Origin: Psilocybe cubensis
Lineage: Eukaryota
NCBI GenBank assembly: GCA_017499595.2
Contig: CM039008.1
Coordinates: 1,860,001-1,924,000, forward strand
DNA length: 64,000 nucleotides
Reading direction: 5' to 3'
This document shows, piece after piece, positions 1 through 64,000 of this stretch (within the stretch, counting starts at the first letter, position 1; each line of letters starts with the position of its first letter). Under the pieces are notes generated by a model that saw nothing but the letters and a program-made list of their open reading frames with translations, did not search any database and was not told where the DNA came from. Position numbers and translations under genes: made by a program.

Positions 1-2045
1 GAGAATTCCTTTCATCTGGTTTTCATGTTTTGTATCAACTAGTGCTTTAAGAGCATTCACTGCACTGCAGTCGTCGTCGGAAGGGTTAGCCATCACGAAT
101 GCCAGGGCCAGTAAATCTCCTGCTACGCATTGATGCACTTCGGATACAAAATGTGCGACTGTAAATCAAATGCTGCTATCTTGTCAGGGCCGTGTTCAGT
201 TAGCACCAGGTTAGCACTGTGAATTCTGATGATCATGTTGAACTAGTGGTCTGCGAATTAATGGATCTGTTACTTTGTCTTCTTCTTGCATGCTACCAAA
301 GTACTATACTATCATCCGGGATCGGCCCTCTGAAAATGTCGATGTCCTTCTACTGTACCTTGCACCGTCGAAACAACTTATGACGGGATATTTCTGTCGT
401 AAACTCAACAATTCTCCCATTTGTATGCTATCTCCTTCAATCCTTCAATCCTACACATCCTCATCTATTGTCCAGAAAGATGGATATTCTTGGGCGGCAC
501 AGGAGCTCAGTGGACAATCACTCGCTCTAAGTGTACATTGCTCTACCCCCGAAGGTTTTCCAAATCGCTTTTGTCTCCTTGAGTCCTCCTTTCTCAGGTC
601 TGCCAGACAGGCTGACTGTATGTTTTTTACCTCCATCTCGTTCAAACTTCAGGTGATCTGTTGCGATTTAAAAAAAAACGAACCTTATCTCATCGTGATT
701 CACCTCTCTGGGTACGTGCTCGTCCAGTCGATTTTGTTTGATTTGATTGTATTCAGCCACACTTCACAGTATATGGTACAAGTTTGAAACTTATATTTTG
801 CTTTTGGCTTCTGCAGCTTACTACCAGAGACAACCAATCCTGGAGTACATTAATGTGGTGTTCACTTTCTGTATCGTCTAACATCAATTTCTGAATTAAC
901 GACGGAATAATATAAATCAGATATATAGTTTGTCAATGAACTGACATCAAGAACACACGTTAAAAGATAGTGTCTGCCTTGAGTCAGCTTAAACTGGTGT
1001 TCAAACTAGTATATAAGCATCCATAGCTTCTAAATGTTTTACCCCTGCTGTAGGGAATGATAAGATTAAGAGCCCATATATCATCAATGTCAGCGTGATG
1101 GGCGGTACGGTCAACGGCTAAGAAATTTGGTCTTGAGTCTATGTCCTCTGATATATAAGTAAAAAAAAAAATTCAGCCTGTTCAGGGCTCGGAGGCGAGT
1201 CTATTGGTGTAATTTCTTTTCCATCAAAACGCTACTGCGGAGGACGTTACTCTACTCCCAAAAATATCGTACTCGATTTGGCCTAACCGCGACTGGATGG
1301 TTCATTAAACGGGGTTACTTAGATTACAAACCGCAGTCAGGCGCCTGCCACCGGACTCAACCTCGGTAGCTTAAGATTTACAAAGACAAAATCCTAACAG
1401 CGTCACCAGGCCTACTGATTTCGACGTAGGAAAACGCTATTGTTTTACCAGTTTAACCAATTTACCAAGTAATCTTGACTGAAAGATGTTCAACTCTTGG
1501 CTAGTATGTATACCAGACCTTTCCAGAATGCTCTGTTTGATTTATGTCCCTACGGCAATCGGATCAGGCCACCTAATAAACAAATCGAGGTTTTACGAAC
1601 GGGCGGTAATTTTATGATACAAACAATCCCACAATGTCCCGCTCACGTTGACATTGGTTTTTGAAATCCTAACAGAAGTATCTACCTCGGGGTTGAGTCC
1701 CCCGGTGTGCGAGAATCGAAGCATTCAACGAGGATTCCTTTATCCCATACCATAGAGTTCATCTTAGTCTATAACCTTTAATGGTCAATTGCCTCTAATC
1801 ATAGCTAAGAAAGGATCCCAGTCGCAGTTGAATGATATCCGAAAGTGACAATGTTGAGTAAATTTAAAGCCGCTCGGTGTAGCCTGTTGGCATGGACAAG
1901 CTGTCATGCTGTTCGCTTAGATTTAGCTAGATCCCGGATCTCGCGCGTCACATCCCTATTGACTATTGATTTTCATATTAAAGGCCGCGTCGGGCATACA
2001 AACCACCTTTCCTTCGACAGTCCCTTCTTTAATCGTTAGTGCCTG

Positions 2046-2483
2046 ATGCTTTCGTCCATCTTGTCCAGGATCGAGGAGTTCTTCCTTACTGGAATCGTTT
2101 CTTTGGCTATTATCGTGGCCACTGTCCGAGCCCACTTCGCCCGTCTCTCAGTCGATTTGGAGTGGGCTGGGTTTCTGGGAGTATTCGTCATCTGCCTAAT
2201 CTTGACACTCGGGTTGTACTTCTATATTGCGATCAGCCAATGTTGTTCGTGGAGAGCCCGGAGACGAAGGAGAACAGATGAAGAATGGAGTACGTTGAGA
2301 GAGCTGGAGGTATCATCGGGTCATAGATTTCAAGTCCTACCTATCATCCTCCAATGGCGAATCTACGACGAAAGGTCGATGAGTCCCCAACGAGGCCGTG
2401 GACATGGGATAAGACTCGATGATTCAGGATTAGAGTCCCTTGGTATGCTGCTATGTTTCCTCTGTAGTGTGCACCATTGTTAA
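2046..2483 (+). CDS. possible small membrane protein (two hydrophobic segments followed by a basic RARRRRR stretch)
   Basis: ATG-initiated 145-aa ORF with two hydrophobic stretches (FFLTGIVSLAIIVATV; FLGVFVICLILTLGLYFYIAI). No family recognised, so it may be spurious. Confidence 0.25.
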   Translation: MLSSILSRIEEFFLTGIVSLAIIVATVRAHFARLSVDLEWAGFLGVFVICLILTLGLYFYIAISQCCSWRARRRRRTDEEWSTLRELEVSSGHRFQVLPIILQWRIYDERSMSPQRGRGHGIRLDDSGLESLGMLLCFLCSVHHC

Positions 2484-2758
2484 TACTGGCCCGCGATTTT
2501 AATAGGTGAGGCATTGCTGGAACATAAGCCTCATGGACGCCCAAATCATAGTTTCCCCCCCAGGTCAGTGAGTGACCAGTTGCGTATTTGACGACCGATT
2601 GACTTCTTTCTGCGCCGAAGAGGGCGGCATTAAATGACGTTCAGAATGTTCAAAACAACACGACACGACACCCATTGTATAATTACCAAGATAAACAGTG
2701 CATAGAAAGATAGTAGTACAGATATGCAGTCTTCATGTTTTGCGTCATTGTATTTGTA

Positions 2759-3816
2759 TCACTCGCTTCGGGCTTTGATGAACTCGAGTGCCAACTTGGG
2801 ACTGTACAATAATCATGTCAACGTTGTTGAACATACCCACGCTCAGTAAGAAAGAAAGGTGTACCTGTCCTTGGGTGATACAGGAAGCTTTTTCTCTACA
2901 AGTTTACCGCCCTTTTCGAAGATGAAATGGCTTCTCTTCGTCTTGCCGTCTTGTCCCGCACCCAAAGCTGTGATGAGAGTTCTCTTGGGGTCTGATAGTA
3001 AAGGATATGGCAGTCGTTGCTAAATAATTGAATGTAATCTAAGCAAATGAATAAGGGTAAAAACAGAAAAAACTTGCGTTAGTTTTCCATTTATTTTGTG
3101 CAGTAGGCGAGTCGGCACTCAGACAATATACATCGTAGTTCAACGACGTAAAGTCAGGGTATATATCTCGGAATCCACAAGCCTGATTAGTACAACCAGC
3201 TAAGGAGACAGAGATAAGCAGAGAGAAAAGTAAAGCAGTAGGGAACATACGAGTAGCAGCCTTAGGGACGAGGAAAAGAACGACTCCTTTCTCAGCAGCC
3301 AGTTCGGCAACTTTGATCTCCCCGCCCTCCTCGTTTTGAAGGGTGAGCGCAGGTAAGTTATCTCCAATTTCCAGTTGTTTTATTGGAACAGGGGCGTCCT
3401 TACTCCCTTCCGCCTCCGTCTCGGCAACAGCAGGGGCAGCTTGGGCCTCTTCCGAGTCCTTAGCGTCTTCTTTCGCATCCTCTGTTGCAGGAGGAGCTGG
3501 GGCCTCTTCTTTTGGAGCTTCTGTTTCAGTAGGGGCAGCTGCCGCGTTATCTGGGTCCGCCTTTGCCTAAGAGGTTATGAAAATAACACAAGGAAAAATA
3601 ATGAATTCAAAGAATCTATGAGACAAGATTGTTAGAAGGGACCTTTTTGGTGGCAGATTCGTCCTTTGGCTCATCCAAAGCTTCAGCTGATCTTTTCTTC
3701 GTTGCTTTGGGCTTTTTGGCGGGTTTTTCAGGAGCCGCAACCACAGGCTGCGAGGCAATTCGGCCAGAGCGCCTGGGCTCAGTTGCAGGAGCGTCAGAGA
3801 CCTTGCGAGGGGCCAT
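2759..3816 (-). CDS. BCP/PrxQ-type peroxiredoxin (DOT5-like) with a Lys-rich N-terminal extension, multi-exon
   Basis: Spliced exons read GVVLFLVPKAAT / GCTNQACGFRD (peroxidatic CxxxxC) / LSADSP / LPYPLLSDPKR / RSHFIFEKGGKL. GT-AG introns; TGA at 2759-2761. Confidence 0.88.
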
Positions 3817-4364
3817 TGTTGGAGTAAGAGTTGACGAACGGGTTGAGAGCAGGTCGACGCTCGGCAGCGCACTGAGCGCGCCGCGTGAGCATTTTCAGGC
3901 ACATTTTTGTATTTTTTGCAACTCAATATTTGCCATTTTCGCCATTATTCGACGCCTTGACGATATCAAGACCTCCGTGGTGTCAAGACCCTAACAAAGC
4001 CCCAAGTATATTAAAGGATTTGTAGGAGTACCAAACAACTTGCTAGACAATAGATATAACTAGACATTAACATAAAGTGGTATTAAAAGTGGTCAGTTAT
4101 TTTTGTGATGATAGCTCTTGTTCTTGTCTGAAATCCTGAAAATTTGAATGAAAAATGGGCTTATGACAATGGAGGATGGTAAGGTATTGGCTAGTACTGT
4201 GTTGAATGAGGATCCGCTCGAAAGATAGTGAAAAGAATGGAAGGAAGGATATATGCCTTCGCAGATGAATGTCCGAAAGGAAGCTGTCAACTTTCGGCCG
4301 TAAGTACCCAGTAACCTTGTAAGATTCTTGCGAACAGTAAGAATGGTGCAGTGAGAGGGGTAGG

Positions 4365-7300
4365 CTACGACCCAGTTGTGGGGGTGGTTGGAGAGGAATG
4401 ACTCCTTGATATGGACGGCCGGCTTCCGCTTAACGAAGGGCTAGGGAATCCAGATTCAGAAACCGCAGAAGCAGGGCTCGGCAGCATGTCTACACGTTCA
4501 GTCGATGGTGATGATAATGTGGGTGATATGAGGCTGAGAAGCGAGTTGGTAGCGGATTTGCTGCGTGAGATGTATGGTCTCGGTGGTGGCTTCGGGCTTG
4601 AGTTTTCTGTCACTATCGGTGACGAAGGCGTCGGTGTGCGAGGAGACCTGTCGCCGGTGCCCGCAGGCAAGTTTGGGTCTGGCATCCCGCTGACGATTTC
4701 AACTCCAAACTCGTCAGTGAGGGGTCGAGGCGGTGGACGTTCTACCATTGCCTCAAGGAGCTGCAATGGCCATGTGAGAAAAAAGACAGAATCAAAAGTC
4801 AGAATAACGCACTTCTTTCCGCAATTCCTCTCCAGCGTACTCCCCTTCCATCTCTTCTGGTCCAAGGAGTACTTGGCCCTTCCTGAAAACCTCACCTTCT
4901 TCCTCTACCCAGCTACGAGACCTGTGAAAGATGTAAGAGACATGACCGGCAAAGGTTGTGGCTCCTCAAACCTATCCGTAGGAGAAGTTACTTCTCCAAT
5001 TCGAACATATCGCACCCCATCTTCATCCTCGCTCTCTGACTCAGAGATGCGGAATGTTGTCGGGCTAAGCACTGGCTCGAGCTTTTCGGGTTCAGGCTCA
5101 GCCTTCCGCTTGCCCTTATCCACTTTCGGTGTCGTAGGCGTCTGCGAGTCCTCATCAAGGCTAGTCATGCTACTCGAATCGGAGGAATCGTGAGTGCGTC
5201 CGTTCATCGCTCGTCCATTGATGTGGGGCAGTCCGTCCAACCTTCCGTCGCCATCGTCTTCCGAATTCTGCGCGCTGTCGAGTGAAAGCCCAAGACCTTG
5301 CAAGAACAAGTTCGGTCTGGTGCCGCCTGGAACCTTTTTTAGCAGAGAAAGAAGCTGGTCGTTAATGCCTAGAAGTTCTTCTAGCCGTGAAGGATCTTCA
5401 GTTTCTTGGATCATGGTGGCCAGCTCGGCAGCGACGTTTTTCGCGTTTGAGACCAGTTCTTTTGGAGGTACAGATGCTTTTGGTGTCGTAGGTGACTGGG
5501 ACATGTCAGGCGCAAGGAGATTGCTCAGCTGCGACACATGGGCCCAGGCTCGAACGACGACATCCGCTTCATTCTGCGCAAATTCATTTCAACATCAGAC
5601 GAGGCATGCGCAAGCTGCGAGGTGCAGGGCAACTGACCTTCTTTTCTTCTCCCAGTCTGATTGACTTCGCGAGCTCGCTCTCTTCAATCATACCCCAGAC
5701 ACCTTTACCCATCCCTCTCCCGCTCGCCTTTGCAGAGCCTTCCGTAGACTTCGACAGCCGCTCCGCCTCCTCCGTGTTGCGAACACACGAATTCAGAATC
5801 TCCCTGCACATGCTACATAAATAACCCAATTCAATGGCAATACCGACGTAAAGAACAGGACTGACCGTGAAAACTCCTCGTCACCAGGCGGGATGTTCAG
5901 ATCCAGGCAGCGCATGACGTGGTTTGCCTTCAGTCCCGAGCTCAAGGCCATCACACCGGCAATGTCGATATTGTTCATCGTTAAATCAAGGTGAAGGAGT
6001 GAGGTCGACTCTGGAAGGAACTCTGCGAGCGCAATGGCTCCGTCCGAGGTCATTGAAGTGGATGATAAGAATAGCCTCTTGAGAGCAGTATTGAGTGTAA
6101 ACGCCGTTCGCAGTGATTGGATCTAGAGTATTCTTAGCACGAGTATTTCAGGCATGGTGTCTTATGGCTTACTCCTTCCAAGCCTGGTCCTGAACAAGGA
6201 TTCTTGTTCAGATCCAGAGTTTCGAGGCTTGAGTTGTATTTCTAGAAATAACACCAGTTGAGATCACTTTGCACTACACAGATGAAAGCGTTAAATGAAC
6301 GCACCAAAGCCTCCGCAATGCTCACAAGACACTGTACGTCAAGCTTATTTTCACTGAGATTGAGCACCTTCAATGTTCGGTTGCGTTTTAGCACTTGAGC
6401 CAAATATGTAACGCCATTCTAAAATTGATTATTACCGTCGAATTCAAGAACACTCGTTAAATCTACTTACCCGCAAGTCATTTCCCTTCAGATCAAGCGT
6501 CCTAAGAGCACCTAACCGAGGGAGCGAGTCCAGGGCTCTGACTTTATCCAACAAAGCGGCGCTAGGCCCAGCGTCATGGTGTGAGTTTGAACCAGGTGCA
6601 CCAGGTGGCGGTGGATGGCGCGTCGTTACGCCTCCCTGCGAAGATGACGTGATGATTGGAACGTGCTGGCCCGTCGGTGAGAGTGGATTGACTGCGATGG
6701 TGGGAGGAGCTCGTCCTCGCCTTGCCTTCGGTACATAGGGTGTGTATGTTGTTTGCATACCGACCGTCGTTGGATGGCGTGGAGGTGGAAGAGGGACAGG
6801 GGGCTTAGTAGGTACTGGACCATTTGAACCGATTGTTGGTGTGGATGGAGGAGACGTTAAGGAAGAGAGGCTTGATACTGAGATTGTAGGAGATGAAGTA
6901 GCGGAGGAGGACGGTGTATAGGTCCCACTCGTTGTTGAGGGGGATTGTGGGTTTGGTACAATGTCAGGGTAATCTCGTATCATGAGAGCTAGGGCCACGC
7001 CGCCGCTGACAGATATGTGGTTGTGTCGGAGCGAGATGTTGCGTAAGGATGAAGTGCGAACAGCCCGGCCTTTCGACAGGGTTCAACATTGCCAACAAAT
7101 TAAACCAGGAGGAGACGTACAAAGAGTTTCCAAAGCTGCTGGCCGCAACGAGCAGTCATCGAGGCGCAAAGATACAAGGCCAGGCTCAGGGGCCGTTTCT
7201 AAGGCTGCAACAATGTACTCCACGGACTTCTTATCAAGGGCATTTTGAGAAAGATCCAGGAATTGTAGAGTTTTGGCCTAAGTGGTGGTATTGTTAACGC

Positions 7301-8170
7301 CTTGCCTCCCCAATAATGTTCTTGACTACCTTTTTAACATATGCGCCAATAAGACGGAAGGCCGCAGCTTTCAATTTGCGGTTTGACGCGACTGACAGGA
7401 ATGAGAGGGTCCCTGGTATAAGGAGTGCATGTAAAATTGGCTTGATTTTCTGCAGAGCATAGATGAACAAACATAGTTTAGGAAGTCGCTGAATTTTGGA
7501 CGTACGTGGTCGTCTAAATCACACTCCCTGAATACCAACTTGCGCAGACCCCACTCGATGGAAAAGACATCAGAAAGAATGGATGCTGAAGTAAAGGTTA
7601 GCTGAACACCAGAAAAATCAACTGTTCGAGGGGTTCCAGGGGATGCATGCTTTTAACAGCGAAATGAGGCAACAGTAATACCGTGGAGACAATAGGTTTG
7701 GCAAATACCTTGAGAGCGACGGTGATCGCTGGATCAGGTTCTTCGTCGCAACCAGCGCAGCATTCCCTATAAAACGACTCTACTTTGTCCATAGACCACC
7801 ATTCTTCTGCATCTTGACCTCCAGGGCTGCTGGGACTCCCTCGGACAACCCTTTTCCTCCGCTCCTGCTCCCTTTCCTCTATCGCCCTCTTCTCTTCCTT
7901 GAGCGTTGGGGTCGACGGTGGATTGACAGAAGATATAGGGTATACGACAGCAATCTGAGGCAGAATGAAGTGGGCCCTCTTCAGTGGTTTAACATCTTCA
8001 TCGCTGGCAGGCTGAGGTTGGTTCGGGGTTGGAAGAAATCGAGTGATGCGAGAGAAGAGAGACTGTTGGACTGGTGGTGGACGCTTCAGGATGGATTTTC
8101 CTGGGACCGGTATGGTGACCGCTGATGATGATGGTGGACATGAGGTCCCCGAGGATGAGGACGAGGCCAT
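4365..8170 (-). CDS. RNI-like leucine-rich-repeat protein (MHP1/PPP1R37-like), multi-exon
   Basis: RNI-type LRRs (LRTLDLKGNDL, LKVLNLSENKL, LLHLDLTMNNI, GAIALAEFL). N-terminal GKSILK and KRAHF motifs. C-terminal SRSWVEEEGEVFRKG block. Confidence 0.8.
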
Positions 8171-11100
8171 TGGACGATGTTGAAGAGGATATCGCTTTAT
8201 TAGAGAACCATCCGAGTTTGTAACATAGGTTCAGGGTCCAACGTGCAAGGGACCCATCAATTCTCATTTTTGTGTCACAATACTCACGCTCCTTAAACTC
8301 AAACAACCATGGAACATCACTTTCATAGCTCTACCTCGCAATCAGAATACCATACTAATCCTAAGAAATTGGAAATATCGCTATCTCATAAACTTGAAAA
8401 ACCATAACCAACCACGTTCATTTTCGATCGTCTCAGAATTTCAAACTAGCGCGGCTGATAACAGTCTTCATCTTGATAAACAATAATCAAAAGGACTATA
8501 ATCGTTCGACTCCATGAATATATCAGGTAAGATTTATATATCTGCAGGGTATAATAAATCTGACGTGTGGAATTTGCACGTTCTCTAGGTGAATGTCAAG
8601 GGGACGCGAAGCGTCTGACTGGGTCAAATCAAGGCAAACGAAGTATAACTGTGGCAATTTTCTCAGCGACAGGAGTTCGAGTTCCAAGCCATTCACATAA
8701 CCGTGAGGCTGAACCGTTTGCCAGCGTCCTTGCTCTCATTCGGTGTGCTGTCTCCCCAACAAACTTCTTTATTTCCCGATTCTCAAACATCCGTGATCAT
8801 TCTGTTCTAGACATGCCGGGCGAGCTCTCACAAACAGCACCCGCATAAAGTTTATCGTGGCGATACAAAAGACAGGGGTAACTCAAATCTGCCTTTGCTA
8901 CTACGACTGGCCGTATGCTCTCAGTATAAACTGTCCTGATCATATTAATATAACAGCGCGACACAAGCACGGAAACAACGTATTCACCGTTGTCTATGCT
9001 TCATTTGTCTGTGCTTCAGGTGAACGATGAACCCATATTGACGAGAAAGCTTTCATCGTGCTCTGCAGATCGACCTTCAAAGTTTCAAGTATGCGGCTCC
9101 TTTATACCTATCCAGTACCCGTATCTCTACAGGACAACTCTCAGATCAGTTCGTCTACCTACATATCTGCAGAACACGTACATATACTTCGTTGATTGTC
9201 TTCCCTGTAAGCTTCCTCCCTTGCCCCGCTTTAAATTTGCGGAAAACCTGAACGGAACGATGGCCTTTCTTTCCAGTTATGTCCAGCATGCTCAACGCGC
9301 ACAACGCCCAAGTTGTCCCTTTTACCCTCGATTATTACGTTTGGTATCTTCAGCGCCTCCGATTCATATGTCGATCTTTTATTCCTCATTCGTTTTTCTC
9401 AGGCCCTTTGCTACTTTCCGATCTTTCACTGTTGAGATGAAAAGATGGTGAGTAATGTTCGGGGTGTAGTAGGGGAGTGGGATGGTACTTTACTAAGGTA
9501 ATGGCATCCCAATGATCCCATCCAGCTTAACTCCAGTAATTTATTCGTACTTCCCCGGTTGGTAGCGTCACAAATGCGGCTACATACCCTGCTTACTGAA
9601 CATAGTTTTTTTCTAACCCTCTTATCTGTTGTCCTGAGTAAAGCATGGTAACGAGGAATGCAGAGCAAAAGATACTAGGCCACATCAGCTCTACATCTTG
9701 ATATTTTTTTAAAGATATGTGGTATAGAATCCACTGTCAAAGAGCCGAGTTGTAGCTTGAGTCGAGCTAAGGCTGGCTGAAATAGACCTCAGTCCCACGG
9801 ACTCCCTTACTTTGGAATGAATTCGTGCAAAGAATGCTGTTGCAGTACCTATCGTATACCGGTATTTATTTCCTATTTGAGAATTCCTTCCCACCAAGTG
9901 TCTCTCATACGTTTATAGTTGGCCGTAAACTGATTCCGAAGGGCAGTTTACGGTGATTCAAGCAAAAGTACACAGTCTCTTGAATTCGTAGGTATGGAAG
10001 ATTTGGAAGACGAATTTTGTCTTCCTGAAATGTTCCATCTAAGCGTACACCTTTCTTGTACTGTAATTATGGGGAGGAAAATAGCATGCATTTATCCTTA
10101 ACCTCACGCCGTTGGAGTGCAGCAATGATTAAAGTCTCAAAAATCACGTTCTGAGGTTCGAGGATTAATCGGAAATTAAGGCATGTAGGGTGCTACGTTC
10201 GTTGTGCTCAGTCTCTATTAACCGCTTCTTGCTACTTGAATTTCCAATCAGTAGCCACGAAAGAGGTCATAAGAAATGTCAAATGTGCTTCACTCCGCAA
10301 CGTTGATAACGATTGGCCGAGAAATTAAAGAGGAACAACCCAAAACGGAATGATCATTTCGGGAGGCATGGGGAGATGGGCGTCTAACTAAACATAATTA
10401 GGCGCGCATCATTGCCATGGCATGTAACTTTCATTTGCAGTTACTTTCTGAGTAGAAAATTACACAGAAGTTAATAAGGAACAGTTAGTTGGAGTTATCT
10501 AGATTTATCTTTGACTGCCACTTTGAAAGCATTTAAACTTGATGTACAGGCTTACAGATCTTTTCAACAAATTTGGTAAAACCGTAACATAGCTAGTAGC
10601 CTAGTAGCTATGTAAACCAAATGTATGACTTAGATGTGTACGACATATGTATTGCATACCAACCTTACTTCGAACTGCTGAGGATGTCAGATATTTCTGC
10701 CTCGGAGTTCCCAGTCCAACATGAATCAATGTGATACATACAAAGTCATCCTCGGAGTTGCAAGGCCTTCCATACTGTTGTGCTGTAAGTCACTTCCCGA
10801 ACATATCCAAAAGTCTTTCCAGACAGCTTCTAGTTGACAGAAGTCAAAGTTCATGTGTTCGGGGTTGTCGGTTAACTAAAAGTGTACGTTTCTGGCATGA
10901 CGAGTACAAATGGCGGAGGGTTGTAACTTGAATACGATGCTAAGGATACAAGCTGTCACCGTACAATGTTATATAAGGCTAATACTATGCAGGCAGAGAC
11001 CTCGACGGAGATACCTAAGTCTCGGTATTGATATTGAATGTTTTGCCATTTTTATTATCACGGAAACTTCAACGTTCAACCGGAGATGTTGTAGCTGACA

Positions 11101-12096
11101 TTCCTGTACAGATCTGATTCCTAAAAAGCATAAAGATAGGCCGGCCGTTCTGTGCAGAGCTTGAGACACAGCAGGCACTCGGCCATAGACCGGATCAGTC
11201 TTTCATTGACGATGATTCGATCCCGTTATCTGGATACATGGCTGCCCTTTTGTTGAATAAATAGAGAGAATGTATACTTTTGCATAATGAGAAGGGCATA
11301 TAGAAGATCCTATGTGAACTCGTATATGACAGTATTTATGACAAGGTTTAAGTCAAAGAGTTCAAACTACGCAAAGTCCTTCACTCTTGTACTGCGGTAA
11401 TTGACTGTAATAAATTTAAAAAATGAGGCTCTTGTTGTGGTCGCCTCTATTGAATGCGAATCGCTCCGAGTCATCACGATGACCATTGACAGAAGTGCTG
11501 TGCAAATATATTTTGAGACTTTGAGAAAACATTACATTGAAGGCGTAGCTGCATCTCAAGCAACATAATATGGCTCGAATCTTCCAAAGAAGCGTAATTA
11601 TAACGACAGATCCTGTCGTCTCCTGGTTTCTTCCCCAGCCTTGAAGTGAGAGTATCTGGGTTAGGGTAGACAACATAGGCCATTAGTGTCATTTCTTACT
11701 TATCTTCCAAGGTGATGGACCATGCATTTGGATTCTCTCCGACGTCGGTCCAGGCTGTAATCAATGTTCATAAAATAGGTAAGAACTACAGGCTAAGGCT
11801 TGTAACAAAAATGAAAGACACTGCGAGAAAACATTATGAAAGGAACCAATGATAAGTATACTACAGATACAAAATGTAAAAATGACGAAATAACTTTTGT
11901 AGTTCAAAAGTGATTATTAGTGAATAATGTTACAATGTGCGAGGGAAAAATAGAGAGACGAGCTAGAAATACAATTGAGGATTGGGTTAAGAAGCGACGT
12001 GCTCCAGTCTATAAGGTATAAGAGACCAACAATAAACAAAGATCTGTCCAAATAGTCTGAAGAGAGAAATCAAGAGTAAAAACAGATGATCGACAC

Positions 12097-12939
12097 TTAA
12101 CACTCGTCCATGAATGGCCGGCACCTGTCCAAAAGACGACTCCAACGGCCCTGATTCCATGTTCGCACTCTGGCCCAGCCTTCGTGGGCATCCATCCTCT
12201 TAATCCAAATTAATATGGAACATAAAGCAAAGTCTGCGTAGGTGACATCATTCCCATATGCGACGACACCGTCACCGTATCCATCGCCTTTATTTTTATC
12301 CATTATTGCGGCCAGAAAATCGAATTGTTCCCTGGCTGCCTGCCAGGCCATTTCTCGTTGTGGGCCTACCAAGGTCGTAGCAGGTGCCTGTCCTCCACGG
12401 AAATGGGTTTGTGTTGAATGAGGAAGTTGGTGGTGGCTCATAGGGACTAGTATTGGGAGGAGAGGTTTCGAGAACACCTCTTGAATATAATGCACGAAGA
12501 GGGCTTGAACTGCCCTAGAACCCTGGGGAAAAATAGGGCGAGCTGGGTATGTGTCTTCAAGATATTCGGCGATGGTATTAGAATTCGACAAAATTATTGG
12601 GGAATGTGGGTTGCGTGTTGGGTCCACAATCACGGGAAGGGTGTATACCGGTCTTCCGTCACTGCGTACAGATGAAGGTGGAGCCTTGATATGGCTAAGA
12701 GCTCTTTCGACGTCCTGAAGCTCGATCCATACTGTTTCGTACGGTAGGCCCTTGAAATTGAGAATAAACCTAGAAAAAAATAAGGGTCAGTGAACCGGCT
12801 TTTAGTACATAGAGGCAAAAACAAGGCACCTTATTCTCCAGATGTTGGGCATCCATGGCTGAGCACCATGCCCTCGAACATCATATAAGACGAGCTTGGG
12901 AGGCATGTTGCGACTGGAGGTCCCATAACGGGATGACAT
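12097..12939 (-). CDS. glutathione S-transferase-fold protein (fungal GST_N_3 type), 2 exons
   Basis: Exon 1 LVLYDVRGHGAQPWMPNIWRIR. Exon 2 FILNFKGLPYETVWIE...YTLPVIVD...SNTIAEYLEDTYP...VTYADFAL. The start could instead be the ATG at 12906. Confidence 0.82.
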
Positions 12940-15900
12940 AGTATCGATTTATACAAGGGGAAGAAATAACACGTTGATTGAGATCGGTTTTCATGGACCT
13001 TAAAACCATGATGAACGCGCAGAGATACCAGGATAGCGTCATCAAGCTCGGGAACTGGTCCTGATTTGAGACCAGTCATGTCTAGTCATAGAGGTAGACA
13101 AGAATTGTAACTCGTGGATCCAGGTCATGTTTCTACAATGATCATGAGCGTTGGCCAGAAACATCAGATCTCTGCGAATCGGGTAAAAAAAGCGGTCAGA
13201 TCATTCACCGATGGATTTCCAGGGAGAGGTGGACCCTTTACTCACAGTCCAAGCACGCTTATTTGGATATACGCGAAAGACCAATCATCAGACCCGGAAC
13301 GCGGGGTTTACATCTCGGAGGCGCGGCGGCGTGCTCTGTTATGTGGTTGTAACAGACTACGCAGATGAGAGGTGGTGACTTGGATGTCCCTTCGGGCATA
13401 CGTGCGATATTCCACTTGAATAGGTAGACACCCGCCCCCGCTGAAAGCTCTGCAGATAGACCTAAACAAGACATGCGAGGCGGTGCAGAAAGAATGAAGT
13501 TGGCCTACTATTTCCTTTCTGAAAATATTATGTAAGTAGTCACGTGGTATCAAGATATGTCACAGCGAAATTTGTGTTTTCTTTGGTCTTTCACTGGTTC
13601 TCCTACTCCTAGTATTTGAAATCGTTAAACTGCCCAAATTCGTGGAGCATGGGGCGATTGTCTTGGAAATTCACACTCTCTTGCTTTTAGGGAAACTCAA
13701 TAACTCGGGAGAGAAATATTCATCTAATATCTGGCCACGTTTTCAATGCCAACACAGCCTACCTCTCTACCGATATCTATCTAAAGTCCTTTCTTGCCTT
13801 CCCCAGGTTATGCTCTCCCCGTATATGCGAATTCTGTGGGCAACACTATGCCTGAGGGTCTCAACGGCCTAAAAATATTATGAAACACCGAGGCCAATGG
13901 CCCATACAGGACAAAGTCCAAGTACAACCACGCGCCGTCGGACTATGGATGTCGGAGGATCTGTAGGTGATTTGCATCCATACTAAGCAACTTTACCTTG
14001 TTTTTACCCTTTCCAGACGATATAATGTCTATATGATATCATGCGGGACCGCCGCCCTAACTTGTTTTACTAATTGATTGCAGAAAAAAAAACTTTTCGA
14101 GGTGGTCGTGATCTCTCCATTCACGGTTATCCTGGTTGGATATGTGGTGGCGAAACTTCGAGGCCTCGGCCTAGGCATTCGTTTCGGTGATGAGTGGTAT
14201 ATCCCTTAATTTTTATGACGCCGATGTGTGTCAATCATGGGAGTTGCACTCACTTGTGGGCGGACTTGTGAGTCAGTATCCTTGCGGTTACGAACTTACT
14301 GGATATTCGTACGCTGCAAACGACTTATTTACTATGATAGTCTGACTCGAACACCAATCGAAGCATCACCTTTCCTTTCGGAATTTCGTTGATGAAATGA
14401 CAGACAGTAACAGCTGGCGTACATTAATCATCTCACTTGATGATGCATGCGAAGGGACGGATACAAATCGCAAAGTCGTAAGCAAGCACTCATACTCAAT
14501 CTAGACTGACACTCTGATTGCTAATTGCCTGAGGTCCTTAAAGAAAGAATTACAGTGTTTATTAGACATCGGATCGTTGGCCATTTGAGAGGCAGTCAAA
14601 GCTATCATCTAGATCTTCAGCAGTTTATCAGAGATGCCGTCTATCAAATGCATTGCGTTGATTGGATGAAATGAATCATCAACGTTTAGTACTCGTATTA
14701 ACTTGATAAAAAATCTCACTTTACAAGTATCGCTGCTGCGAAAAGGACGATTTCTCTGACTCTTTGGGTTAGTTACATTTATCAGTCGTCAGGCATATCA
14801 ATATGCAGGTCTTTAATTCAAGTTGAATAGAGATTGGATTCAAAGATGTTTGCCGTTGACATGTCCATTTTACAGACTTTCTAAACTGGCTTGTTTTGCG
14901 GAGCAGAAGGACGTCATATATCTACGCAACGTTCATCACCGCGCACAAAACAATACTTAAGCAGGGAATAGTACCCAGTCGCTTGGCTCAAGTTTGCGTG
15001 TATCATATTTACTAACGAAGGTCCAAGGATCTTGTAAATCTTTTCGTCCATAATATTTTCCAGATTCATTTGGACTAATAATTAGATGAAAATATTTCTA
15101 GTAATCCCATCGAAGGCGTGAAATACTTTCGACCGACTGTAATTGTTTTTTTCCTTGGTTTCATGACAAAAATGACCTGAGACGCTGTATCACGGTTACT
15201 TGGATTGGCGTGTGAGCTCTACGCTGGAGTGTCTCCACCTTTGAGCTATCCGACGTTAAAATGCCGCCCTTAGTGGGCAAGGACAGATACCGGCCATAAT
15301 TCCACCGGTATGTTAATAGGGTCTATTATTAGACATGTACAATCTAACACTTCGACGTTGAGTTTCTGCCGTTAATGCCAGGTCAGCCAGTTGCCACCCG
15401 TAATCTTTGAACTTGAATTCCAAGATATATCACATATAATTATAGTGTATTATAGTGTATATGTCAGAGAGCGCCCAAACCCAGAAAGGGCAATGAGCAT
15501 TCTGCGCTTGTGGACTTCCATACACGATCGAAAGAATCCGCAGGAGTCAGAGTACGCCACCCATCAAAGTATGAGCGCTTGACGAAGTATCGACGTCAAC
15601 TTGCCCTTTTAGGAACAATAACCAACTACAATATGACGAATCGGTGTATCATATAGTCCTGACCGTGAGCAAAGGTCTACTCCCAGTCAACCAGTTTATC
15701 ATCATCAGGTACGGCTACCTGGATCTGATCAATCAATCTAAGTTCAAAAAATACTATAATAGGTTAAGACATTTTTTATTTTGCTTACCTGCTCCTTGCG
15801 TAGTGAAAATCTTTTGAGCTGAAACACCTTGGGCACATTGTCAAACATGAGAAACGATTAAATGGGAATGTGATTGAACTGGTAATACAGGGCATAGTAA

Positions 15901-16064
15901 TAATGGGAACCCAGATTTTGTTTTCTATTTCTACACGAGAGAAAGGTGGAAGGACGAAAGAAAAAGATTTTTTCTCGGGATGCGCTCCCCTTTGACTTAT
16001 TGGTTAAGATCCTCCAGTCAGTCATCATCCATAAGCCCAACCCGAGGGAAGGCTAAATAACTCT

Positions 16065-17428
16065 TTAGGCGGAGATCTTAGCCCTGAGGAGATTCTTGAG
16101 GGTTTCACCGTCTTCGGCGAACTTCTTGATACCCTCGTGGAGCTTATCAAAGGCCATTTGGTCTTGAAGAAGAGCCCATCGGAACTCGGGCTCATTGTCG
16201 ATGAAGCTAACCTTTGGGATAGGGTCGGCTTGGGCGGCTATAAGCAGTTCCGACAATTACCATCAACGGAACAGTCACGAATATCGGCCCGGAACGGGAC
16301 TCACCAGCGTTAGAGTCGAGTTTCTTGGGAACAGGGTCGGTGGACTTCTTGAGTTCCTCAAGAAGGGAGGGGGCGATGGTGAGGAAATCGACACCAGCAA
16401 GGGCCTTGATCTCTCCAACCTGGAAGCATATTTTAATCAATATTGTATAAACAATGATAATAATTGGGCGCACATTTCGGAAAGAAGCCCCCATGACAAT
16501 AGTCTTGTAGTGGTGTTGCTTGTAGTAGTTGAAGATCTTCTTCACAGATTTGACACCAGGATCCTCATCACCTTCATAGTTCTTGCCGGTGGATTTCTTG
16601 TACCAATCGAGGATCTGGTTTCGATTTATGAGCGTACCCATTCCATTATTCAAAGGGTCAACTTACACGTCCGACAAAGGGTGAGATCAGAGTAACACCG
16701 GCTTCAGCACAGGCAACGGCTTGTCCAAAGCCGAAGAGAAGTGTGAGATTGCAGTGGATACCGTCGTCACGCTCGAGTTCGCGAGCGGCCTGGATACCTT
16801 CCCAGGTGGATGCGATTTTAATAAGAACTCGCTCCTTTTTGATGCCAACAGACTCGTAGAGAGCGATGAGCTCCTTGGCCTATATCTGTGATCAGAGCCA
16901 TGTCATTTAGCGATACAAAGGATCGAACCTTGGCCTTGGTGCCCTCTTTATCGAAAGAAAGGCGGGCATCGACTTCAGTGGAAACACGTCCGGGAATGAT
17001 AGCAAGAATTTCCTTGCCGAATTCGACAAGCTGGTGGTATTATAGTCAGTCAAATGATGTGAAACATAGCTTGGAATGAACCCACAAGGCGGTCAATGGC
17101 AGCGTTTGTCTGATCGTCAATGCTTCCGCCTTTCGACTTTCCATACTGCACGGCAGCATCGATGAGACGAGCGTATCCAGGCTTGTTGGCGGCAGCCAAG
17201 ATAAGCGATGGATTAGTGGTGGCATCCTATACACATTTAGACATCTTAGAGTTACGCTCAAGGCGATGGTCGATAAATTTTACCTGGGGCTTGTAAACAT
17301 CGATGGCTACATCGATGAGATGAGCAACGGCGGGGATCTATAACATTGAAGTGCTCACTTTCGAAGTCGCCAGAGTCGGAGACAACAACGGTGCCAGTTG
17401 CTTTGAGCTGTTCAAGGGAAGTGGCCAT
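16065..17428 (-). CDS. TAL1: transaldolase
   Basis: Motifs [82 protein letters not shown] and [12 protein letters not shown], across GT-AG introns. Confidence 0.97.
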
Positions 17429-18911
17429 GATGGTGGTTTGGAGGAAAGAATGAAGGTTGTTTTCGTTCGATGAGATGGTCAATTATATTGGGCTCAGATT
17501 ACGGAGCGGGATGATGCAGTGATTATGTCAGCCTCTATGATCAAATGGTGACGAGGTTACTCCGAAATCGGTTTTGTCGGGAGGGTACACAGTTTACTCT
17601 GTTCAGGGGGAACGACAGATGTTAGGGGCCATGGAGAAATCGAAACTCTTCTGAGCGTGTTTGCGCAATATTCAGCCTTTATCTTCAGGGAAAAGAGATA
17701 CATACCTGGCCTCAGACACTGGCGAAGTACACAATACGCGCTTACAGCGCTGAAGGCATCCCGTGATGCAACGTGCTTGGCACCGATTTGTTGAGTAAGA
17801 ACGTTCGATAACCTCCCATAGAATCCCACAAACGCAGGTAGAAAGTTCCATATCTGTACCGATAATGCGACAATCTTGTCAAGGTGATGCCGGATACCAA
17901 GGCGCGCTGGTGTACTTCCCGGATCCGCTTACTTTAGCCCATGGGATGCCCTGAGATGCCCGATACTCTGACTGACCGGCTATAACAATGGCTTGTTAGA
18001 AACCTCAGTAGGTAAAGTTTGGTGGGATTTATTCCTGATGCGTATTCTGTGCCACGGCACAGCAATCTGGTTGAAATGTGAGTGAAGACCTCGTTAGGAA
18101 AGATTAATGATTAAACTCTTGAATTCCTCGAGAATAGAAAATAATTGCCAGCATAAGCTCCAATGAATGCGTCTAGGTGGCGATGATCTGAAAGCTACAG
18201 CAAGGAGTTCGCCTTGATGGTTGTAGTTTGACACTTCGTAAAGTGTCATATCGTTTCAAACTCAATGAGAAATAACCTCCAGAATAACCTGAATATACAA
18301 GTCCATTGGTTAGCAAATGAATAAATCCTTGATCCATATGACGTTTTGATTATCTTACAGGTTTAGTAGTCTTGCGGCAGACAGTCCTCCTGTTAGAAAT
18401 CGCGTTGTTATGGTACAGTATTGCCTACAAAAGTTCGTAATTGAAAGAGGTATTGGCCTGGGGAACGTTTCGGTCGGTAGCGTATAATGTTTTCTGCCTA
18501 CACTTTAAATTTTGAATCCAATAGTCTCAGTGATCGGGACATGTTTCATTTGACATGAATCAAAGGCAACACACCCACCTATTGACATACTGACAGAGCT
18601 TCAACTTGACTCAGGCCCAAAATCTCGCATGCGTCTAGAATGGCAGTAAACGGTGTTTACAATCGTTTATGGGATCATCCAGGCCAATAGCTGGCTGGTC
18701 CTAGTGTTTCCTTAAAAGAAAAAAGAACTGAATAAAATAGATAATGGGAGATTAGATTATTTCATACCTTCTCAGGAGTTTGCAGGAGAAGTATTTAGGC
18801 GCAATGCAAGCGCACTGGTGACTTGTCTTGGAACGCGTTCACGGAAAAGCCCGAATGAACCCAACGCGACACAGCGCGTGACTCGCGGTTTGACTGTATC
18901 CCAGCCGGATG

Positions 18912-19285
18912 TGTTAGACAGAAGAAAGTAATGTACTCAGTACGATGATGGAATCGACTCCGTTGTAGTGTATGCTACCTGTTAGACAGAAGAAAGTAAT
19001 GTACTATCTAATCGTGAGCATACTGTGTGAAGTAATAAGGGTGTAGGATAATAGTCCTCACCTCAGTACGATGATGGAATCGACTGAGGGAGGGGTTTTG
19101 TTTGTACGGTGTAGAAATACTGGAAAATTTGGGAGAACAAAAATATAAACAAACATTGGATGCAGTCGGTTGATCGAACTGCTTTTTATGGCAGGCGTTA
19201 TAGGCGCCTGCGATGCGCGTTACTGGACGCCAAGCGTCCTGCGCTTTTCGTGAGGGCACGCTTCGACTCACGCGTCCCTCCAACA
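18912..19285 (-). repeat. 3' LTR of the copia element
   Basis: Identical by eye to 36219-36592; ends TGTT...AACA. Confidence 0.97.
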
Positions 19286-19292
19286 CTCCTCC
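19286..19292 (-). promoter_or_regulatory. short polypurine tract (GGAGGAG) abutting the 3' LTR
   Basis: Plus-strand ctcctcc lies between the pol stop codon (19299) and the LTR. Confidence 0.65.
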
Positions 19293-19298
19293 GACGCG

Positions 19299-19613
19299 TT
19301 AGGCGGTATCGTTAGGCCGAACGAGTGGGTCGCTTGCGTCACAGAGTCTCATGGCGACACAATGTCTCCAGTGAGCGGTGCGGCCGAGAGGTTTTGTAAG
19401 GATGTCGGCAATATTCTCAGAGCTGGCCACATATTCGATGCGCACGTCACCATCCGCAACTTTCTCCCGTACGTAGTGCTCCCTCACGTCGATGTGTTTG
19501 ACTAGGGCAGTCCCGGAGTTGTTGTTGGCGATGTGGCGCGCGGCGTCGTTGTCTCCTCGTAGCACCAAGGGGCGTGGCACCGGAAAGCCCGTCTCCTCCA
19601 GCGAGGAGGCTAC
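19299..19613 (-). CDS. copia pol C-terminal RNase H fragment, separated by the KDZ insertion
   Basis: VASSLEETG...LRGDNDAA...KHIDVREHYVRE...NIADILTKPL, typical of the Ty1/copia RNase H end. Rejoins in frame with 31903-36006. Confidence 0.93.
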   Translation of the reverse strand, partial: VASSLEETGFPVPRPLVLRGDNDAARHIANNNSGTALVKHIDVREHYVREKVADGDVRIEYVASSENIADILTKPLGRTAHWRHCVAMRLCDASDPLVRPNDTA

Positions 19614-19699
19614 CCACATGACACCTGTAATTACCCTGCTTATATATAAAACCCTTGCACTGCAATAAAATGCTCCATACATGGCAGCAGGCACTTGCT

Positions 19700-20220
19700 G
19701 CATGGATAATCTATTATCCATTTACTTAGTCTGCCTATCAATTATCCATTCCGTTATCCAAGAGCCTTGTTATCCATTATCCATTCCCGTGTGCGCCATT
19801 AACAATTGTTTCTATCCATTGTCCGCCGTATCATCCAAAGGGTACATTATCCATAGCCCCGCTTCATGATCCAACAGCCGTTATCCATTTCTGTGCGCGC
19901 CATTAATAATCTATTCCATCCATTGTCCGCTGTATTATCCAAAGGGTACATTATCCATAGCCCCGCTTCATAATCCAACAGCCGTTATCCATGTCTGTGC
20001 ACCCCATTAATAATCGATTCCATCCATAGTCCGCCCTCTTATCCAAAGGGTATATTATCCATATACCCCTGAATTATCCAACTGCCCACTATCAATTTCC
20101 ATGCAAACCATTCATGACCCGCTCTATCCATCATCTGTATTCTTATCCATGGGTCATTTCCCCCTTTCATACCACGATATTCATTGCCCTGCGATTATCC
20201 AAGAGCCGTTTATCCACTCC
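19700..20220 (+). repeat. left subterminal array of the KDZ element (TTATCCA-like motifs; three ~104-bp tandem units)
   Basis: CCAAAGGGTAYATTATCCATA recurs at 19835, 19939 and 20043, with many TTATCCA/TCATCCA/CTATCCA motifs. Confidence 0.9.
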
Positions 20221-20440
20221 CCTGCGCCTTATTCAACACTATCTTCCAAGAAAACAATTACAATTCCAAGAAAACATACACTATAAATATACAGAATCAC
20301 TAAAAGGATGTCAAGATGTACAAGGTACGTTCTGTCTGCATCAGCTGGATGCGAGCGCAATAAAAAGCTCAAGAGAATTGAAAAAAACAGTCTGAATGTC
20401 CAAGATCACGTGTCAAAAACAAATGCCAGCGCATCACGCC

Positions 20441-23292
20441 TCAAGCCTTCGCTTTCTTTGTTCTTTTTTCCTTCCCAGTTTCCTCCGCCGCCTTCCTCTT
20501 GTTGTTCAGTTTCGCCTTTTGGAAGGTGTTGAAGGTGTTGAGTAGGTCACTTACTGCTAATTCCCAGAGACCATCCGAGGCTTGAGCCGAGTACCACCAC
20601 TTTAACCCAACCATCACTGTCAACAGCCCATTGGGTCCACCTTTCCGTAACGAAGCCATTGAATCTTTTGCCTTCGCAGTCTCGAACGACAACGGAAGGG
20701 AATTCGGGGTTTTGGTTTGACGCCACGCCGGCTGTATGGAGTTCCACCAGGTCATCCATGACTTCTGAAATTCGTCTTGACGGATAGCTGGGATAGCGGT
20801 GTATTTGCGGGATGAGGAAAGCCATTTCCCGAGGGCTGTTGGTCTGCCTTTCGCGGGGAGCCTCAACTGCAACGGTAATCAGTATCTTTATCTGCTTTTG
20901 TGCATGATCCGGGACTCACAGAACTCGTATCCATCTCAGCAATTTCCATTCTCTCGAAACTCTCCCATGCGCGCACACATTCCTGCCATTTTTCTACCTC
21001 GATATCTTTGAATAGATATTCACTCGCTGCCAACAGCCATGCTGTGGTCTGTGGAGCATCCTTCGAAGCTGCTGCCTTTCTGTTACGACTACGCGTTGCA
21101 CTGGCGTCCAAGTTCTCGCTTTTGTCTGGAGCCGCAGTCAAAGGTGCATGCATGCCACTCTCGGGAATAATTGGATCGTTTACTGCATGGTTGGATAGAA
21201 CTCCAGCTGAGTTTGTGGCGCTGAGCACTGGCGCTGACGTCTGGGCAGGGACTATGGTGTGAGGTGCTGAGATGGAATGGTTTGGGTCCAATAGCATCGG
21301 TGCGTTTGCCTGTCCTGCCATCATATCCTGACTTTGTAACATTTGGCCATGTAAACCAGGAAGCGTCACTGTGTTGTTTGTGTTGAGGGCAAGTGCGGTT
21401 CCCATCATGTTTGGATCCGCTGCGTACTGTTGCAGGGCCAGGTCAATTCTATCCCATTCCTCTTCTGAAAAGTTCAAGGTAAGTCCATCGCCCCTATTCG
21501 CATCACCCGCTTGTAGCCGCATCATATCCTGGCCTACAGCAGCTGTCAACTGGTCTATGTCTTGGCCACCAACTCCATCCGTCATAGAAATGGCAGCACC
21601 ATAAGGCAAGAACGCAGCAACTGGATTTGGGGCCACCTTGGCCTGTTGAGGTAGAGGATTGGCAGGCGGAAGGAAGTTTTGTGCCTCAATGGTAGCGTGG
21701 GTAGCACCATTTGTAGCTGGGTAACAAGGTGGGCTTGGACTTGCCACACTTTGAGTCGGTTGCACCTGAGCTGGTTGGACTGTGCTTTGTGTCATGACAG
21801 GAGCCTGAGCAAAGCCGATGGCCACCGCCGGCGCCGCTGTCATAGAGGCCATTGCAGTCTGTTGTGCGGCCTCAGGGGGAGTATGAGCTGCAGTTATGGT
21901 GTTTGGAATAGGGCCAGAAAGCTGAGCGGCACTTCCCATGTGAGCATTGGTTGATGAGATGGGTACTGATGCAGCTGTATAAGTTGGATGGAAGGGCACC
22001 TGATTGATAGCAATTGGAAGGCCAGAAAGCTGAGCGACACTGCCCATGTGAGCATGGGTTGATGAGGTGGGGACCAACGCAGCTGGGTCGGGCACCTGAT
22101 TGACAGCGATTGGAAGTGCATTGCTCTGAATCTCTGGTTGTGTAGTCACAGGGGGAGTTGTTTCCGACAAGACATTTTCTTGCCCTGCGTCGCCGGTTTC
22201 AACTTTGCTGGTACTGGCAACTTGGTTCTCTTCTGGCTTTGCCTTTGAGCTATTGAGAGTTTGTCGGTCGCGATCCTCTTGCGCTAAAGAAAATGGTTGA
22301 TTAGGTCACTATGTGTTAGAAATACAGATAAATTGCTCACAGAAAACATTGTATAAAAAAAGTCTGAACGGCGATAGCACATGTTGGTAAAAATGTTCAT
22401 TCGCAATAGAAAACAGTTGTTCATATTTGTCTCGACCGTTGTGGACAGCGACAGTACGAATTTTGCCTTGATCAGCAGGCTCAGGTCCTCCAGCAATTAC
22501 TGTGAAAACCCATCCGGTACGACTGCTCATTTCATCTATAAACGCTTGGATAGTTTCCGGCAATGTCAAGAGATTACTAACTTTGTATCAGTAAGACTTT
22601 AGCACAAAGAATAGATCACTTACATTGCGCATTCTTCTGGAGACATGACTTCCGGCATGTCAGGAATTTGTCCCTTCAGCTCCTTGAGCTTTGCCAACTC
22701 GGCACGAATTTCCGCCTTTACCTCATCAGACTCGTCATTCCAGGCCTCCCCGGTGCACTTGTTGATGATTGCAATTCGGTGACCTTCAGGATTGGTGCGG
22801 AGAGCCTCTATTACTCGTGGCCTAATGCGTTCATCATAATATTTCTTGGAATACAAATTTGTTTCCGAGAGAAGTCGGGGAGCGTTGTTGCCACCAATAA
22901 CAATGGTCGGACCTCGCCGATGTTGGGTGCCGGCCCCACGATTATTAAACCAATTAACAATTTGCTGTTACAAATATGACCTCGTCAAAGAAACTCATAC
23001 ACTAAGTATGAATTGTGCTTACGTTTTTCCGCAACTTAACCCATTCTGCATGAGAAAGTTCGGTTTTCGTTTGAGGCAAAACAACAGGTGCATTTTTCTT
23101 TTTCTTCTTCTTTTTTGGAACAGTCATTGGTCTAACTTCAGCCTCAGGCGTAGGCCACAAGACAAAAAATTCTTGGTATATTTTTGTCCAAAAATTGGGG
23201 GTGGTTTTTGTACGCTGGGACGCCTGGAACTCAGGAACCTTGGCGGATAGAAACTCAATTTGTTCGGGAGTCCCCCACGGTAGCGGCGGCAT
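20441..23292 (-). CDS. KDZ cargo gene 1: multi-exon protein with homeodomain-like and HMG-box-like segments, a low-complexity linker and a Trp-rich C-terminal domain
   Basis: Exons WGTPEQIEFL..FFVLWP / QIVNWFNNRG / YSKKYYDERIRP..CTGEAWNDESDEVK / TGWVFTVIAGGPEP / RPTALGKW..WMTWWNSIQPAWR..KGGPNGLLTVMVGLKWW. Domain calls are by resemblance only. Confidence 0.7.
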
Positions 23293-23594
23293 TTTGATCT
23301 AAGTATAGCAGTTGTTCTAAGAATAAATGAATGTCAAATTGTTTGTTTTTTAAGCGCACGCAAACTCACCTCAAATAACAGAGTTAGACTTAAGGTCCAG
23401 AAAATGCAGTAAGACCTTCTAGCTACTTCTTCGATTTGACGGCAATAGCTTGCTTACATTATTGAGAGATTCACCGCAATTTACCGTGTAACTGTACAGT
23501 TGCTGATGCTTCTTTGGACTCTGCATATAAAGATGCTCCTATCTGCCGCAATCTTATCCTTAACTCCCTACTCGCAAAAAAAACCTCTCACAAA

Positions 23595-24664
23595 ATGGCT
23601 CAACAAAGTACACCTCCCCCAACTCTCCCTAATTCTACCGTCCCTCCCTCTACCGCCCCTGCAAGCCGTATAATGTCTACCCGTGTTGGCGACGTTATCA
23701 ATCTCCTTCTTGCACTAAACAATGCTGGTACGTGCCCATTTTTGAGTTTCATGTTAATTTCAACTTGTTTACATTTAATCAGGATTAGAAGTTGTTCGTA
23801 CACCCGATGGCGTTGATCATGCTTCAGGGTTGGAAAACCTTGCCATGGGGGAGCTTATCTTGATTCTCCAAATCATGGGCATTCATGTCAAGGGTAATCG
23901 CGCTACTGCTGCACCCCCTCCTCCTTCTGATAGTAAGTCATCTTCGACTCCCTTTAACCTAATGTTTTATTTAATTGGACTGTAGGCCGTGATCCCTTGG
24001 TCCAAGAGATTGAACAGATGGTTATTTCATCTGCTCGTCGTCAGGCTATTAATCTTTTCTTTAGGCTTACCAATGGGCCGTTGAGTAAGTGAACACTGTT
24101 CATACTATCATGCTCAGCACAATCTAATTAATTTTAGCCGTCCCACCTGTCATTCTTGAAGAGTTATCATCAACTGTGGCTCCCCCTCCTTCGTCTGTTG
24201 AACCACAGGCCACCGTCACTGATCCTGCCCTACTTCCTCCAAAGTCCCAGTCTGCCTCCGACACTGTCATGCCCAAAGGCTTTGTGTGCATGTCCTGCAA
24301 CACGTATAACCCTATTCGCCCATCTGAAAAGCCAGTCTACGTTGTGTTTTGTGGTACAGATGTGGGGGTCTTTGACCATTGGTATGTTCCACATTCTTTT
24401 GAGATTGCATTTTGCTCAATTTAACACATATTTAACAGGAAAGATGCTCAGAGCCTTGTTTCTGGCATATCTCATGCTTGCCATTGTCGTTATAATAGTC
24501 GCGAGGAGGGTGAGAGGGCGTTCCAAGCTGCTTTGACTGCCGGAAAGGTTCGCATACTTGGTAATCCTATTGCTGCGCCTGGAGCTATTGTCTCTTCCTT
24601 GTCCCCAAATGCCCCCAATGGCACCTCTGGCTCCTCCAGCGAGGCCTCTAGTAGCTCGGATTAA
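23595..24664 (+). CDS. KDZ cargo gene 2: protein with an RNase H1 N-terminal (hybrid-binding / Cauli_VI-like) domain and no catalytic domain
   Basis: Spliced C-terminus reads CMSC..PVYVVFCGTDVGVFDHW/KDAQSLVSGISHACHCRYNSREEGERAF, matching the pattern YxVxxGxxxGVxxxW...VxG....F/YxSxEEA. TAA at 24662-24664. Confidence 0.72.
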
Positions 24665-25014
24665 TGAGTAGACTTACTCCACCCTCGGGGTTTTTCCTTT
24701 TCCGTTCAATATCGTGTAGACAGCACCATTTGTCACCGCGTATGAAAAGTTTCCCCGCACTTTTAGTAGCACCACTTGTATCTCTTGTACATCTCATTTT
24801 GATTTCTTGTCTGTGTTTCCGAATATATCTTGAACTTGTGCTGCTCTCCATATCCGTGTGAATGAAATCTTCAATAATCAAATAAAATATTATTGAATGT
24901 CTCTTTTGTAGAGTCATTATATTATGCCATGTACCCCCATGCACCGTAGCTTCAATGTCGAACGATATACAATGATGTTTGTACTATATTAAAAGTCCAA
25001 TAGAAGTAATAACC

Positions 25015-25708
25015 CTATTGCGAAACCTTTTGAAATTCAAAGGATTTAGCATTGTAGTTGCGTTCAACGAATTCAAGGTCTTCCATTGCAGTCAATTCAA
25101 TCTCTTGCAACCAAGATTGTGTCTTCTCTAGCAGTTTTGCAAGAGCGACTGTCTTATTCCACTCTGGGCCAACTCCTGAACACATATATATATGGTTTTT
25201 ATATCGGGAAATTGGCCCAAGAAAGTGCTCTATCTTGTCAACCGATTCCGATAATTCGTGCATGTCTTGATTGCTGATAAACTGGAGGCAGATTGCCTCA
25301 GTATGTGCAATAGGATCCGATTTGATAAAGGTGTTGAAGCGCCGGTAGACTCGAAGAACTTCGTCCAACCAAGTGGCCGCCGGTGGCTTTGACTTGGAGA
25401 CAGGCTCTTGTTCAACAGCCTGTGCTTTACGTGCCGTTTCAATTCTAGAAATGAAGATTAATTCAATCTATAGAGATTATGCACATTCATAATCAGCAGG
25501 AATACCTTTTTTGTTGGATGCGAGCATATTTTCTTCTGCGACGTCGGTTTATGCTATCCTTGCATCTAAAAAACATTATAAAACATGTTTGTAACCAGAT
25601 TTATGGGAGGAAAACAACTGAATGCTACTTCTCATAATATTTCTTGCTCTTCTGCCTATTTGCGGCAAGTTTCTCAGCTTCAGAAAAATACTTGCGCTGT
25701 CGTCCCAT
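25015..25708 (-). CDS. KDZ cargo gene 3: basic N-terminus plus helical domain, function unknown, 3 exons
   Basis: MGRQRKYFSEAEKLAANRQKSKKYYEK / KDSINRRRRRKYARIQQK / ...WLDEVLRVYRRF...GVGPEWNK..., joined by GT-AG introns. Confidence 0.6.
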
Positions 25709-26288
25709 TGGTAAAGGTGAAAGCCAGGTAGCGATTTATTAGAAACTTTGCATTACTTACACGCCATTTCAGGGCTTCGTCTGACTTTTTTAACTACCAG
25801 GTAAACCCCCCCTCCAAAGGGTACCAATTGAAACATTGAATTAATCTACACTCAACTCTCGTCATCCAGAGCTTTACAACCATCTGTGCCGATGTTCTAT
25901 GGTTTTTGAACTCTGCAAGATAAGTTTTCAGGCTATGTCTAGACTGGGATTGAAAATGTAAAATAATAATAGAAGACCTTACCGTCATCCATTTGTTCGT
26001 TGGCTATCAATGGCTGGCAGCACCCTAATGTCAACCTTCAGCTTCATTATCCATTTACTAGTCCTTTATTGATTGGGACTTACTTTACCGTCATCCATTC
26101 ATTCAATTGTTATCCATGAGTTGTTTGCAACACTCTTGTCCTCGTTGTCCATTTCCTTGCCTGTTATTGATCAATTATTTTTGCTGACTCGCTGCTTATA
26201 AGTTGGGATGAACGCCACAAAACTCATCTGCATCACCTTTGACCTGCCCATAGACACCACTATCGCGTTTATCAGCAACTCACAACCA

Positions 26289-26817
26289 ATGGCCAAGGTT
26301 AAGCAAAGACGCCGTCGTACAGATAATTTCAAAGGTCCATCGGTGAGTAGACTTGAGCCTGATTGTTATAAAATGTGATCATTTTTACTAAATTGTCGTT
26401 CAAATTTGTAGGCAGTCACAATAGAGCCCGGCATTAGACCAGTTACATTGGATACGAAGTCCAAACAAGACAAATTTCTCGCCGATGCTGGCCCATATTA
26501 TCGCCAGGCCAAGTCTAAGGGAGAAAAGGAAGAGTTTCTTCACGAAATCAGCCAACTTTGGTTTAGAATTTGGCCGGAGGATCCGTTGAATACGGCAGAC
26601 ATTGATTTTGCACGTCACAGACAAAAGAATATTATGAAGGTGAAAGTTGTGTTTATATTTTTGTATGCCGCTAACTAACGTCTATATGTTACAGAAAATC
26701 AGAACAAGGCTGTTACTCCTCGGTGCCTTTGGGATTGTGGAAGGAGATACGTTGTGGAGGGACTTTATTGCTGCCAAAATGCACGAGCTCCATCCTGACA
26801 AGCTACCCTCTGTCTGA
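26289..26817 (+). CDS. KDZ cargo gene 4: small protein resembling the N-terminal domain of cargo gene 1, 3 exons
   Basis: MAKVKQRRRR.. / QDKFLADAGPYYRQAK..EFLHEISQLWFRIWP / KIRTRLLLLG..PSV*, with canonical introns. Confidence 0.55.
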
Positions 26818-26892
26818 TCTAGCCACTGTTTTGTTCGGCTTAATGTACCTACTACATAGTGGTCCAGATTTTAAATTTGCACAAATTATACT

Positions 26893-29800
26893 CTAGTGAC
26901 ACTCAACCATTTTGTATGCATTACGGCCTTCTGACATGGTCGTCAACTTCTCTGTTACACCATCCCATTGTTTCGCACAACGGTCACCTATATCACGTCG
27001 TATATCTGCCTGTTTCTTTGCATAAGCAATCTTACCAGAATTGATAGCTTGTGCATCTCGGTTAGGTACATCCGTCGAGTCGATGATATCCTGTGCACGA
27101 GAATCCCACTGAGCGGCTTGCCAAGCAAAAAAAGCAATAACACGGCGCATCTCCTCTGCTAATAATACACACTCCTCTTGCCAGCGATGTGCGCGTGCAC
27201 GGGCTTTGCACCATTCGATACGAAGAGCTGGACACTAGCATTTGTTTGCATTCAATTAGGTAAGGTAAAGACAACACACCTGCCTGTGTACACTTTTCGG
27301 CGTCTTCGCCCATACCGTGTACCTTCCATATCCAGGACAGTTTCTTGCGGCCTTCACTTCCAGAGTCGTCCATAGAGCTCAGTCCTCTAACATCAGTGTC
27401 CAGCAGTGGACGAAGGATATCACGCCACGTGTAGTATACCGTTGGCGTTGAAAGCAAATCAAGAGCTTGATACGCAACATTGTATCGCGCTGTTGCAAAT
27501 TTAATCTTTTCTTCAACAGCTGCGAGCAACGTCAAGCTTCTTGTCTGCATACGCTGTCCTCGTGAGTGTCGCTTTTTTGAGTTTAGCATATGTGAGCGAA
27601 GGAGTAAGAAAGCACGGAGGTTGTTGAGGCAATCTTCAGCCTGGGCATATCGGTACTGCGATTCGCATTTTAGCAATATGTGGGATGAAAATCGGATGGT
27701 TTCTGTGTTGTAGGAAGGCAAATATAGCTTGATATCCTGTACCGCTACTGGTGTCTCAGCCTGCAAGTTTTCGCGCGCACGCAGAGCTGCAACTGCAGGC
27801 ATATAAAGGTGCTGTATATTTATCCAAGCATCAATGCGTCGTTTTAATGAGTTTGATCGTTCGAGAATTTTAGTCTGTTGGATGTTCGTAGAATGGGCTC
27901 CAAGTTTGGAGATGTCAAGCGCAAGTCGTGCTCTAGTCTTGTTTGTAACCATGTAAAAAATAGCCTATAAACGACGTACTGTGATTCCTCAAGCTGTAAG
28001 CCCTGTGATATCAAGACACTCGGAGTTACTTCCTCATGTAAAGTAGTCATCTCTCCGCGTTTTAATGCATCTGAGTCCTCACGAGCTAATTGAAGACGAA
28101 CATCGGATTCCTTGACAGAACCTAGCAATGCACCATAAACAATAGAACAAGAATCAGAAAAATACACGTACTATTCTTCGGAATCACATAGGGATTCGGT
28201 TGACTGGAGTCCTTTTCCCATGTCAAACACATCTGGGTCCATTCCGACGTCGATTCTTCTGGCAATGCAGCGTCAAACTCAATGAACGCCTCGACCTGTT
28301 CTTGTCGCTCTTGAATAGCTTCCTTCGCTTTCCGTAAAAATGTTTCAACTAAAGTGCTTGTCAATATATGTGCATAGATTGCAGAATATTACGACGTACC
28401 AATCGTGATAATTTTTCGCCAGTTATAATCTCCAAAATGGTCATCCAATGTGTCGTTCCGAGACCCTGGCCCCATTTCCTTTGTGCTGCTGGCTATACCG
28501 TTTGCCGTTGCCCATCCTCTCTCTGGTGCCTCCCCATCTGTGCGCCCAACTCCCGGAGTATAGTTGAAAGAGAAAGACGTTTGGCATTTCTGAATATGAG
28601 CAGCAAGGTGGAATTTTGGTACGAGGTAGACAATGGAGAGATTTGATGGATCGGAGAGCACATTCTTAGGATATAATTGGCACCTTTTCATGAGATTGAT
28701 CCACCATTGGCAGGCAATGTCGTAGGAGACAACAAGACGGAGTAAAAGTGTGGCTGCGATTGTTGATAAGAAGAAATAATCCATATTAACGTATCTACGG
28801 CATCATGTGAGTCATGTTGACATGCAAGCATGTGACTGAAGACCTTACCTTTCACCCTTTTGTAAGTCTCCTACTGCCACGGGTCGCTTCATGTCGTGTC
28901 GACTACATTCGGCTGTACCAAGTCCACTTGCTGCTGTCCCATGTCCACCTCGTGAGTTAGCCGATTTGATAGCATCGTGGTTATTGCATGAGCTCTTTTC
29001 ATCTGCAACTTGACCATCGTAGTTTGCCAAGTAGTTTTTGAATTTGCAACTCTCAACCATATAGGCATATCCATGATTAAGCCCAGGGTCTCGCTCATCT
29101 GTAGATACGTTCATTCGCTTCAAACGAAAGTTGGCATCAATAGCTATAAAAAGAGAATAAAGCCATCTATTTTTGGACGTGACAATCAGACCCAATTGCC
29201 AGTGGACAACACCAACGAGTAAAAATTGGTACGTACTGTTCTGATTCTGGCCTCTCCTTCCAATTGTCGGGTAGATTGATGCCCGGGTGGGGACATGCAG
29301 GACATAGAACAGCACATTCACCCTCTTTAGTCCCATTAACACCGGTCTCAGAGTGACCTCGACCCATCCGTTTGAGGAGACGTACATGACGCCACTCACG
29401 TATGATCCTCAAGAAGACAGGATATCTGTCCTACATATTGAATATTAAAGATAGCAGGATAATAGAAGAAATGGAAGAGCTCACTGGTGGTGCCTTTGTG
29501 CCGGTGTTGTCTGTCAACCGTGATAATGTAGAGTAATACTCGTATCCCGAGACCTTCGAGTTAAATGAAAGGAGCTGAAAGTGTTCCAGCACATCAAATG
29601 TAGCCGCTGTTTTGGGATCGCCTACTGTAGAAGGAAATAAGCGGGCGCGAAGAAGTTGGATGGGCTTGGATGGTGCAGAAGGGCACCCGCAGTAGTCTAA
29701 GGCAATTTCATGGATTCCTGTACGCGCAATGACCACAAATTCGTCGTTGAAAGCTACCATTGGTATAGGACAGTCATCATGTCCCAGCTGCACTCGCATT

Positions 29801-30593
29801 CCAAGTTTCTTGAGGCTGGTCCTGCGAAAGTAATGTCCAGTCCAGACCTGCAAATTTGTCAATAATTCAGTATCATCATAGCCAACCCCACTCGCCTCGA
29901 TTCTATGAAATGGGTTGACCGAATGAGACCGGAGAACACAAGCGAGACACAACAGAGATCCGCTCCAACAGTCTTTGCAGCGAAACGCGCCTGCTTCGAG
30001 GTCCGAAATACACCCAATTTCAGAGCATTTCTGGAGATTTGCCTGCCCACCAATACCCTCCAGCCGGAGAAACTCTTCAACGTAGGTGTCAATATGCGGA
30101 GTCCAGAAGTGGATGGGATGTGTCTAATCGAATATGTGAGTGGTAGGTGCTGAAACACACATCTATTAGAGCAGGAAACTGTACGTACCGATTGTGTTTT
30201 TCGTTTTTTCTGTGGAACCTCTTCTTCAGGATCAGCTTGAACCTTATCTCCAGTCTTCAAGTTTGGCTTGAGATAATTCTTTAGCCCCAATGCCTCCAAT
30301 TCGCATTCTGCCATTTCTTCCAACTCAAGATCACCATCAAAAATCCTATACGGAGATTCTTCGCTCAGCACCCAATCAAGTCGAGGAGTAGGCGATTCCA
30401 CAGAGCCTAGAGGAGGGGGTGTGGGAAGCATAGGCTGAATTCCTTGCGGCAGCGGCATCCGTATGGTATGGTGCGTGCGTCCATGGTATTCAGTGTGAAT
30501 GTCGCCAAACGATGCTGTTTTCGCGTCTCGTTCATCAGGAGAGATATATTCGTCATAATAAACCTTTTTCTTGCGATTCACTCGGCGTTTCAT
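26893..30593 (-). CDS. CxC2 cysteine cluster + KDZ transposase, about 10 exons, apparently intact
   Basis: CxC2: CKDC..CLAC..H..PFHRIE/VWTG..QLGH..C..GIH..YCGC..QLL..LFPST..P.TAATF. KDZ core: AIDANFRLKR, CSRHDM, GDLQKGERY.NMDY, SYDIACQW, VPKFHLAAH, GRTDGEAPERGW, MGPGSRNDTLDDH. Confidence 0.93.
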
Positions 30594-30719
30594 GTTGTAA
30601 GTTGAAAGAACCTGCGAGCTAAGTGTATACACAAAAGAGACAAGGAAGCTTTGAACAGAAACGTCATTTCCAAGGAGACTAGAAGCGGAAACAAGAGGAT
30701 GTATAACTCATACTGATAT

Positions 30720-31812
30720 GGATTATTAGCTCAGAGTGGTTGATGGATATTTTACAAGGAAATGGATAGACTTCAAACATTGATGGACAGTAAGGAAAGG
30801 TATCAATGACAGTGAATGATGGGAAATGTTACGGGGAACCAAATTAATAAGTGCCTGATCTTCACGGGTGACAAGCGGGATGGATTAACGGGAGGCCATG
30901 GATGACAAGGGCATTCAATAATCAACGTTGGTATGGATGGAGACTGCGCACTGCACGGGTGTCAAGAGTGATGGATAAGTAGAGGGGCAATGAATGATTA
31001 GGGCAATAAATGAGCGCGATGGATAATGAGAAGAGAAATGGATGTTGAGGGTGATGAATAATGAACGCACATATCGATAGGCGCCTGCACTACGCGGGTG
31101 TCAAGCCTGATGGATAATCAGAGAAATGGATGTCGAGGGCGATCAATAATGAATGTGGGAATGGATGAGGGGCAGCCTGTGCAATGGTGGAGGGCGATGG
31201 ATAATAAGAAAGGCAGTTGATGTCGAGGATGATGAATAATGAACATAGATATCGATAGGCGCCTGCACTGTGCGGGTGTCAAGCCTGATGGATAATCAGA
31301 AAGGCAATGGATGTCGAGGGATATCAATAATGAACGTACATATTGATAGGCACCTGCACTGCGCGGGTGTCAAGCGTGATGGATAATCAGAAGGGCAATG
31401 GATGTTGAGGGAGATCAGGCTGATGGATAATTATATGGGCAACGGATGACAAGGGCAATGAATAATGAACGTACATATCGATAGGCGCCTGCACTGCGCG
31501 GGTGTCAAGTGTGATGGATAATCGGAAGGGAAATGGATGTCAAGGGAGATCAGGCTGATGGATAATCATATGGGCAACGGATGACAAGGGCAATGGATAA
31601 TGAACGTACATATCGATAGGCGGGTGCACTGCGCGGATGTCCAGCGTGATGGATAATCAGAAGGGCAATGGATGTTGAGGCCCATGGATGACATACTAGT
31701 TATGGATTACGAAGGGGTATGAATGACAGCGTGGGTATTGAATAATGGCTCAGCAGTTTGGGGAATACTATGGATAAAGTTCTAATGTATCTATCATAAA
31801 GGCGTTGGATAA
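30720..31812 (-). repeat. right subterminal array of the KDZ element (TGGATAA motifs; tandem units in multiples of ~45 bp)
   Basis: GATAGGCGCCTGCACTGCGCGGGTGTCAAGC.TGATGGATAATC-like block at 31076, 31254, 31345, 31480 and 31615. The motif is the reverse complement of the left-array motif. Confidence 0.9.
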
Positions 31813-31902
31813 TTATTGATGGGGAATGCATTGCCGTGGCTCATATATGAGGTATGCGCAAGGTCTTCTGGAGGTTGATATATAAGAACGACTGCTACGC
31901 CT

Positions 31903-34900
31903 CCACATGAGGTGCTGAGTGCCTCGGGATTGCGCTACATACTCCGCTTCGGTCGTTGACGTGGCTACCGTATGCTGATACCGAGCACTCCATGAAGTGG
32001 GACCGCCGCCCTGCATAACGACATATCCCGAGATGGATCTCCGCTTCTCCTTGTCCGCGGCGTAGTCGGCGTCAACGTAGGCAATGGGCACGTATGACGA
32101 GTGTTCGGGCCCACCATAAGTGAGCCGGAAGTGGCGGGTGGCCTTTAGATAGTGCAGGACGTGGGTGAGTGCTTTCCAGTGTTCAGGGCCCGGGTTGGAC
32201 GAGAAACGAGAGAGACAGGCGACAGCGTACGATAGGTCAGGCCTGGACGCCATCTGTAGGTACATGACAGAGCCCAGAACCTCGCGGTATGGCTTGTCCT
32301 TCATGAAATGGTGCTCGTCTTCCGTGGAGGGGCCTTGGTTGCGTCTGAGGTCTAGTCCTTGAGGGAGCGGGGTGTACTTGGGGGAGCAGTCAGCAAAACC
32401 AAATCGGGAGAGCATTCTGTCAATGAATCCTTCTTGAGATATAGTGACTGTACCGGTGTTCTCGTCCCTTGCAATGTCTAGCCCGATGACGCTTCGTAGT
32501 TTGCCCAGATCCTTTAGCTCGAAATCCTTTCCCAGTTCCTTCACCGCTTCCTGATATCCCTCCTTGGTGGTGCTGAGTCCGGTGACGTCGTCTGTGTAGG
32601 TGCATGTAATAGTGTGTTCGCCGTCCACTACCCTTGCTCTTACAGATTGATCTGCCCGTGATTGGTAGTATCCCATGCTAGACATGGACTTGTTGAGGGT
32701 GTCAAACCAATTGCGGCCGCTATCTCCCACTCCGTAGAGGCTTTTGTCGAGTAGTGCAACAAGATCAAGCTCCTCCGATTCGTTGTCGGCAGAGTAGGTG
32801 GCATTGTCCACAATCTTGTGCACCTCTCCTCCATTGGGGACATATGCCACTAGTTCGTAGACGGGACCATTTGGGTTAGGGACAGAGACAGTCTCGCTGC
32901 ATCGCTTGTACCCACGGAGAGAGGAGACTTTGTAGCCGTCTGGTTGTTCCATTAGGATTGGGATCTGGTTTGGTGCATTGAGATAGGCGCTGGCATAGTC
33001 AGCCTGCCAGAAAAACATCCTCGTGGTTGTTCCGGCCACCAGAATTGTTCTCACTGACTCGTATCTGACGGACGCGGCTCGAACTTCATTGAAATGTACG
33101 CCGGGGATGAGTGTATGGCCAAGGGCAACCAGTCTTGCCTTTCTCTTAGCAAGGTTGCCATCGCTGGTGAGTTTGACGGTGTATTTCCAGCCAGCGCGCA
33201 TGATCCTTGCACCCTTGGGGCGTTCCACCAGTCGCCATACTTTCATCCGAGCCATCATCTCCATCTCTTTGTCCATTGGCTCACCCCACAGGTCAAGGCG
33301 TGTAGCGGCCTCCTTGAAGGAAAGCGGCGTCCACAGGTCATTATTGCCGTCGCCTATAGTGGCAGTGGACAGCGCCAGGTGTCCCGCATCGTTGGTGTCA
33401 TCACCGGGAGGTTTTGGGTTCAGGCGAGCAGATGAACGGGAGGCGGGTGGATATTTGATGCGTGGACGGGAGGTCTTCTCGCGGTTGTCGTGCTCTTCAG
33501 CCTCTAGGGCAACATTAGATGACCCAGCAGTCGCAGTAACCGTGCCATCCGCCGTTGGAGCCTTGGAGTCTGAGCTAGTCGGTGGAGGGGAAGTGGGTTG
33601 CGAGGCATCCTTGTTGGGGGTTCCGGGGTTGTCGTCGTCCGCGGGGAGGCGAGTGCTAATAATAGCCTGATCGCGGTTGGTGCTGCTGTCAAAGGAGGTG
33701 TCCACCTCTTCCTCTGGTGGCTCCTGGTCAGTCGTACGATGTGGTGTGCCCTCCTCAAATACTACATCCCGCGAAACAAATATGCGCCCGCTGTCGCGTT
33801 CCAGTAGACGATATTCACCTATTCCAGCATATCCAACCATGATACACTTTACCGACCTCGGCGCCAGTTTCCCATTGTTGATGGCATCGGGGATCTTGGC
33901 GTACGCCACACACCCAAATGGGCGTAAGTGGGATACATCCGGCTTGATGCCAAACCAAAGTTCGAATGGGGTAGTGTCGGGGTGGCGGGATGTTGGCTGC
34001 ATGTTAATAAGGTAGATAGCTGTGGCCGCAGCCTCCCCCCAATACGTCCCAGGAAGCTTCGCGTCGTGTAACATGGTTCGGACCCTGTCAAGGATGGTGC
34101 GGTGTCCGCGTTCAACCATACCGTTGGCAGCAGATGAATATGCGGGGATGAATTCGTGGGTTATGCCATGCTCGGATGTATATGATTCCCACTCCGAGTT
34201 CTTGAACTCCGTCCCATTGTCAGTGCGGACATAGACCAGTTTTCGCCCCGTCACGCGCTCACCACGTTTGTGGTATGTGGCAAGGCATTCAACGGTTGTC
34301 TCCATGGTCTTGTTCTCCAGGAAGAACCCCTCACGGTACTCTGACCCACAGTCAGCCGCCTGCAGCATATATTCCTTTCCTCCAGGTGTTCGCACAGTAG
34401 CTGGTCCCCATAAGTCCATCTCGGCACGTTTGTTGACCTCTGTTTCCGGTTCCACCATAGCGTCAAATGGTCGACGGGTTTGTTTACCAAATATGCAGTC
34501 TTCGCAACGTCCATCGCACTTTCCGTGTTCAATGTCAAGCCCCTTCACGATCTCCTTTGATGCCATGGTACGGATGGTGTCTTCAGCAACATGGCCAAGC
34601 CGCCTGTGCCATTGGGCGAGGTCCACGGGTCTGGTGAGGGATCGTGCGGATAGTGCCTTGGGGCAGACGGTATGTGAGAAGGTCAGCCTGAACATGTCCT
34701 CATTCCCCATCTCGTCTGACTCCATGACGGCGTTCCCTTCTGGCGTGATAAACGTGGCGCGGTTGTTTGCAAAGACAACCTGGTATCCCTGGCGCAGGAA
34801 TTTTCCGATGGAGACGAGGTTGTGTTGTAGATTTGGGGTGTGCAGGGCGTCGCGAAATATTATGTTGGCAAGTTTCCCATTGTATACGATCCATTTAGAT

Positions 34901-36006
34901 ACTGATCCAATACCAGCAATGAAGAACTCTTCGCCAGTGGCCGTTGCACCCGACTCGTTGGAGCATTGTATCGGGGTGTAGTCGGAGAAGTCTTCCCTAC
35001 GGGGGAAGAAGTGTGCACTTGCTGCAGAGTCGGCATACGTGACAAGGTTGCAGTCTGCGTCGGATTGTTGTGGGAGGTCTCCTTGGTGCCGGGTGGAAAA
35101 GGCATAGTATTTTGCAGGGTCGGAAATTGATGCGATGGCGCTTGCGGCTATGGGTTTTTGGACAGGTGTGGTGGTACTTGTGTTTTGCTTGTTGTTGTCC
35201 TTCCCACTCCTGTTCCCCCTCCACCAGTCCGGGTACTGGCCCTCCATCCCACCTCCTTCTCGGAAGCACTTGTCGGCAGTATGTCCAATGCGTCCGCACT
35301 TTGGGTTGGCGCACTTCAGATGGGGGTGCTTGACTTGGGCACGGGTTGACAGAGCTTGCGCTACAGGCGGGGTTGCAGGTTGCATGGACGTAATGAATTG
35401 TGCGTGTGCTATCAAACGTGCTATGACATCCGAAGAGTCCGTCTCTCCATGGAGGGAGCCCAGGAAGGGGAGCCATGATGCAGGCATGGATCGCATGACA
35501 ATCATGCGGAACTTAGCATCTTTGATTTCAGCGCCCTGTGAGTTTGCGTAGTTCCACGCTGTCCTGAGCTTGCTGATGTGTTCTTCCATGTTGGCCCCTT
35601 CCTTGTATTTGATGTCGTTCAGGGCATTCTCCGCGGTAATGCATCCAAGGTCGGTCTTCGCATCTTTGATACTGGCAATGGATTTGTAGGTTTCGGCGGC
35701 CGTACCGTCCAGTTTGACACCAAGACCAATCGCGTTTTTGACGTTTAAGGTGATCAGACCTTGGGTCCATCCGTCTCGTTGTTTCCACTCGTCGAGTGAT
35801 GGGTATTCCGAGCCCCAGTAGGCGGTGGGCGGCTGGGGCGGCTGCTTGGGGTCTGGCGGGCTTGGTTTTGGGATGGTGCCGTCGAGGTAGCCCAGGGTGC
35901 CGCGTTGGTTTGCTACAGCTCGGATTTTTGCTTTGAAGGCAATCCAGTTGGAGCCGTCATATTGTTCGGAGTCTGGGAGTATGAAGGGTGCGGCTGACGA
36001 GGACAT
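31903..36006 (-). CDS. copia Gag-Pol polyprotein (gag, zinc knuckle, protease, integrase, RT, N-part of RNase H)
   Basis: CANPKCGRIGHTADKC knuckle, DSAASAH protease, WHRRLGH..CEDC, DLWGP..RTDNGTEF..NGMVER integrase, KARLVA..KSLYG..YTDD RT, YVDADYA..TEAEY RNase H. Confidence 0.96.
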
Positions 36007-36206
36007 GATGGGTTTAGAGTCTGTTGGGGTTGTCTGTTTCAGTGGGATCGATCGGGGCTGTAATCGTCAGTTATGGACGAACAGTTCTTGGTCGGGTCTG
36101 TAATCGTCAAGTGGGGACGAACAGTCGGTGTCGCTATCAGCGAAAAATTTTCTTTGGTTCGGGTTTGAGTGGACTCTTGTAGTACTGAGCAAAGTCTTAG
36201 GCTACG

Positions 36207-36218
36207 GGGCTCATAACC
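36207..36218 (-). promoter_or_regulatory. primer-binding site GGTTATGAGCCC (half-tRNA-iMet type)
   Basis: Immediately follows the 5' LTR on the minus strand. Resembles the Ty5/copia PBS that pairs with the tRNA-iMet anticodon stem-loop. Confidence 0.85.
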
Positions 36219-36592
36219 TGTTAGACAGAAGAAAGTAATGTACTCAGTACGATGATGGAATCGACTCCGTTGTAGTGTATGCTACCTGTTAGACAGAAGA
36301 AAGTAATGTACTATCTAATCGTGAGCATACTGTGTGAAGTAATAAGGGTGTAGGATAATAGTCCTCACCTCAGTACGATGATGGAATCGACTGAGGGAGG
36401 GGTTTTGTTTGTACGGTGTAGAAATACTGGAAAATTTGGGAGAACAAAAATATAAACAAACATTGGATGCAGTCGGTTGATCGAACTGCTTTTTATGGCA
36501 GGCGTTATAGGCGCCTGCGATGCGCGTTACTGGACGCCAAGCGTCCTGCGCTTTTCGTGAGGGCACGCTTCGACTCACGCGTCCCTCCAACA
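36219..36592 (-). repeat. 5' LTR of the copia element
   Basis: Identical by eye to 18912-19285; flanked by the PBS and the TSD. Confidence 0.97.
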
Positions 36593-37511
36593 GGATGCCA
36601 CTGCACTTCTGTTTGCCATGCCACAATTTCGTTTCCTTGCGCTGGAATTTCGGATAGGTTTTCTGTGCTTTGATGGGGATAGGGTATCAGTACTTTGGCC
36701 AGTATTATGTGAGGGAATATGAAGGCATACGTCAACCATCGAAAAGAAGTAGTACTCGACGGCAGTAAGCTATTACATTCCATTATCCTTGACTTGTTGA
36801 TGAAGGCACATTCATTCAGCTGTCGATTATTGAAGATGATGACGCGGATCGCTGGATTGACGCTTCCCGGACCATAACTGTTACCATGTTGCGGGGGCCA
36901 TAGCATGGGATATTTGTTTTTTGAGGAGACAAGCGAGACGTTGACATGGGTCGGGAAAGGACCTCATTATCTTCATTATAGCATGCACATAGAGCATGAG
37001 GAGCAGAATCTAGGCAGTGTCTCAAAGAAGTAAGCGATCCCTTCCTTAATGTCCCCTGACTTTCTCAACGAATGTATCATATGTCTAGTTTTGGTTCCAT
37101 CAGAGATTTAGGGAAAATCTTATCGTACAATATGATGTGATATAATTTGTATAATATGCTATCGTTGCGGCTGGAAGTGGTGTAAGTATTATACCACGGA
37201 TGATAGTATACCATGAGGGTTGTAATGTGATGATATAGCCAATGTCATGTAGAGCCGGTCTGCCAAGACTTTATCGCCTCGGGTCGGTATTACAACAAAA
37301 CGATCATCTGTTGTAATCTATATGCACAATTCCATTGGATTACACCTACATTATGGACTCGTTGTCATAATGATATCTGGTACATCTACTTGCTACATTT
37401 CTGATTTGCTGTGATCGTTATACCACATTCTTACACGCGTTCTTAAGGGTAATTGAATAATTCACGTGCAAACAATTTATATTTCTGTAATCCAAAAACA
37501 ATCTACATAGC

Positions 37512-39275
37512 TTACGCACTCCCTTCCCCCGCATGCACCGCACGCGACTCACGAAGCATGGAAAAGGGAGAATCTTCATCATCTGAATCTTCTCCAACTT
37601 CAGTTGTGACCGGTCCATTAGGGAATACCATACTGCATATAACAGATCAACAAAATTCTCAGAATTAAAGATATTAAACTCACTCGTTCCACCATTTCAA
37701 GAGTTCTGTGATGTGCTTTTTGTGCTCCTCTGAATGCTGGCGTGTATCTTCAAAATAATCCACAACAAAGTTGTAGAGACGACTAAAGTTGATGTAATAA
37801 TATTCATCTTGCCATTGAGTTGCGTCGGTAAGATTAAATATCAACTAGAATAATAATTGAGTAATTATAAACAATAAAGAAGTGATAAAAACTCACAATG
37901 ACCGCAGCATATGCAATTGTGCGAGGGGTTACACGTCCATCCAACCCGATAATAGCCGCAACAGACCTTTTTGTTGCCTTCCGAGACCGACGAAAATTGG
38001 CCAGACGCATGGCACCAACACCCACTGTATCATCGGGATGAAAGGCTTCCGCTGATGCCGGGCCAGTGAATAGGGCACAGTAAGTCTTTGAACGATACAT
38101 TAAATTCTGTTATATTAAGGATGGTATGCAACGTACCTTGACTAAGAGTGTACTTCTCAAAAACAGATAGTCGAGGGAATGGCCATCTAAACAATGATTT
38201 CGAGGATACAATGCACCCAAGAAACATGTTTTTCGGAGACGCGGTTTCAAGTCTACATCACCAGCACACACCTTGGCCCTAACACTAAAAAATGAATAGA
38301 GATCAGAAGGGTGATACTTTGATAAATTACAACATACATTTCGTTTGACCAGTCATGCATAATAGGACAAAGCAACCGGCCAGTGATTGTGTTTTGAAGG
38401 CCTCGCTGATCCCTGCTCTTTGTGAAAAAATGCTGGCTTGGGTTGTACATTTGGTTCAGAAATGTAGCGACTTCTTCCTTCATACGGCGTACATTGTCGG
38501 ATCGTGCAGCATTTCCCTTTTTTTCAACATTACGAAGAAAGGCTAAATTGTCAGACTTGACTCGCCAGTCAAACGTAGGGCTGAGAATTGGGCGCAGAGT
38601 TGGAACGTAACTGAGCAGTAGTTTGAAGCTTTGAAAGTTACGAATGTGGCTAAAAACAAAGTCAATGTAGCGGCTGTAAAGCAAAAAAGAAGAGCACGTA
38701 CTTGGTAATCTGGCTAGCAGTCATGCTGAGTGTCTCCGGGTCCAAATGATGCACATCCTGGGCAAGATGAAGAGTTTCAATACTATCAAACAATGAAACA
38801 GCCTTTCGAAGGCAACGTCCTTCCGCATGGCCATCCGAATCATCCCTAAACATTAGCAGGAGTTTTAAAATATACAATGACAATACTTACTGCAACGCAG
38901 CCCATGGACGATGCCTTTTTGCTCCAAGCTTGGCCGTCAGATCCTCATTTAATCTTTTAAGACTAGACACTTCAGCCCTCAGTTGCAAGCGAGTGGGTGA
39001 TTCCTGTGACTGTTGACTAGATGATGAGCCAGATGATGGTGGCTGGCCTGAATACGATGTCGGAAAGCTTGGTGGTAGTGGAGAGTGGCTATAAGGGTCA
39101 TGATGTTCTCGAGACCCATGCGGCCCACGGATTGGCGTTGATCCTGGTGCTCCACCTGTCAAGTAACACAAAAACATTAAAGAGAGAATAGATAAGAACA
39201 CAGTGCAAGCCATTGCATACCGTAATCATCAAGTGGGTCTCTTCCTCGATGTCCTCCCCCATATCGACGGTCCAT
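37512..39275 (-). CDS. DUF6698-like basidiomycete protein (transposon cargo), multi-exon
   Basis: Motifs ARSDN, RGLQNTITGRLLCP, FLRSTLLVK, LFTGPASA, VTPRTIAYAAV, LYNFVVDYFE and ELLKWWNE. Start codon uncertain. Confidence 0.7.
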
Positions 39276-39755
39276 GCTATACAGGATAGGATGATGAAAG
39301 ATAAAATTTTGTATTGGTTTTAAACCGATAGAAACAGGAGTAGCCATAGGCTTGGCCTTGGGTGCGGAAGGTGGGAAATGATTAACATTCTATGGAAATT
39401 TTCTACGCCACTTACTGCAGTGTGTTTCTGGGCTCAAAAACCTCTGTGCCAACGTGGATAAAGCCATAGAAAGAGACATAAAGGAGGAGAATAAAGAAAT
39501 AGATGAGGTGGCAAGGTGGTAGTAATGAATCAACAATCTGTAGTGTGACAATCGTCTGAGATCCACACTGTGGGAACAAAATTGATGGCTGAAAATTACA
39601 CCATTTGAAGACGTAGCCAAGCTTGGATAAATTTCTCCTTTAAATCTACATTCTAGCATCGTAATTCCATTCTAACATCGCAATTGCACGAATATCTACT
39701 ACACAAAACCACACATAACCCACAGAGGCAGGCATGCCCCGGGGAATCTCCACCA

Positions 39756-40603
39756 ATGTCTATCCAGTCATTCTTTCTTCTCGAACTCGAACAATACGTG
39801 ACGAGGTTATTGAAAGCTCCCAAGTTGAAGAATGCGAGGTAAGCATTTTAAAATTTGTGTAAAAAGGAAAAACTTTACTTACTTTAATGAGTGTATACAG
39901 TTGCACATACCACCTGCTTCTGTAGGAGATGACTTTGACATTCACAGCGAGATGGGGCCAGCTGTAGTTGCTGATTGCTCAATAACTAGCAATACTTTGG
40001 ATAGTGATGACGGAATTGTTATCTTTGAAGACCATTCAAACGGAGCTGTTGAGAGAGCCGTTGAGGAGGAAGATGAGATCAACAGATCTATTGAGAGAGT
40101 TGTCGAGGAGGAAAGTCAGCTAACTGTCGATTGGTCGGAAGAGTCAATGGAACGTCACATGGCCAATCTGTTTGGCCTCGATACTCAAGAACACATGGCA
40201 CAGTTATCTCAGGAAATTCGCGAAGCTGTGGAGCAAGAGATGGCTGCAAATTGTATCAATACTGGCAAGTTATAGATTTGTTTCGTTACATACCGATTCA
40301 TTGATCACTGATATGTGTCAACTTCTAGCTTCTGCATGCTCCATGGACCCAGCACAAGCTAGCGAAACTGAAAACAAGTCAGATCACAATAATCAGAGAC
40401 CAAAAATCATACCGATTTATCATTTCACACCCGTCGACTTCCCTGAACCACCCGCGCCATTACGCCTTGGGACTCCACGATGCAATGCGGGCAAAGCGGC
40501 GCGTAAAGCTCGAAAAATAGCGGCTGAGATTGCTACATTGGAAGGTGTCTTGAATGACTTGCGCAAGCGCCATAGACGCTACTTGAGGGAATCATACCTG
40601 TAG
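39756..40603 (+). CDS. hypothetical cargo protein (acidic middle, basic coiled C-terminus), about 3 exons
   Basis: MSIQSFFLLELEQYVTRLL.. / LHIPPASVGDD..EQEMAA / ..ARKARKIAAEIATLEGVLNDLRKRHRRYL*, with plausible GT-AG/GC-AG introns. No family recognised. Confidence 0.45.
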
Positions 40604-40838
40604 ATAAAATGGGCTGGTCAGTACATACTGTAGCAAACAAAAAGCTTGTACAAACCAAAGCGTGTTATTTCTCCTTCCTACTAAGTCGGTTGAGCCTGAG
40701 CCGAAGCAGCAGCAGAAATGTTGTATCTGCCTTGACGGCCTGTCTGCATCGATAAGGCGTTATGGTTGTCAATACTTGTCGACTCCGAAACTATGTCGTA
40801 ATTGCAGCTCCCACATCCGCACACACGCCAGCACCCGA

Positions 40839-40925
40839 GTCAACCCTTTTTCCGCAAAACACAATGGGAATGCTCTTGCAGACGCGCTCGAGATTGCGAT
40901 GCCAGTGAGGGACGTTTTTGTAGGT
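40839..40925 (-). pseudogene. captured fragment of a Ran GTPase (GSP1/spi1) gene
   Basis: [29 protein letters not shown] compared with the Ran consensus TYKNVPNWHRDLxRVCENIPIVLCGNKVD. Confidence 0.8.
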
Positions 40926-41009
40926 GAGTGAGTATGAATGGAGGTGGCACGGGGGTTGATGACGAACTGAGTGGGTTTGGCGGTGCAATGGGTGGTGTGC
41001 ATGGCGAGC

Positions 41010-42290
41010 CGATACAAACTATCCGAAGACCCCAACCAAAAGGTCATCCTAGACGGCAAACGCGAGTGACGGTTCAGGGCTGGTTCAGGGCTGGCCTTGG
41101 CCTCCTCGACGGTGGCGTCAACCTCTTCGATGTAAGATAGCAAACACGAGCAATGGTTCAGGGCTGGCCTTGGCCTATGAGTGGTGTGCATGGCGAGGAG
41201 GAGTGGGGTGCAGGTGTGCAGGGCTAGGGATGGATGGAAGGCGAGGCGAGATGGGTATGCAACATACCAACTATCCGATACGAACTATCCGAAGACCCCA
41301 ACCAAAAGGTCATCCTAGACGGCAAACGCGAGCGACGGTTCCGTTCGCAACACCCCCCTCTTCAATGTAAGACGGCAAACGTGAGCAATGGTTCAGGGCT
41401 GGCCTTGGCCTCCTCGACGGTGGCGTCGACCTCAGCCTTGGCCTTCCTGTCAAGCTGCTTAAGCTCCTGCTCGTTTGCAACACCCCACTCTTCGATGTAT
41501 TTCTGGAGACTACAGATGGGGTCCTGGGTAGAACGCATACGCTGGACTTCCTCACGGGTACGGTAGGTGGTTCCTGGGTCGAACATGCTGTGGAGTTGGG
41601 TCAGAAAGCAGTTTACATGAGGTAATTTGGTAAACGCACGAGTGTCCTCCATAGCGGTATGTCACGAATTCAAGGAGAAGAGGACCATTCTGGTTGTCGA
41701 CAGTCCACTTCCTGGCATACTCAACAGCATGCTTGGTGGCGAGAATATCCATTCTGTTAACCTATTACAACAGATGAACAAATGAGCATCAGTGCAATGA
41801 ACACATACGGGAGAAGCAAGAACCACGGAACGGTAAACCTACCTGGAGACCAGGGATTTTGTCACCGCGCTTAAAGTACTCGGTGTTGGAGGACGAGCGG
41901 GCGGCAGAGGTACCCATACCCGTACTTGTTGTTTTCACATACAAAGACAGTGGGCAAGTTCCACAATTTGGCCTATAGAGATGCAATGTATTAAGGAAAC
42001 AGGAATATATGCGCAATTAATGAACGCACCATGTTGTAGGCTTCAAACACCTGTCCCCGGTTGCTGGCCCCATCATCATACAGAGCGAAAGTGCAGGTCT
42101 TCTCGCCCATGTACTTCTGGGCGAAGCTGACACCAGCACCATTGGGTACTTGAGCACCGACAATAGAAGGGATAAAGATGTGCATCAAACCACCCTTTCC
42201 AAGCGACATGCTGGCCTAGGGTGGCAGCGGTAGGTGGTGATGACACAGTCATCTTTGGTGATTCCGTGTTCAAGGCCAATTGCTGAACGG
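41010..42290 (-). pseudogene. PDA1: captured, degraded pyruvate dehydrogenase E1 alpha gene with introns and duplicated 3' pieces
   Basis: [93 protein letters not shown]. Shows internal deletions, a frameshift and GDG changed to DDG. Confidence 0.92.
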
Positions 42291-42776
42291 GATGCCACAC
42301 AAGATGTGCACGCAAGAGATGAGTAGATGCGGGTGAAATCCTGGAACAGAGAATGACGATGAGAGACGTGTCACGATGGGTGTATTGGACTGATACTCAC
42401 TACCACAACGGCTGCTGCTAAACTAAAGCACAGTGTAATGTCTGACTCGGAGGTGTCGTTCTAGGGTGATGAGAAGGGTGTGATGGAGCAGAATCCATGG
42501 CAGCAGAACCCTTGTTGTCCCCTCAGTCTCCCTGAAATCCCCAGCCCAGGGATGATCCATGGTTTTTCAGGGAAGCTGAGGGGTAAGAAGGGCACGGTGG
42601 CCATGTAGATCTGTGCAGTATGAAGAGAACAAACATGGAACTGGCGCAAGTTGCGCAAGTGACATGTCACATGACTTGAATGTGCGCGCGCGTCGAGTCG
42701 TTTATGCCTAATTTTCCTGCCTTGCTGCTTTATTGCTACTTATTCTACTCTTGCTGCACAGTAAAGCCTTGATCTT

Positions 42777-45700
42777 ATGGCCCAGTTCATATGTCCAGCC
42801 CCTGGTTGCCGTAAATCGTTGTCACGCCAAGTTGGCCTTACAATGCACATGAAATCGTGTCCGCATCTTCGCACCACACGCACACGCGCCCATTGCCACT
42901 CCGAATCGTATCAAACAAACGAGGATGAAGCACCATTTTCTGGATATGGAGATGAATCATTAGATCTGGGTCTTGAGTCCCCCAATCCACAACAAAGAAG
43001 GTCTCGGCGACTTGCTAATAGGAAACCTATGCAAAATATGGAGCCCATACCAATTGCACCACCACCTGCTGCCCCACACAATCCTCAGCCAGTACCTCGA
43101 TGTGTGATACTTCATGTTCTGGACCGTTATGACACTCCTATGGACACTTTTAGAGTGTGGAGACACTATCCTCGACGTCCTACCCGTGATCCTGATTTCT
43201 GTATTCGACCATCCGATCTCGCCAAACAGCCACCAATTATGCTCCTGCTACATACCGTTCAGGACACATTTCACTCATATATGGAAGGTCTAGCACCTAC
43301 AGTCCGTCGGTTAATGACCTGGGCAAATAACGGTCAAACAACCAAGTCTCATGAGCAAATAAATGAACTGGTTCATGATGTCTTGCTGGCAGACGATTTT
43401 AATCCAAAAGACCTCATTGACTTTGAGGCCCGAAACCAGAATGCAAAGTTGGATCAGGCCATAGCAGGTTCCGCCTTGCGAAGTCAATTTACAGAAAGCT
43501 CTGTCGACATTTTGGTTCCATCGGGCACAGTTAGCAGGCCGCCGGTGTCATACACAATTCCTGGTCTACTTCATCGGTCTATCACATTTATTATTTCGGA
43601 ATTCTTTACTGGCCCCCTTGGACATCTTGTCCACTACTCTCCTTTTGTTTTAAAGCAGCAGTCCGCCTCGAATCGTGAAGAACGGTTGTTTTCAGAGGTT
43701 TATAACTCTGATGCATTTCTTGAGGTACATGACTATATTCAGAAACATGGGCTCCTGCCACCGGGTCAGGAAGACTGCCAACTGGAGAGGGTTGTTGCCG
43801 CTGTTATGCCGCTATCAGATGCAACACATTTTACAAATTTTGGAAACGCAAAAGCATGGCCTATCTACCTGATGCTCGGAAACATTAGCAAATATGTTCG
43901 GGCCGTTCCTGGGTCAGGAGCATTGCAGCACCTTGCATATATCCCTTCAGTACGTGTTTGCATTCTGATATCTCTTTGACTATTTGCTCATATATTAGGC
44001 AATTAGCTTCCAGATTCATTTAAGGACTTTGCCGCTGAGCATAACACCAAATGGAAAACCCAAAAAAGCCAAATTCTCACTCACAGTCGCCGTGAGCTTA
44101 TGCATAGTATCTGGTGTCATCTCCTCGATGACGAATTTGTTTATGCATATAAATATGGCATGGTTATCCGCTGCATTGATGGGATCATGCGACGCATATA
44201 TCCACGCATTTTTACATATTCAGCAGACTATCCTGAAAAGTATGTGCAGTTAACTTGATAATACTCTAAAGTGCACTGAACAGGGCCAATTTCTAGAGTG
44301 CTTTTAGCAACTATTAGAGACAAAGGAATGTTTCCTTGTCCTCGTTGCATGGTACACCGGTCAAAACTTGATTTAATGGGTCTCTATCGAGATCTTCAAA
44401 CTCGAGTCAAGCAGCTGCGAACATTTATGGTAGAAAAGGTCAAAGCTGCTCGTGATCTTATATATCGACAGGGATACGGAATAAAGAGTCAGCAGGTTGA
44501 AGATCGGCTTCAGGAATTTTCGGGTGTACCAACCCAGGTATACAACCGTCTTTCTGTGCACAATCATATTTTAACATCAGAAACCTACAGAATGCATTTG
44601 TTGAGAGGCTCAATCTAGATCCGTCACCAATGCTAGCACCTGACATTCTTCACGAGTTTGAACTCGGAGTCTGGAAGTCATTGTTTACGCACCTTATACG
44701 TATTTTGTATGCTGCCTCAAAGGGGTCCGATGATCTAGTCAGTGAGCTGGACAAAAGGTATCTGCTACAGAATGGGCATTTTCAATGTAAACTGACGGGT
44801 ATGTTCTCCTTTTATAGATATCGTCTGCTCTCAACATTTGGTCAAGGTACCATACGAAACTTTTCAAACAATTCGTCAGAAATGAAGAAACTTGCCGGAC
44901 GTGATTTTGAGGATCTTCTCCAGGTAATATCATTCATTTTATATATAAATTGAGGTAGAACTGACAAAAGTGCAGTGCGCTGTTCCAGTCTTTGAAGGGC
45001 TACTTCCAGAAGCAGATGACTATCGCCTCAGAAAACTTCTCTATCGAACAGCTGAGTGGCATGGCTTGGCAAAGATGCGCATTCATACAGAAGGCACTTT
45101 AACAGAATTGGAAAAAGTTACCACAGAGTTGGGAAAACTGATGCGAGGCTTTCGTGACCTTACCTGCAGCCATTATGACACTCATGAACTGCCGCGAGAG
45201 ATTGAAGCACGTACTAGGCGTGAAGGGAGAAAATCAGCCCATGCTTCTACCGCAGCAGTACTACCAAGCTCATCTGAGGTATCAATACCTACCATAGTGC
45301 CCAAGCCAACTCGTAAACCCATCAAATTGAACCTTTTTACTATCAAGTGGCACTTCTTAGGCGATTACGTGGAATATATTCGTCGCTTTGGTACAACTGA
45401 TTCATATTCAACACAATTAGTATGCTTCAATTTCAGACATCTATAATCATTACTGACTAGAAAATTATGGCAGGGAGAACTGGCTCATCGTCTCATCAAG
45501 TCTTTCTACCGCCTGACCAACAAAAAGGATGCAAACAAGCAAATTTCAAAGAAGTATAACCGTATGAATGCTTTACAATCGGTTGATGCTAGTCAGATCA
45601 AATCTGAGAAGAATGAAGCTGACGCAGCTGCTCAAGACAACAAAACTCACTACATCTCTAAATCCCAGAATCAACGTGTCCCAATTTTTTTCATTTATTG

Positions 45701-46689
45701 CGGACAAAGATCCTGCTAAAGTGGTACGATAATTGGGTTTTTAATACCACTAGCTGTTTGACAATCATATTTGTTCTTAGAACTTCCTACCAAAACTGCA
45801 AAATCATTTGCTAGCCCGCCTGTTAGGACAGAAATTCGATGGCGACACTGATGAAATGTTTACAAATGAAGATCGGTATACAGTGCGTATCGTCAACAAT
45901 ACTATGTATCGTGTCAACACACTGCGCGTCAACTTTACTACATACGACATGCAACGCTCATACGACACAGTCTCACGGAACCAACCATTTATAATGCTTC
46001 ACTCACCCGAGACGGAGCCTGGTACTCATCCATTCTGGTATGCCTCAGTAATGGGAGTGTTTCACGCCCAGGTCCAGCATATTGGCCCATTATCAACTGA
46101 TCTTGCCCCCCAACGGATGGAGTTTTTGTGGGTTCGCTGGCTGGGCATAGAGCCAGGTTACAAGTTTGGCCGCAAACAGGCCAAATTGCCCAAAGTTGGA
46201 TTTGTGCCAGATTGTGACGAAATGGCATATGGATTTTTGGACCCGTCTCTTGTTATTCGGGGCTGTCACCTTTTGCCATCCTTTGTTGATGGTCGAACAA
46301 ACAATTTGCTTACCATCACCACTCCAACAGAAGCACGATGCATTGGCGAAACTGATGATTGGTGCAACTACTATATCGGAATGTAAGTAAAGGTTTCTGA
46401 TTTCCATGCATTATATTGAAGATATGATTGCAGTTTTGTTGACCGTGACATGCTTTCTCGTCATTTCGGGACTGGAGTTGGACACACAAACCGCACCGGT
46501 GCTGCTGATATTGACGACCATGACAATGATGACGATGATGAGACAATGGAAGATTGCTCTGGGATGGGAGAATTTGATAGCATGGTTGAAGTGGACACCA
46601 ATTCAAGTGACGAGTCGGAGAGTGGGGGTGAAAATTCGGAATCAGATACTGATCTGAGTGAAGGAGATAACGGATACGATGACCTGTAG
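42777..46689 (+). CDS. Plavaka transposase with N-terminal C2H2-like zinc finger, multi-exon, one apparent frameshift
   Basis: CPAPGC..HMKSC, EVYNSDAF, SDATHFTNFGNAKAWPIYLMLGNISKY, YPRIFTYSADYPEK, CPRC, PDILHEFELGVWK, KWHFLGDY..FGTTDSYSTQ/GELAHR, HPFWYA, FLWVRW. Confidence 0.88.
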
Positions 46690-47890
46690 CCTGGGATAAT
46701 TTCATGCGTGTATTTTGCACAATCGTTACATCTCAAATGAGTAGTACGTTGAGTTCAGAGTTGACCGAGCTTCTATGACGCAATCCTTCGACTCGCCTTT
46801 GAACATGGCTCCGGTATGACATCATAAAAGCTCAGGTGTCGATGCTTATAATTTGTTACCATTATTACCTCTAAGCGGCCGTTTAAACATAATAATGATT
46901 CCTACTTTACAGTTATGCAGTATAGATGACAAGACATGACCAGATTGTTATAATTCTGGCAGCTGAATGATGTGGTGGATATAATGACAATATCATCATG
47001 ATATTCCAATGATAATGTGGCGGTCAGCATTTCATCACATTATAACACACTGTCTGTATGATCATCACTGATAATTTGAAATCAGTGAGATTTTCACCAG
47101 ATATGGCATCATAACGCCCAAATAATTATGGCAATACGCTACAGGTAATGTATTTGCTGTCGTATTTTCCCAGAATCCCTGATGTCACTCGCATGTTAGT
47201 AAGGAGTGGTAGATGCCCACCCGTGCATTTTTTCAACAACAGCGGTATTTATAGACACTGTAAAATGCTGAAATGGACAATAATGGCTAATGAGGAGAGA
47301 AACATCTTCTAGCGGCTGCCGTCAGCCGATCCGACGAGTTAGAAGATAGATTACATCCAGCGGAGCACTCCACCTTATCGATATCGTTTACCCTGATGCT
47401 ATCGGTGCCCGAATGGTCATGCAATCTTATAAGCGGTTATTTTGATTGATTGAAGATCATGTCCTCAACGAGTCCCACCTAGCTCAATACGAAAACGTAT
47501 CACATTCGATGAACGGGCATTTTACGAGGCCAACCAGATGGAAAATCAATTAATGAGGTATAACTATTTCTAACATTTCTTAAACTTTTGTAAAAAAAAA
47601 AAAAGATGAAATGCTACTTTGAACAGTAACTCGAACAGACGCAGAATAGGAGTTCTCTATTTCAATCTATTTCTCCCACCTTATCGCGCGGCTGTAGTTT
47701 TTGTGGGATTATGGTACGTACTCTGAGTGTTTCGTTTTACGGAGCAATGTTCACGTATGCGCACTCAGGTATATTATTACTTCTAATTTCCTAGTCTTAT
47801 TTTAGCACCTCACGTATCACCACCGAAGAAGCGGTCTGATAAATCCTATAAAAACCCTTAATATTCACTACATGAAAAAGTCACCCCACC

Positions 47891-50075
47891 ATGACCATCA
47901 TTACTGAATTGACGACACTGGTTGCAACGTACCCCGTATACGCGACCGTAATCGGGGCACTCGCGTATACTCTCGTGGTCAAGAAGTTGCCGTGGAAATG
48001 GCTTAATCGCAACCCAAAGAGACTCCCATCTCCTCCGGGTCCCAAAGGCTACCCTTTGATTGGTAGTGTTTTTGAAATGCCAACTGAACGGTCATGGATT
48101 GTGTATGACCAATGGTTTAAGAAATATGGTAATGATTTACAAAACTCTCCCAGCGCTACAGTAACATTTCACTTATAGGCGACATGGTTTACTTTGAGGC
48201 TCTTGGACAACCCTTTCTTGTTCTAGGCTCCTTGAAAAGGACAGGCGACTTGCTCGAAAAGAGGTCTTCAAAATATTCCGACAGACTTTGGTTGCCTATG
48301 CTTATCGAACTGTAAAACACACAATGTTTTACTATAAAATCTGTTGTTTCTTAACTGATTCCCTTTCAAATAGCATGGAATCTGATTTCAACTTCGGCAT
48401 GCTACCCTATGGGCAATGGTGGAGACGACACAGAAGATCGTTCAAGGACCACTTCAATCCAGAAGCTATCGTCAACTACCGACCGATACAATTGCGTTCT
48501 GCCCGATCGTTCCTGCACCGACTTCTTATATCGCCTGAGCGTTTTTTGGACCACATTACACAGTATGTAAAGTCAAATTTTGGCTTGCAGGGTTCAAGAA
48601 TTTTATTCCGTTCTTCAGCACTTTTGGTGCTACGATCATGAGTGTGGCGTATGGTATCACAGTGAAGGAATCTGGTGATCCATATCTGGCGACTGGGCAT
48701 GAGTCCCAGAAAGGGGCAGCGGCAGCGGGTATTCCTGGCTCATTTTTGGTTGATATGGTCCCCGCTCTGAAGTATGTTCCTTCGTGGTTCCCTGGCGCTG
48801 GTTTCAAGAAAAAGGCTGCCCATTGGAGACAAGCGAATCAAGACCTTGCCCGGATACCGTTTAAATACGTTGAACAACAGATGGTTGGAAACATCACTCC
48901 ATCTGGAAGCTTTGATTCACTGAATGACATTCTGGTGGGCAGGAAAATGGAACAGCCGTGCCCTGTGTGGCTACTAAATTGATCGAAAAGCTGCCTGACA
49001 AGAGCGATCCAAAATACGCAGAGGAACGCAAACTTGCTGAAGATGTTGCAGCTGTGTCATATGTTGGTATGTCTTCGTCCATCATTTTTGATCGAATGTT
49101 TCATGGAAATCCTGATGATACGTCAGGTGGGGCGGATACCGTAAGTCACCCAACGCCTGAGTTTATTATTTTTCCTGAGCAAAAAGTCCATTCGCGCCTT
49201 ATAGACCATATCGACCGTTCAGGCTTTCTTTATGGCAATGGCACTGTACCCTGAAGCTCAGAAGAAAGCCCAGGCTCAGCTAGACTCAGTTCTTGGTGGT
49301 AAACGTCTCCCGGATTTTAACGACCGACCTTCTCTGCCCTACATAAATGCTATGATTAAAGAGAGCTTGCGTTGGAATCAAGTTGCGCCGCTAGGTACTG
49401 TACCCACTGCTATGCTTTTTCATATGGAAATTGTATAATTTATACAACAACTATACAGCCGTTGCTCATGTGTCCTCGGAAGACGATGAGTACGATGGGT
49501 ATTTCATTCCCCGTGGTACTATTGTAATGGGGAACGGATGGTATGTCTCCGTCTACTACAACTCGGTCATATATCCTAATGATAAATACGTATCACAGGA
49601 CCATTTTGCATGATCCGGAAGAATTTCAGGATCCCTACACATATAACCCTGACAGATATTTAAAGGATGGGCAGCTTAACCCTAATGTAAGGGGCCCCGA
49701 AGCCGCCGCCTTTGGTTTCGGACGACGGTGAGGAGATATTTTTTTAATGATGACAACAACAGATTATGGGTTAATCTCACCTTCGGTAGCATGTGCCCTG
49801 GAAGGCACATGAACGATAGCGGACTCTACTGTCTGTTTTCATCCATTCTGTCGGTGTTCGATATTAAACCACCCGTCGATGAATCCGGAAACCCCGTACA
49901 GCTCAAACCAGAATTCACTAGTGGTATGCTTTCGTGAGTGATTGTACCTTCACGTAATTCGCTCAGCTTAATCACGCTACACCTCAGATATCCGGTTCCC
50001 TTTAAATGTATCATCACGCCTAGAAGTCCTGCAGCCGCGGCCTTGATTCGAGAAGGAATTGAAATGAACCACTAG
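47891..50075 (+). CDS. cytochrome P450 (CYP64-clan / OrdA-like basidiomycete type)
   Basis: N-terminal anchor plus PPGPKGYPLIG, WRRHRR, GGADT micro-exon, KESLR, NPDRYL and heme motif FGFGRR/MCPG. TAG at 50073-50075. Confidence 0.95.
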
Positions 50076-51362
50076 ATTGGATAAAGATATCTAGGTACAC
50101 CAAAGGCTACGATATCCTCAGCAGCAACTATCAGGATCTCTTTAAGCAGACTTCTTTTGTTAAGGGATGCGTATGCTTGTGTCACGAAGGAGTACTGATA
50201 ACCTTATGTTCTTCCTATTATGACATTTTTAGACTACCTGACGTGGCTTGTACCTGTCCAAGACAAAGATTGGACGTGATCTGATATACTTCCTAATCCA
50301 TGATAAATTGAAACCCAGTGGATGTGTTGTGTAATTCACGTAGATCCAGTGACCGACGTCAATAAGTCGTTAATTCAATGATCATATTAGATCGGAACTA
50401 TGCAGGATAACGAGGTCCGGAATCCCATATTTTACAAGAGCTAAAAGGCCAAAGATTCGCTAAATTAGCATCGTGATTTTGTTTTTTTCCAGGTAGTTCA
50501 TATCATAGAGGCAACATCCTTATTCAGTTGAACTGAAAGCATTTAGCATACCATAGTATGTCAATTCGACGCATGAGCACTACTAGTCTGATTCCGGGAA
50601 ACACAGGATTAGGATACAGTGAAGCCCTCGTTCCGAGTCAAGAATCGATGCTGCTCTCTTGTTGCAATCATCGTGGTGCCATGTACCCGGTCCCCTTTAG
50701 CTGAGTCGTTATATGACATCAATTCGTGTCATCAGGCATTTTTACTCGGAAAGGCCTCGACAGCAAGTTATAGTACAGTGACATCATGTGGAAATCAACA
50801 CCCGCCACTCGCAAACTGTCAAAACTACACTTGGCACTGCATTTTTCTAGTATATGACCCAGAGGCGTTTATTCGGATAGAGCTCGTCAAGTTTCTTTTC
50901 GGTTTATGTGCAGACCGCACCCTGATAGTGATAAATTTCGAAGATATACTCGAGTATCCTAATCCTGACAGCGCACTCAGTAATCCTAGTGAATTGATGG
51001 GCAGGCCACATTGGCCTAAGATCAAAATCAAAGAACAGCCATGCCCAAGGTACGTAGATCATTCGCTATCATGACTCCCCAGAATTGATGTCATACAGCG
51101 CCTTCGCAAGTACTGCTCTCTTGATCAGAACAAGGAACATGAAAGGAATGGATGAAGACATGCCTCCGATTTGCTAGTACTCGTATCTAATTATAGTCAC
51201 GTACTACGCGTTGGCGCGTCAGGGTGATTCATTTCTATTCAACACTGTGTCCCATCTACAGGATAGACTTGTTTGAAAGTAAATTCGGGTCCTTGAGAGG
51301 CAGACATATATAAGGCAGCAACCGTTCCTACTCTTTCAGCAAGATTTATTTTGTGTATCATC

Positions 51363-53718
51363 ATGCACCCACATTCCATTCCGCTTAGTACAATACTCTT
51401 GACTATCCTCTCTTCATCTTTTGCAGCTACTATTGCTCACTCAGCTGAGCTCACTACACGAACATATGACTATATTATCGTCGGAGGTACATCCAGACAA
51501 CAAGTTCAAATAATCTACATACTGACAACTTGGCAGCCGGAACTGCTGGCCTTGTATTAGCGAGTCGCCTAACAGAGGATCCCAAAATCACAGTTCTCGT
51601 TTTGGAGGCTGGCGGGAGGTAAGTTAATTAGGCACTCGAGTCTTTGAGTTTTTCGTCTTCAATTCTAATTTCAATCAGTGATGCCAATAATACAGCCATT
51701 TCGACTCCTTTTTTGGCTGCGAGCTTGACTCCAAGTACGTAAATTTGACTAATTGTCCATGGATTTTGTATGAGTAAACAAAACATGCAGATACAATGGT
51801 TGACTGGAATTATACTGTTACACCTCAAGTGGGAATGGAAAACCGTACATTCGCCTATCCCCGCGGACGAGTACTAGGAGGCTGCAGTTCCGTTAGTAAG
51901 TACAATATTTTCATGCATGAAACTTTAATTTTAACTCATCATACACAGATTATTTATTCCATCAATACGGTTCAGATGAGGATTGGAACCGACTGGCATC
52001 ATTGTCGGATGATCCAGGGTGGTCATGGAATAATATGAAACGATACGTACAAAAGGTATCATATCCATATAACTGTATCGTATGTATGACCTTTGGGCTG
52101 ATAGACAAACGTTTAGCACGAGAGGTTTGTCCCGCCTGTTGATGGACACAACACCACGGGGCAATTTATCCCGTCTCTTCACGGTTTCAATGGCATGGTG
52201 CCTGTCAGCCTTCCAGGGAACAATCAGTCTGTCGATTCGCGAGTTCTTGCCGCCACAGGACAGAGCGGCCCCAAATTCACTTACAATCAAGACATGTCAG
52301 GAGGAGGCCATAGTCTTCTCGGGATTGGATTCTTACAGTCTTCCGCCGGAGGGGGGGTGAGGAGCAGCTCCTCTACTACATACTTGGCGAAAGCGGACAA
52401 AAGGCCCAACTTGACAGTATTGATTAACTCTGTGGTTACGAAGCTTGTGCAGACGGGCAACGCACATTCTGGACACAAATCATTCCGCAGCGTCGAGTTT
52501 TCTGCCTCTCCGGGTACTGCTCTATCCTCCACAGGTCCAGGTAGAGACGATCGCTATAATTTTATTACTGAAACACTCACATATTTGAAGGTAACAAGCC
52601 TGACACCGTGACCGCCAGACGAGAGGTAATCTTAGCAGCAGGCGCCGTCAATACTCCACAGATACTACAGCTTTCCGGGATTGGAGATAGCAGAGACCTC
52701 CATGAATTGGAAATCAACGCAATAATCGACAATCCTTCTGTAGGAGCCAATCTAAGTGACCACACTCTGCTTCCAAACATCTTCACTGTGAATCCACAAC
52801 ATGAAAGTGGGACATTTGACGGCGTCCTTAGGGACCCCATACAACTCAATGCTAGAATTGTTCAATGGCAGACCAACAAAACAGGTCTGCTGGTGAACAA
52901 TATCGCCAATAACTTGGGATTTTTGAGAGTTCCGTCAAACAATCCTATATTCAAAATGATCAAGGATCCTGCTCCTGGACCAAAGTCCCCTCACTGGGAG
53001 ATGATAGTCTCTGTAGGTGTCCTCGTCGAAAGTGTGATCTCCCAGGGCAATTCCACTCACTTTGATATATACAGAACTTCTTCCTCAGTCCAGGTGTACC
53101 AATACCGCCATCAGGTGGATTCATGACCATTGTTAATGTCCTTATTAGCCCGACCTCTCGTAAGCATTTTTGTGTTTGAAGCCAGCATCAATGAGTGAAC
53201 TATCTGTTCAGGTGGTACTGTCAAGCTGCGATCAAACAACCCGTTCGACAAGCCCCTCATCGACCCGAATTACTTGCGCACCGAGTTCGACATTGTAACC
53301 ATGCGCGAGTCCGTCAAATCTACCCTTGACTTTGCATCTGCGCCCGCGTTCGCAGACTACATCTCCGGGCGCTACGGCACGGCCTTCCAGCAAGCCACGA
53401 CAGACGACACGATCGACGCCTATGTGCGCTCGCTCACAACGACCATCTTTCACCCGTTCGGCACCGCAGCGATGTCGCGCCGCTCTGCGCAGTTCGGCGT
53501 TGTCAATCCAGACTTGACGGTGAAGGGAGCAGATGGACTACGAATTGTTGATGCTTCTGTCATTGTGAGTTCGTCTCCGATATGACAGAAATAGAACAGA
53601 CTCACTAAATCGCTTCATCAAGCCGTATGTGCCTAGCACGCATACACAGGGACCCGTATACCTACTAGCCGAAAGGGCAGCCGATATCATTAAGGAATCA
53701 TTCCACGAGACTGGATGA
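51363..53718 (+). CDS. secreted GMC oxidoreductase, AA3_2 (aryl-alcohol oxidase / pyranose dehydrogenase-like)
   Basis: Signal peptide, YDYIIVGAGTAG FAD motif, [42 protein letters not shown]. Catalytic His pair in TIFHPFGTA and PSTHTQGP. Confidence 0.94.
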
Positions 53719-56700
53719 GTGTATAACATCAGAGTTTGGGAATCACAGTTTTGTTCGTCGTAGATAGATCACGTTATAGTCGAAACATTATATTAATACC
53801 TTAATATCAATTTTGGGAAATTTAATCAGGATTTGGAGAGAGAAATCGACGATGAATTCAAACTGGACCTAGGCAAGTCGAGTATCTTTCCATGTCCGGA
53901 ACGGCGACAACCCAAGCAGTGCCCAGCCTTTTGGAATGGAAGACACAAGTAACAATAAACCAATAGTGTCCAGAGAGAAAAACGCACACCAAAAGGTTCG
54001 AGATAACGAATGTATGCGCATCGTGGCATAGCGCATGTACCAAGGGGCGTATATGGAACCGAAAAAAACCGAAAATTCCTGGCGAAGTTGATATTTCCGG
54101 GAACAAGACAAACATAGACCGTTGCGTCATGCTAAGCAGAGCCAAAGCCAAAAACCATAGCAAAGCAGGATGCAAGAGATAAAACTAGGGTTCACTTGTG
54201 CCTCGGATCGAGATAAAATTGATAATATGCCGTGTATTGCCACCCAGCAGCGCGCGATGGGTCCATGTGTTAGACCCTACCAGTGCATGATGCCTCGTGA
54301 AAGATGTTCTAATCGCTCGACGCCTATCGAGGGCTTATCAAAGGAAACAAAGCTTGCGCCAATGAATAGGTGTTGTTGTTATAGGGTATGGACTGTGGGT
54401 CCGAATCCCCGACTTCTAAACCCGGTCCCAGAAGAAGTGCGTACCCGACGGAGAAAATTTTGCGAGATGTCGTATTTTTTATGCGAACGGTGTACCAGAA
54501 TAGAGGCGACATGCCTCGAGGCATGATGAGACACAAGTGAGCTCCAAACGAAACTAGGGGTAATCCCGAGCGATAGCATATATGCAGTATCTTCCCTTCA
54601 AAGTTGAGAATATTGAGCTCCAAATTAATCGAAGATATTCACAGAAACAAGCGAGAGAAGTGATAAAATTTTCCGCGACGTGTGCGTTGATTTCTTCATG
54701 CGATAGCCAGTCTCCACTCGGAATACTCTCGGAATGCGAGGAAGGGGTATACGAGCGAGTTTCAGATGCAGGGTTTCATGATATCTGGGTGATTTTTCGA
54801 GTAGCATTTTCAGGAAAGCAACGGATTAGAGCACGGAAGAGGCACCAACGATGCTCTGAAATACCTACCTGTCGTTGACGTTGAAGATGTCAACAAGAGC
54901 GTAACGTGAGACTTGTGTATACGACAATAGAGCATGGATGTCCAGATCGCAGATAGCAAGAGAAGTCACCCTTCTAGTCGCTGGGCCGAGTACACGACGG
55001 ATAGGACTCCAACAACTTTCTGTTCCATTGGGAAAACAAATCCCGCCTTGTGTCGTCGATTTCGGCATGCCGTGTTGTAATATTGTTGGGTTCAGAGCAA
55101 TGACGCGACATGGGACATTGGGCAAAGGGTACATAGAGAATACATCGCACCCAAGAGGAGCTGAGATTTTCCTGTTACCGCACGACGGGTTGATTATATT
55201 GATCCTCGAGGCGCTCAGTCGCGGGAGCTGAGCATCGCTTGCGAATGATAACAAATCAACGACGGAATCCCGCAAGCCAGGCCGCAATAGCGAACATGTC
55301 GCGAAAAGCAGACGATCAAATCTGGTAAAAAGAGAAATGTTAACAAGCAAACAAAATGGGCGCACTGGTATTCGCCTGCGAATCCTCTCCTTGTCTCGAA
55401 CTACCTTCGAACTACACGCCGCCTACGCGTTCCGCGTCCTCGCCCATGCGTTGATTACCCAGAGAAATACCCATACGACCCACGTCGAGACTAATTTGTG
55501 CGAGAGAATTGAGTCCAAGAAGAGAAATTGGTGCAACGTGTGTGGTGGAGGTGCGGTCCAACAGGCTACCACTGGGCGGCGGCGGGGCCTGCAGGTTTCC
55601 TGCAGGAAACCGCGTGTTCCTTTGCCTTTTATGGTAATTTGATTTTCCCTCCGCTGATGGCGACTTCGGACCGAATTTCAATACCTTGTTTTTTTTCGAA
55701 ACAGCTGGTCAAACTGCGCCTACGAGATACAGGAAACTGTAATCTGACACTACTCACAGCATACATCCAATCGAGCAAATAAAATACTAGGCGGAATTAC
55801 TGGCAACACGACTTTGTGAATGCGCTATATGTGCGTGATCTGAGAGTAATATAGTGCACAATACGGCCAAATATACTGGGTATGCCGTTGATCAGAATTC
55901 GTCGTGTCATTCAGTCATTGCGGAGTAGAGCTAGTAATAAGAATCCCCATGCACACATTTAGACCTCCCCACTTGCGCCGATCAGTAGTATAGTAACGAG
56001 ACATTTTGGCTTATGAATGAACGTCGAACGTCCGACTACTTGCACAAGGCACTCCATAAGCGCTTAAAATACATTCGCGAAGATAAGAAACACGCGTTCA
56101 AGGCTCTACAAGAGAGAGAGAGACGTTAGATTGTCGAAAAGGTGATTATTGGATTGGGCGATACAGCCTGGACTCGTTTCCGCAAAAATAACCTCATATC
56201 TATCCGCATAAACCAGCGTACCAGATCGCATTTTAGGCCAAAAGTACTCACAGCTTGACTGCTTATCTACATCATAAATAGAGACCTCACTCTACAGACA
56301 CCTATCTAATGCGCGTGCTGCCCAGGGAAGCAACAGGTTAAAACGCTTATCGGGGACTAAGACCACCGTGACGTCTTTCCGTAGCCTCATCGTTCCTCCA
56401 AACCTTCTCACATAAAGCACTGCTAGTACTTCGGACTATCGGGCGTACACCAAAAATAGCACGCCCATCAAGGACCAACAACAACCTGAACAAGCACCAT
56501 CACGCACGTAGAATGCGAGACTAAATGACGGGTATCGGTGGTATCCATCTCCCTCTCGCGCGCTCTCAGGCTACCTGCATGTGCACTTGAGAACATTTCG
56601 CGAACACCCGTGCGCTGAATCCTGATGCGAAGAGAGGCAATCTATATACATACGTACGTAGTTTACACACCCATTACGGATTTTTACGACTCTACCTACG

Positions 56701-58479
56701 ACTCGGAATACAAGCCCTATCGAGCCGATGACGCGAAACGCTCGCAGCATCGCATCGGAGCAGAGAAGGCGACTTTACTTATCTACATCTATATCTCTAT
56801 CTATATCGATAATCTACCCAGCGCATTTAATTCATTATCTACAATGGTCCCTGCAATACTTACGTTGCACGACGATATGTAATTAATGCGATGAGACCTT
56901 CACCTCGGACATGCATTTCACATTCGCAGACGAAGTGGGCTCTTCACTCATCCCGTCCATTCACATCACATCACATCATTATACCGGCCATACCAATGAT
57001 CATATTCTCAATTCATAACTCAATGCCGTACCAGACTCCGACGACGCGCGCCGGTTAACGCAACGCGTCAAAGACACAAAGTTAACTAAAGAGTCATTTT
57101 CCCACCTCCCATCTAAAAATACCACGCCTACCGTCATTCTGAATCGTGATTTGTAGCAGCATATTACTACATAGCACTGAGCAGGCACATTATACACTGA
57201 TGACACTGATTATGAATCTTGATGGGGACACGCGCTGGATAATTCATTAAGCTCACTGTCCCACGGAATGTCACCAGCGGAAATCATGCAAAGCAAACAA
57301 AAGCAAACCTGACAGTGACCCCGATACAAATTTAGCGCTTGCAAAAAAAGAAAGCAAAATAAAACAAAGCGGCAACTCGCGAGCGGCGCATGTGTCATGT
57401 CGCCAGCCACTGGCACGTCCAAAAATAGAAAACGGCTGCGCTACAGGGCTTTTCATCTTATTTACTTCAAAGTACAGTACAGCTACAATTGGCCGGTGCA
57501 GGCTTGTAAGTTGTTAGAGCCTAGTCGAATGAATGAGGCTGGCCAGGTCAGGGACTGGGAAGAGCGAGGCGGCGCGCGTAATTCTCGGAGTAATTGCGCT
57601 AAAACTAAAGTGGGTTCCAGTGTGGTTGGCTGGTTACTGGCTGCCTACGCTTGCTCTTGAATCAGGCTTGCCGGTTTATGATCAGGATTTGGGCTCGATG
57701 CGTCTATGGTCACTGAAGCGACTTTGCTTGATTCAGTATTATTGGTATACGTAGTCACGGTACGCGAATGGTATTTTCAATATATTGGTTGTTGCGGAAA
57801 TTGCCCGGTTGAGTGCTCGCGCTCAACCTTCACGGTCAACGCGTTCATATATTACAGTAAGGTTTTTAAGTAACTACAGTAATATATTGTATCCAGGTAC
57901 ATACCCTAACAATGAATATAGGAAAGCGGATGACGACGGTGGAGCACGCGAACCGTCGTGTTGTGGGTACGGACAATTGAGTAGATAACACCCTGACACA
58001 AATTACTGTAAGCCCATTGACAACTCGCCACGAGAACCCGGGCAAAACAGAAACAGACTCTCCATCCGCTCTCCTAATTCCTGAGACTGAGGAGGCTGAG
58101 TCTTGAAAAAAACCCCGAGAGCAAGCTTGTTCCGCCCGACATCGACCGTCGATCCACGATATCATAATATTGAATACGGATATTATATTAATCACTCTAC
58201 CCCTTGCTTCATCATAATTCCCATTGTCCCTCTGCTCTACTCTACTACGGAGTCAGATTACAGTTGGATCCGGCCTCTAACTTGAAGACGGAGTCGTCCA
58301 ATAGCTAATTAATGGGTATGTATATATATGATATATGAATACTTGTGTTACACGTACACGAGGCTCGGAGCCGAATGTATCTTTACCGATACCGCAGCAG
58401 AACGCAGCGCACACATAACACGTAACTCGTTCGCGCAGCTCTATTACTATTAGTACCTCCCCAGGGCCTACAGGGCCCA

Positions 58480-60200
58480 CGGACCAAAGTAAGGCAAAGC
58501 ACTAACACACAGCCAAACAGCCAAACAAGCAAACAAATAAATAAACAAACAAATACCGGACAAACACCCACTTAGTCCGAGTCCGAGTCCAGTTCCACAC
58601 ACTTTGCGCCGCAGATCCTGTACAGCGGCGCTTCTCAGCTACTCCGCAGTGTCCAACCACGGCGCACACTCATACTTACAACTTACAACTTACAACATAC
58701 AACTTGAACTTGATGCGCGTCCAATCGCCGCTAGCGCTACTCACGGAAGGTGTGGATGATTCACCGTGACCGTGCAAAAGTCATTCTTTCTTCATCTTCA
58801 TCTTCATCTTCATCTTCATCTTCATCTTCATCTTCCTCTGTGTCTGCGTCTGCGTCTGTGTCTGCGTCTGCGTCTTCCTTTGGCTCTGCATATCGCGTCG
58901 CGTCGCGTCACGTCATGTCCGAGTGTCGTGTCGCATCGCGTTGTATCAAAACGAAGTGTCGAACCAGGATAATATAATGGGTATAGATAGTAGATAGGTG
59001 AATGGTAACGCCAGTTTACCACCACCACCACCACCACCAACTCTTTCCCCTTCTCTTCCTCTTCCTTCTATTCCTCCCCCTTCCATTCCTCTTCCTCTCC
59101 TCCTCTTCCTTCTCTTCCTCTTCCACGACCTCCGGGCGACGAGAGGAGGAGGAGTCGAGAGGAGCCGAGAGGAGTCGAGAGGAGTCAAGTCGAGTTGAAT
59201 CGAGTCAGAGATAGGACGCGTCAGAGATAGGAAGCGTCAGAGATAGCCCGAGTCAGAGTCATAGATAAGACAACAACTTAAATTTACCAGGATGGATTTC
59301 AACAGAATCATGAGCGCGCTATGAATGTGCAAAGCAGAGCAGAGCAGCGCGGCGCACGTCGCAGAGCACGTCGCAGAGCAGAGCGCAGCAAATAAAGCAT
59401 GTTGCAGAGCAGAGCAAAGCACAAGTAGTACATAACGTTGGGTCTATAGCGGTAGTAATAACATACCTGGCTGGCTCAGATTGTAAGTGGAACGTTCACG
59501 AACTTTCCTCTTCCCTCCCGTCAAAAATCCAAAACAATAATATAAAAATAAAACAAATACTTTTTTTTGCATTGAATCCGCCGAATGCGAATGCGAGTGC
59601 GAGTGCGAATCGTACTTGGACTCGGATTCAGCGAGTCGGATTCAAAGAGTCGGATTGCAGTTGTAATGCAAATTGATTGAATTAGGAATGCAATGGAAGA
59701 CACCCTCAACTTTCCCTCAAACCCCCAACCCCCAACCTCCACCCCGAACCTCGAACATCAACTTCGAACTTCGAACCGAACCTCGAACCTCGGAGCGCGC
59801 ATCTTCCGACTCTACCCACCTACCCACCTACTCGCGCGTGCCGATACTTCGCCACGCAATACGCAAGCCCGGCGCTAATTGCCTTACTATTAGTCATCCA
59901 TTGCAGATACGGATATCACCCGCGCAAATCCTGCATTGAACTTTGTAAGTGTGTATTACTTGTTACTCGTTACTTGTTATTGCGCCTTTTTTGATTTGTA
60001 ATGAAGATGGAAGATGGAAGATGCCAGAAGATGGAAGATGCCAGAAGGTGGAAGATGGAGGCGGGGAGTGTCGGGATATTATTAATATTATGAAGAACCT
60101 TGGATTGGATTGGATTGGTAAGTCGGGAGTCGGTGTCGGTGTGTCGGGGTGTCGGTGAGTGAGTGAGTGTGAATGTGAGTGTAATACGGGTATTGGTGGG
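58480..60200. repeat. microsatellite-dense intergenic tract: (TCTTCA)n, (ACTTACA)n, (CCA)n, (GCAGA)n, (GAAGATG)n, (GGATT)n
   Basis: About 8 TCTTCA units at 58789-58835 plus many short arrays nearby. Confidence 0.85.
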
Positions 60201-61398
60201 TGTATGTCAAATGTAAGTGTGCTTGGTAGTGCGAGTATAGTACTGTCTATATGTGAATTTAGATTCACAGGCCAGTGTCTTTTAGTTTTACCTAGCGCGT
60301 CATTTCATTATGTTGATGTTCCGAGACAGTTCAGGGTCGACGGACAAACACACCTCGCCACTCGCACCTCGCAACAGAGCACAACGGAGCCGGAACCACC
60401 TACATTCACATTACAATAGAGCACAAATCAGGAACTCTACCGCCAAGCGGCTGCTAGCGCAAACTTTTGACGCTAACGGTTCATTTCGCGTTGTGTTGCG
60501 ACTTGCCGACCGGCGGTGAGAGCGGGTGGGAGCGGGAATTGGAAAGGATCGATGCCAGGTCAAGGAGGGTTATGAGGAAAGGATAAGGAAAGGAAAAGGA
60601 AAGGGAAAGGACGAATGGAACAGCGCCGAGGAGGTTATTTTTAGCACTGTTAGTTAGTGTGCGCCAAGTGGCAAAAAGTGAATATTGAATACTTGGACAA
60701 AGGATTTGGATGGAAACAGGTATTTGGGATTGGGATTGAGATTGAGATTGATGAAAGGGATGTACATGGTCCATGTATGTCTTTATTGCACACTGCTTTG
60801 AATCGAAAATACACAAAGCACAAAGGGGCAGCGCATCATCAAAGCTTGTTTGTATGTATGGGCTAAAGCAGCGGGGATCGTGCAACGTGCAACATCCATC
60901 AGGTGGCCAGGAGAGAGGACTGATACGACGATGATGGGGACTATTATTGGTATGCATGGAATGGAGGCGGGAATGCCACGTCGGATGTGTCGTAACCTCG
61001 TGTATCAGCGAGCAGCGCGTGGGAAAGCGAGGAGGGATTGGGATTTGGGCGGGAGAGAGCGAGTGGAGGATGGTTCGCCCTAACCCAGATGATGGCCTGC
61101 AGGCAACAGGCAGGAAGAGATGTAATCTGGATAGAGATCTGAGTTGTGGACAGAATGGGCCAAGGGTATGTATAGATGCCATCATCAGACTTAGCCCCGA
61201 ATAGATGCGACGCCTTTATACACCGCTAAACTTTTTTTCCCCTTCGCCCTATAGTCACTATCTTGCCTTTACCTCCCTCCTTCCCTCCCCTCCATTTCTC
61301 CGTTTCTCCCCCCCGCTCCCTCTTTTCCGCCCCGTCTTTCTCTACGACCTGCGACGACCACCATTTTTTAACTCTCTAACCCACTCTATCCAGGTCAG

Positions 61399-63497
61399 AT
61401 GCTCACCCTCGCCCCAGGGTGCGCTTGCGATGTCTGCGCAGAGGAATACGGGCCTCACAGACTCCCCCACTCCATCCCCTGCGGTCTGTTTGACCTTTCA
61501 ATCCCACAAAAAAATCTACTTATTCTTTTTCATACACAGGCCATGTCCTCTGCGCTCCCTGCTGCACCACCATCGTCGAAAAAACAGCCGCGCGTCTCTC
61601 GCCCGCCTGCCCATTCTGCAGAGAACATTTCACAGCTGACGCAATGCGTCTCATCCGCATGGACTTTACCACTTCTGGCTGGAGCACCCCCCGCCGCTTC
61701 CCTGCTATGGAAACTCTCACCGACTCGCTCATGACTTCCGAGATGCTCCAGCGCAAAACCGCACACCTTATGAGCTCGGGGAAAGGACGGATAGAGGTGC
61801 GAAGGCTCGAGGAAAAAGTCGCTCGCATCGCCGCGAAAAAGTGCAGTGTTGAAGAGGTCAGCGGGCTGTACAAGGAGCTAGAGGAGTGGCTGCTTGCGGA
61901 AAAGGACGACCAGGTGAGTATTTTTTTTTTTTCTTTCTGTTTGCGCGATGAGGGGGGGGATGGGCGGTAACCCTACGCCCTCCGCGCTTTCCCCTTTCGT
62001 CCGTATGTCCGGAGACAATGGCATGACAAAACGCTTTTTTTCACCTTCTCCGAGCTACGCATGCATTTGACTCGACGGGCGTCGTCGCTGACTCACCTTT
62101 ATCTCTCTTCTCTCTCTATCGATGCCGGCCATGTCATATACCAACTGCTAACAATGACGTAATTTGTGTTTGTTTCCGTGCAGACTTCTTCGCTCTTTCT
62201 CTCCGCCGCCCTCCTCCGCGCCATTCTCATGAACCATCTCGCACATTCCGACGCGAGCAAGGCCGCCAAGACCACAGAGGCCAACCTCAAACACAAGGTC
62301 GATGACCTCGAACAACAGAGCAACCGCCTAGACGCTGAAGTTCGCAAGTCCGTAATCCTTTCTTTTCTTTCTTGATCTTTACCAATCATATATGACTCCA
62401 GATATCGCTCGCAATACAACCAAAAATCGCAAGAATGCCAGCAGCTCCGTACTGAAGTCCAGCAGCTGCGCGCACTCGCGACCACACTCGGCGTTACCCC
62501 GCCAGAGTTCCCCTCTGTCCCCACATCCCCCACCCCATCCCCGGCGCCCTACGCCACATCCTCCGCCTCATCTTCCGCCGCTTCCTCCGCCACATCCACC
62601 CCCGCCACCAGCCCACCCACCAGCCCGCCGACATCGCCCACCCCAGGCGGACGCTACACCTCCATGCACACACGCTCCGCGTCCCTCTCCTCACGACCCA
62701 CCACCCCGGGCATCGGCCTTATGCACTCGCTCTCGCACGGCCCAACTTCCCCCACACGCTCTCACACACCCGCTGTGCGCTCGCATACCCCCGGACCACC
62801 CCCATCCACCTCCAGCGGCGCAGCGGGTCTCGACAGGGACGGCTCTGTGCGCAGACCGTACACACCTGGACCGGGCCCATCCACCGCCTCTGCCGCCGCG
62901 GAAGCACACAAGCTCATGCGCAGCCAGACCCCGCTGCCCCCGCGCTCGCACACCCCCGCGCCCGCCGCAACAATGCGCTCGCAGACCCCCGGACCGGACA
63001 AGCACTACACCAGCGCGTCGCAGTATGCGCAGCAGCAGGCCGCAGCGGCCGCTGCTGCCCCTCCGGTGCCGTCTATTCCTTCGCGGTTCACGACTGGCTT
63101 GGGGAGCGCGGGTGCTGGCGCGCCGCTGCCCCCGCCTAAACCGCGCAGACTTAGCACGCCGAGTCCGCCTGCAGCCAAGATGATGAGCCGGAGCACGTCG
63201 GACGACAAGTACGGGTATCATTCGACGGCGCACCATGCCCATGCGCCGTCGCACTCGATCTCTGCTAACAATAACATTAATACCTACCACGGGCAGCAGC
63301 ACCAGGTGTGGATGCCGCCCGTGCCGGTGTCGGCGGATGATGATTATGTGATTAGGAATTCGGAGAGGGATGCGGGGAGGGATTATGCGAAGGAGGCGAG
63401 GGACAAGGAGAGGTATGGTGCGAGTCTTGCGAGGAGCAGTACAGCGCGCCCGGCGTCCCGCGCGGGCGGGTTCGTGGGCGGGCTGTTTAAGCGCTGA
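61399..63497 (+). CDS. RING-HC zinc-finger protein with coiled coil and Pro/Ser/Thr-rich tail, about 4 exons
   Basis: CDVC..PHSIPCG/HVLCAPC..CPFCR (C3HC4) across an intron. Coiled coil LKHKVDDLEQQSNRLDAEVRK. TGA at 63495-63497. Confidence 0.85.
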
Positions 63498-64000
63498 TGC
63501 AGATTCGTGATGCATTTTGTGCGGTTGTTGGTGTTGGTGTGGTTGGTGTGTGGGTTGTTTTGCAGTTTCAGGTTCCTTCGTAACTTTATTTTTTTTACGC
63601 CGGATGTTCTGTTCGGTTGTGGCTCCCTTCCTTGCTTTGTCTCCTCGCTTGCTTGCTTTCGCTTTTTGTGCCTCTGCCTCTGCCTCTCTCAATCTCTGGT
63701 TCGACATATAGACTTCTCCCTTCTCATTCCCCTTCCCCTTCCCCGTCTCTCTCCCTGTCTCTATTTTCTTAAAGTTTCTTCTCTCTCTCTCTCTCTGTGA
63801 TGATTCACGATCCACGATCCCCATTCCCATTCCACTCACATTTCATCTTCCATCATCCATCATTCATGGTCTTCATCTTCATCTATCTTCATTATCACTT
63901 CACTTTTCTCATCATCCATCATCCATCTTCATGATCATCGTCAACATACCCCTCGCCAATTCTCAATATCCCATTTCCACTCTACTGCATGTATATCATT

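Follow-up and report, generated by a model that had tools for sequence, protein, structure and literature searches.

A candidate leader intron and an intron-free copy of its exon junction form a conserved module in the LTRs of a Psilocybe cubensis Copia retrotransposon

Retroelements pass through RNA, and an intron in the copied RNA should vanish after splicing, yet genes without introns are poorly expressed in mushrooms. A Copia element in Psilocybe cubensis raises the question of how an intron might nevertheless persist in such an element. Its long terminal repeats (LTRs) contain a short GT..AG segment that looks like a spliceosomal intron, and further downstream the two sequences flanking this segment are found again, exactly joined. 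We analysed the window around the element, a stretch of 64,000 nucleotides (contig CM039008.1, positions 1,860,001 to 1,924,000), and all coordinates below are those of the window unless stated otherwise. The main parts of the element are:

18912–36592, minus strand: Ty1/copia element including a nested foreign transposon, recognised by identical LTRs, the target site duplication CATCC and its Pfam domain order
36219–36592, minus strand: 5′ LTR, 374 nt
36206–36218, minus strand: primer-binding site (PBS) GGTTATGAGCCCC, 13 nt following the 5′ LTR, including the complement of a CAT anticodon loop
31891–36006, minus strand: Gag-Pol reading frame as far as the RNase H break
19622–31902, minus strand: nested KDZ-type transposon of 12,281 bp, outside the LTR feature, recognised by an 8-bp direct repeat and by KDZ and CxC2 domains
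19317–19664, minus strand: C-terminal remainder of Pol (RNase H end), located by tblastn with P0003, P0006 and P0008
19286–19292, minus strand: polypurine tract GGAGGAG, immediately preceding the 3′ LTR
18912–19285, minus strand: 3′ LTR, 374 nt, identical to the 5′ LTR

The element is a member of Ty1/copia by its domain order, its TG..CA LTRs with a 5-bp target site duplication, and its polypurine tract. A frame of 1417 amino acids at 31816–36066 has the Pfam order of Ty1/copia: Retrotran_gag_2 (residues 49–220), Pol_BBD (344–428), gag_pre-integrs (458–529), rve (542–645), SH3_retrovirus (705–774) and RVT_2 (1099–1234). The two LTRs, 374 nt each with TG..CA ends, are 100% identical, and the duplication CATCC flanks the element at 36593–36597 and 18907–18911. 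The closest named proteins are Copia polyproteins of Agaricales (Hypsizygus, Psilocybe, Tricholomella, Laccaria and Lentinula; 32–48% identity), and 82 of the 8000 candidates scored were protein relatives at E ≤ 1e-20. A scan of IMG/VR with Gag-Pol returned zero relatives, and Rfam gave zero matches on 35950–36650. The element reaches 17.7 kb solely through the KDZ-type insertion, which interrupts the Copia RNase H region and is bracketed by the direct repeat TCATGTGG at 31903–31910 and 19614–19621. Since the Copia LTRs are still identical, this insertion is very recent. It contains CxC2 and KDZ transposase domains (28848–30123) and tandem repeats of 135 nt (30894–31675) and 104 nt (19774–20085).

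The Copia insertion itself is polymorphic, with 16 empty-site reads in run X12 and both filled and empty alleles among the X6 contigs. Runs X14 and X15, which we guess to be RNA, gave one contig each on the flanking plus strand gene, starting at 36594 or 36638, and none on the LTR or the body of the Copia element. The element therefore adjoins the 5′ end of an oppositely oriented host gene that, if these contigs are indeed RNA, is expressed. Both contigs skip a 55-nt GT..AG intron at 36765–36819 in this gene. At 36211, 8 nt into the leader past the LTR, all 43 covering X12 reads differ from the window, with C in place of T.

On the minus strand, the end of the LTR is ordered as A, a 58-nt GT..AG segment, B, a spacer S, and then A and B exactly joined. 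In LTR coordinates, A is found at 201–224, the 58-nt segment at 225–282, B at 283–306, S at 307–326, and the second A and B at 327–350 and 351–374. In window coordinates (5′ LTR first, 3′ LTR second) the parts are:

36393–36400 and 19086–19093, minus strand: outer 5′ arm of a hairpin predicted by folding, 8 nt, just upstream of A1 and outside the duplicated segment
36369–36392 and 19062–19085, minus strand: A1, putative exon 1 with the inner hairpin, ending in CTGAG; the proposed transcription start is 36392
36311–36368 and 19004–19061, minus strand: candidate spliceosomal intron, 58 nt, GTGAGG..CTCAC..TAG, its signals kept in relatives
36287–36310 and 18980–19003, minus strand: B1, putative exon 2, 24 nt
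36267–36286 and 18960–18979, minus strand: spacer S, 20 nt, with a GGTA start and an A-rich end
36243–36266 and 18936–18959, minus strand: A2, intron-free copy of exon 1, predicted fold −5.4 kcal/mol (z −0.03)
36219–36242 and 18912–18935, minus strand: B2, copy of exon 2, contiguous with A2, and the terminus of the LTR

This layout had been described in an initial annotation, and our coordinates agree with it exactly in both LTRs (58-nt segment at 19004–19061 and 36311–36368, spacer of 20 nt). The signals it had read in the segment, a GTGAGG start, a TAG end and CTCAC, were confirmed, CTCAC lying 11 nt before the 3′ end, and the AG microhomology that it had pointed out at the junction is real and 2 nt long. 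Neither a poly(A) run after B2 nor a target duplication of its own around the A2-B2 copy was found. A2-B2 is part of the LTR and not a separate retrocopy. The LTR, including the 58 nt, has no other match in the 64-kb window, so the many intron copies in host genes that define an introner are not seen there.

Does the 58-nt segment behave as an intron? Plain GT..AG ends are found in 447 of the 127,884 segments of this length on both strands of the window, but the combination of GT[AG]AG, CTNAY and YAG in just three, two of which are the LTR copies. The size is typical for the organism, the intron of the flanking host gene skipped in the contigs guessed to be RNA being 55 nt long and also GT..AG.

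Relatives of the element provide a broader comparison. Metagenome contigs were scanned with the Gag portion; 94 stretches matched a pattern, and the scan yielded eight loci (L001–L008) whose Gag is 36–54% identical to that of the window. The relatives all come from metagenome contigs of unknown kind. L004 begins 2 nt before A2, showing the A2-B2-PBS end alone, and L008 is without the leader region. All six loci that include the region (L001, L002, L003, L005, L006 and the 3′ LTR of L007) have the order A1-intron-B1-S-A2-B2. Here the spacer is 15–21 nt long and starts with GGTA, and B2 adjoins the PBS in five 5′ LTRs, while at the 3′ LTR of L007 the target duplication comes next. L002 and L003 represent one lineage; together with the window there are seven sequences from six lineages, between which Gag is 35–68% identical (the figure for L006 is unreliable due to frameshifts). 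At the starts of L003 (1–130) and L006 (1–100), the 3′ end of Pol and a polypurine run precede the LTR, and the PBS and gag follow it. This arrangement could reflect tandem elements, circular forms or an assembly collapse of two LTRs.

All seven sequences have a GTNNG donor, CTNAY located 10–15 nt from the 3′ end and a TAG acceptor in a segment of 49–58 nt, against a background of 5–14 such segments per ~127,900. The homologous introns of the relatives are 49–54 nt long compared to 58 nt in the window. The donors are GTGAGG, GTGAGT or GTATGT, and the intron interiors are just 41–67% alike. As the signals are kept in seven out of seven sequences while the interiors have diverged, the splice signals are conserved and the rest drifts. 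In each sequence A2-B2 equals A1-B1 minus the GT..AG segment, exactly, which is indirect evidence for removal of the segment from RNA; variable deletions with other bounds, which the initial annotation had named as the pattern that would speak against splicing, are absent. On sequence grounds it is well supported that the LTR holds a spliceosomal leader intron of U2 type and a retro-copied exon junction. The initial annotation had proposed just this, attributing the fixation of the spliced copy to the element at hand; sequence and relatives agree with the first part, whereas the design is old and was not fixed by the window element. The module is an ancient, conserved LTR design common to the lineages, and no accident of one copy. 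A more distal splice, from the A1 donor to the AG ending A2, was rejected as the main route, the acceptor being GAG in all lineages.

Raw DNA reads of run X12 mapped to 35600–37000 (404 reads) contained no join skipping 58 nt or 128 nt, although this is a weak test, with about three LTR copies contributing. Summed over orientations, the depth was 70–76 in four bins of 36211–36398, the intron bin included, and 37–40 in the 5′ half of U3. Given the lack of skipping reads and an intron-bin depth equal to that of its neighbours, the copies at ≥90% likeness in X12 all seem to keep the layout. The R-U5 half (36219–36400) thus has approximately twice the depth of the U3 half (36446–36592), and it seems that a sister subfamily has R-U5 in common with the element, but not U3. 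Furthermore, an LTR relative that has diverged (record 7 of the X6 contigs; three X12 reads with six differences) matches A1 and the donor only.

The two copies of the exon junction evolve together. Within the seven sequences, A1B1 and A2B2 are 100, 100, 100, 97.8, 95.6, 97.4 and 100% identical (mean 98.7), whereas A-B is only 52–78% identical between lineages (mean 64.5, 94 pairs). The first bases of B, at the junction, vary between lineages, yet agree in both copies of each element, with a C/T difference in L003 as the single exception. For changes in these bases to reach both copies, a contiguous spliced A-B template would be needed. A template switch on unspliced RNA would delete the repeat unit and not convert it, because the junction bases have homology on one side only, whereas spliced A-B offers homology on both sides. 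We infer that the second copy has been re-copied repeatedly from spliced RNA, beyond one ancestral event.

RNA folding points to a hairpin at the 5′ splice site. In the window, adding the 8 nt upstream of A1 moves the predicted fold from −7.9 to −21.8 kcal/mol (z −4.56; none of 200 shuffles as good). Across the six lineages, A1 with the first 12 intron bases folds at −2.1 to −10.1 kcal/mol (z +1.5 to −1.9), and with the 8 upstream nucleotides at −14.1 to −22.4 kcal/mol (z −3.7 to −6.0, 0–1 of 200 shuffles equal) in all six. In the long stem the pairing takes in the end of the exon and positions +1 to +4 or +6 of the intron, and this hairpin of 13–14 bp is predicted to bury the 5′ splice site. 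The same A sequence in its A2 context folds at only −5.4 to −10.6 kcal/mol (z −0.03 to −2.2).

The upstream arm tracks the donor type, with ATAC paired to GTAT and CAC to GTG, and 88.5% of the cells in the hairpin alignment are paired compared to 28–40% with the partners slid. Covariation is weak, with only three pairs showing changes in both partners, a count reached in 54 of 500 shuffles, and most pairs are invariant. The duplicated segment starts exactly at A, within the 5′ arm of the long hairpin. A consensus fold of the whole leader contains an A1 hairpin, an A2 hairpin, a small PBS hairpin and nothing else, the small A2 hairpin lying 13–24 nt from the PBS in five of the six lineages. A as a stand-alone hairpin was tried and rejected, being weak (z −0.8 to −2.7), unfolded in L007 and without significant covariation.

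Where the RNA starts is predicted by the copy itself. Should A2-B2 be a cDNA made from the spliced leader, the RNA would begin where the copy has its 5′ edge, and transcription would start at the first base of A1. TATA-like motifs are found 25–40 nt upstream of A1 in all seven sequences (at −34 in the window), by a loose motif definition, with canonical TATA boxes in L001 and in L002/L003, and the CCTC context before A1 is conserved. A start at A2 was rejected, since it is before A1 only that these motifs and the CCTC context are found.

The 3′ end of the RNA is more speculative. S has TATATA-like and A-rich motifs, and our guess is that it may act as a poly(A) signal directing 3′ end formation within A2-B2. 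No copy of S was found elsewhere in the window, the best other match having five mismatches. The GGTA start of S is found in L001–L007 and in the window (36283–36286), and S resembles the PBS over the first three bases only. One idea is that a modified base at tRNA position 37 stops plus-strand strong-stop DNA after the three bases that S and PBS have in common. Alternatively, AG|GTA at the start of S may be a splice-donor-like motif.

The PBS has the complement of the CAT anticodon loop between runs of G and C, and the same PBS is found in the seven loci with a leader, L001–L007. [quoted passage not shown] No tRNA genes were found in the window or in the metagenome loci. Half-tRNA priming is known for copia and Ty5, according to the available parts of the sources (PMC5371799; bioRxiv 10.1101/2025.04.25.647736).

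The best explanation for these observations, which we favour tentatively and with somewhat less than even confidence, is a conserved module in the LTR of this Agaricales-type Ty1/copia lineage, consisting of hairpin exon A, a spliceosomal intron, exon B, S and an intron-free A-B abutting the PBS, combined with position-dependent splicing and a landing-pad transfer. Transcription would begin at the first base of A1, leaving the outer hairpin arm out of the RNA 5′ end. There the 5′ splice site would be exposed and the leader intron spliced. The 3′ LTR portion of this RNA would include the outer arm, and the hairpin would mask the splice site so that the intron is kept. The RNA would terminate downstream of S, inside A2-B2. 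Minus-strand cDNA primed at the PBS would carry A-B and pair with A2-B2 near the RNA 3′ end, downstream of the intron. Reverse transcriptase would next copy S, B1, the intron, A1 and U3, restoring the full LTR. The intron would be expressed as a leader intron and inherited like U3. The suggestion of the initial annotation that retention of the intron may depend on the tandem layout is compatible with the data. The full claim, that a retrotransposon keeps an intron through RNA by splicing at the 5′ end only, via a start-truncated hairpin, and rebuilds it each cycle from the 3′ LTR via an intron-free R-U5 pad, is possible but doubtful.

Symbolic bookkeeping of the strand transfers separates the routes. 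An unspliced leader regenerates the LTR trivially. Full-length cDNA of the spliced leader loses the intron when landing on A1, and gives three copies when landing on A2. A short A-B cDNA landing on A2-B2 reproduces the exact layout, with the second copy rewritten from spliced exons. We favour this last route as it is the only one that explains the matched evolution of the two copies. A-B can pair over 38–48 nt with A2-B2 compared to 24–29 nt with A1. Such a short cDNA would arise by early transfer or by switching between the repeats of the leader, and the model needs one of these, since full-length strong-stop cDNA of a proximally spliced leader is expected to give three-copy or intron-less LTRs and neither was seen.

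A reason for an intron-less Gag-Pol gene to retain a leader intron may lie in the host, because basidiomycetes generally need introns for mRNA accumulation or expression, as stated in the available parts of several reports (PMC3744415, PMC8379801, PMC4935854, PMC7017817).

Further points count against the model. It has no explanation for the conserved GGTA at the start of S. Furthermore, direct repeats can be lost, as the 5′ LTR of L007 (5672–5915 of that locus) shows, being short of one repeat unit compared to the complete 3′ LTR (10241–10545). The L007 LTRs are otherwise a pair, 92.7% identical, with the common target site duplication GTGGT. This loss could be a direct-repeat deletion in plus-strand synthesis or a later change; the same LTR also has G-to-A and C-to-T changes, one of which turns the donor GT into AT.

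That the intron is real and the second copy a relic is unlikely in our judgement, but of the alternatives it survives best. Spliced strong-stop cDNA would have been joined behind an unspliced LTR end in one ancestral aberrant strand transfer, playing no part in saving the intron; transcription would start upstream of the hairpin, leaving the genomic RNA normally unspliced, and occasional template switching would keep the copies alike. One event is enough to create the layout, and a hairpin over the splice site could leave most RNA unspliced at both ends. Recombination between direct repeats is a known feature of reverse transcription, and the 5′ LTR of L007 exemplifies the loss of a repeat. 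A neutral repeat should, however, often vanish, yet this one is kept in all six lineages despite Gag identity down to 35%. The agreement of both copies at the first B bases is a further difficulty, as a switch on unspliced RNA cannot transfer these bases without deleting the unit. Nor does an upstream start account for the boundary of the duplicate, which coincides exactly with the start of A within the hairpin arm.

Less probable still is that S-A2-B2 is kept for a job other than splicing, either as a poly(A) signal and R/U5 module or as a hairpin at a fixed distance from the PBS for tRNA priming or packaging, with its likeness to the exons reflecting origin only. This is consistent with the TATATA-like and A-rich motifs in S, with the position of the small A2 hairpin in five of six lineages, and with the twofold R-U5 depth in X12, R-U5 being apparently more conserved among subfamilies. 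A structural role, however, needs no near-identity of loops and junction bases with A1-B1, and the A2 hairpins are weak by their z-scores. Finally, a segment that is no intron at all, arising by duplication followed by slippage deletion at the AG present at both ends of the 58 nt, is extremely improbable, given how few window segments satisfy the strict intron pattern, the same GT..AG bounds, branch motif and size in seven related sequences that differ in the segment itself, and the unique spacer S, which plain tandem duplication leaves unexplained.

Position-dependent splicing with a landing-pad transfer, the reading we prefer, shares single elements with several known systems. Ty5 of yeasts and copia of Drosophila have in common with the window element the order Gag-PR-IN-RT-RH, TG..CA LTRs and a 5-bp target site duplication, as far as the available parts of the sources go (PMC5371799; bioRxiv 10.1101/2025.04.25.647736). 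Our literature search gave no report of an intron in the LTR, or of a duplicated exon junction, in these two elements.

In HTLV-1/BLV and the foamy viruses the major splice donor lies in R, the acceptors are located far downstream outside the LTR, and the genome is the unspliced RNA. Like the window element, these retroviruses have a 5′ splice site in an LTR-derived leader, with structure or position selecting which end's signal works. Their intron, however, extends beyond the LTR, and they are not known to have an intron-free copy.

Self-priming is mentioned for Tf1 (PMC5371799). As in our proposal, the extreme 5′ end of the RNA has a sequence partner beside the PBS that serves in reverse transcription. 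In Tf1 this partner is complementary and acts as a primer, whereas the partner proposed here directly repeats the spliced leader, and the PBS is of the tRNA type.

Splicing of BARE and copia RNA, in the accessible portion of that report, separates RNA roles of an LTR retrotransposon, as we propose; the intron is internal, however, and spliced RNA is not proposed there as a template regenerating the intron (PMC3735527). Introners, as described in the part of the source available, are transposable element sequences with working splice signals, copia LTRs among the examples, but they become introns of host genes, whereas the window intron sits in the element's own LTR (PMC12130899). In the main texts of the literature, supplements aside, we found no description of an LTR-contained intron with an intron-free duplicate, though mushroom transposable element catalogues might include such LTRs unremarked.

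The conserved layout probably lets the element splice like a host gene and yet pass its intron on. If true, the combination of a leader intron, a position-dependent splice-site mask and an intron-free landing copy would represent a new replication strategy, and would explain how elements remain expressible in intron-dependent hosts. It would also provide a natural test system for the rules of strand transfer and for structure-controlled splicing. In practical terms, the finding bears on the annotation of R, U5 and the poly(A) site in fungal Copia LTRs, and suggests that promoter and intron could serve as a compact expression cassette in Agaricomycetes.

Follow-up and report, generated by a model that had tools for sequence, protein, structure and literature searches.

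What kind of mobile element splits a Ty1/copia retrotransposon of Psilocybe cubensis, where exactly does it end, and what are its additional genes for? We examined these questions in a 64,000-nt stretch of contig CM039008.1 (hereafter the window). The host copia lies on the minus strand between a 3' LTR (18912..19285) and a 5' LTR (36219..36592), which are identical at all 374 of 374 bp, as the first-pass annotation had stated, and are flanked by GGATG. Its gag-pol frame is interrupted: the main part, with gag, protease barrel, integrase, and RT, is at 31904..36006 (−), and the last codons are at 19299..19621 (−). Counted as separate pieces, the two parts have 1368 and 104 stop-free codons, which agrees with the 1472-aa Gag-Pol expected upon excision. 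The copia is single-copy (depth 10.1 in sequencing run X1). In other sequencing runs, uninterrupted copia was found as the joint 19613>31903 in one contig of run X4 and in 25 reads of run X9 (17 starts). Four of 13 listed runs were compared; small shares in X6-X8 and blanks in X11-X13 do not enter the evidence. The empty site in X4 and X9, with one strain (that of X9) lacking the element, upholds the earlier claim of a very recent insertion.

The whole element spans 19622..31903 (12,282 bp, ~12.3 kb; no strand assigned) and terminates in CACC on the left and, read on the minus strand, GAGG on the right. The ends had previously been placed at 19622 and 31902 with an 8-bp target-site duplication (TSD); the left end was correct, but the right end was one base short, since other copies end at 31903. 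The 8-mer CCACATGA is indeed present at 19614-19621 and 31903-31910, with no third site on the plus strand of the window, and the copia frame was uninformative on the length of the duplication because removing 12,281 + 8 bp or 12,282 + 7 bp leaves an identical empty site. Among the loose ends listed, other copies had left ends at 19620 and 19622 in X1 and at 19621 and 19622 in X4, and right ends at 31903 in two contigs of each run, with the match continuing through 31903. Copies of the family had been expected to share their ends and differ in their 8-bp TSDs; the ends were shared at 19622/31903, but the TSDs were 7 bp. In both X1 and X4, the right-hand consensus agreed at 7/7 letters with the two left 7-mers blended into one, while 8-mers from the same copies fitted at only 4/8 and 1/8 letters; each of these pairs comes from consensus strings in which two contigs are blended, and X1 or X4 may be the source of the assembled DNA. 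When lengths from 4 to 9 bp were tried, 7 suited both runs, and 4 suited X4 but not X1. A 7-bp duplication was compatible with five sites (the window copy and four others among the loose ends listed), and the 7-bp pair with ends at 19622/31903 gave the best inverted match among 387 candidate flank repeats of 6–9 bp. The TSD is thus the 7-bp CACATGA at 19615..19621 (+) and 31904..31910 (+), and the eighth matching base is due to chance. An exact search of metagenome_contigs with the left 33 bases yielded no match.

When the right end was set at 31903, the terminal 40 bases of the two sides, one of them inverted, matched at 21 of 40 positions, compared with 8 for an end at 31902, and 21 matches were reached in 14 of 100,000 shuffles. 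Given this end, the termini are an in-register degenerate inverted repeat. The first-pass statement that real terminal inverted repeats are lacking therefore holds for long repeats (none of at least 30 bp was found between the element ends) but not for this degenerate one. A short inverted box inside each end had been recognized earlier; it is a 12-bp box at 19639..19650 (+) and 31875..31886 (−), whose offset from the two ends is equal (18) only with 31903 as the right end. Inverted arrays further inside had been overlooked. The left subterminal array (19714..20216, +) has 16 TTATCCA motifs on the plus strand, partly in 104-nt repeats, and the right one (30894..31812, −) has 13 on the minus strand in 91/135-nt repeats, while the density outside the end arrays is 0.16 per kb. 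The end motif also forms a small cluster inside the element, between genes 3 and 4 (25987..26117, +; four ATCCAT, two full TTATCCAT); no counterpart was found in six relatives checked, which leaves autoregulation through this cluster unsupported.

These observations bear on two alternative views of the site. If the element were Zisupton-like, with ends at 19622-31902, an 8-bp TSD, and no terminal inverted repeat, the exact 8-mer flanking the window copy would be explained, and 8-bp TSDs are described for Zisupton and Dileera (PMC12730594) and for Cryptococcus KDZ1 (10.1101/2024.08.15.608186, 10.1101/2025.05.19.654958). However, all four other copies listed have C at 31903, while the eighth bases of the left flanks are A, G, G, and T. 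Moreover, five related loci (L001, L077, L003, L025, and L009) have a GAGGCC end and so keep the terminal G, and the inverted box is in register only with the 31903 end. The 8-bp Zisupton-like reading is largely refuted, and we consider it very improbable. A misassembly that fused a repeat with the copia appears more improbable still: although the junction contigs of X1 hold just 19 and 30 letters of the element, below the 31-letter bar, the duplication is clean within a single-copy copia, and both the end points and the 7-bp rule are shared with other copies and sites.

Five genes fill the element, as had been annotated, and they include a KDZ transposase. Gene 5 (26893..30593, −; P0018, 1085 aa, 1085/1085 residues tiling the window) encodes an intact CxC2-KDZ transposase, in which the KDZ domain (PF18758) was matched over model positions 1-217 of 217 (E 1.2e-64) and CxC2 at E 3.8e-39; CxC1 (E 0.06) was below the cut-off. 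Candidate columns of the catalytic triad are D423, D544, and E610, conserved in 8/9, 10/10, and 14/14 of the rows reaching each column. Its predicted structure (pLDDT 47) was too poor for a fold, and no sequence match was found in the PDB. P0002 is a paralogue at 78% identity.

The remaining four genes are referred to as companions. Gene 1 (20441..23292, −; P0016, 846 aa, 845/846 residues tiling the window) has a homeodomain/Myb-like helical domain at residues ~1-108 (homeobox rows at E 0.012 and weaker), an HMG-box-like domain at ~116-195 (HMG rows at Z 6.9-7.2), a low-complexity middle, and an unnamed helical domain at ~660-830, for which an atlas search found nothing. The DNA-binding folds were weak matches (Z under 8), a Foldseek search gave no match at E 0.001, and HMG_box and Homeobox_KN were each matched in 1 of 66 homologues. 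Its family comprises 1485 clusters at E 0.001, and the domains look nucleic-acid-binding. Gene 2 (23595..24664, +; P0023, 283 aa, 282/283 residues tiling) has at residues 194-233 an RNase H1 N-terminal hybrid-binding domain (PF01693, E 7.5e-7; 1qhk, E 0.11), and a search for a nuclease domain in it found none. Both gene 1 and gene 2 have intact frames. Genes 3 (25015..25708, −) and 4 (26289..26817, +) are unnamed, with starts and introns set by eye. Gene 3 has a basic N-terminus and a helical last exon; its atlas search returned dynein-like noise and a single unnamed cluster, with recognition below threshold. In an hhalign comparison, gene 4 was similar to the first of the gene 1 domains (probability 75%, E 2.5e-5). 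No Tet_JBP match was found in 19 frames of the element, nor in P0001, P0016, and P0023.

To place the companions, we compared 80 related loci. At least one companion was present in 17 of them, always 5' of the transposase and in the order g1−, g2+, g3−, g4+ (17/17 loci), with transposase identities down to ~48%; in the window element, the transposase gene is inverted relative to this order. All four companions occurred together in 2 of the 80 loci, or 2 of the 25 with more than 3 kb upstream. Relatives of gene 2 were found in only 6/80 loci, and those of gene 4 and of the last exon of gene 3 in 11/80 each. From these comparisons, the four companions appear to be regular, inherited constituents of these elements and not cargo acquired by chance. 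The earlier description as a full mobile unit with cargo was right about the complete unit, as indicated by the empty site and by the shared ends of four further copies among those listed, but the label of cargo is not supported because related elements have the companion genes again, in a constant order.

L004 and L009, the closest two loci with DNA past the transposase, have the same end motif as the window element, and L001, L070, L077, and L060 have end arrays of their own, likewise inverted, with other motifs. The window, L001, L070, and L077 supplied a terminal profile, so that their own matches to it follow by construction; of the other loci, L003, L025, L012, L053, and L056 scored above the best background, but L002 did not. 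Although both ends are apparently present in L001, L077, and L070, no 7- or 8-bp TSD was seen by eye in their flanks, perhaps because repeats collapsed in the metagenome contigs; an automatic TSD search of eight related loci was swamped by palindromes. Fourteen related loci gave 123 frames of 125 aa or more; 118 of these were scanned for Tet_JBP without a match, the five others lying over end arrays, and intron-split genes can escape such a scan.

The KDZ domain with an N-terminal CxC cluster places the element in the KDZ superfamily. Kyakuja makes 7-bp TSDs (Kojima 2025, PMC12730594), and among the 47 of 51 KDZ rows of Table S1 covered, 30 of 36 Kyakuja 5' ends begin with CAC (23) or GAG (7), compared with 0/9 fungal Zisupton 5' ends, which start with CAGAT, CGGAT, GCCTT, or GGGGC. 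The 7-bp TSD and CAC/GAG ends point to Kyakuja rather than the Zisupton type favored earlier, an assignment made from TSD length and termini. According to PMC12730594, Kyakuja families of Agaricomycetes share with our element the KDZ transposase, the 7-bp TSD, the absence of a long terminal inverted repeat (here 21/40, nothing of at least 30 bp), CAC/GAG first bases, repeated motifs near the ends, and a large multi-gene organization in a mushroom (12.3 kb here, 9–33 kb in the Kyakuja rows of Table S1). Our element differs from them in lacking the TET/JBP dioxygenase gene of TET+ Kyakuja, in its measurable degenerate 40-bp inverted repeat, and in its end motif, TTATCCA instead of the GGGCC-type repeats seen by eye in listed Kyakuja. 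Its ends are also CA..TC, unlike the CA..TG stated for Kyakuja-1_LB and Kyakuja-2_LB; the comparison with the other listed families covered 5' ends. Zisupton shares the KDZ catalytic domain and large size, but has an 8-bp TSD and true terminal inverted repeats, where our element has only the degenerate one. KDZ1-3 of Cryptococcus neoformans, for which movement has been shown (10.1101/2024.08.15.608186, 10.1101/2025.05.19.654958), are likewise multi-gene KDZ elements (9–11 kb), but they are placed in Dileera, with CxC1 instead of CxC2, inverted repeats of 139–241 bp, and TSDs of 8 bp (KDZ1) or 4–8 bp (KDZ2/3). The CxC1 domain, terminal repeats longer than 100 bp, and 8-bp TSD of the Dileera/KDZ1 type were not found here. 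The earlier view that fungal KDZ transposases are known mainly as protein families is not supported, given the delimited Kyakuja and the mobile KDZ1-3 of these sources. Our family was undescribed in the titles and abstract openings covered; Repbase, Iyer 2014, Chavez 2014, Bohne 2012, and the bioRxiv supplements may cover the companions or TET-less Kyakuja.

The family is multi-copy, with an element depth of 41.4 in X1 against ~10 (ratio ~4) and at least five insertion sites. No variant letters were found over the element in X1, and X1 and X4 differed in their listed flanks. An identical transposase record was found on three contigs, and the proteins of genes 1 and 2 had records on five; the records matching the element's proteins are labelled Psilocybe cubensis in NCBI. 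X9 had no depth across the element, save small patches from relatives, and the family is absent from that strain. These data support a KDZ DNA transposon that is complete, very young, and present in several copies, and we infer that the family is active at present.

RNA-type evidence came from run X5, which we guess to be a probable RNA run and in which strands were read from splice ends only. Its contigs covered 20310..22283 (no strand assigned), overlapping gene 1, and did not cover the transposase gene. A sense-type intron (20867-20919, depth 24) and two plus-strand GT..AG introns (20875-20939 and 21300-21359, depths 49 and 34) were removed; such joints were not listed for the DNA runs X1, X4, and X9. 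No plus-strand frame exceeded 74 codons unspliced in the covered stretch. Splicing of both the sense and the antisense type is thus seen across the HMG gene in this one probable RNA run. In KDZ1, antisense non-coding RNA lies on the transposase instead, according to the preprints.

Two further alternatives concern what the element does now. It may have gone through a recent burst and be silent today, with RNA from both strands of gene 1 feeding host silencing. The uncovered transposase, the greater depth of antisense-type splicing, and the want of a longer plus-strand frame favor this, but contigs drop rare RNAs, X5 may hold part of the element only, X1 is variant-free over the element, the listed flanks of X1 and X4 differ, and the transposase is intact; we regard present silence as possible but doubtful. 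Somewhat less likely, in our judgment, the four extra genes are captured or co-inherited passengers without a role in transposition, and the transposase alone reads the ends through its own CxC2 zinc domain. The functions of the companions are only predicted, and the scarcity of gene 2 and of complete sets fits this idea. It is opposed by the constant order and strand across divergent transposases, the intact frames of genes 1 and 2, and the large gene 1 family with its nucleic-acid-binding appearance.

We have considerable confidence that the insert in this agaric mushroom is an autonomous KDZ DNA transposon of the Kyakuja type, devoid of TET and recently inserted into a young copia. Its CxC2-KDZ enzyme, with a presumed RNase H fold and acidic triad for which D423, D544, and E610 are candidates, would cut at the CAC/GAG termini and insert with a 7-nt stagger. 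Since the two ends differ in their outer bases, pairing would probably depend on the inverted TTATCCA arrays together with the 12-bp box at offset 18. The homeodomain-like/HMG protein of gene 1, perhaps together with gene 4, would be the likely array binder, by analogy with TnpA of En/Spm. En/Spm (CACTA) is a two-component system with proven end binding and a 2–3-bp TSD. It resembles our element in its short CAC termini, short-motif arrays in opposite orientation at the two ends, and a second element-encoded DNA-binding protein, but its transposase family is unrelated, and binding in our element is only proposed. The four companions would be inherited parts of the element, and the transposase gene would have been inverted against them in this family with mobility kept.

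More tentatively, and with the odds somewhat against it, the CxC2-KDZ subgroup as a whole may be two-component. The homeodomain-like/HMG protein would read a family-specific code of 6–8 bases in inverted end arrays that replace long terminal inverted repeats, each family having its own code (TTATCCA here). Spliced antisense RNA over gene 1 could act as an on/off switch, and the hybrid-binding-only protein could guard against RNA-guided silencing where other Kyakuja use TET.

Our analysis also indicates that one insertion alone can mislead on TSD length and thereby lead to the wrong family. Kyakuja ends were first published in 2025, and no test of their mechanism was found in the literature searched. 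The element described here provides a base-resolved, intact, TET-less example and, because near-identical copies, a family-free strain, and an empty site are at hand, a convenient system in which to test how the ends are recognized and what the companion genes do.

We compared four of the 13 listed sequencing runs with the window between 17800 and 37700. Runs X9 and X4 carry the same species label, and the window DNA may itself derive from X1 and X4. The KDZ transposon lies in a minus-strand Ty1/copia element with Pfam gag, protease barrel, integrase and RT domains, flanked by a GGATG duplication. As the first-pass annotation had reported, its 374-bp LTRs are identical (0 differences; divergence ≤0.8%, 95% bound), its frame is stop-free over 1368 + 104 = 1472 codons with the two pieces counted separately, and the 8-mer CCACATGA occurs at both junctions (19614–19621 and 31903–31910). 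The uninterrupted copia proposed as a check exists: 19613 was joined to 31903 in one 4703-nt X4 contig and in 25 raw X9 reads (17 starts). The insertion in copia is real and polymorphic. At 88% likeness X9 gave no coverage of the element beyond small patches around 28.4 and 29.3 kb, which were full of differences; we infer that its depths are consistent with a single copia without the KDZ insert at this locus, carried by one haplotype. The copia (18912–36592) was itself polymorphic, with 18892 joined to 36593 in 12 X9 reads; loose LTR ends in both X4 and X9 showed that it has copies elsewhere.

Contigs from other copies of the transposon fixed its ends. They departed from the window on the left at 19620 and 19622 (X1) and at 19621 and 19622 (X4), and on the right behind 31903 (two contigs per run); these were at least the positions present among the rows listed, beside 21 further rows. 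Applied to the X4 copia ends at 19285 and 36218, the position convention gave a 5-bp duplication on the assumption that the named place marks the last or the first base that matches. Because the other copies leave behind 31903 under this convention, the C at 31903 is the last base of the element, which therefore spans 19622–31903 (12,282 bp) and not 19622–31902 as previously proposed. The left flanks of these copies ended in AGCTGGA and GTCTAGC (X1) and GTTTTCA and ATCATTG (X4). In each run the right-hand consensus was a letter-by-letter blend of the two left 7-mers at 7/7 positions, while 8-mer blends fitted at just 4/8 and 1/8 letters. The target-site duplication is 7 bp, not the 8 bp claimed earlier, and the C preceding the 7-mer of this copy equals the last base of the element by chance. 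The middle position was A or T in all five target 7-mers (19615–19621 and four other copies), too few for a preference.

This reading was also backed by the termini and by relatives. Placing the end at 31903 gave 21/40 matching positions between the termini, a value reached by 14 of 100,000 shuffles, compared with 8 before; the inverted 12-bp box (19639–19650 and 31875–31886) then lay at offset 18 on both sides. The box described in the first-pass annotation thus stood, now in register, and the stated absence of real terminal inverted repeats was only partly right. GAGGCC terminates the related metagenome loci L001, L077, L003, L025 and L009. Counting against a 7-bp duplication, none was found at the apparent ends of L001, L070 and L077.

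The element is a KDZ member, probably a Kyakuja. PMC12730594 gives Kyakuja 7-bp TSDs and CA..TG termini without TIRs, and Zisupton and Dileera an 8-bp TSD. In its Table S1 (47/51 KDZ rows, first 400 bases of each), Kyakuja 5' ends were CAC in 23/36 and GAG in 7/36, and Zisupton 5' ends were neither (0/9). The element resembles Kyakuja in its 7-bp TSD and in its CAC-type and GAG-type ends, both of which occur among Kyakuja 5' ends. It is not a TET+ Kyakuja; a profile search found no TET/JBP gene among its frames and protein records. The mobile Cryptococcus KDZ1-3 are, according to 10.1101/2024.08.15.608186 and 10.1101/2025.05.19.654958, CxC1 elements with long TIRs and mostly 8-bp TSDs, whereas the present element is CxC2 with 7 bp.

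Gene 5 (26893–30593, minus strand) encodes an intact 1085-aa CxC2-KDZ transposase, and protein record P0018 tiles the window at 1085/1085 residues. Public models P0001 and P0018 disagree at a 3' splice site, and both tile the window. Fungal KDZ elements often carry accessory genes, according to PMC12477816. Three parts of the gene 1 product (20441–23292, minus strand; 846 aa) were modelled with confidence. The first showed weak homeodomain/Myb likeness in profiles (E 0.012 and weaker; homeobox proteins in 13/15 rows) and structures (Z 5.1–6.1), and the second HMG-box likeness (top five rows, Z 6.4–7.2, rmsd 2.0–3.7, 62–78 aligned) at a Z level common for the tool; Foldseek at E 0.001 returned no match to the gene 1 model. 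Its public models P0016 (846 aa) and P0020 (878 aa) disagree in the third intron (22284–22342), and both tile the window. Gene 2 (23595–24664, plus strand; 283 aa) has an RNase H1 hybrid-binding domain above the Pfam cut-off, gene 3 (25015–25708, minus strand) is without a named family, and gene 4 (26289–26817, plus strand) resembled, at 75% probability, the first domain of gene 1; the gene 3 and gene 4 models were read by eye.

Companion genes were searched at E 0.001 in 80 related metagenome loci, most of them too short (>3 kb upstream in 25). Matches were found in 17/80: genes 3 and 4 each in 11, gene 1 in 9, gene 2 in 6, and the full set of four in 2. They always lay 5' of the transposase and in the order g1−, g2+, g3−, g4+, transposase+; none lay 3' among the 15 loci with ≥2 kb downstream. 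In the window the transposase gene has the opposite orientation. This inversion is probably derived, since L004 and L009, of the same transposase clade, have the end array directly 3' of the transposase, and it is common to the copies, since a single full-depth X1 contig covers 19942–31402. Gene 4 and the transposase gene now converge, their stop codons lying ~75 bases apart (26817–26893), so their 3' ends probably overlap. Among relatives, a CACC-type end adjoins the transposase 3' end in L070 (13188–13230), L053 (5751), L056 (10371) and L012 (6561), and a GAGG-type end in L001, L003, L009, L025 and L077; on more than one occasion, therefore, the interior has flipped relative to the ends.

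TTATCCA occurred 16 times on the plus strand and once on the minus strand in the left 679 bases, and 13 times on the minus strand and never on the plus strand in the right 1103 bases, against 0.16 per kb elsewhere. Inverted arrays, each with its own motif, were present at both ends of L001, L070, L077, L060, L066 and L035, and L004 and L009 share TTATCCA. A midpoint-rooted FastTree of transposase residues 230–1000 (48 of the 80 loci passing coverage and 8 stored proteins, no labelled references) clustered the window transposase with P0002–P0004, L004, L009, P0008 and P0009 (support 1.0). Judged from these sequences, the array motif follows descent, from which co-evolution with a binding protein does not follow.

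By contig depth, a rough measure of copy number, the element stood at 41.4 against ~10 for flank and copia in X1, thus about four copies, and at ~30–44 against 17 in X4. Three contigs carry P0018 and one carries P0001, which differs by one residue; the gene 1 and gene 2 proteins are on 5 contigs each. The matching records have the NCBI label Psilocybe cubensis. Identical proteins on multiple contigs support several copies.

Run X5 is RNA by our guess, and it does show spliced host transcripts in the flanks of the element. Within the element its contigs covered just 20310–22283, removing a sense intron (20867–20919) and plus-strand GT..AG introns (20875–20939 and 21300–21359). With strand read from splice ends in unstranded contigs, this suggests antisense RNA over gene 1. 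Coverage stopped exactly at the gene 1 exon edge, 22283, with no X5 contigs upstream, which a truncated copy in that strain could explain, as could an antisense 3' end.

Another complete DNA transposon in the window is of the PlavakaB type (37098–47184; termini CATCA..TGATG, 2-bp duplication), with DUF6698 (38256–38720) and Plavaka (42765–43976) domains. Loose ends at 37095–37098 in X1, X4 and X9 showed other copies and an empty site, and an X5 contig crosses the empty site, so PlavakaB sits in transcribed host sequence. Ordinary host genes (peroxiredoxin-like, GAT-domain, glutathione S-transferase, transaldolase, GMC oxidoreductase, RING finger) occupy 3042–16662 and 52572–63842, and a TCTTCA microsatellite lies at 58789–58854.

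Mobility as a unit, fixed ends, a 7-bp duplication and intact frames were observed for the KDZ element. The KDZ family has an RNase H-like transposase (PMC5751038), and family knowledge suggests cut-and-paste transposition with a staggered cut. D423, D544 and E610 form a candidate catalytic triad by conservation; the box and arrays may pair the ends, with the gene 1 or gene 4 product as putative binder. We hold the identity and anatomy of the element with high confidence, lean modestly towards present activity, and rate the odds that gene 1 acts at the ends as about even. What this copy contributes is a corrected end, an in-register box, a flipped transposase gene and antisense-type splicing.
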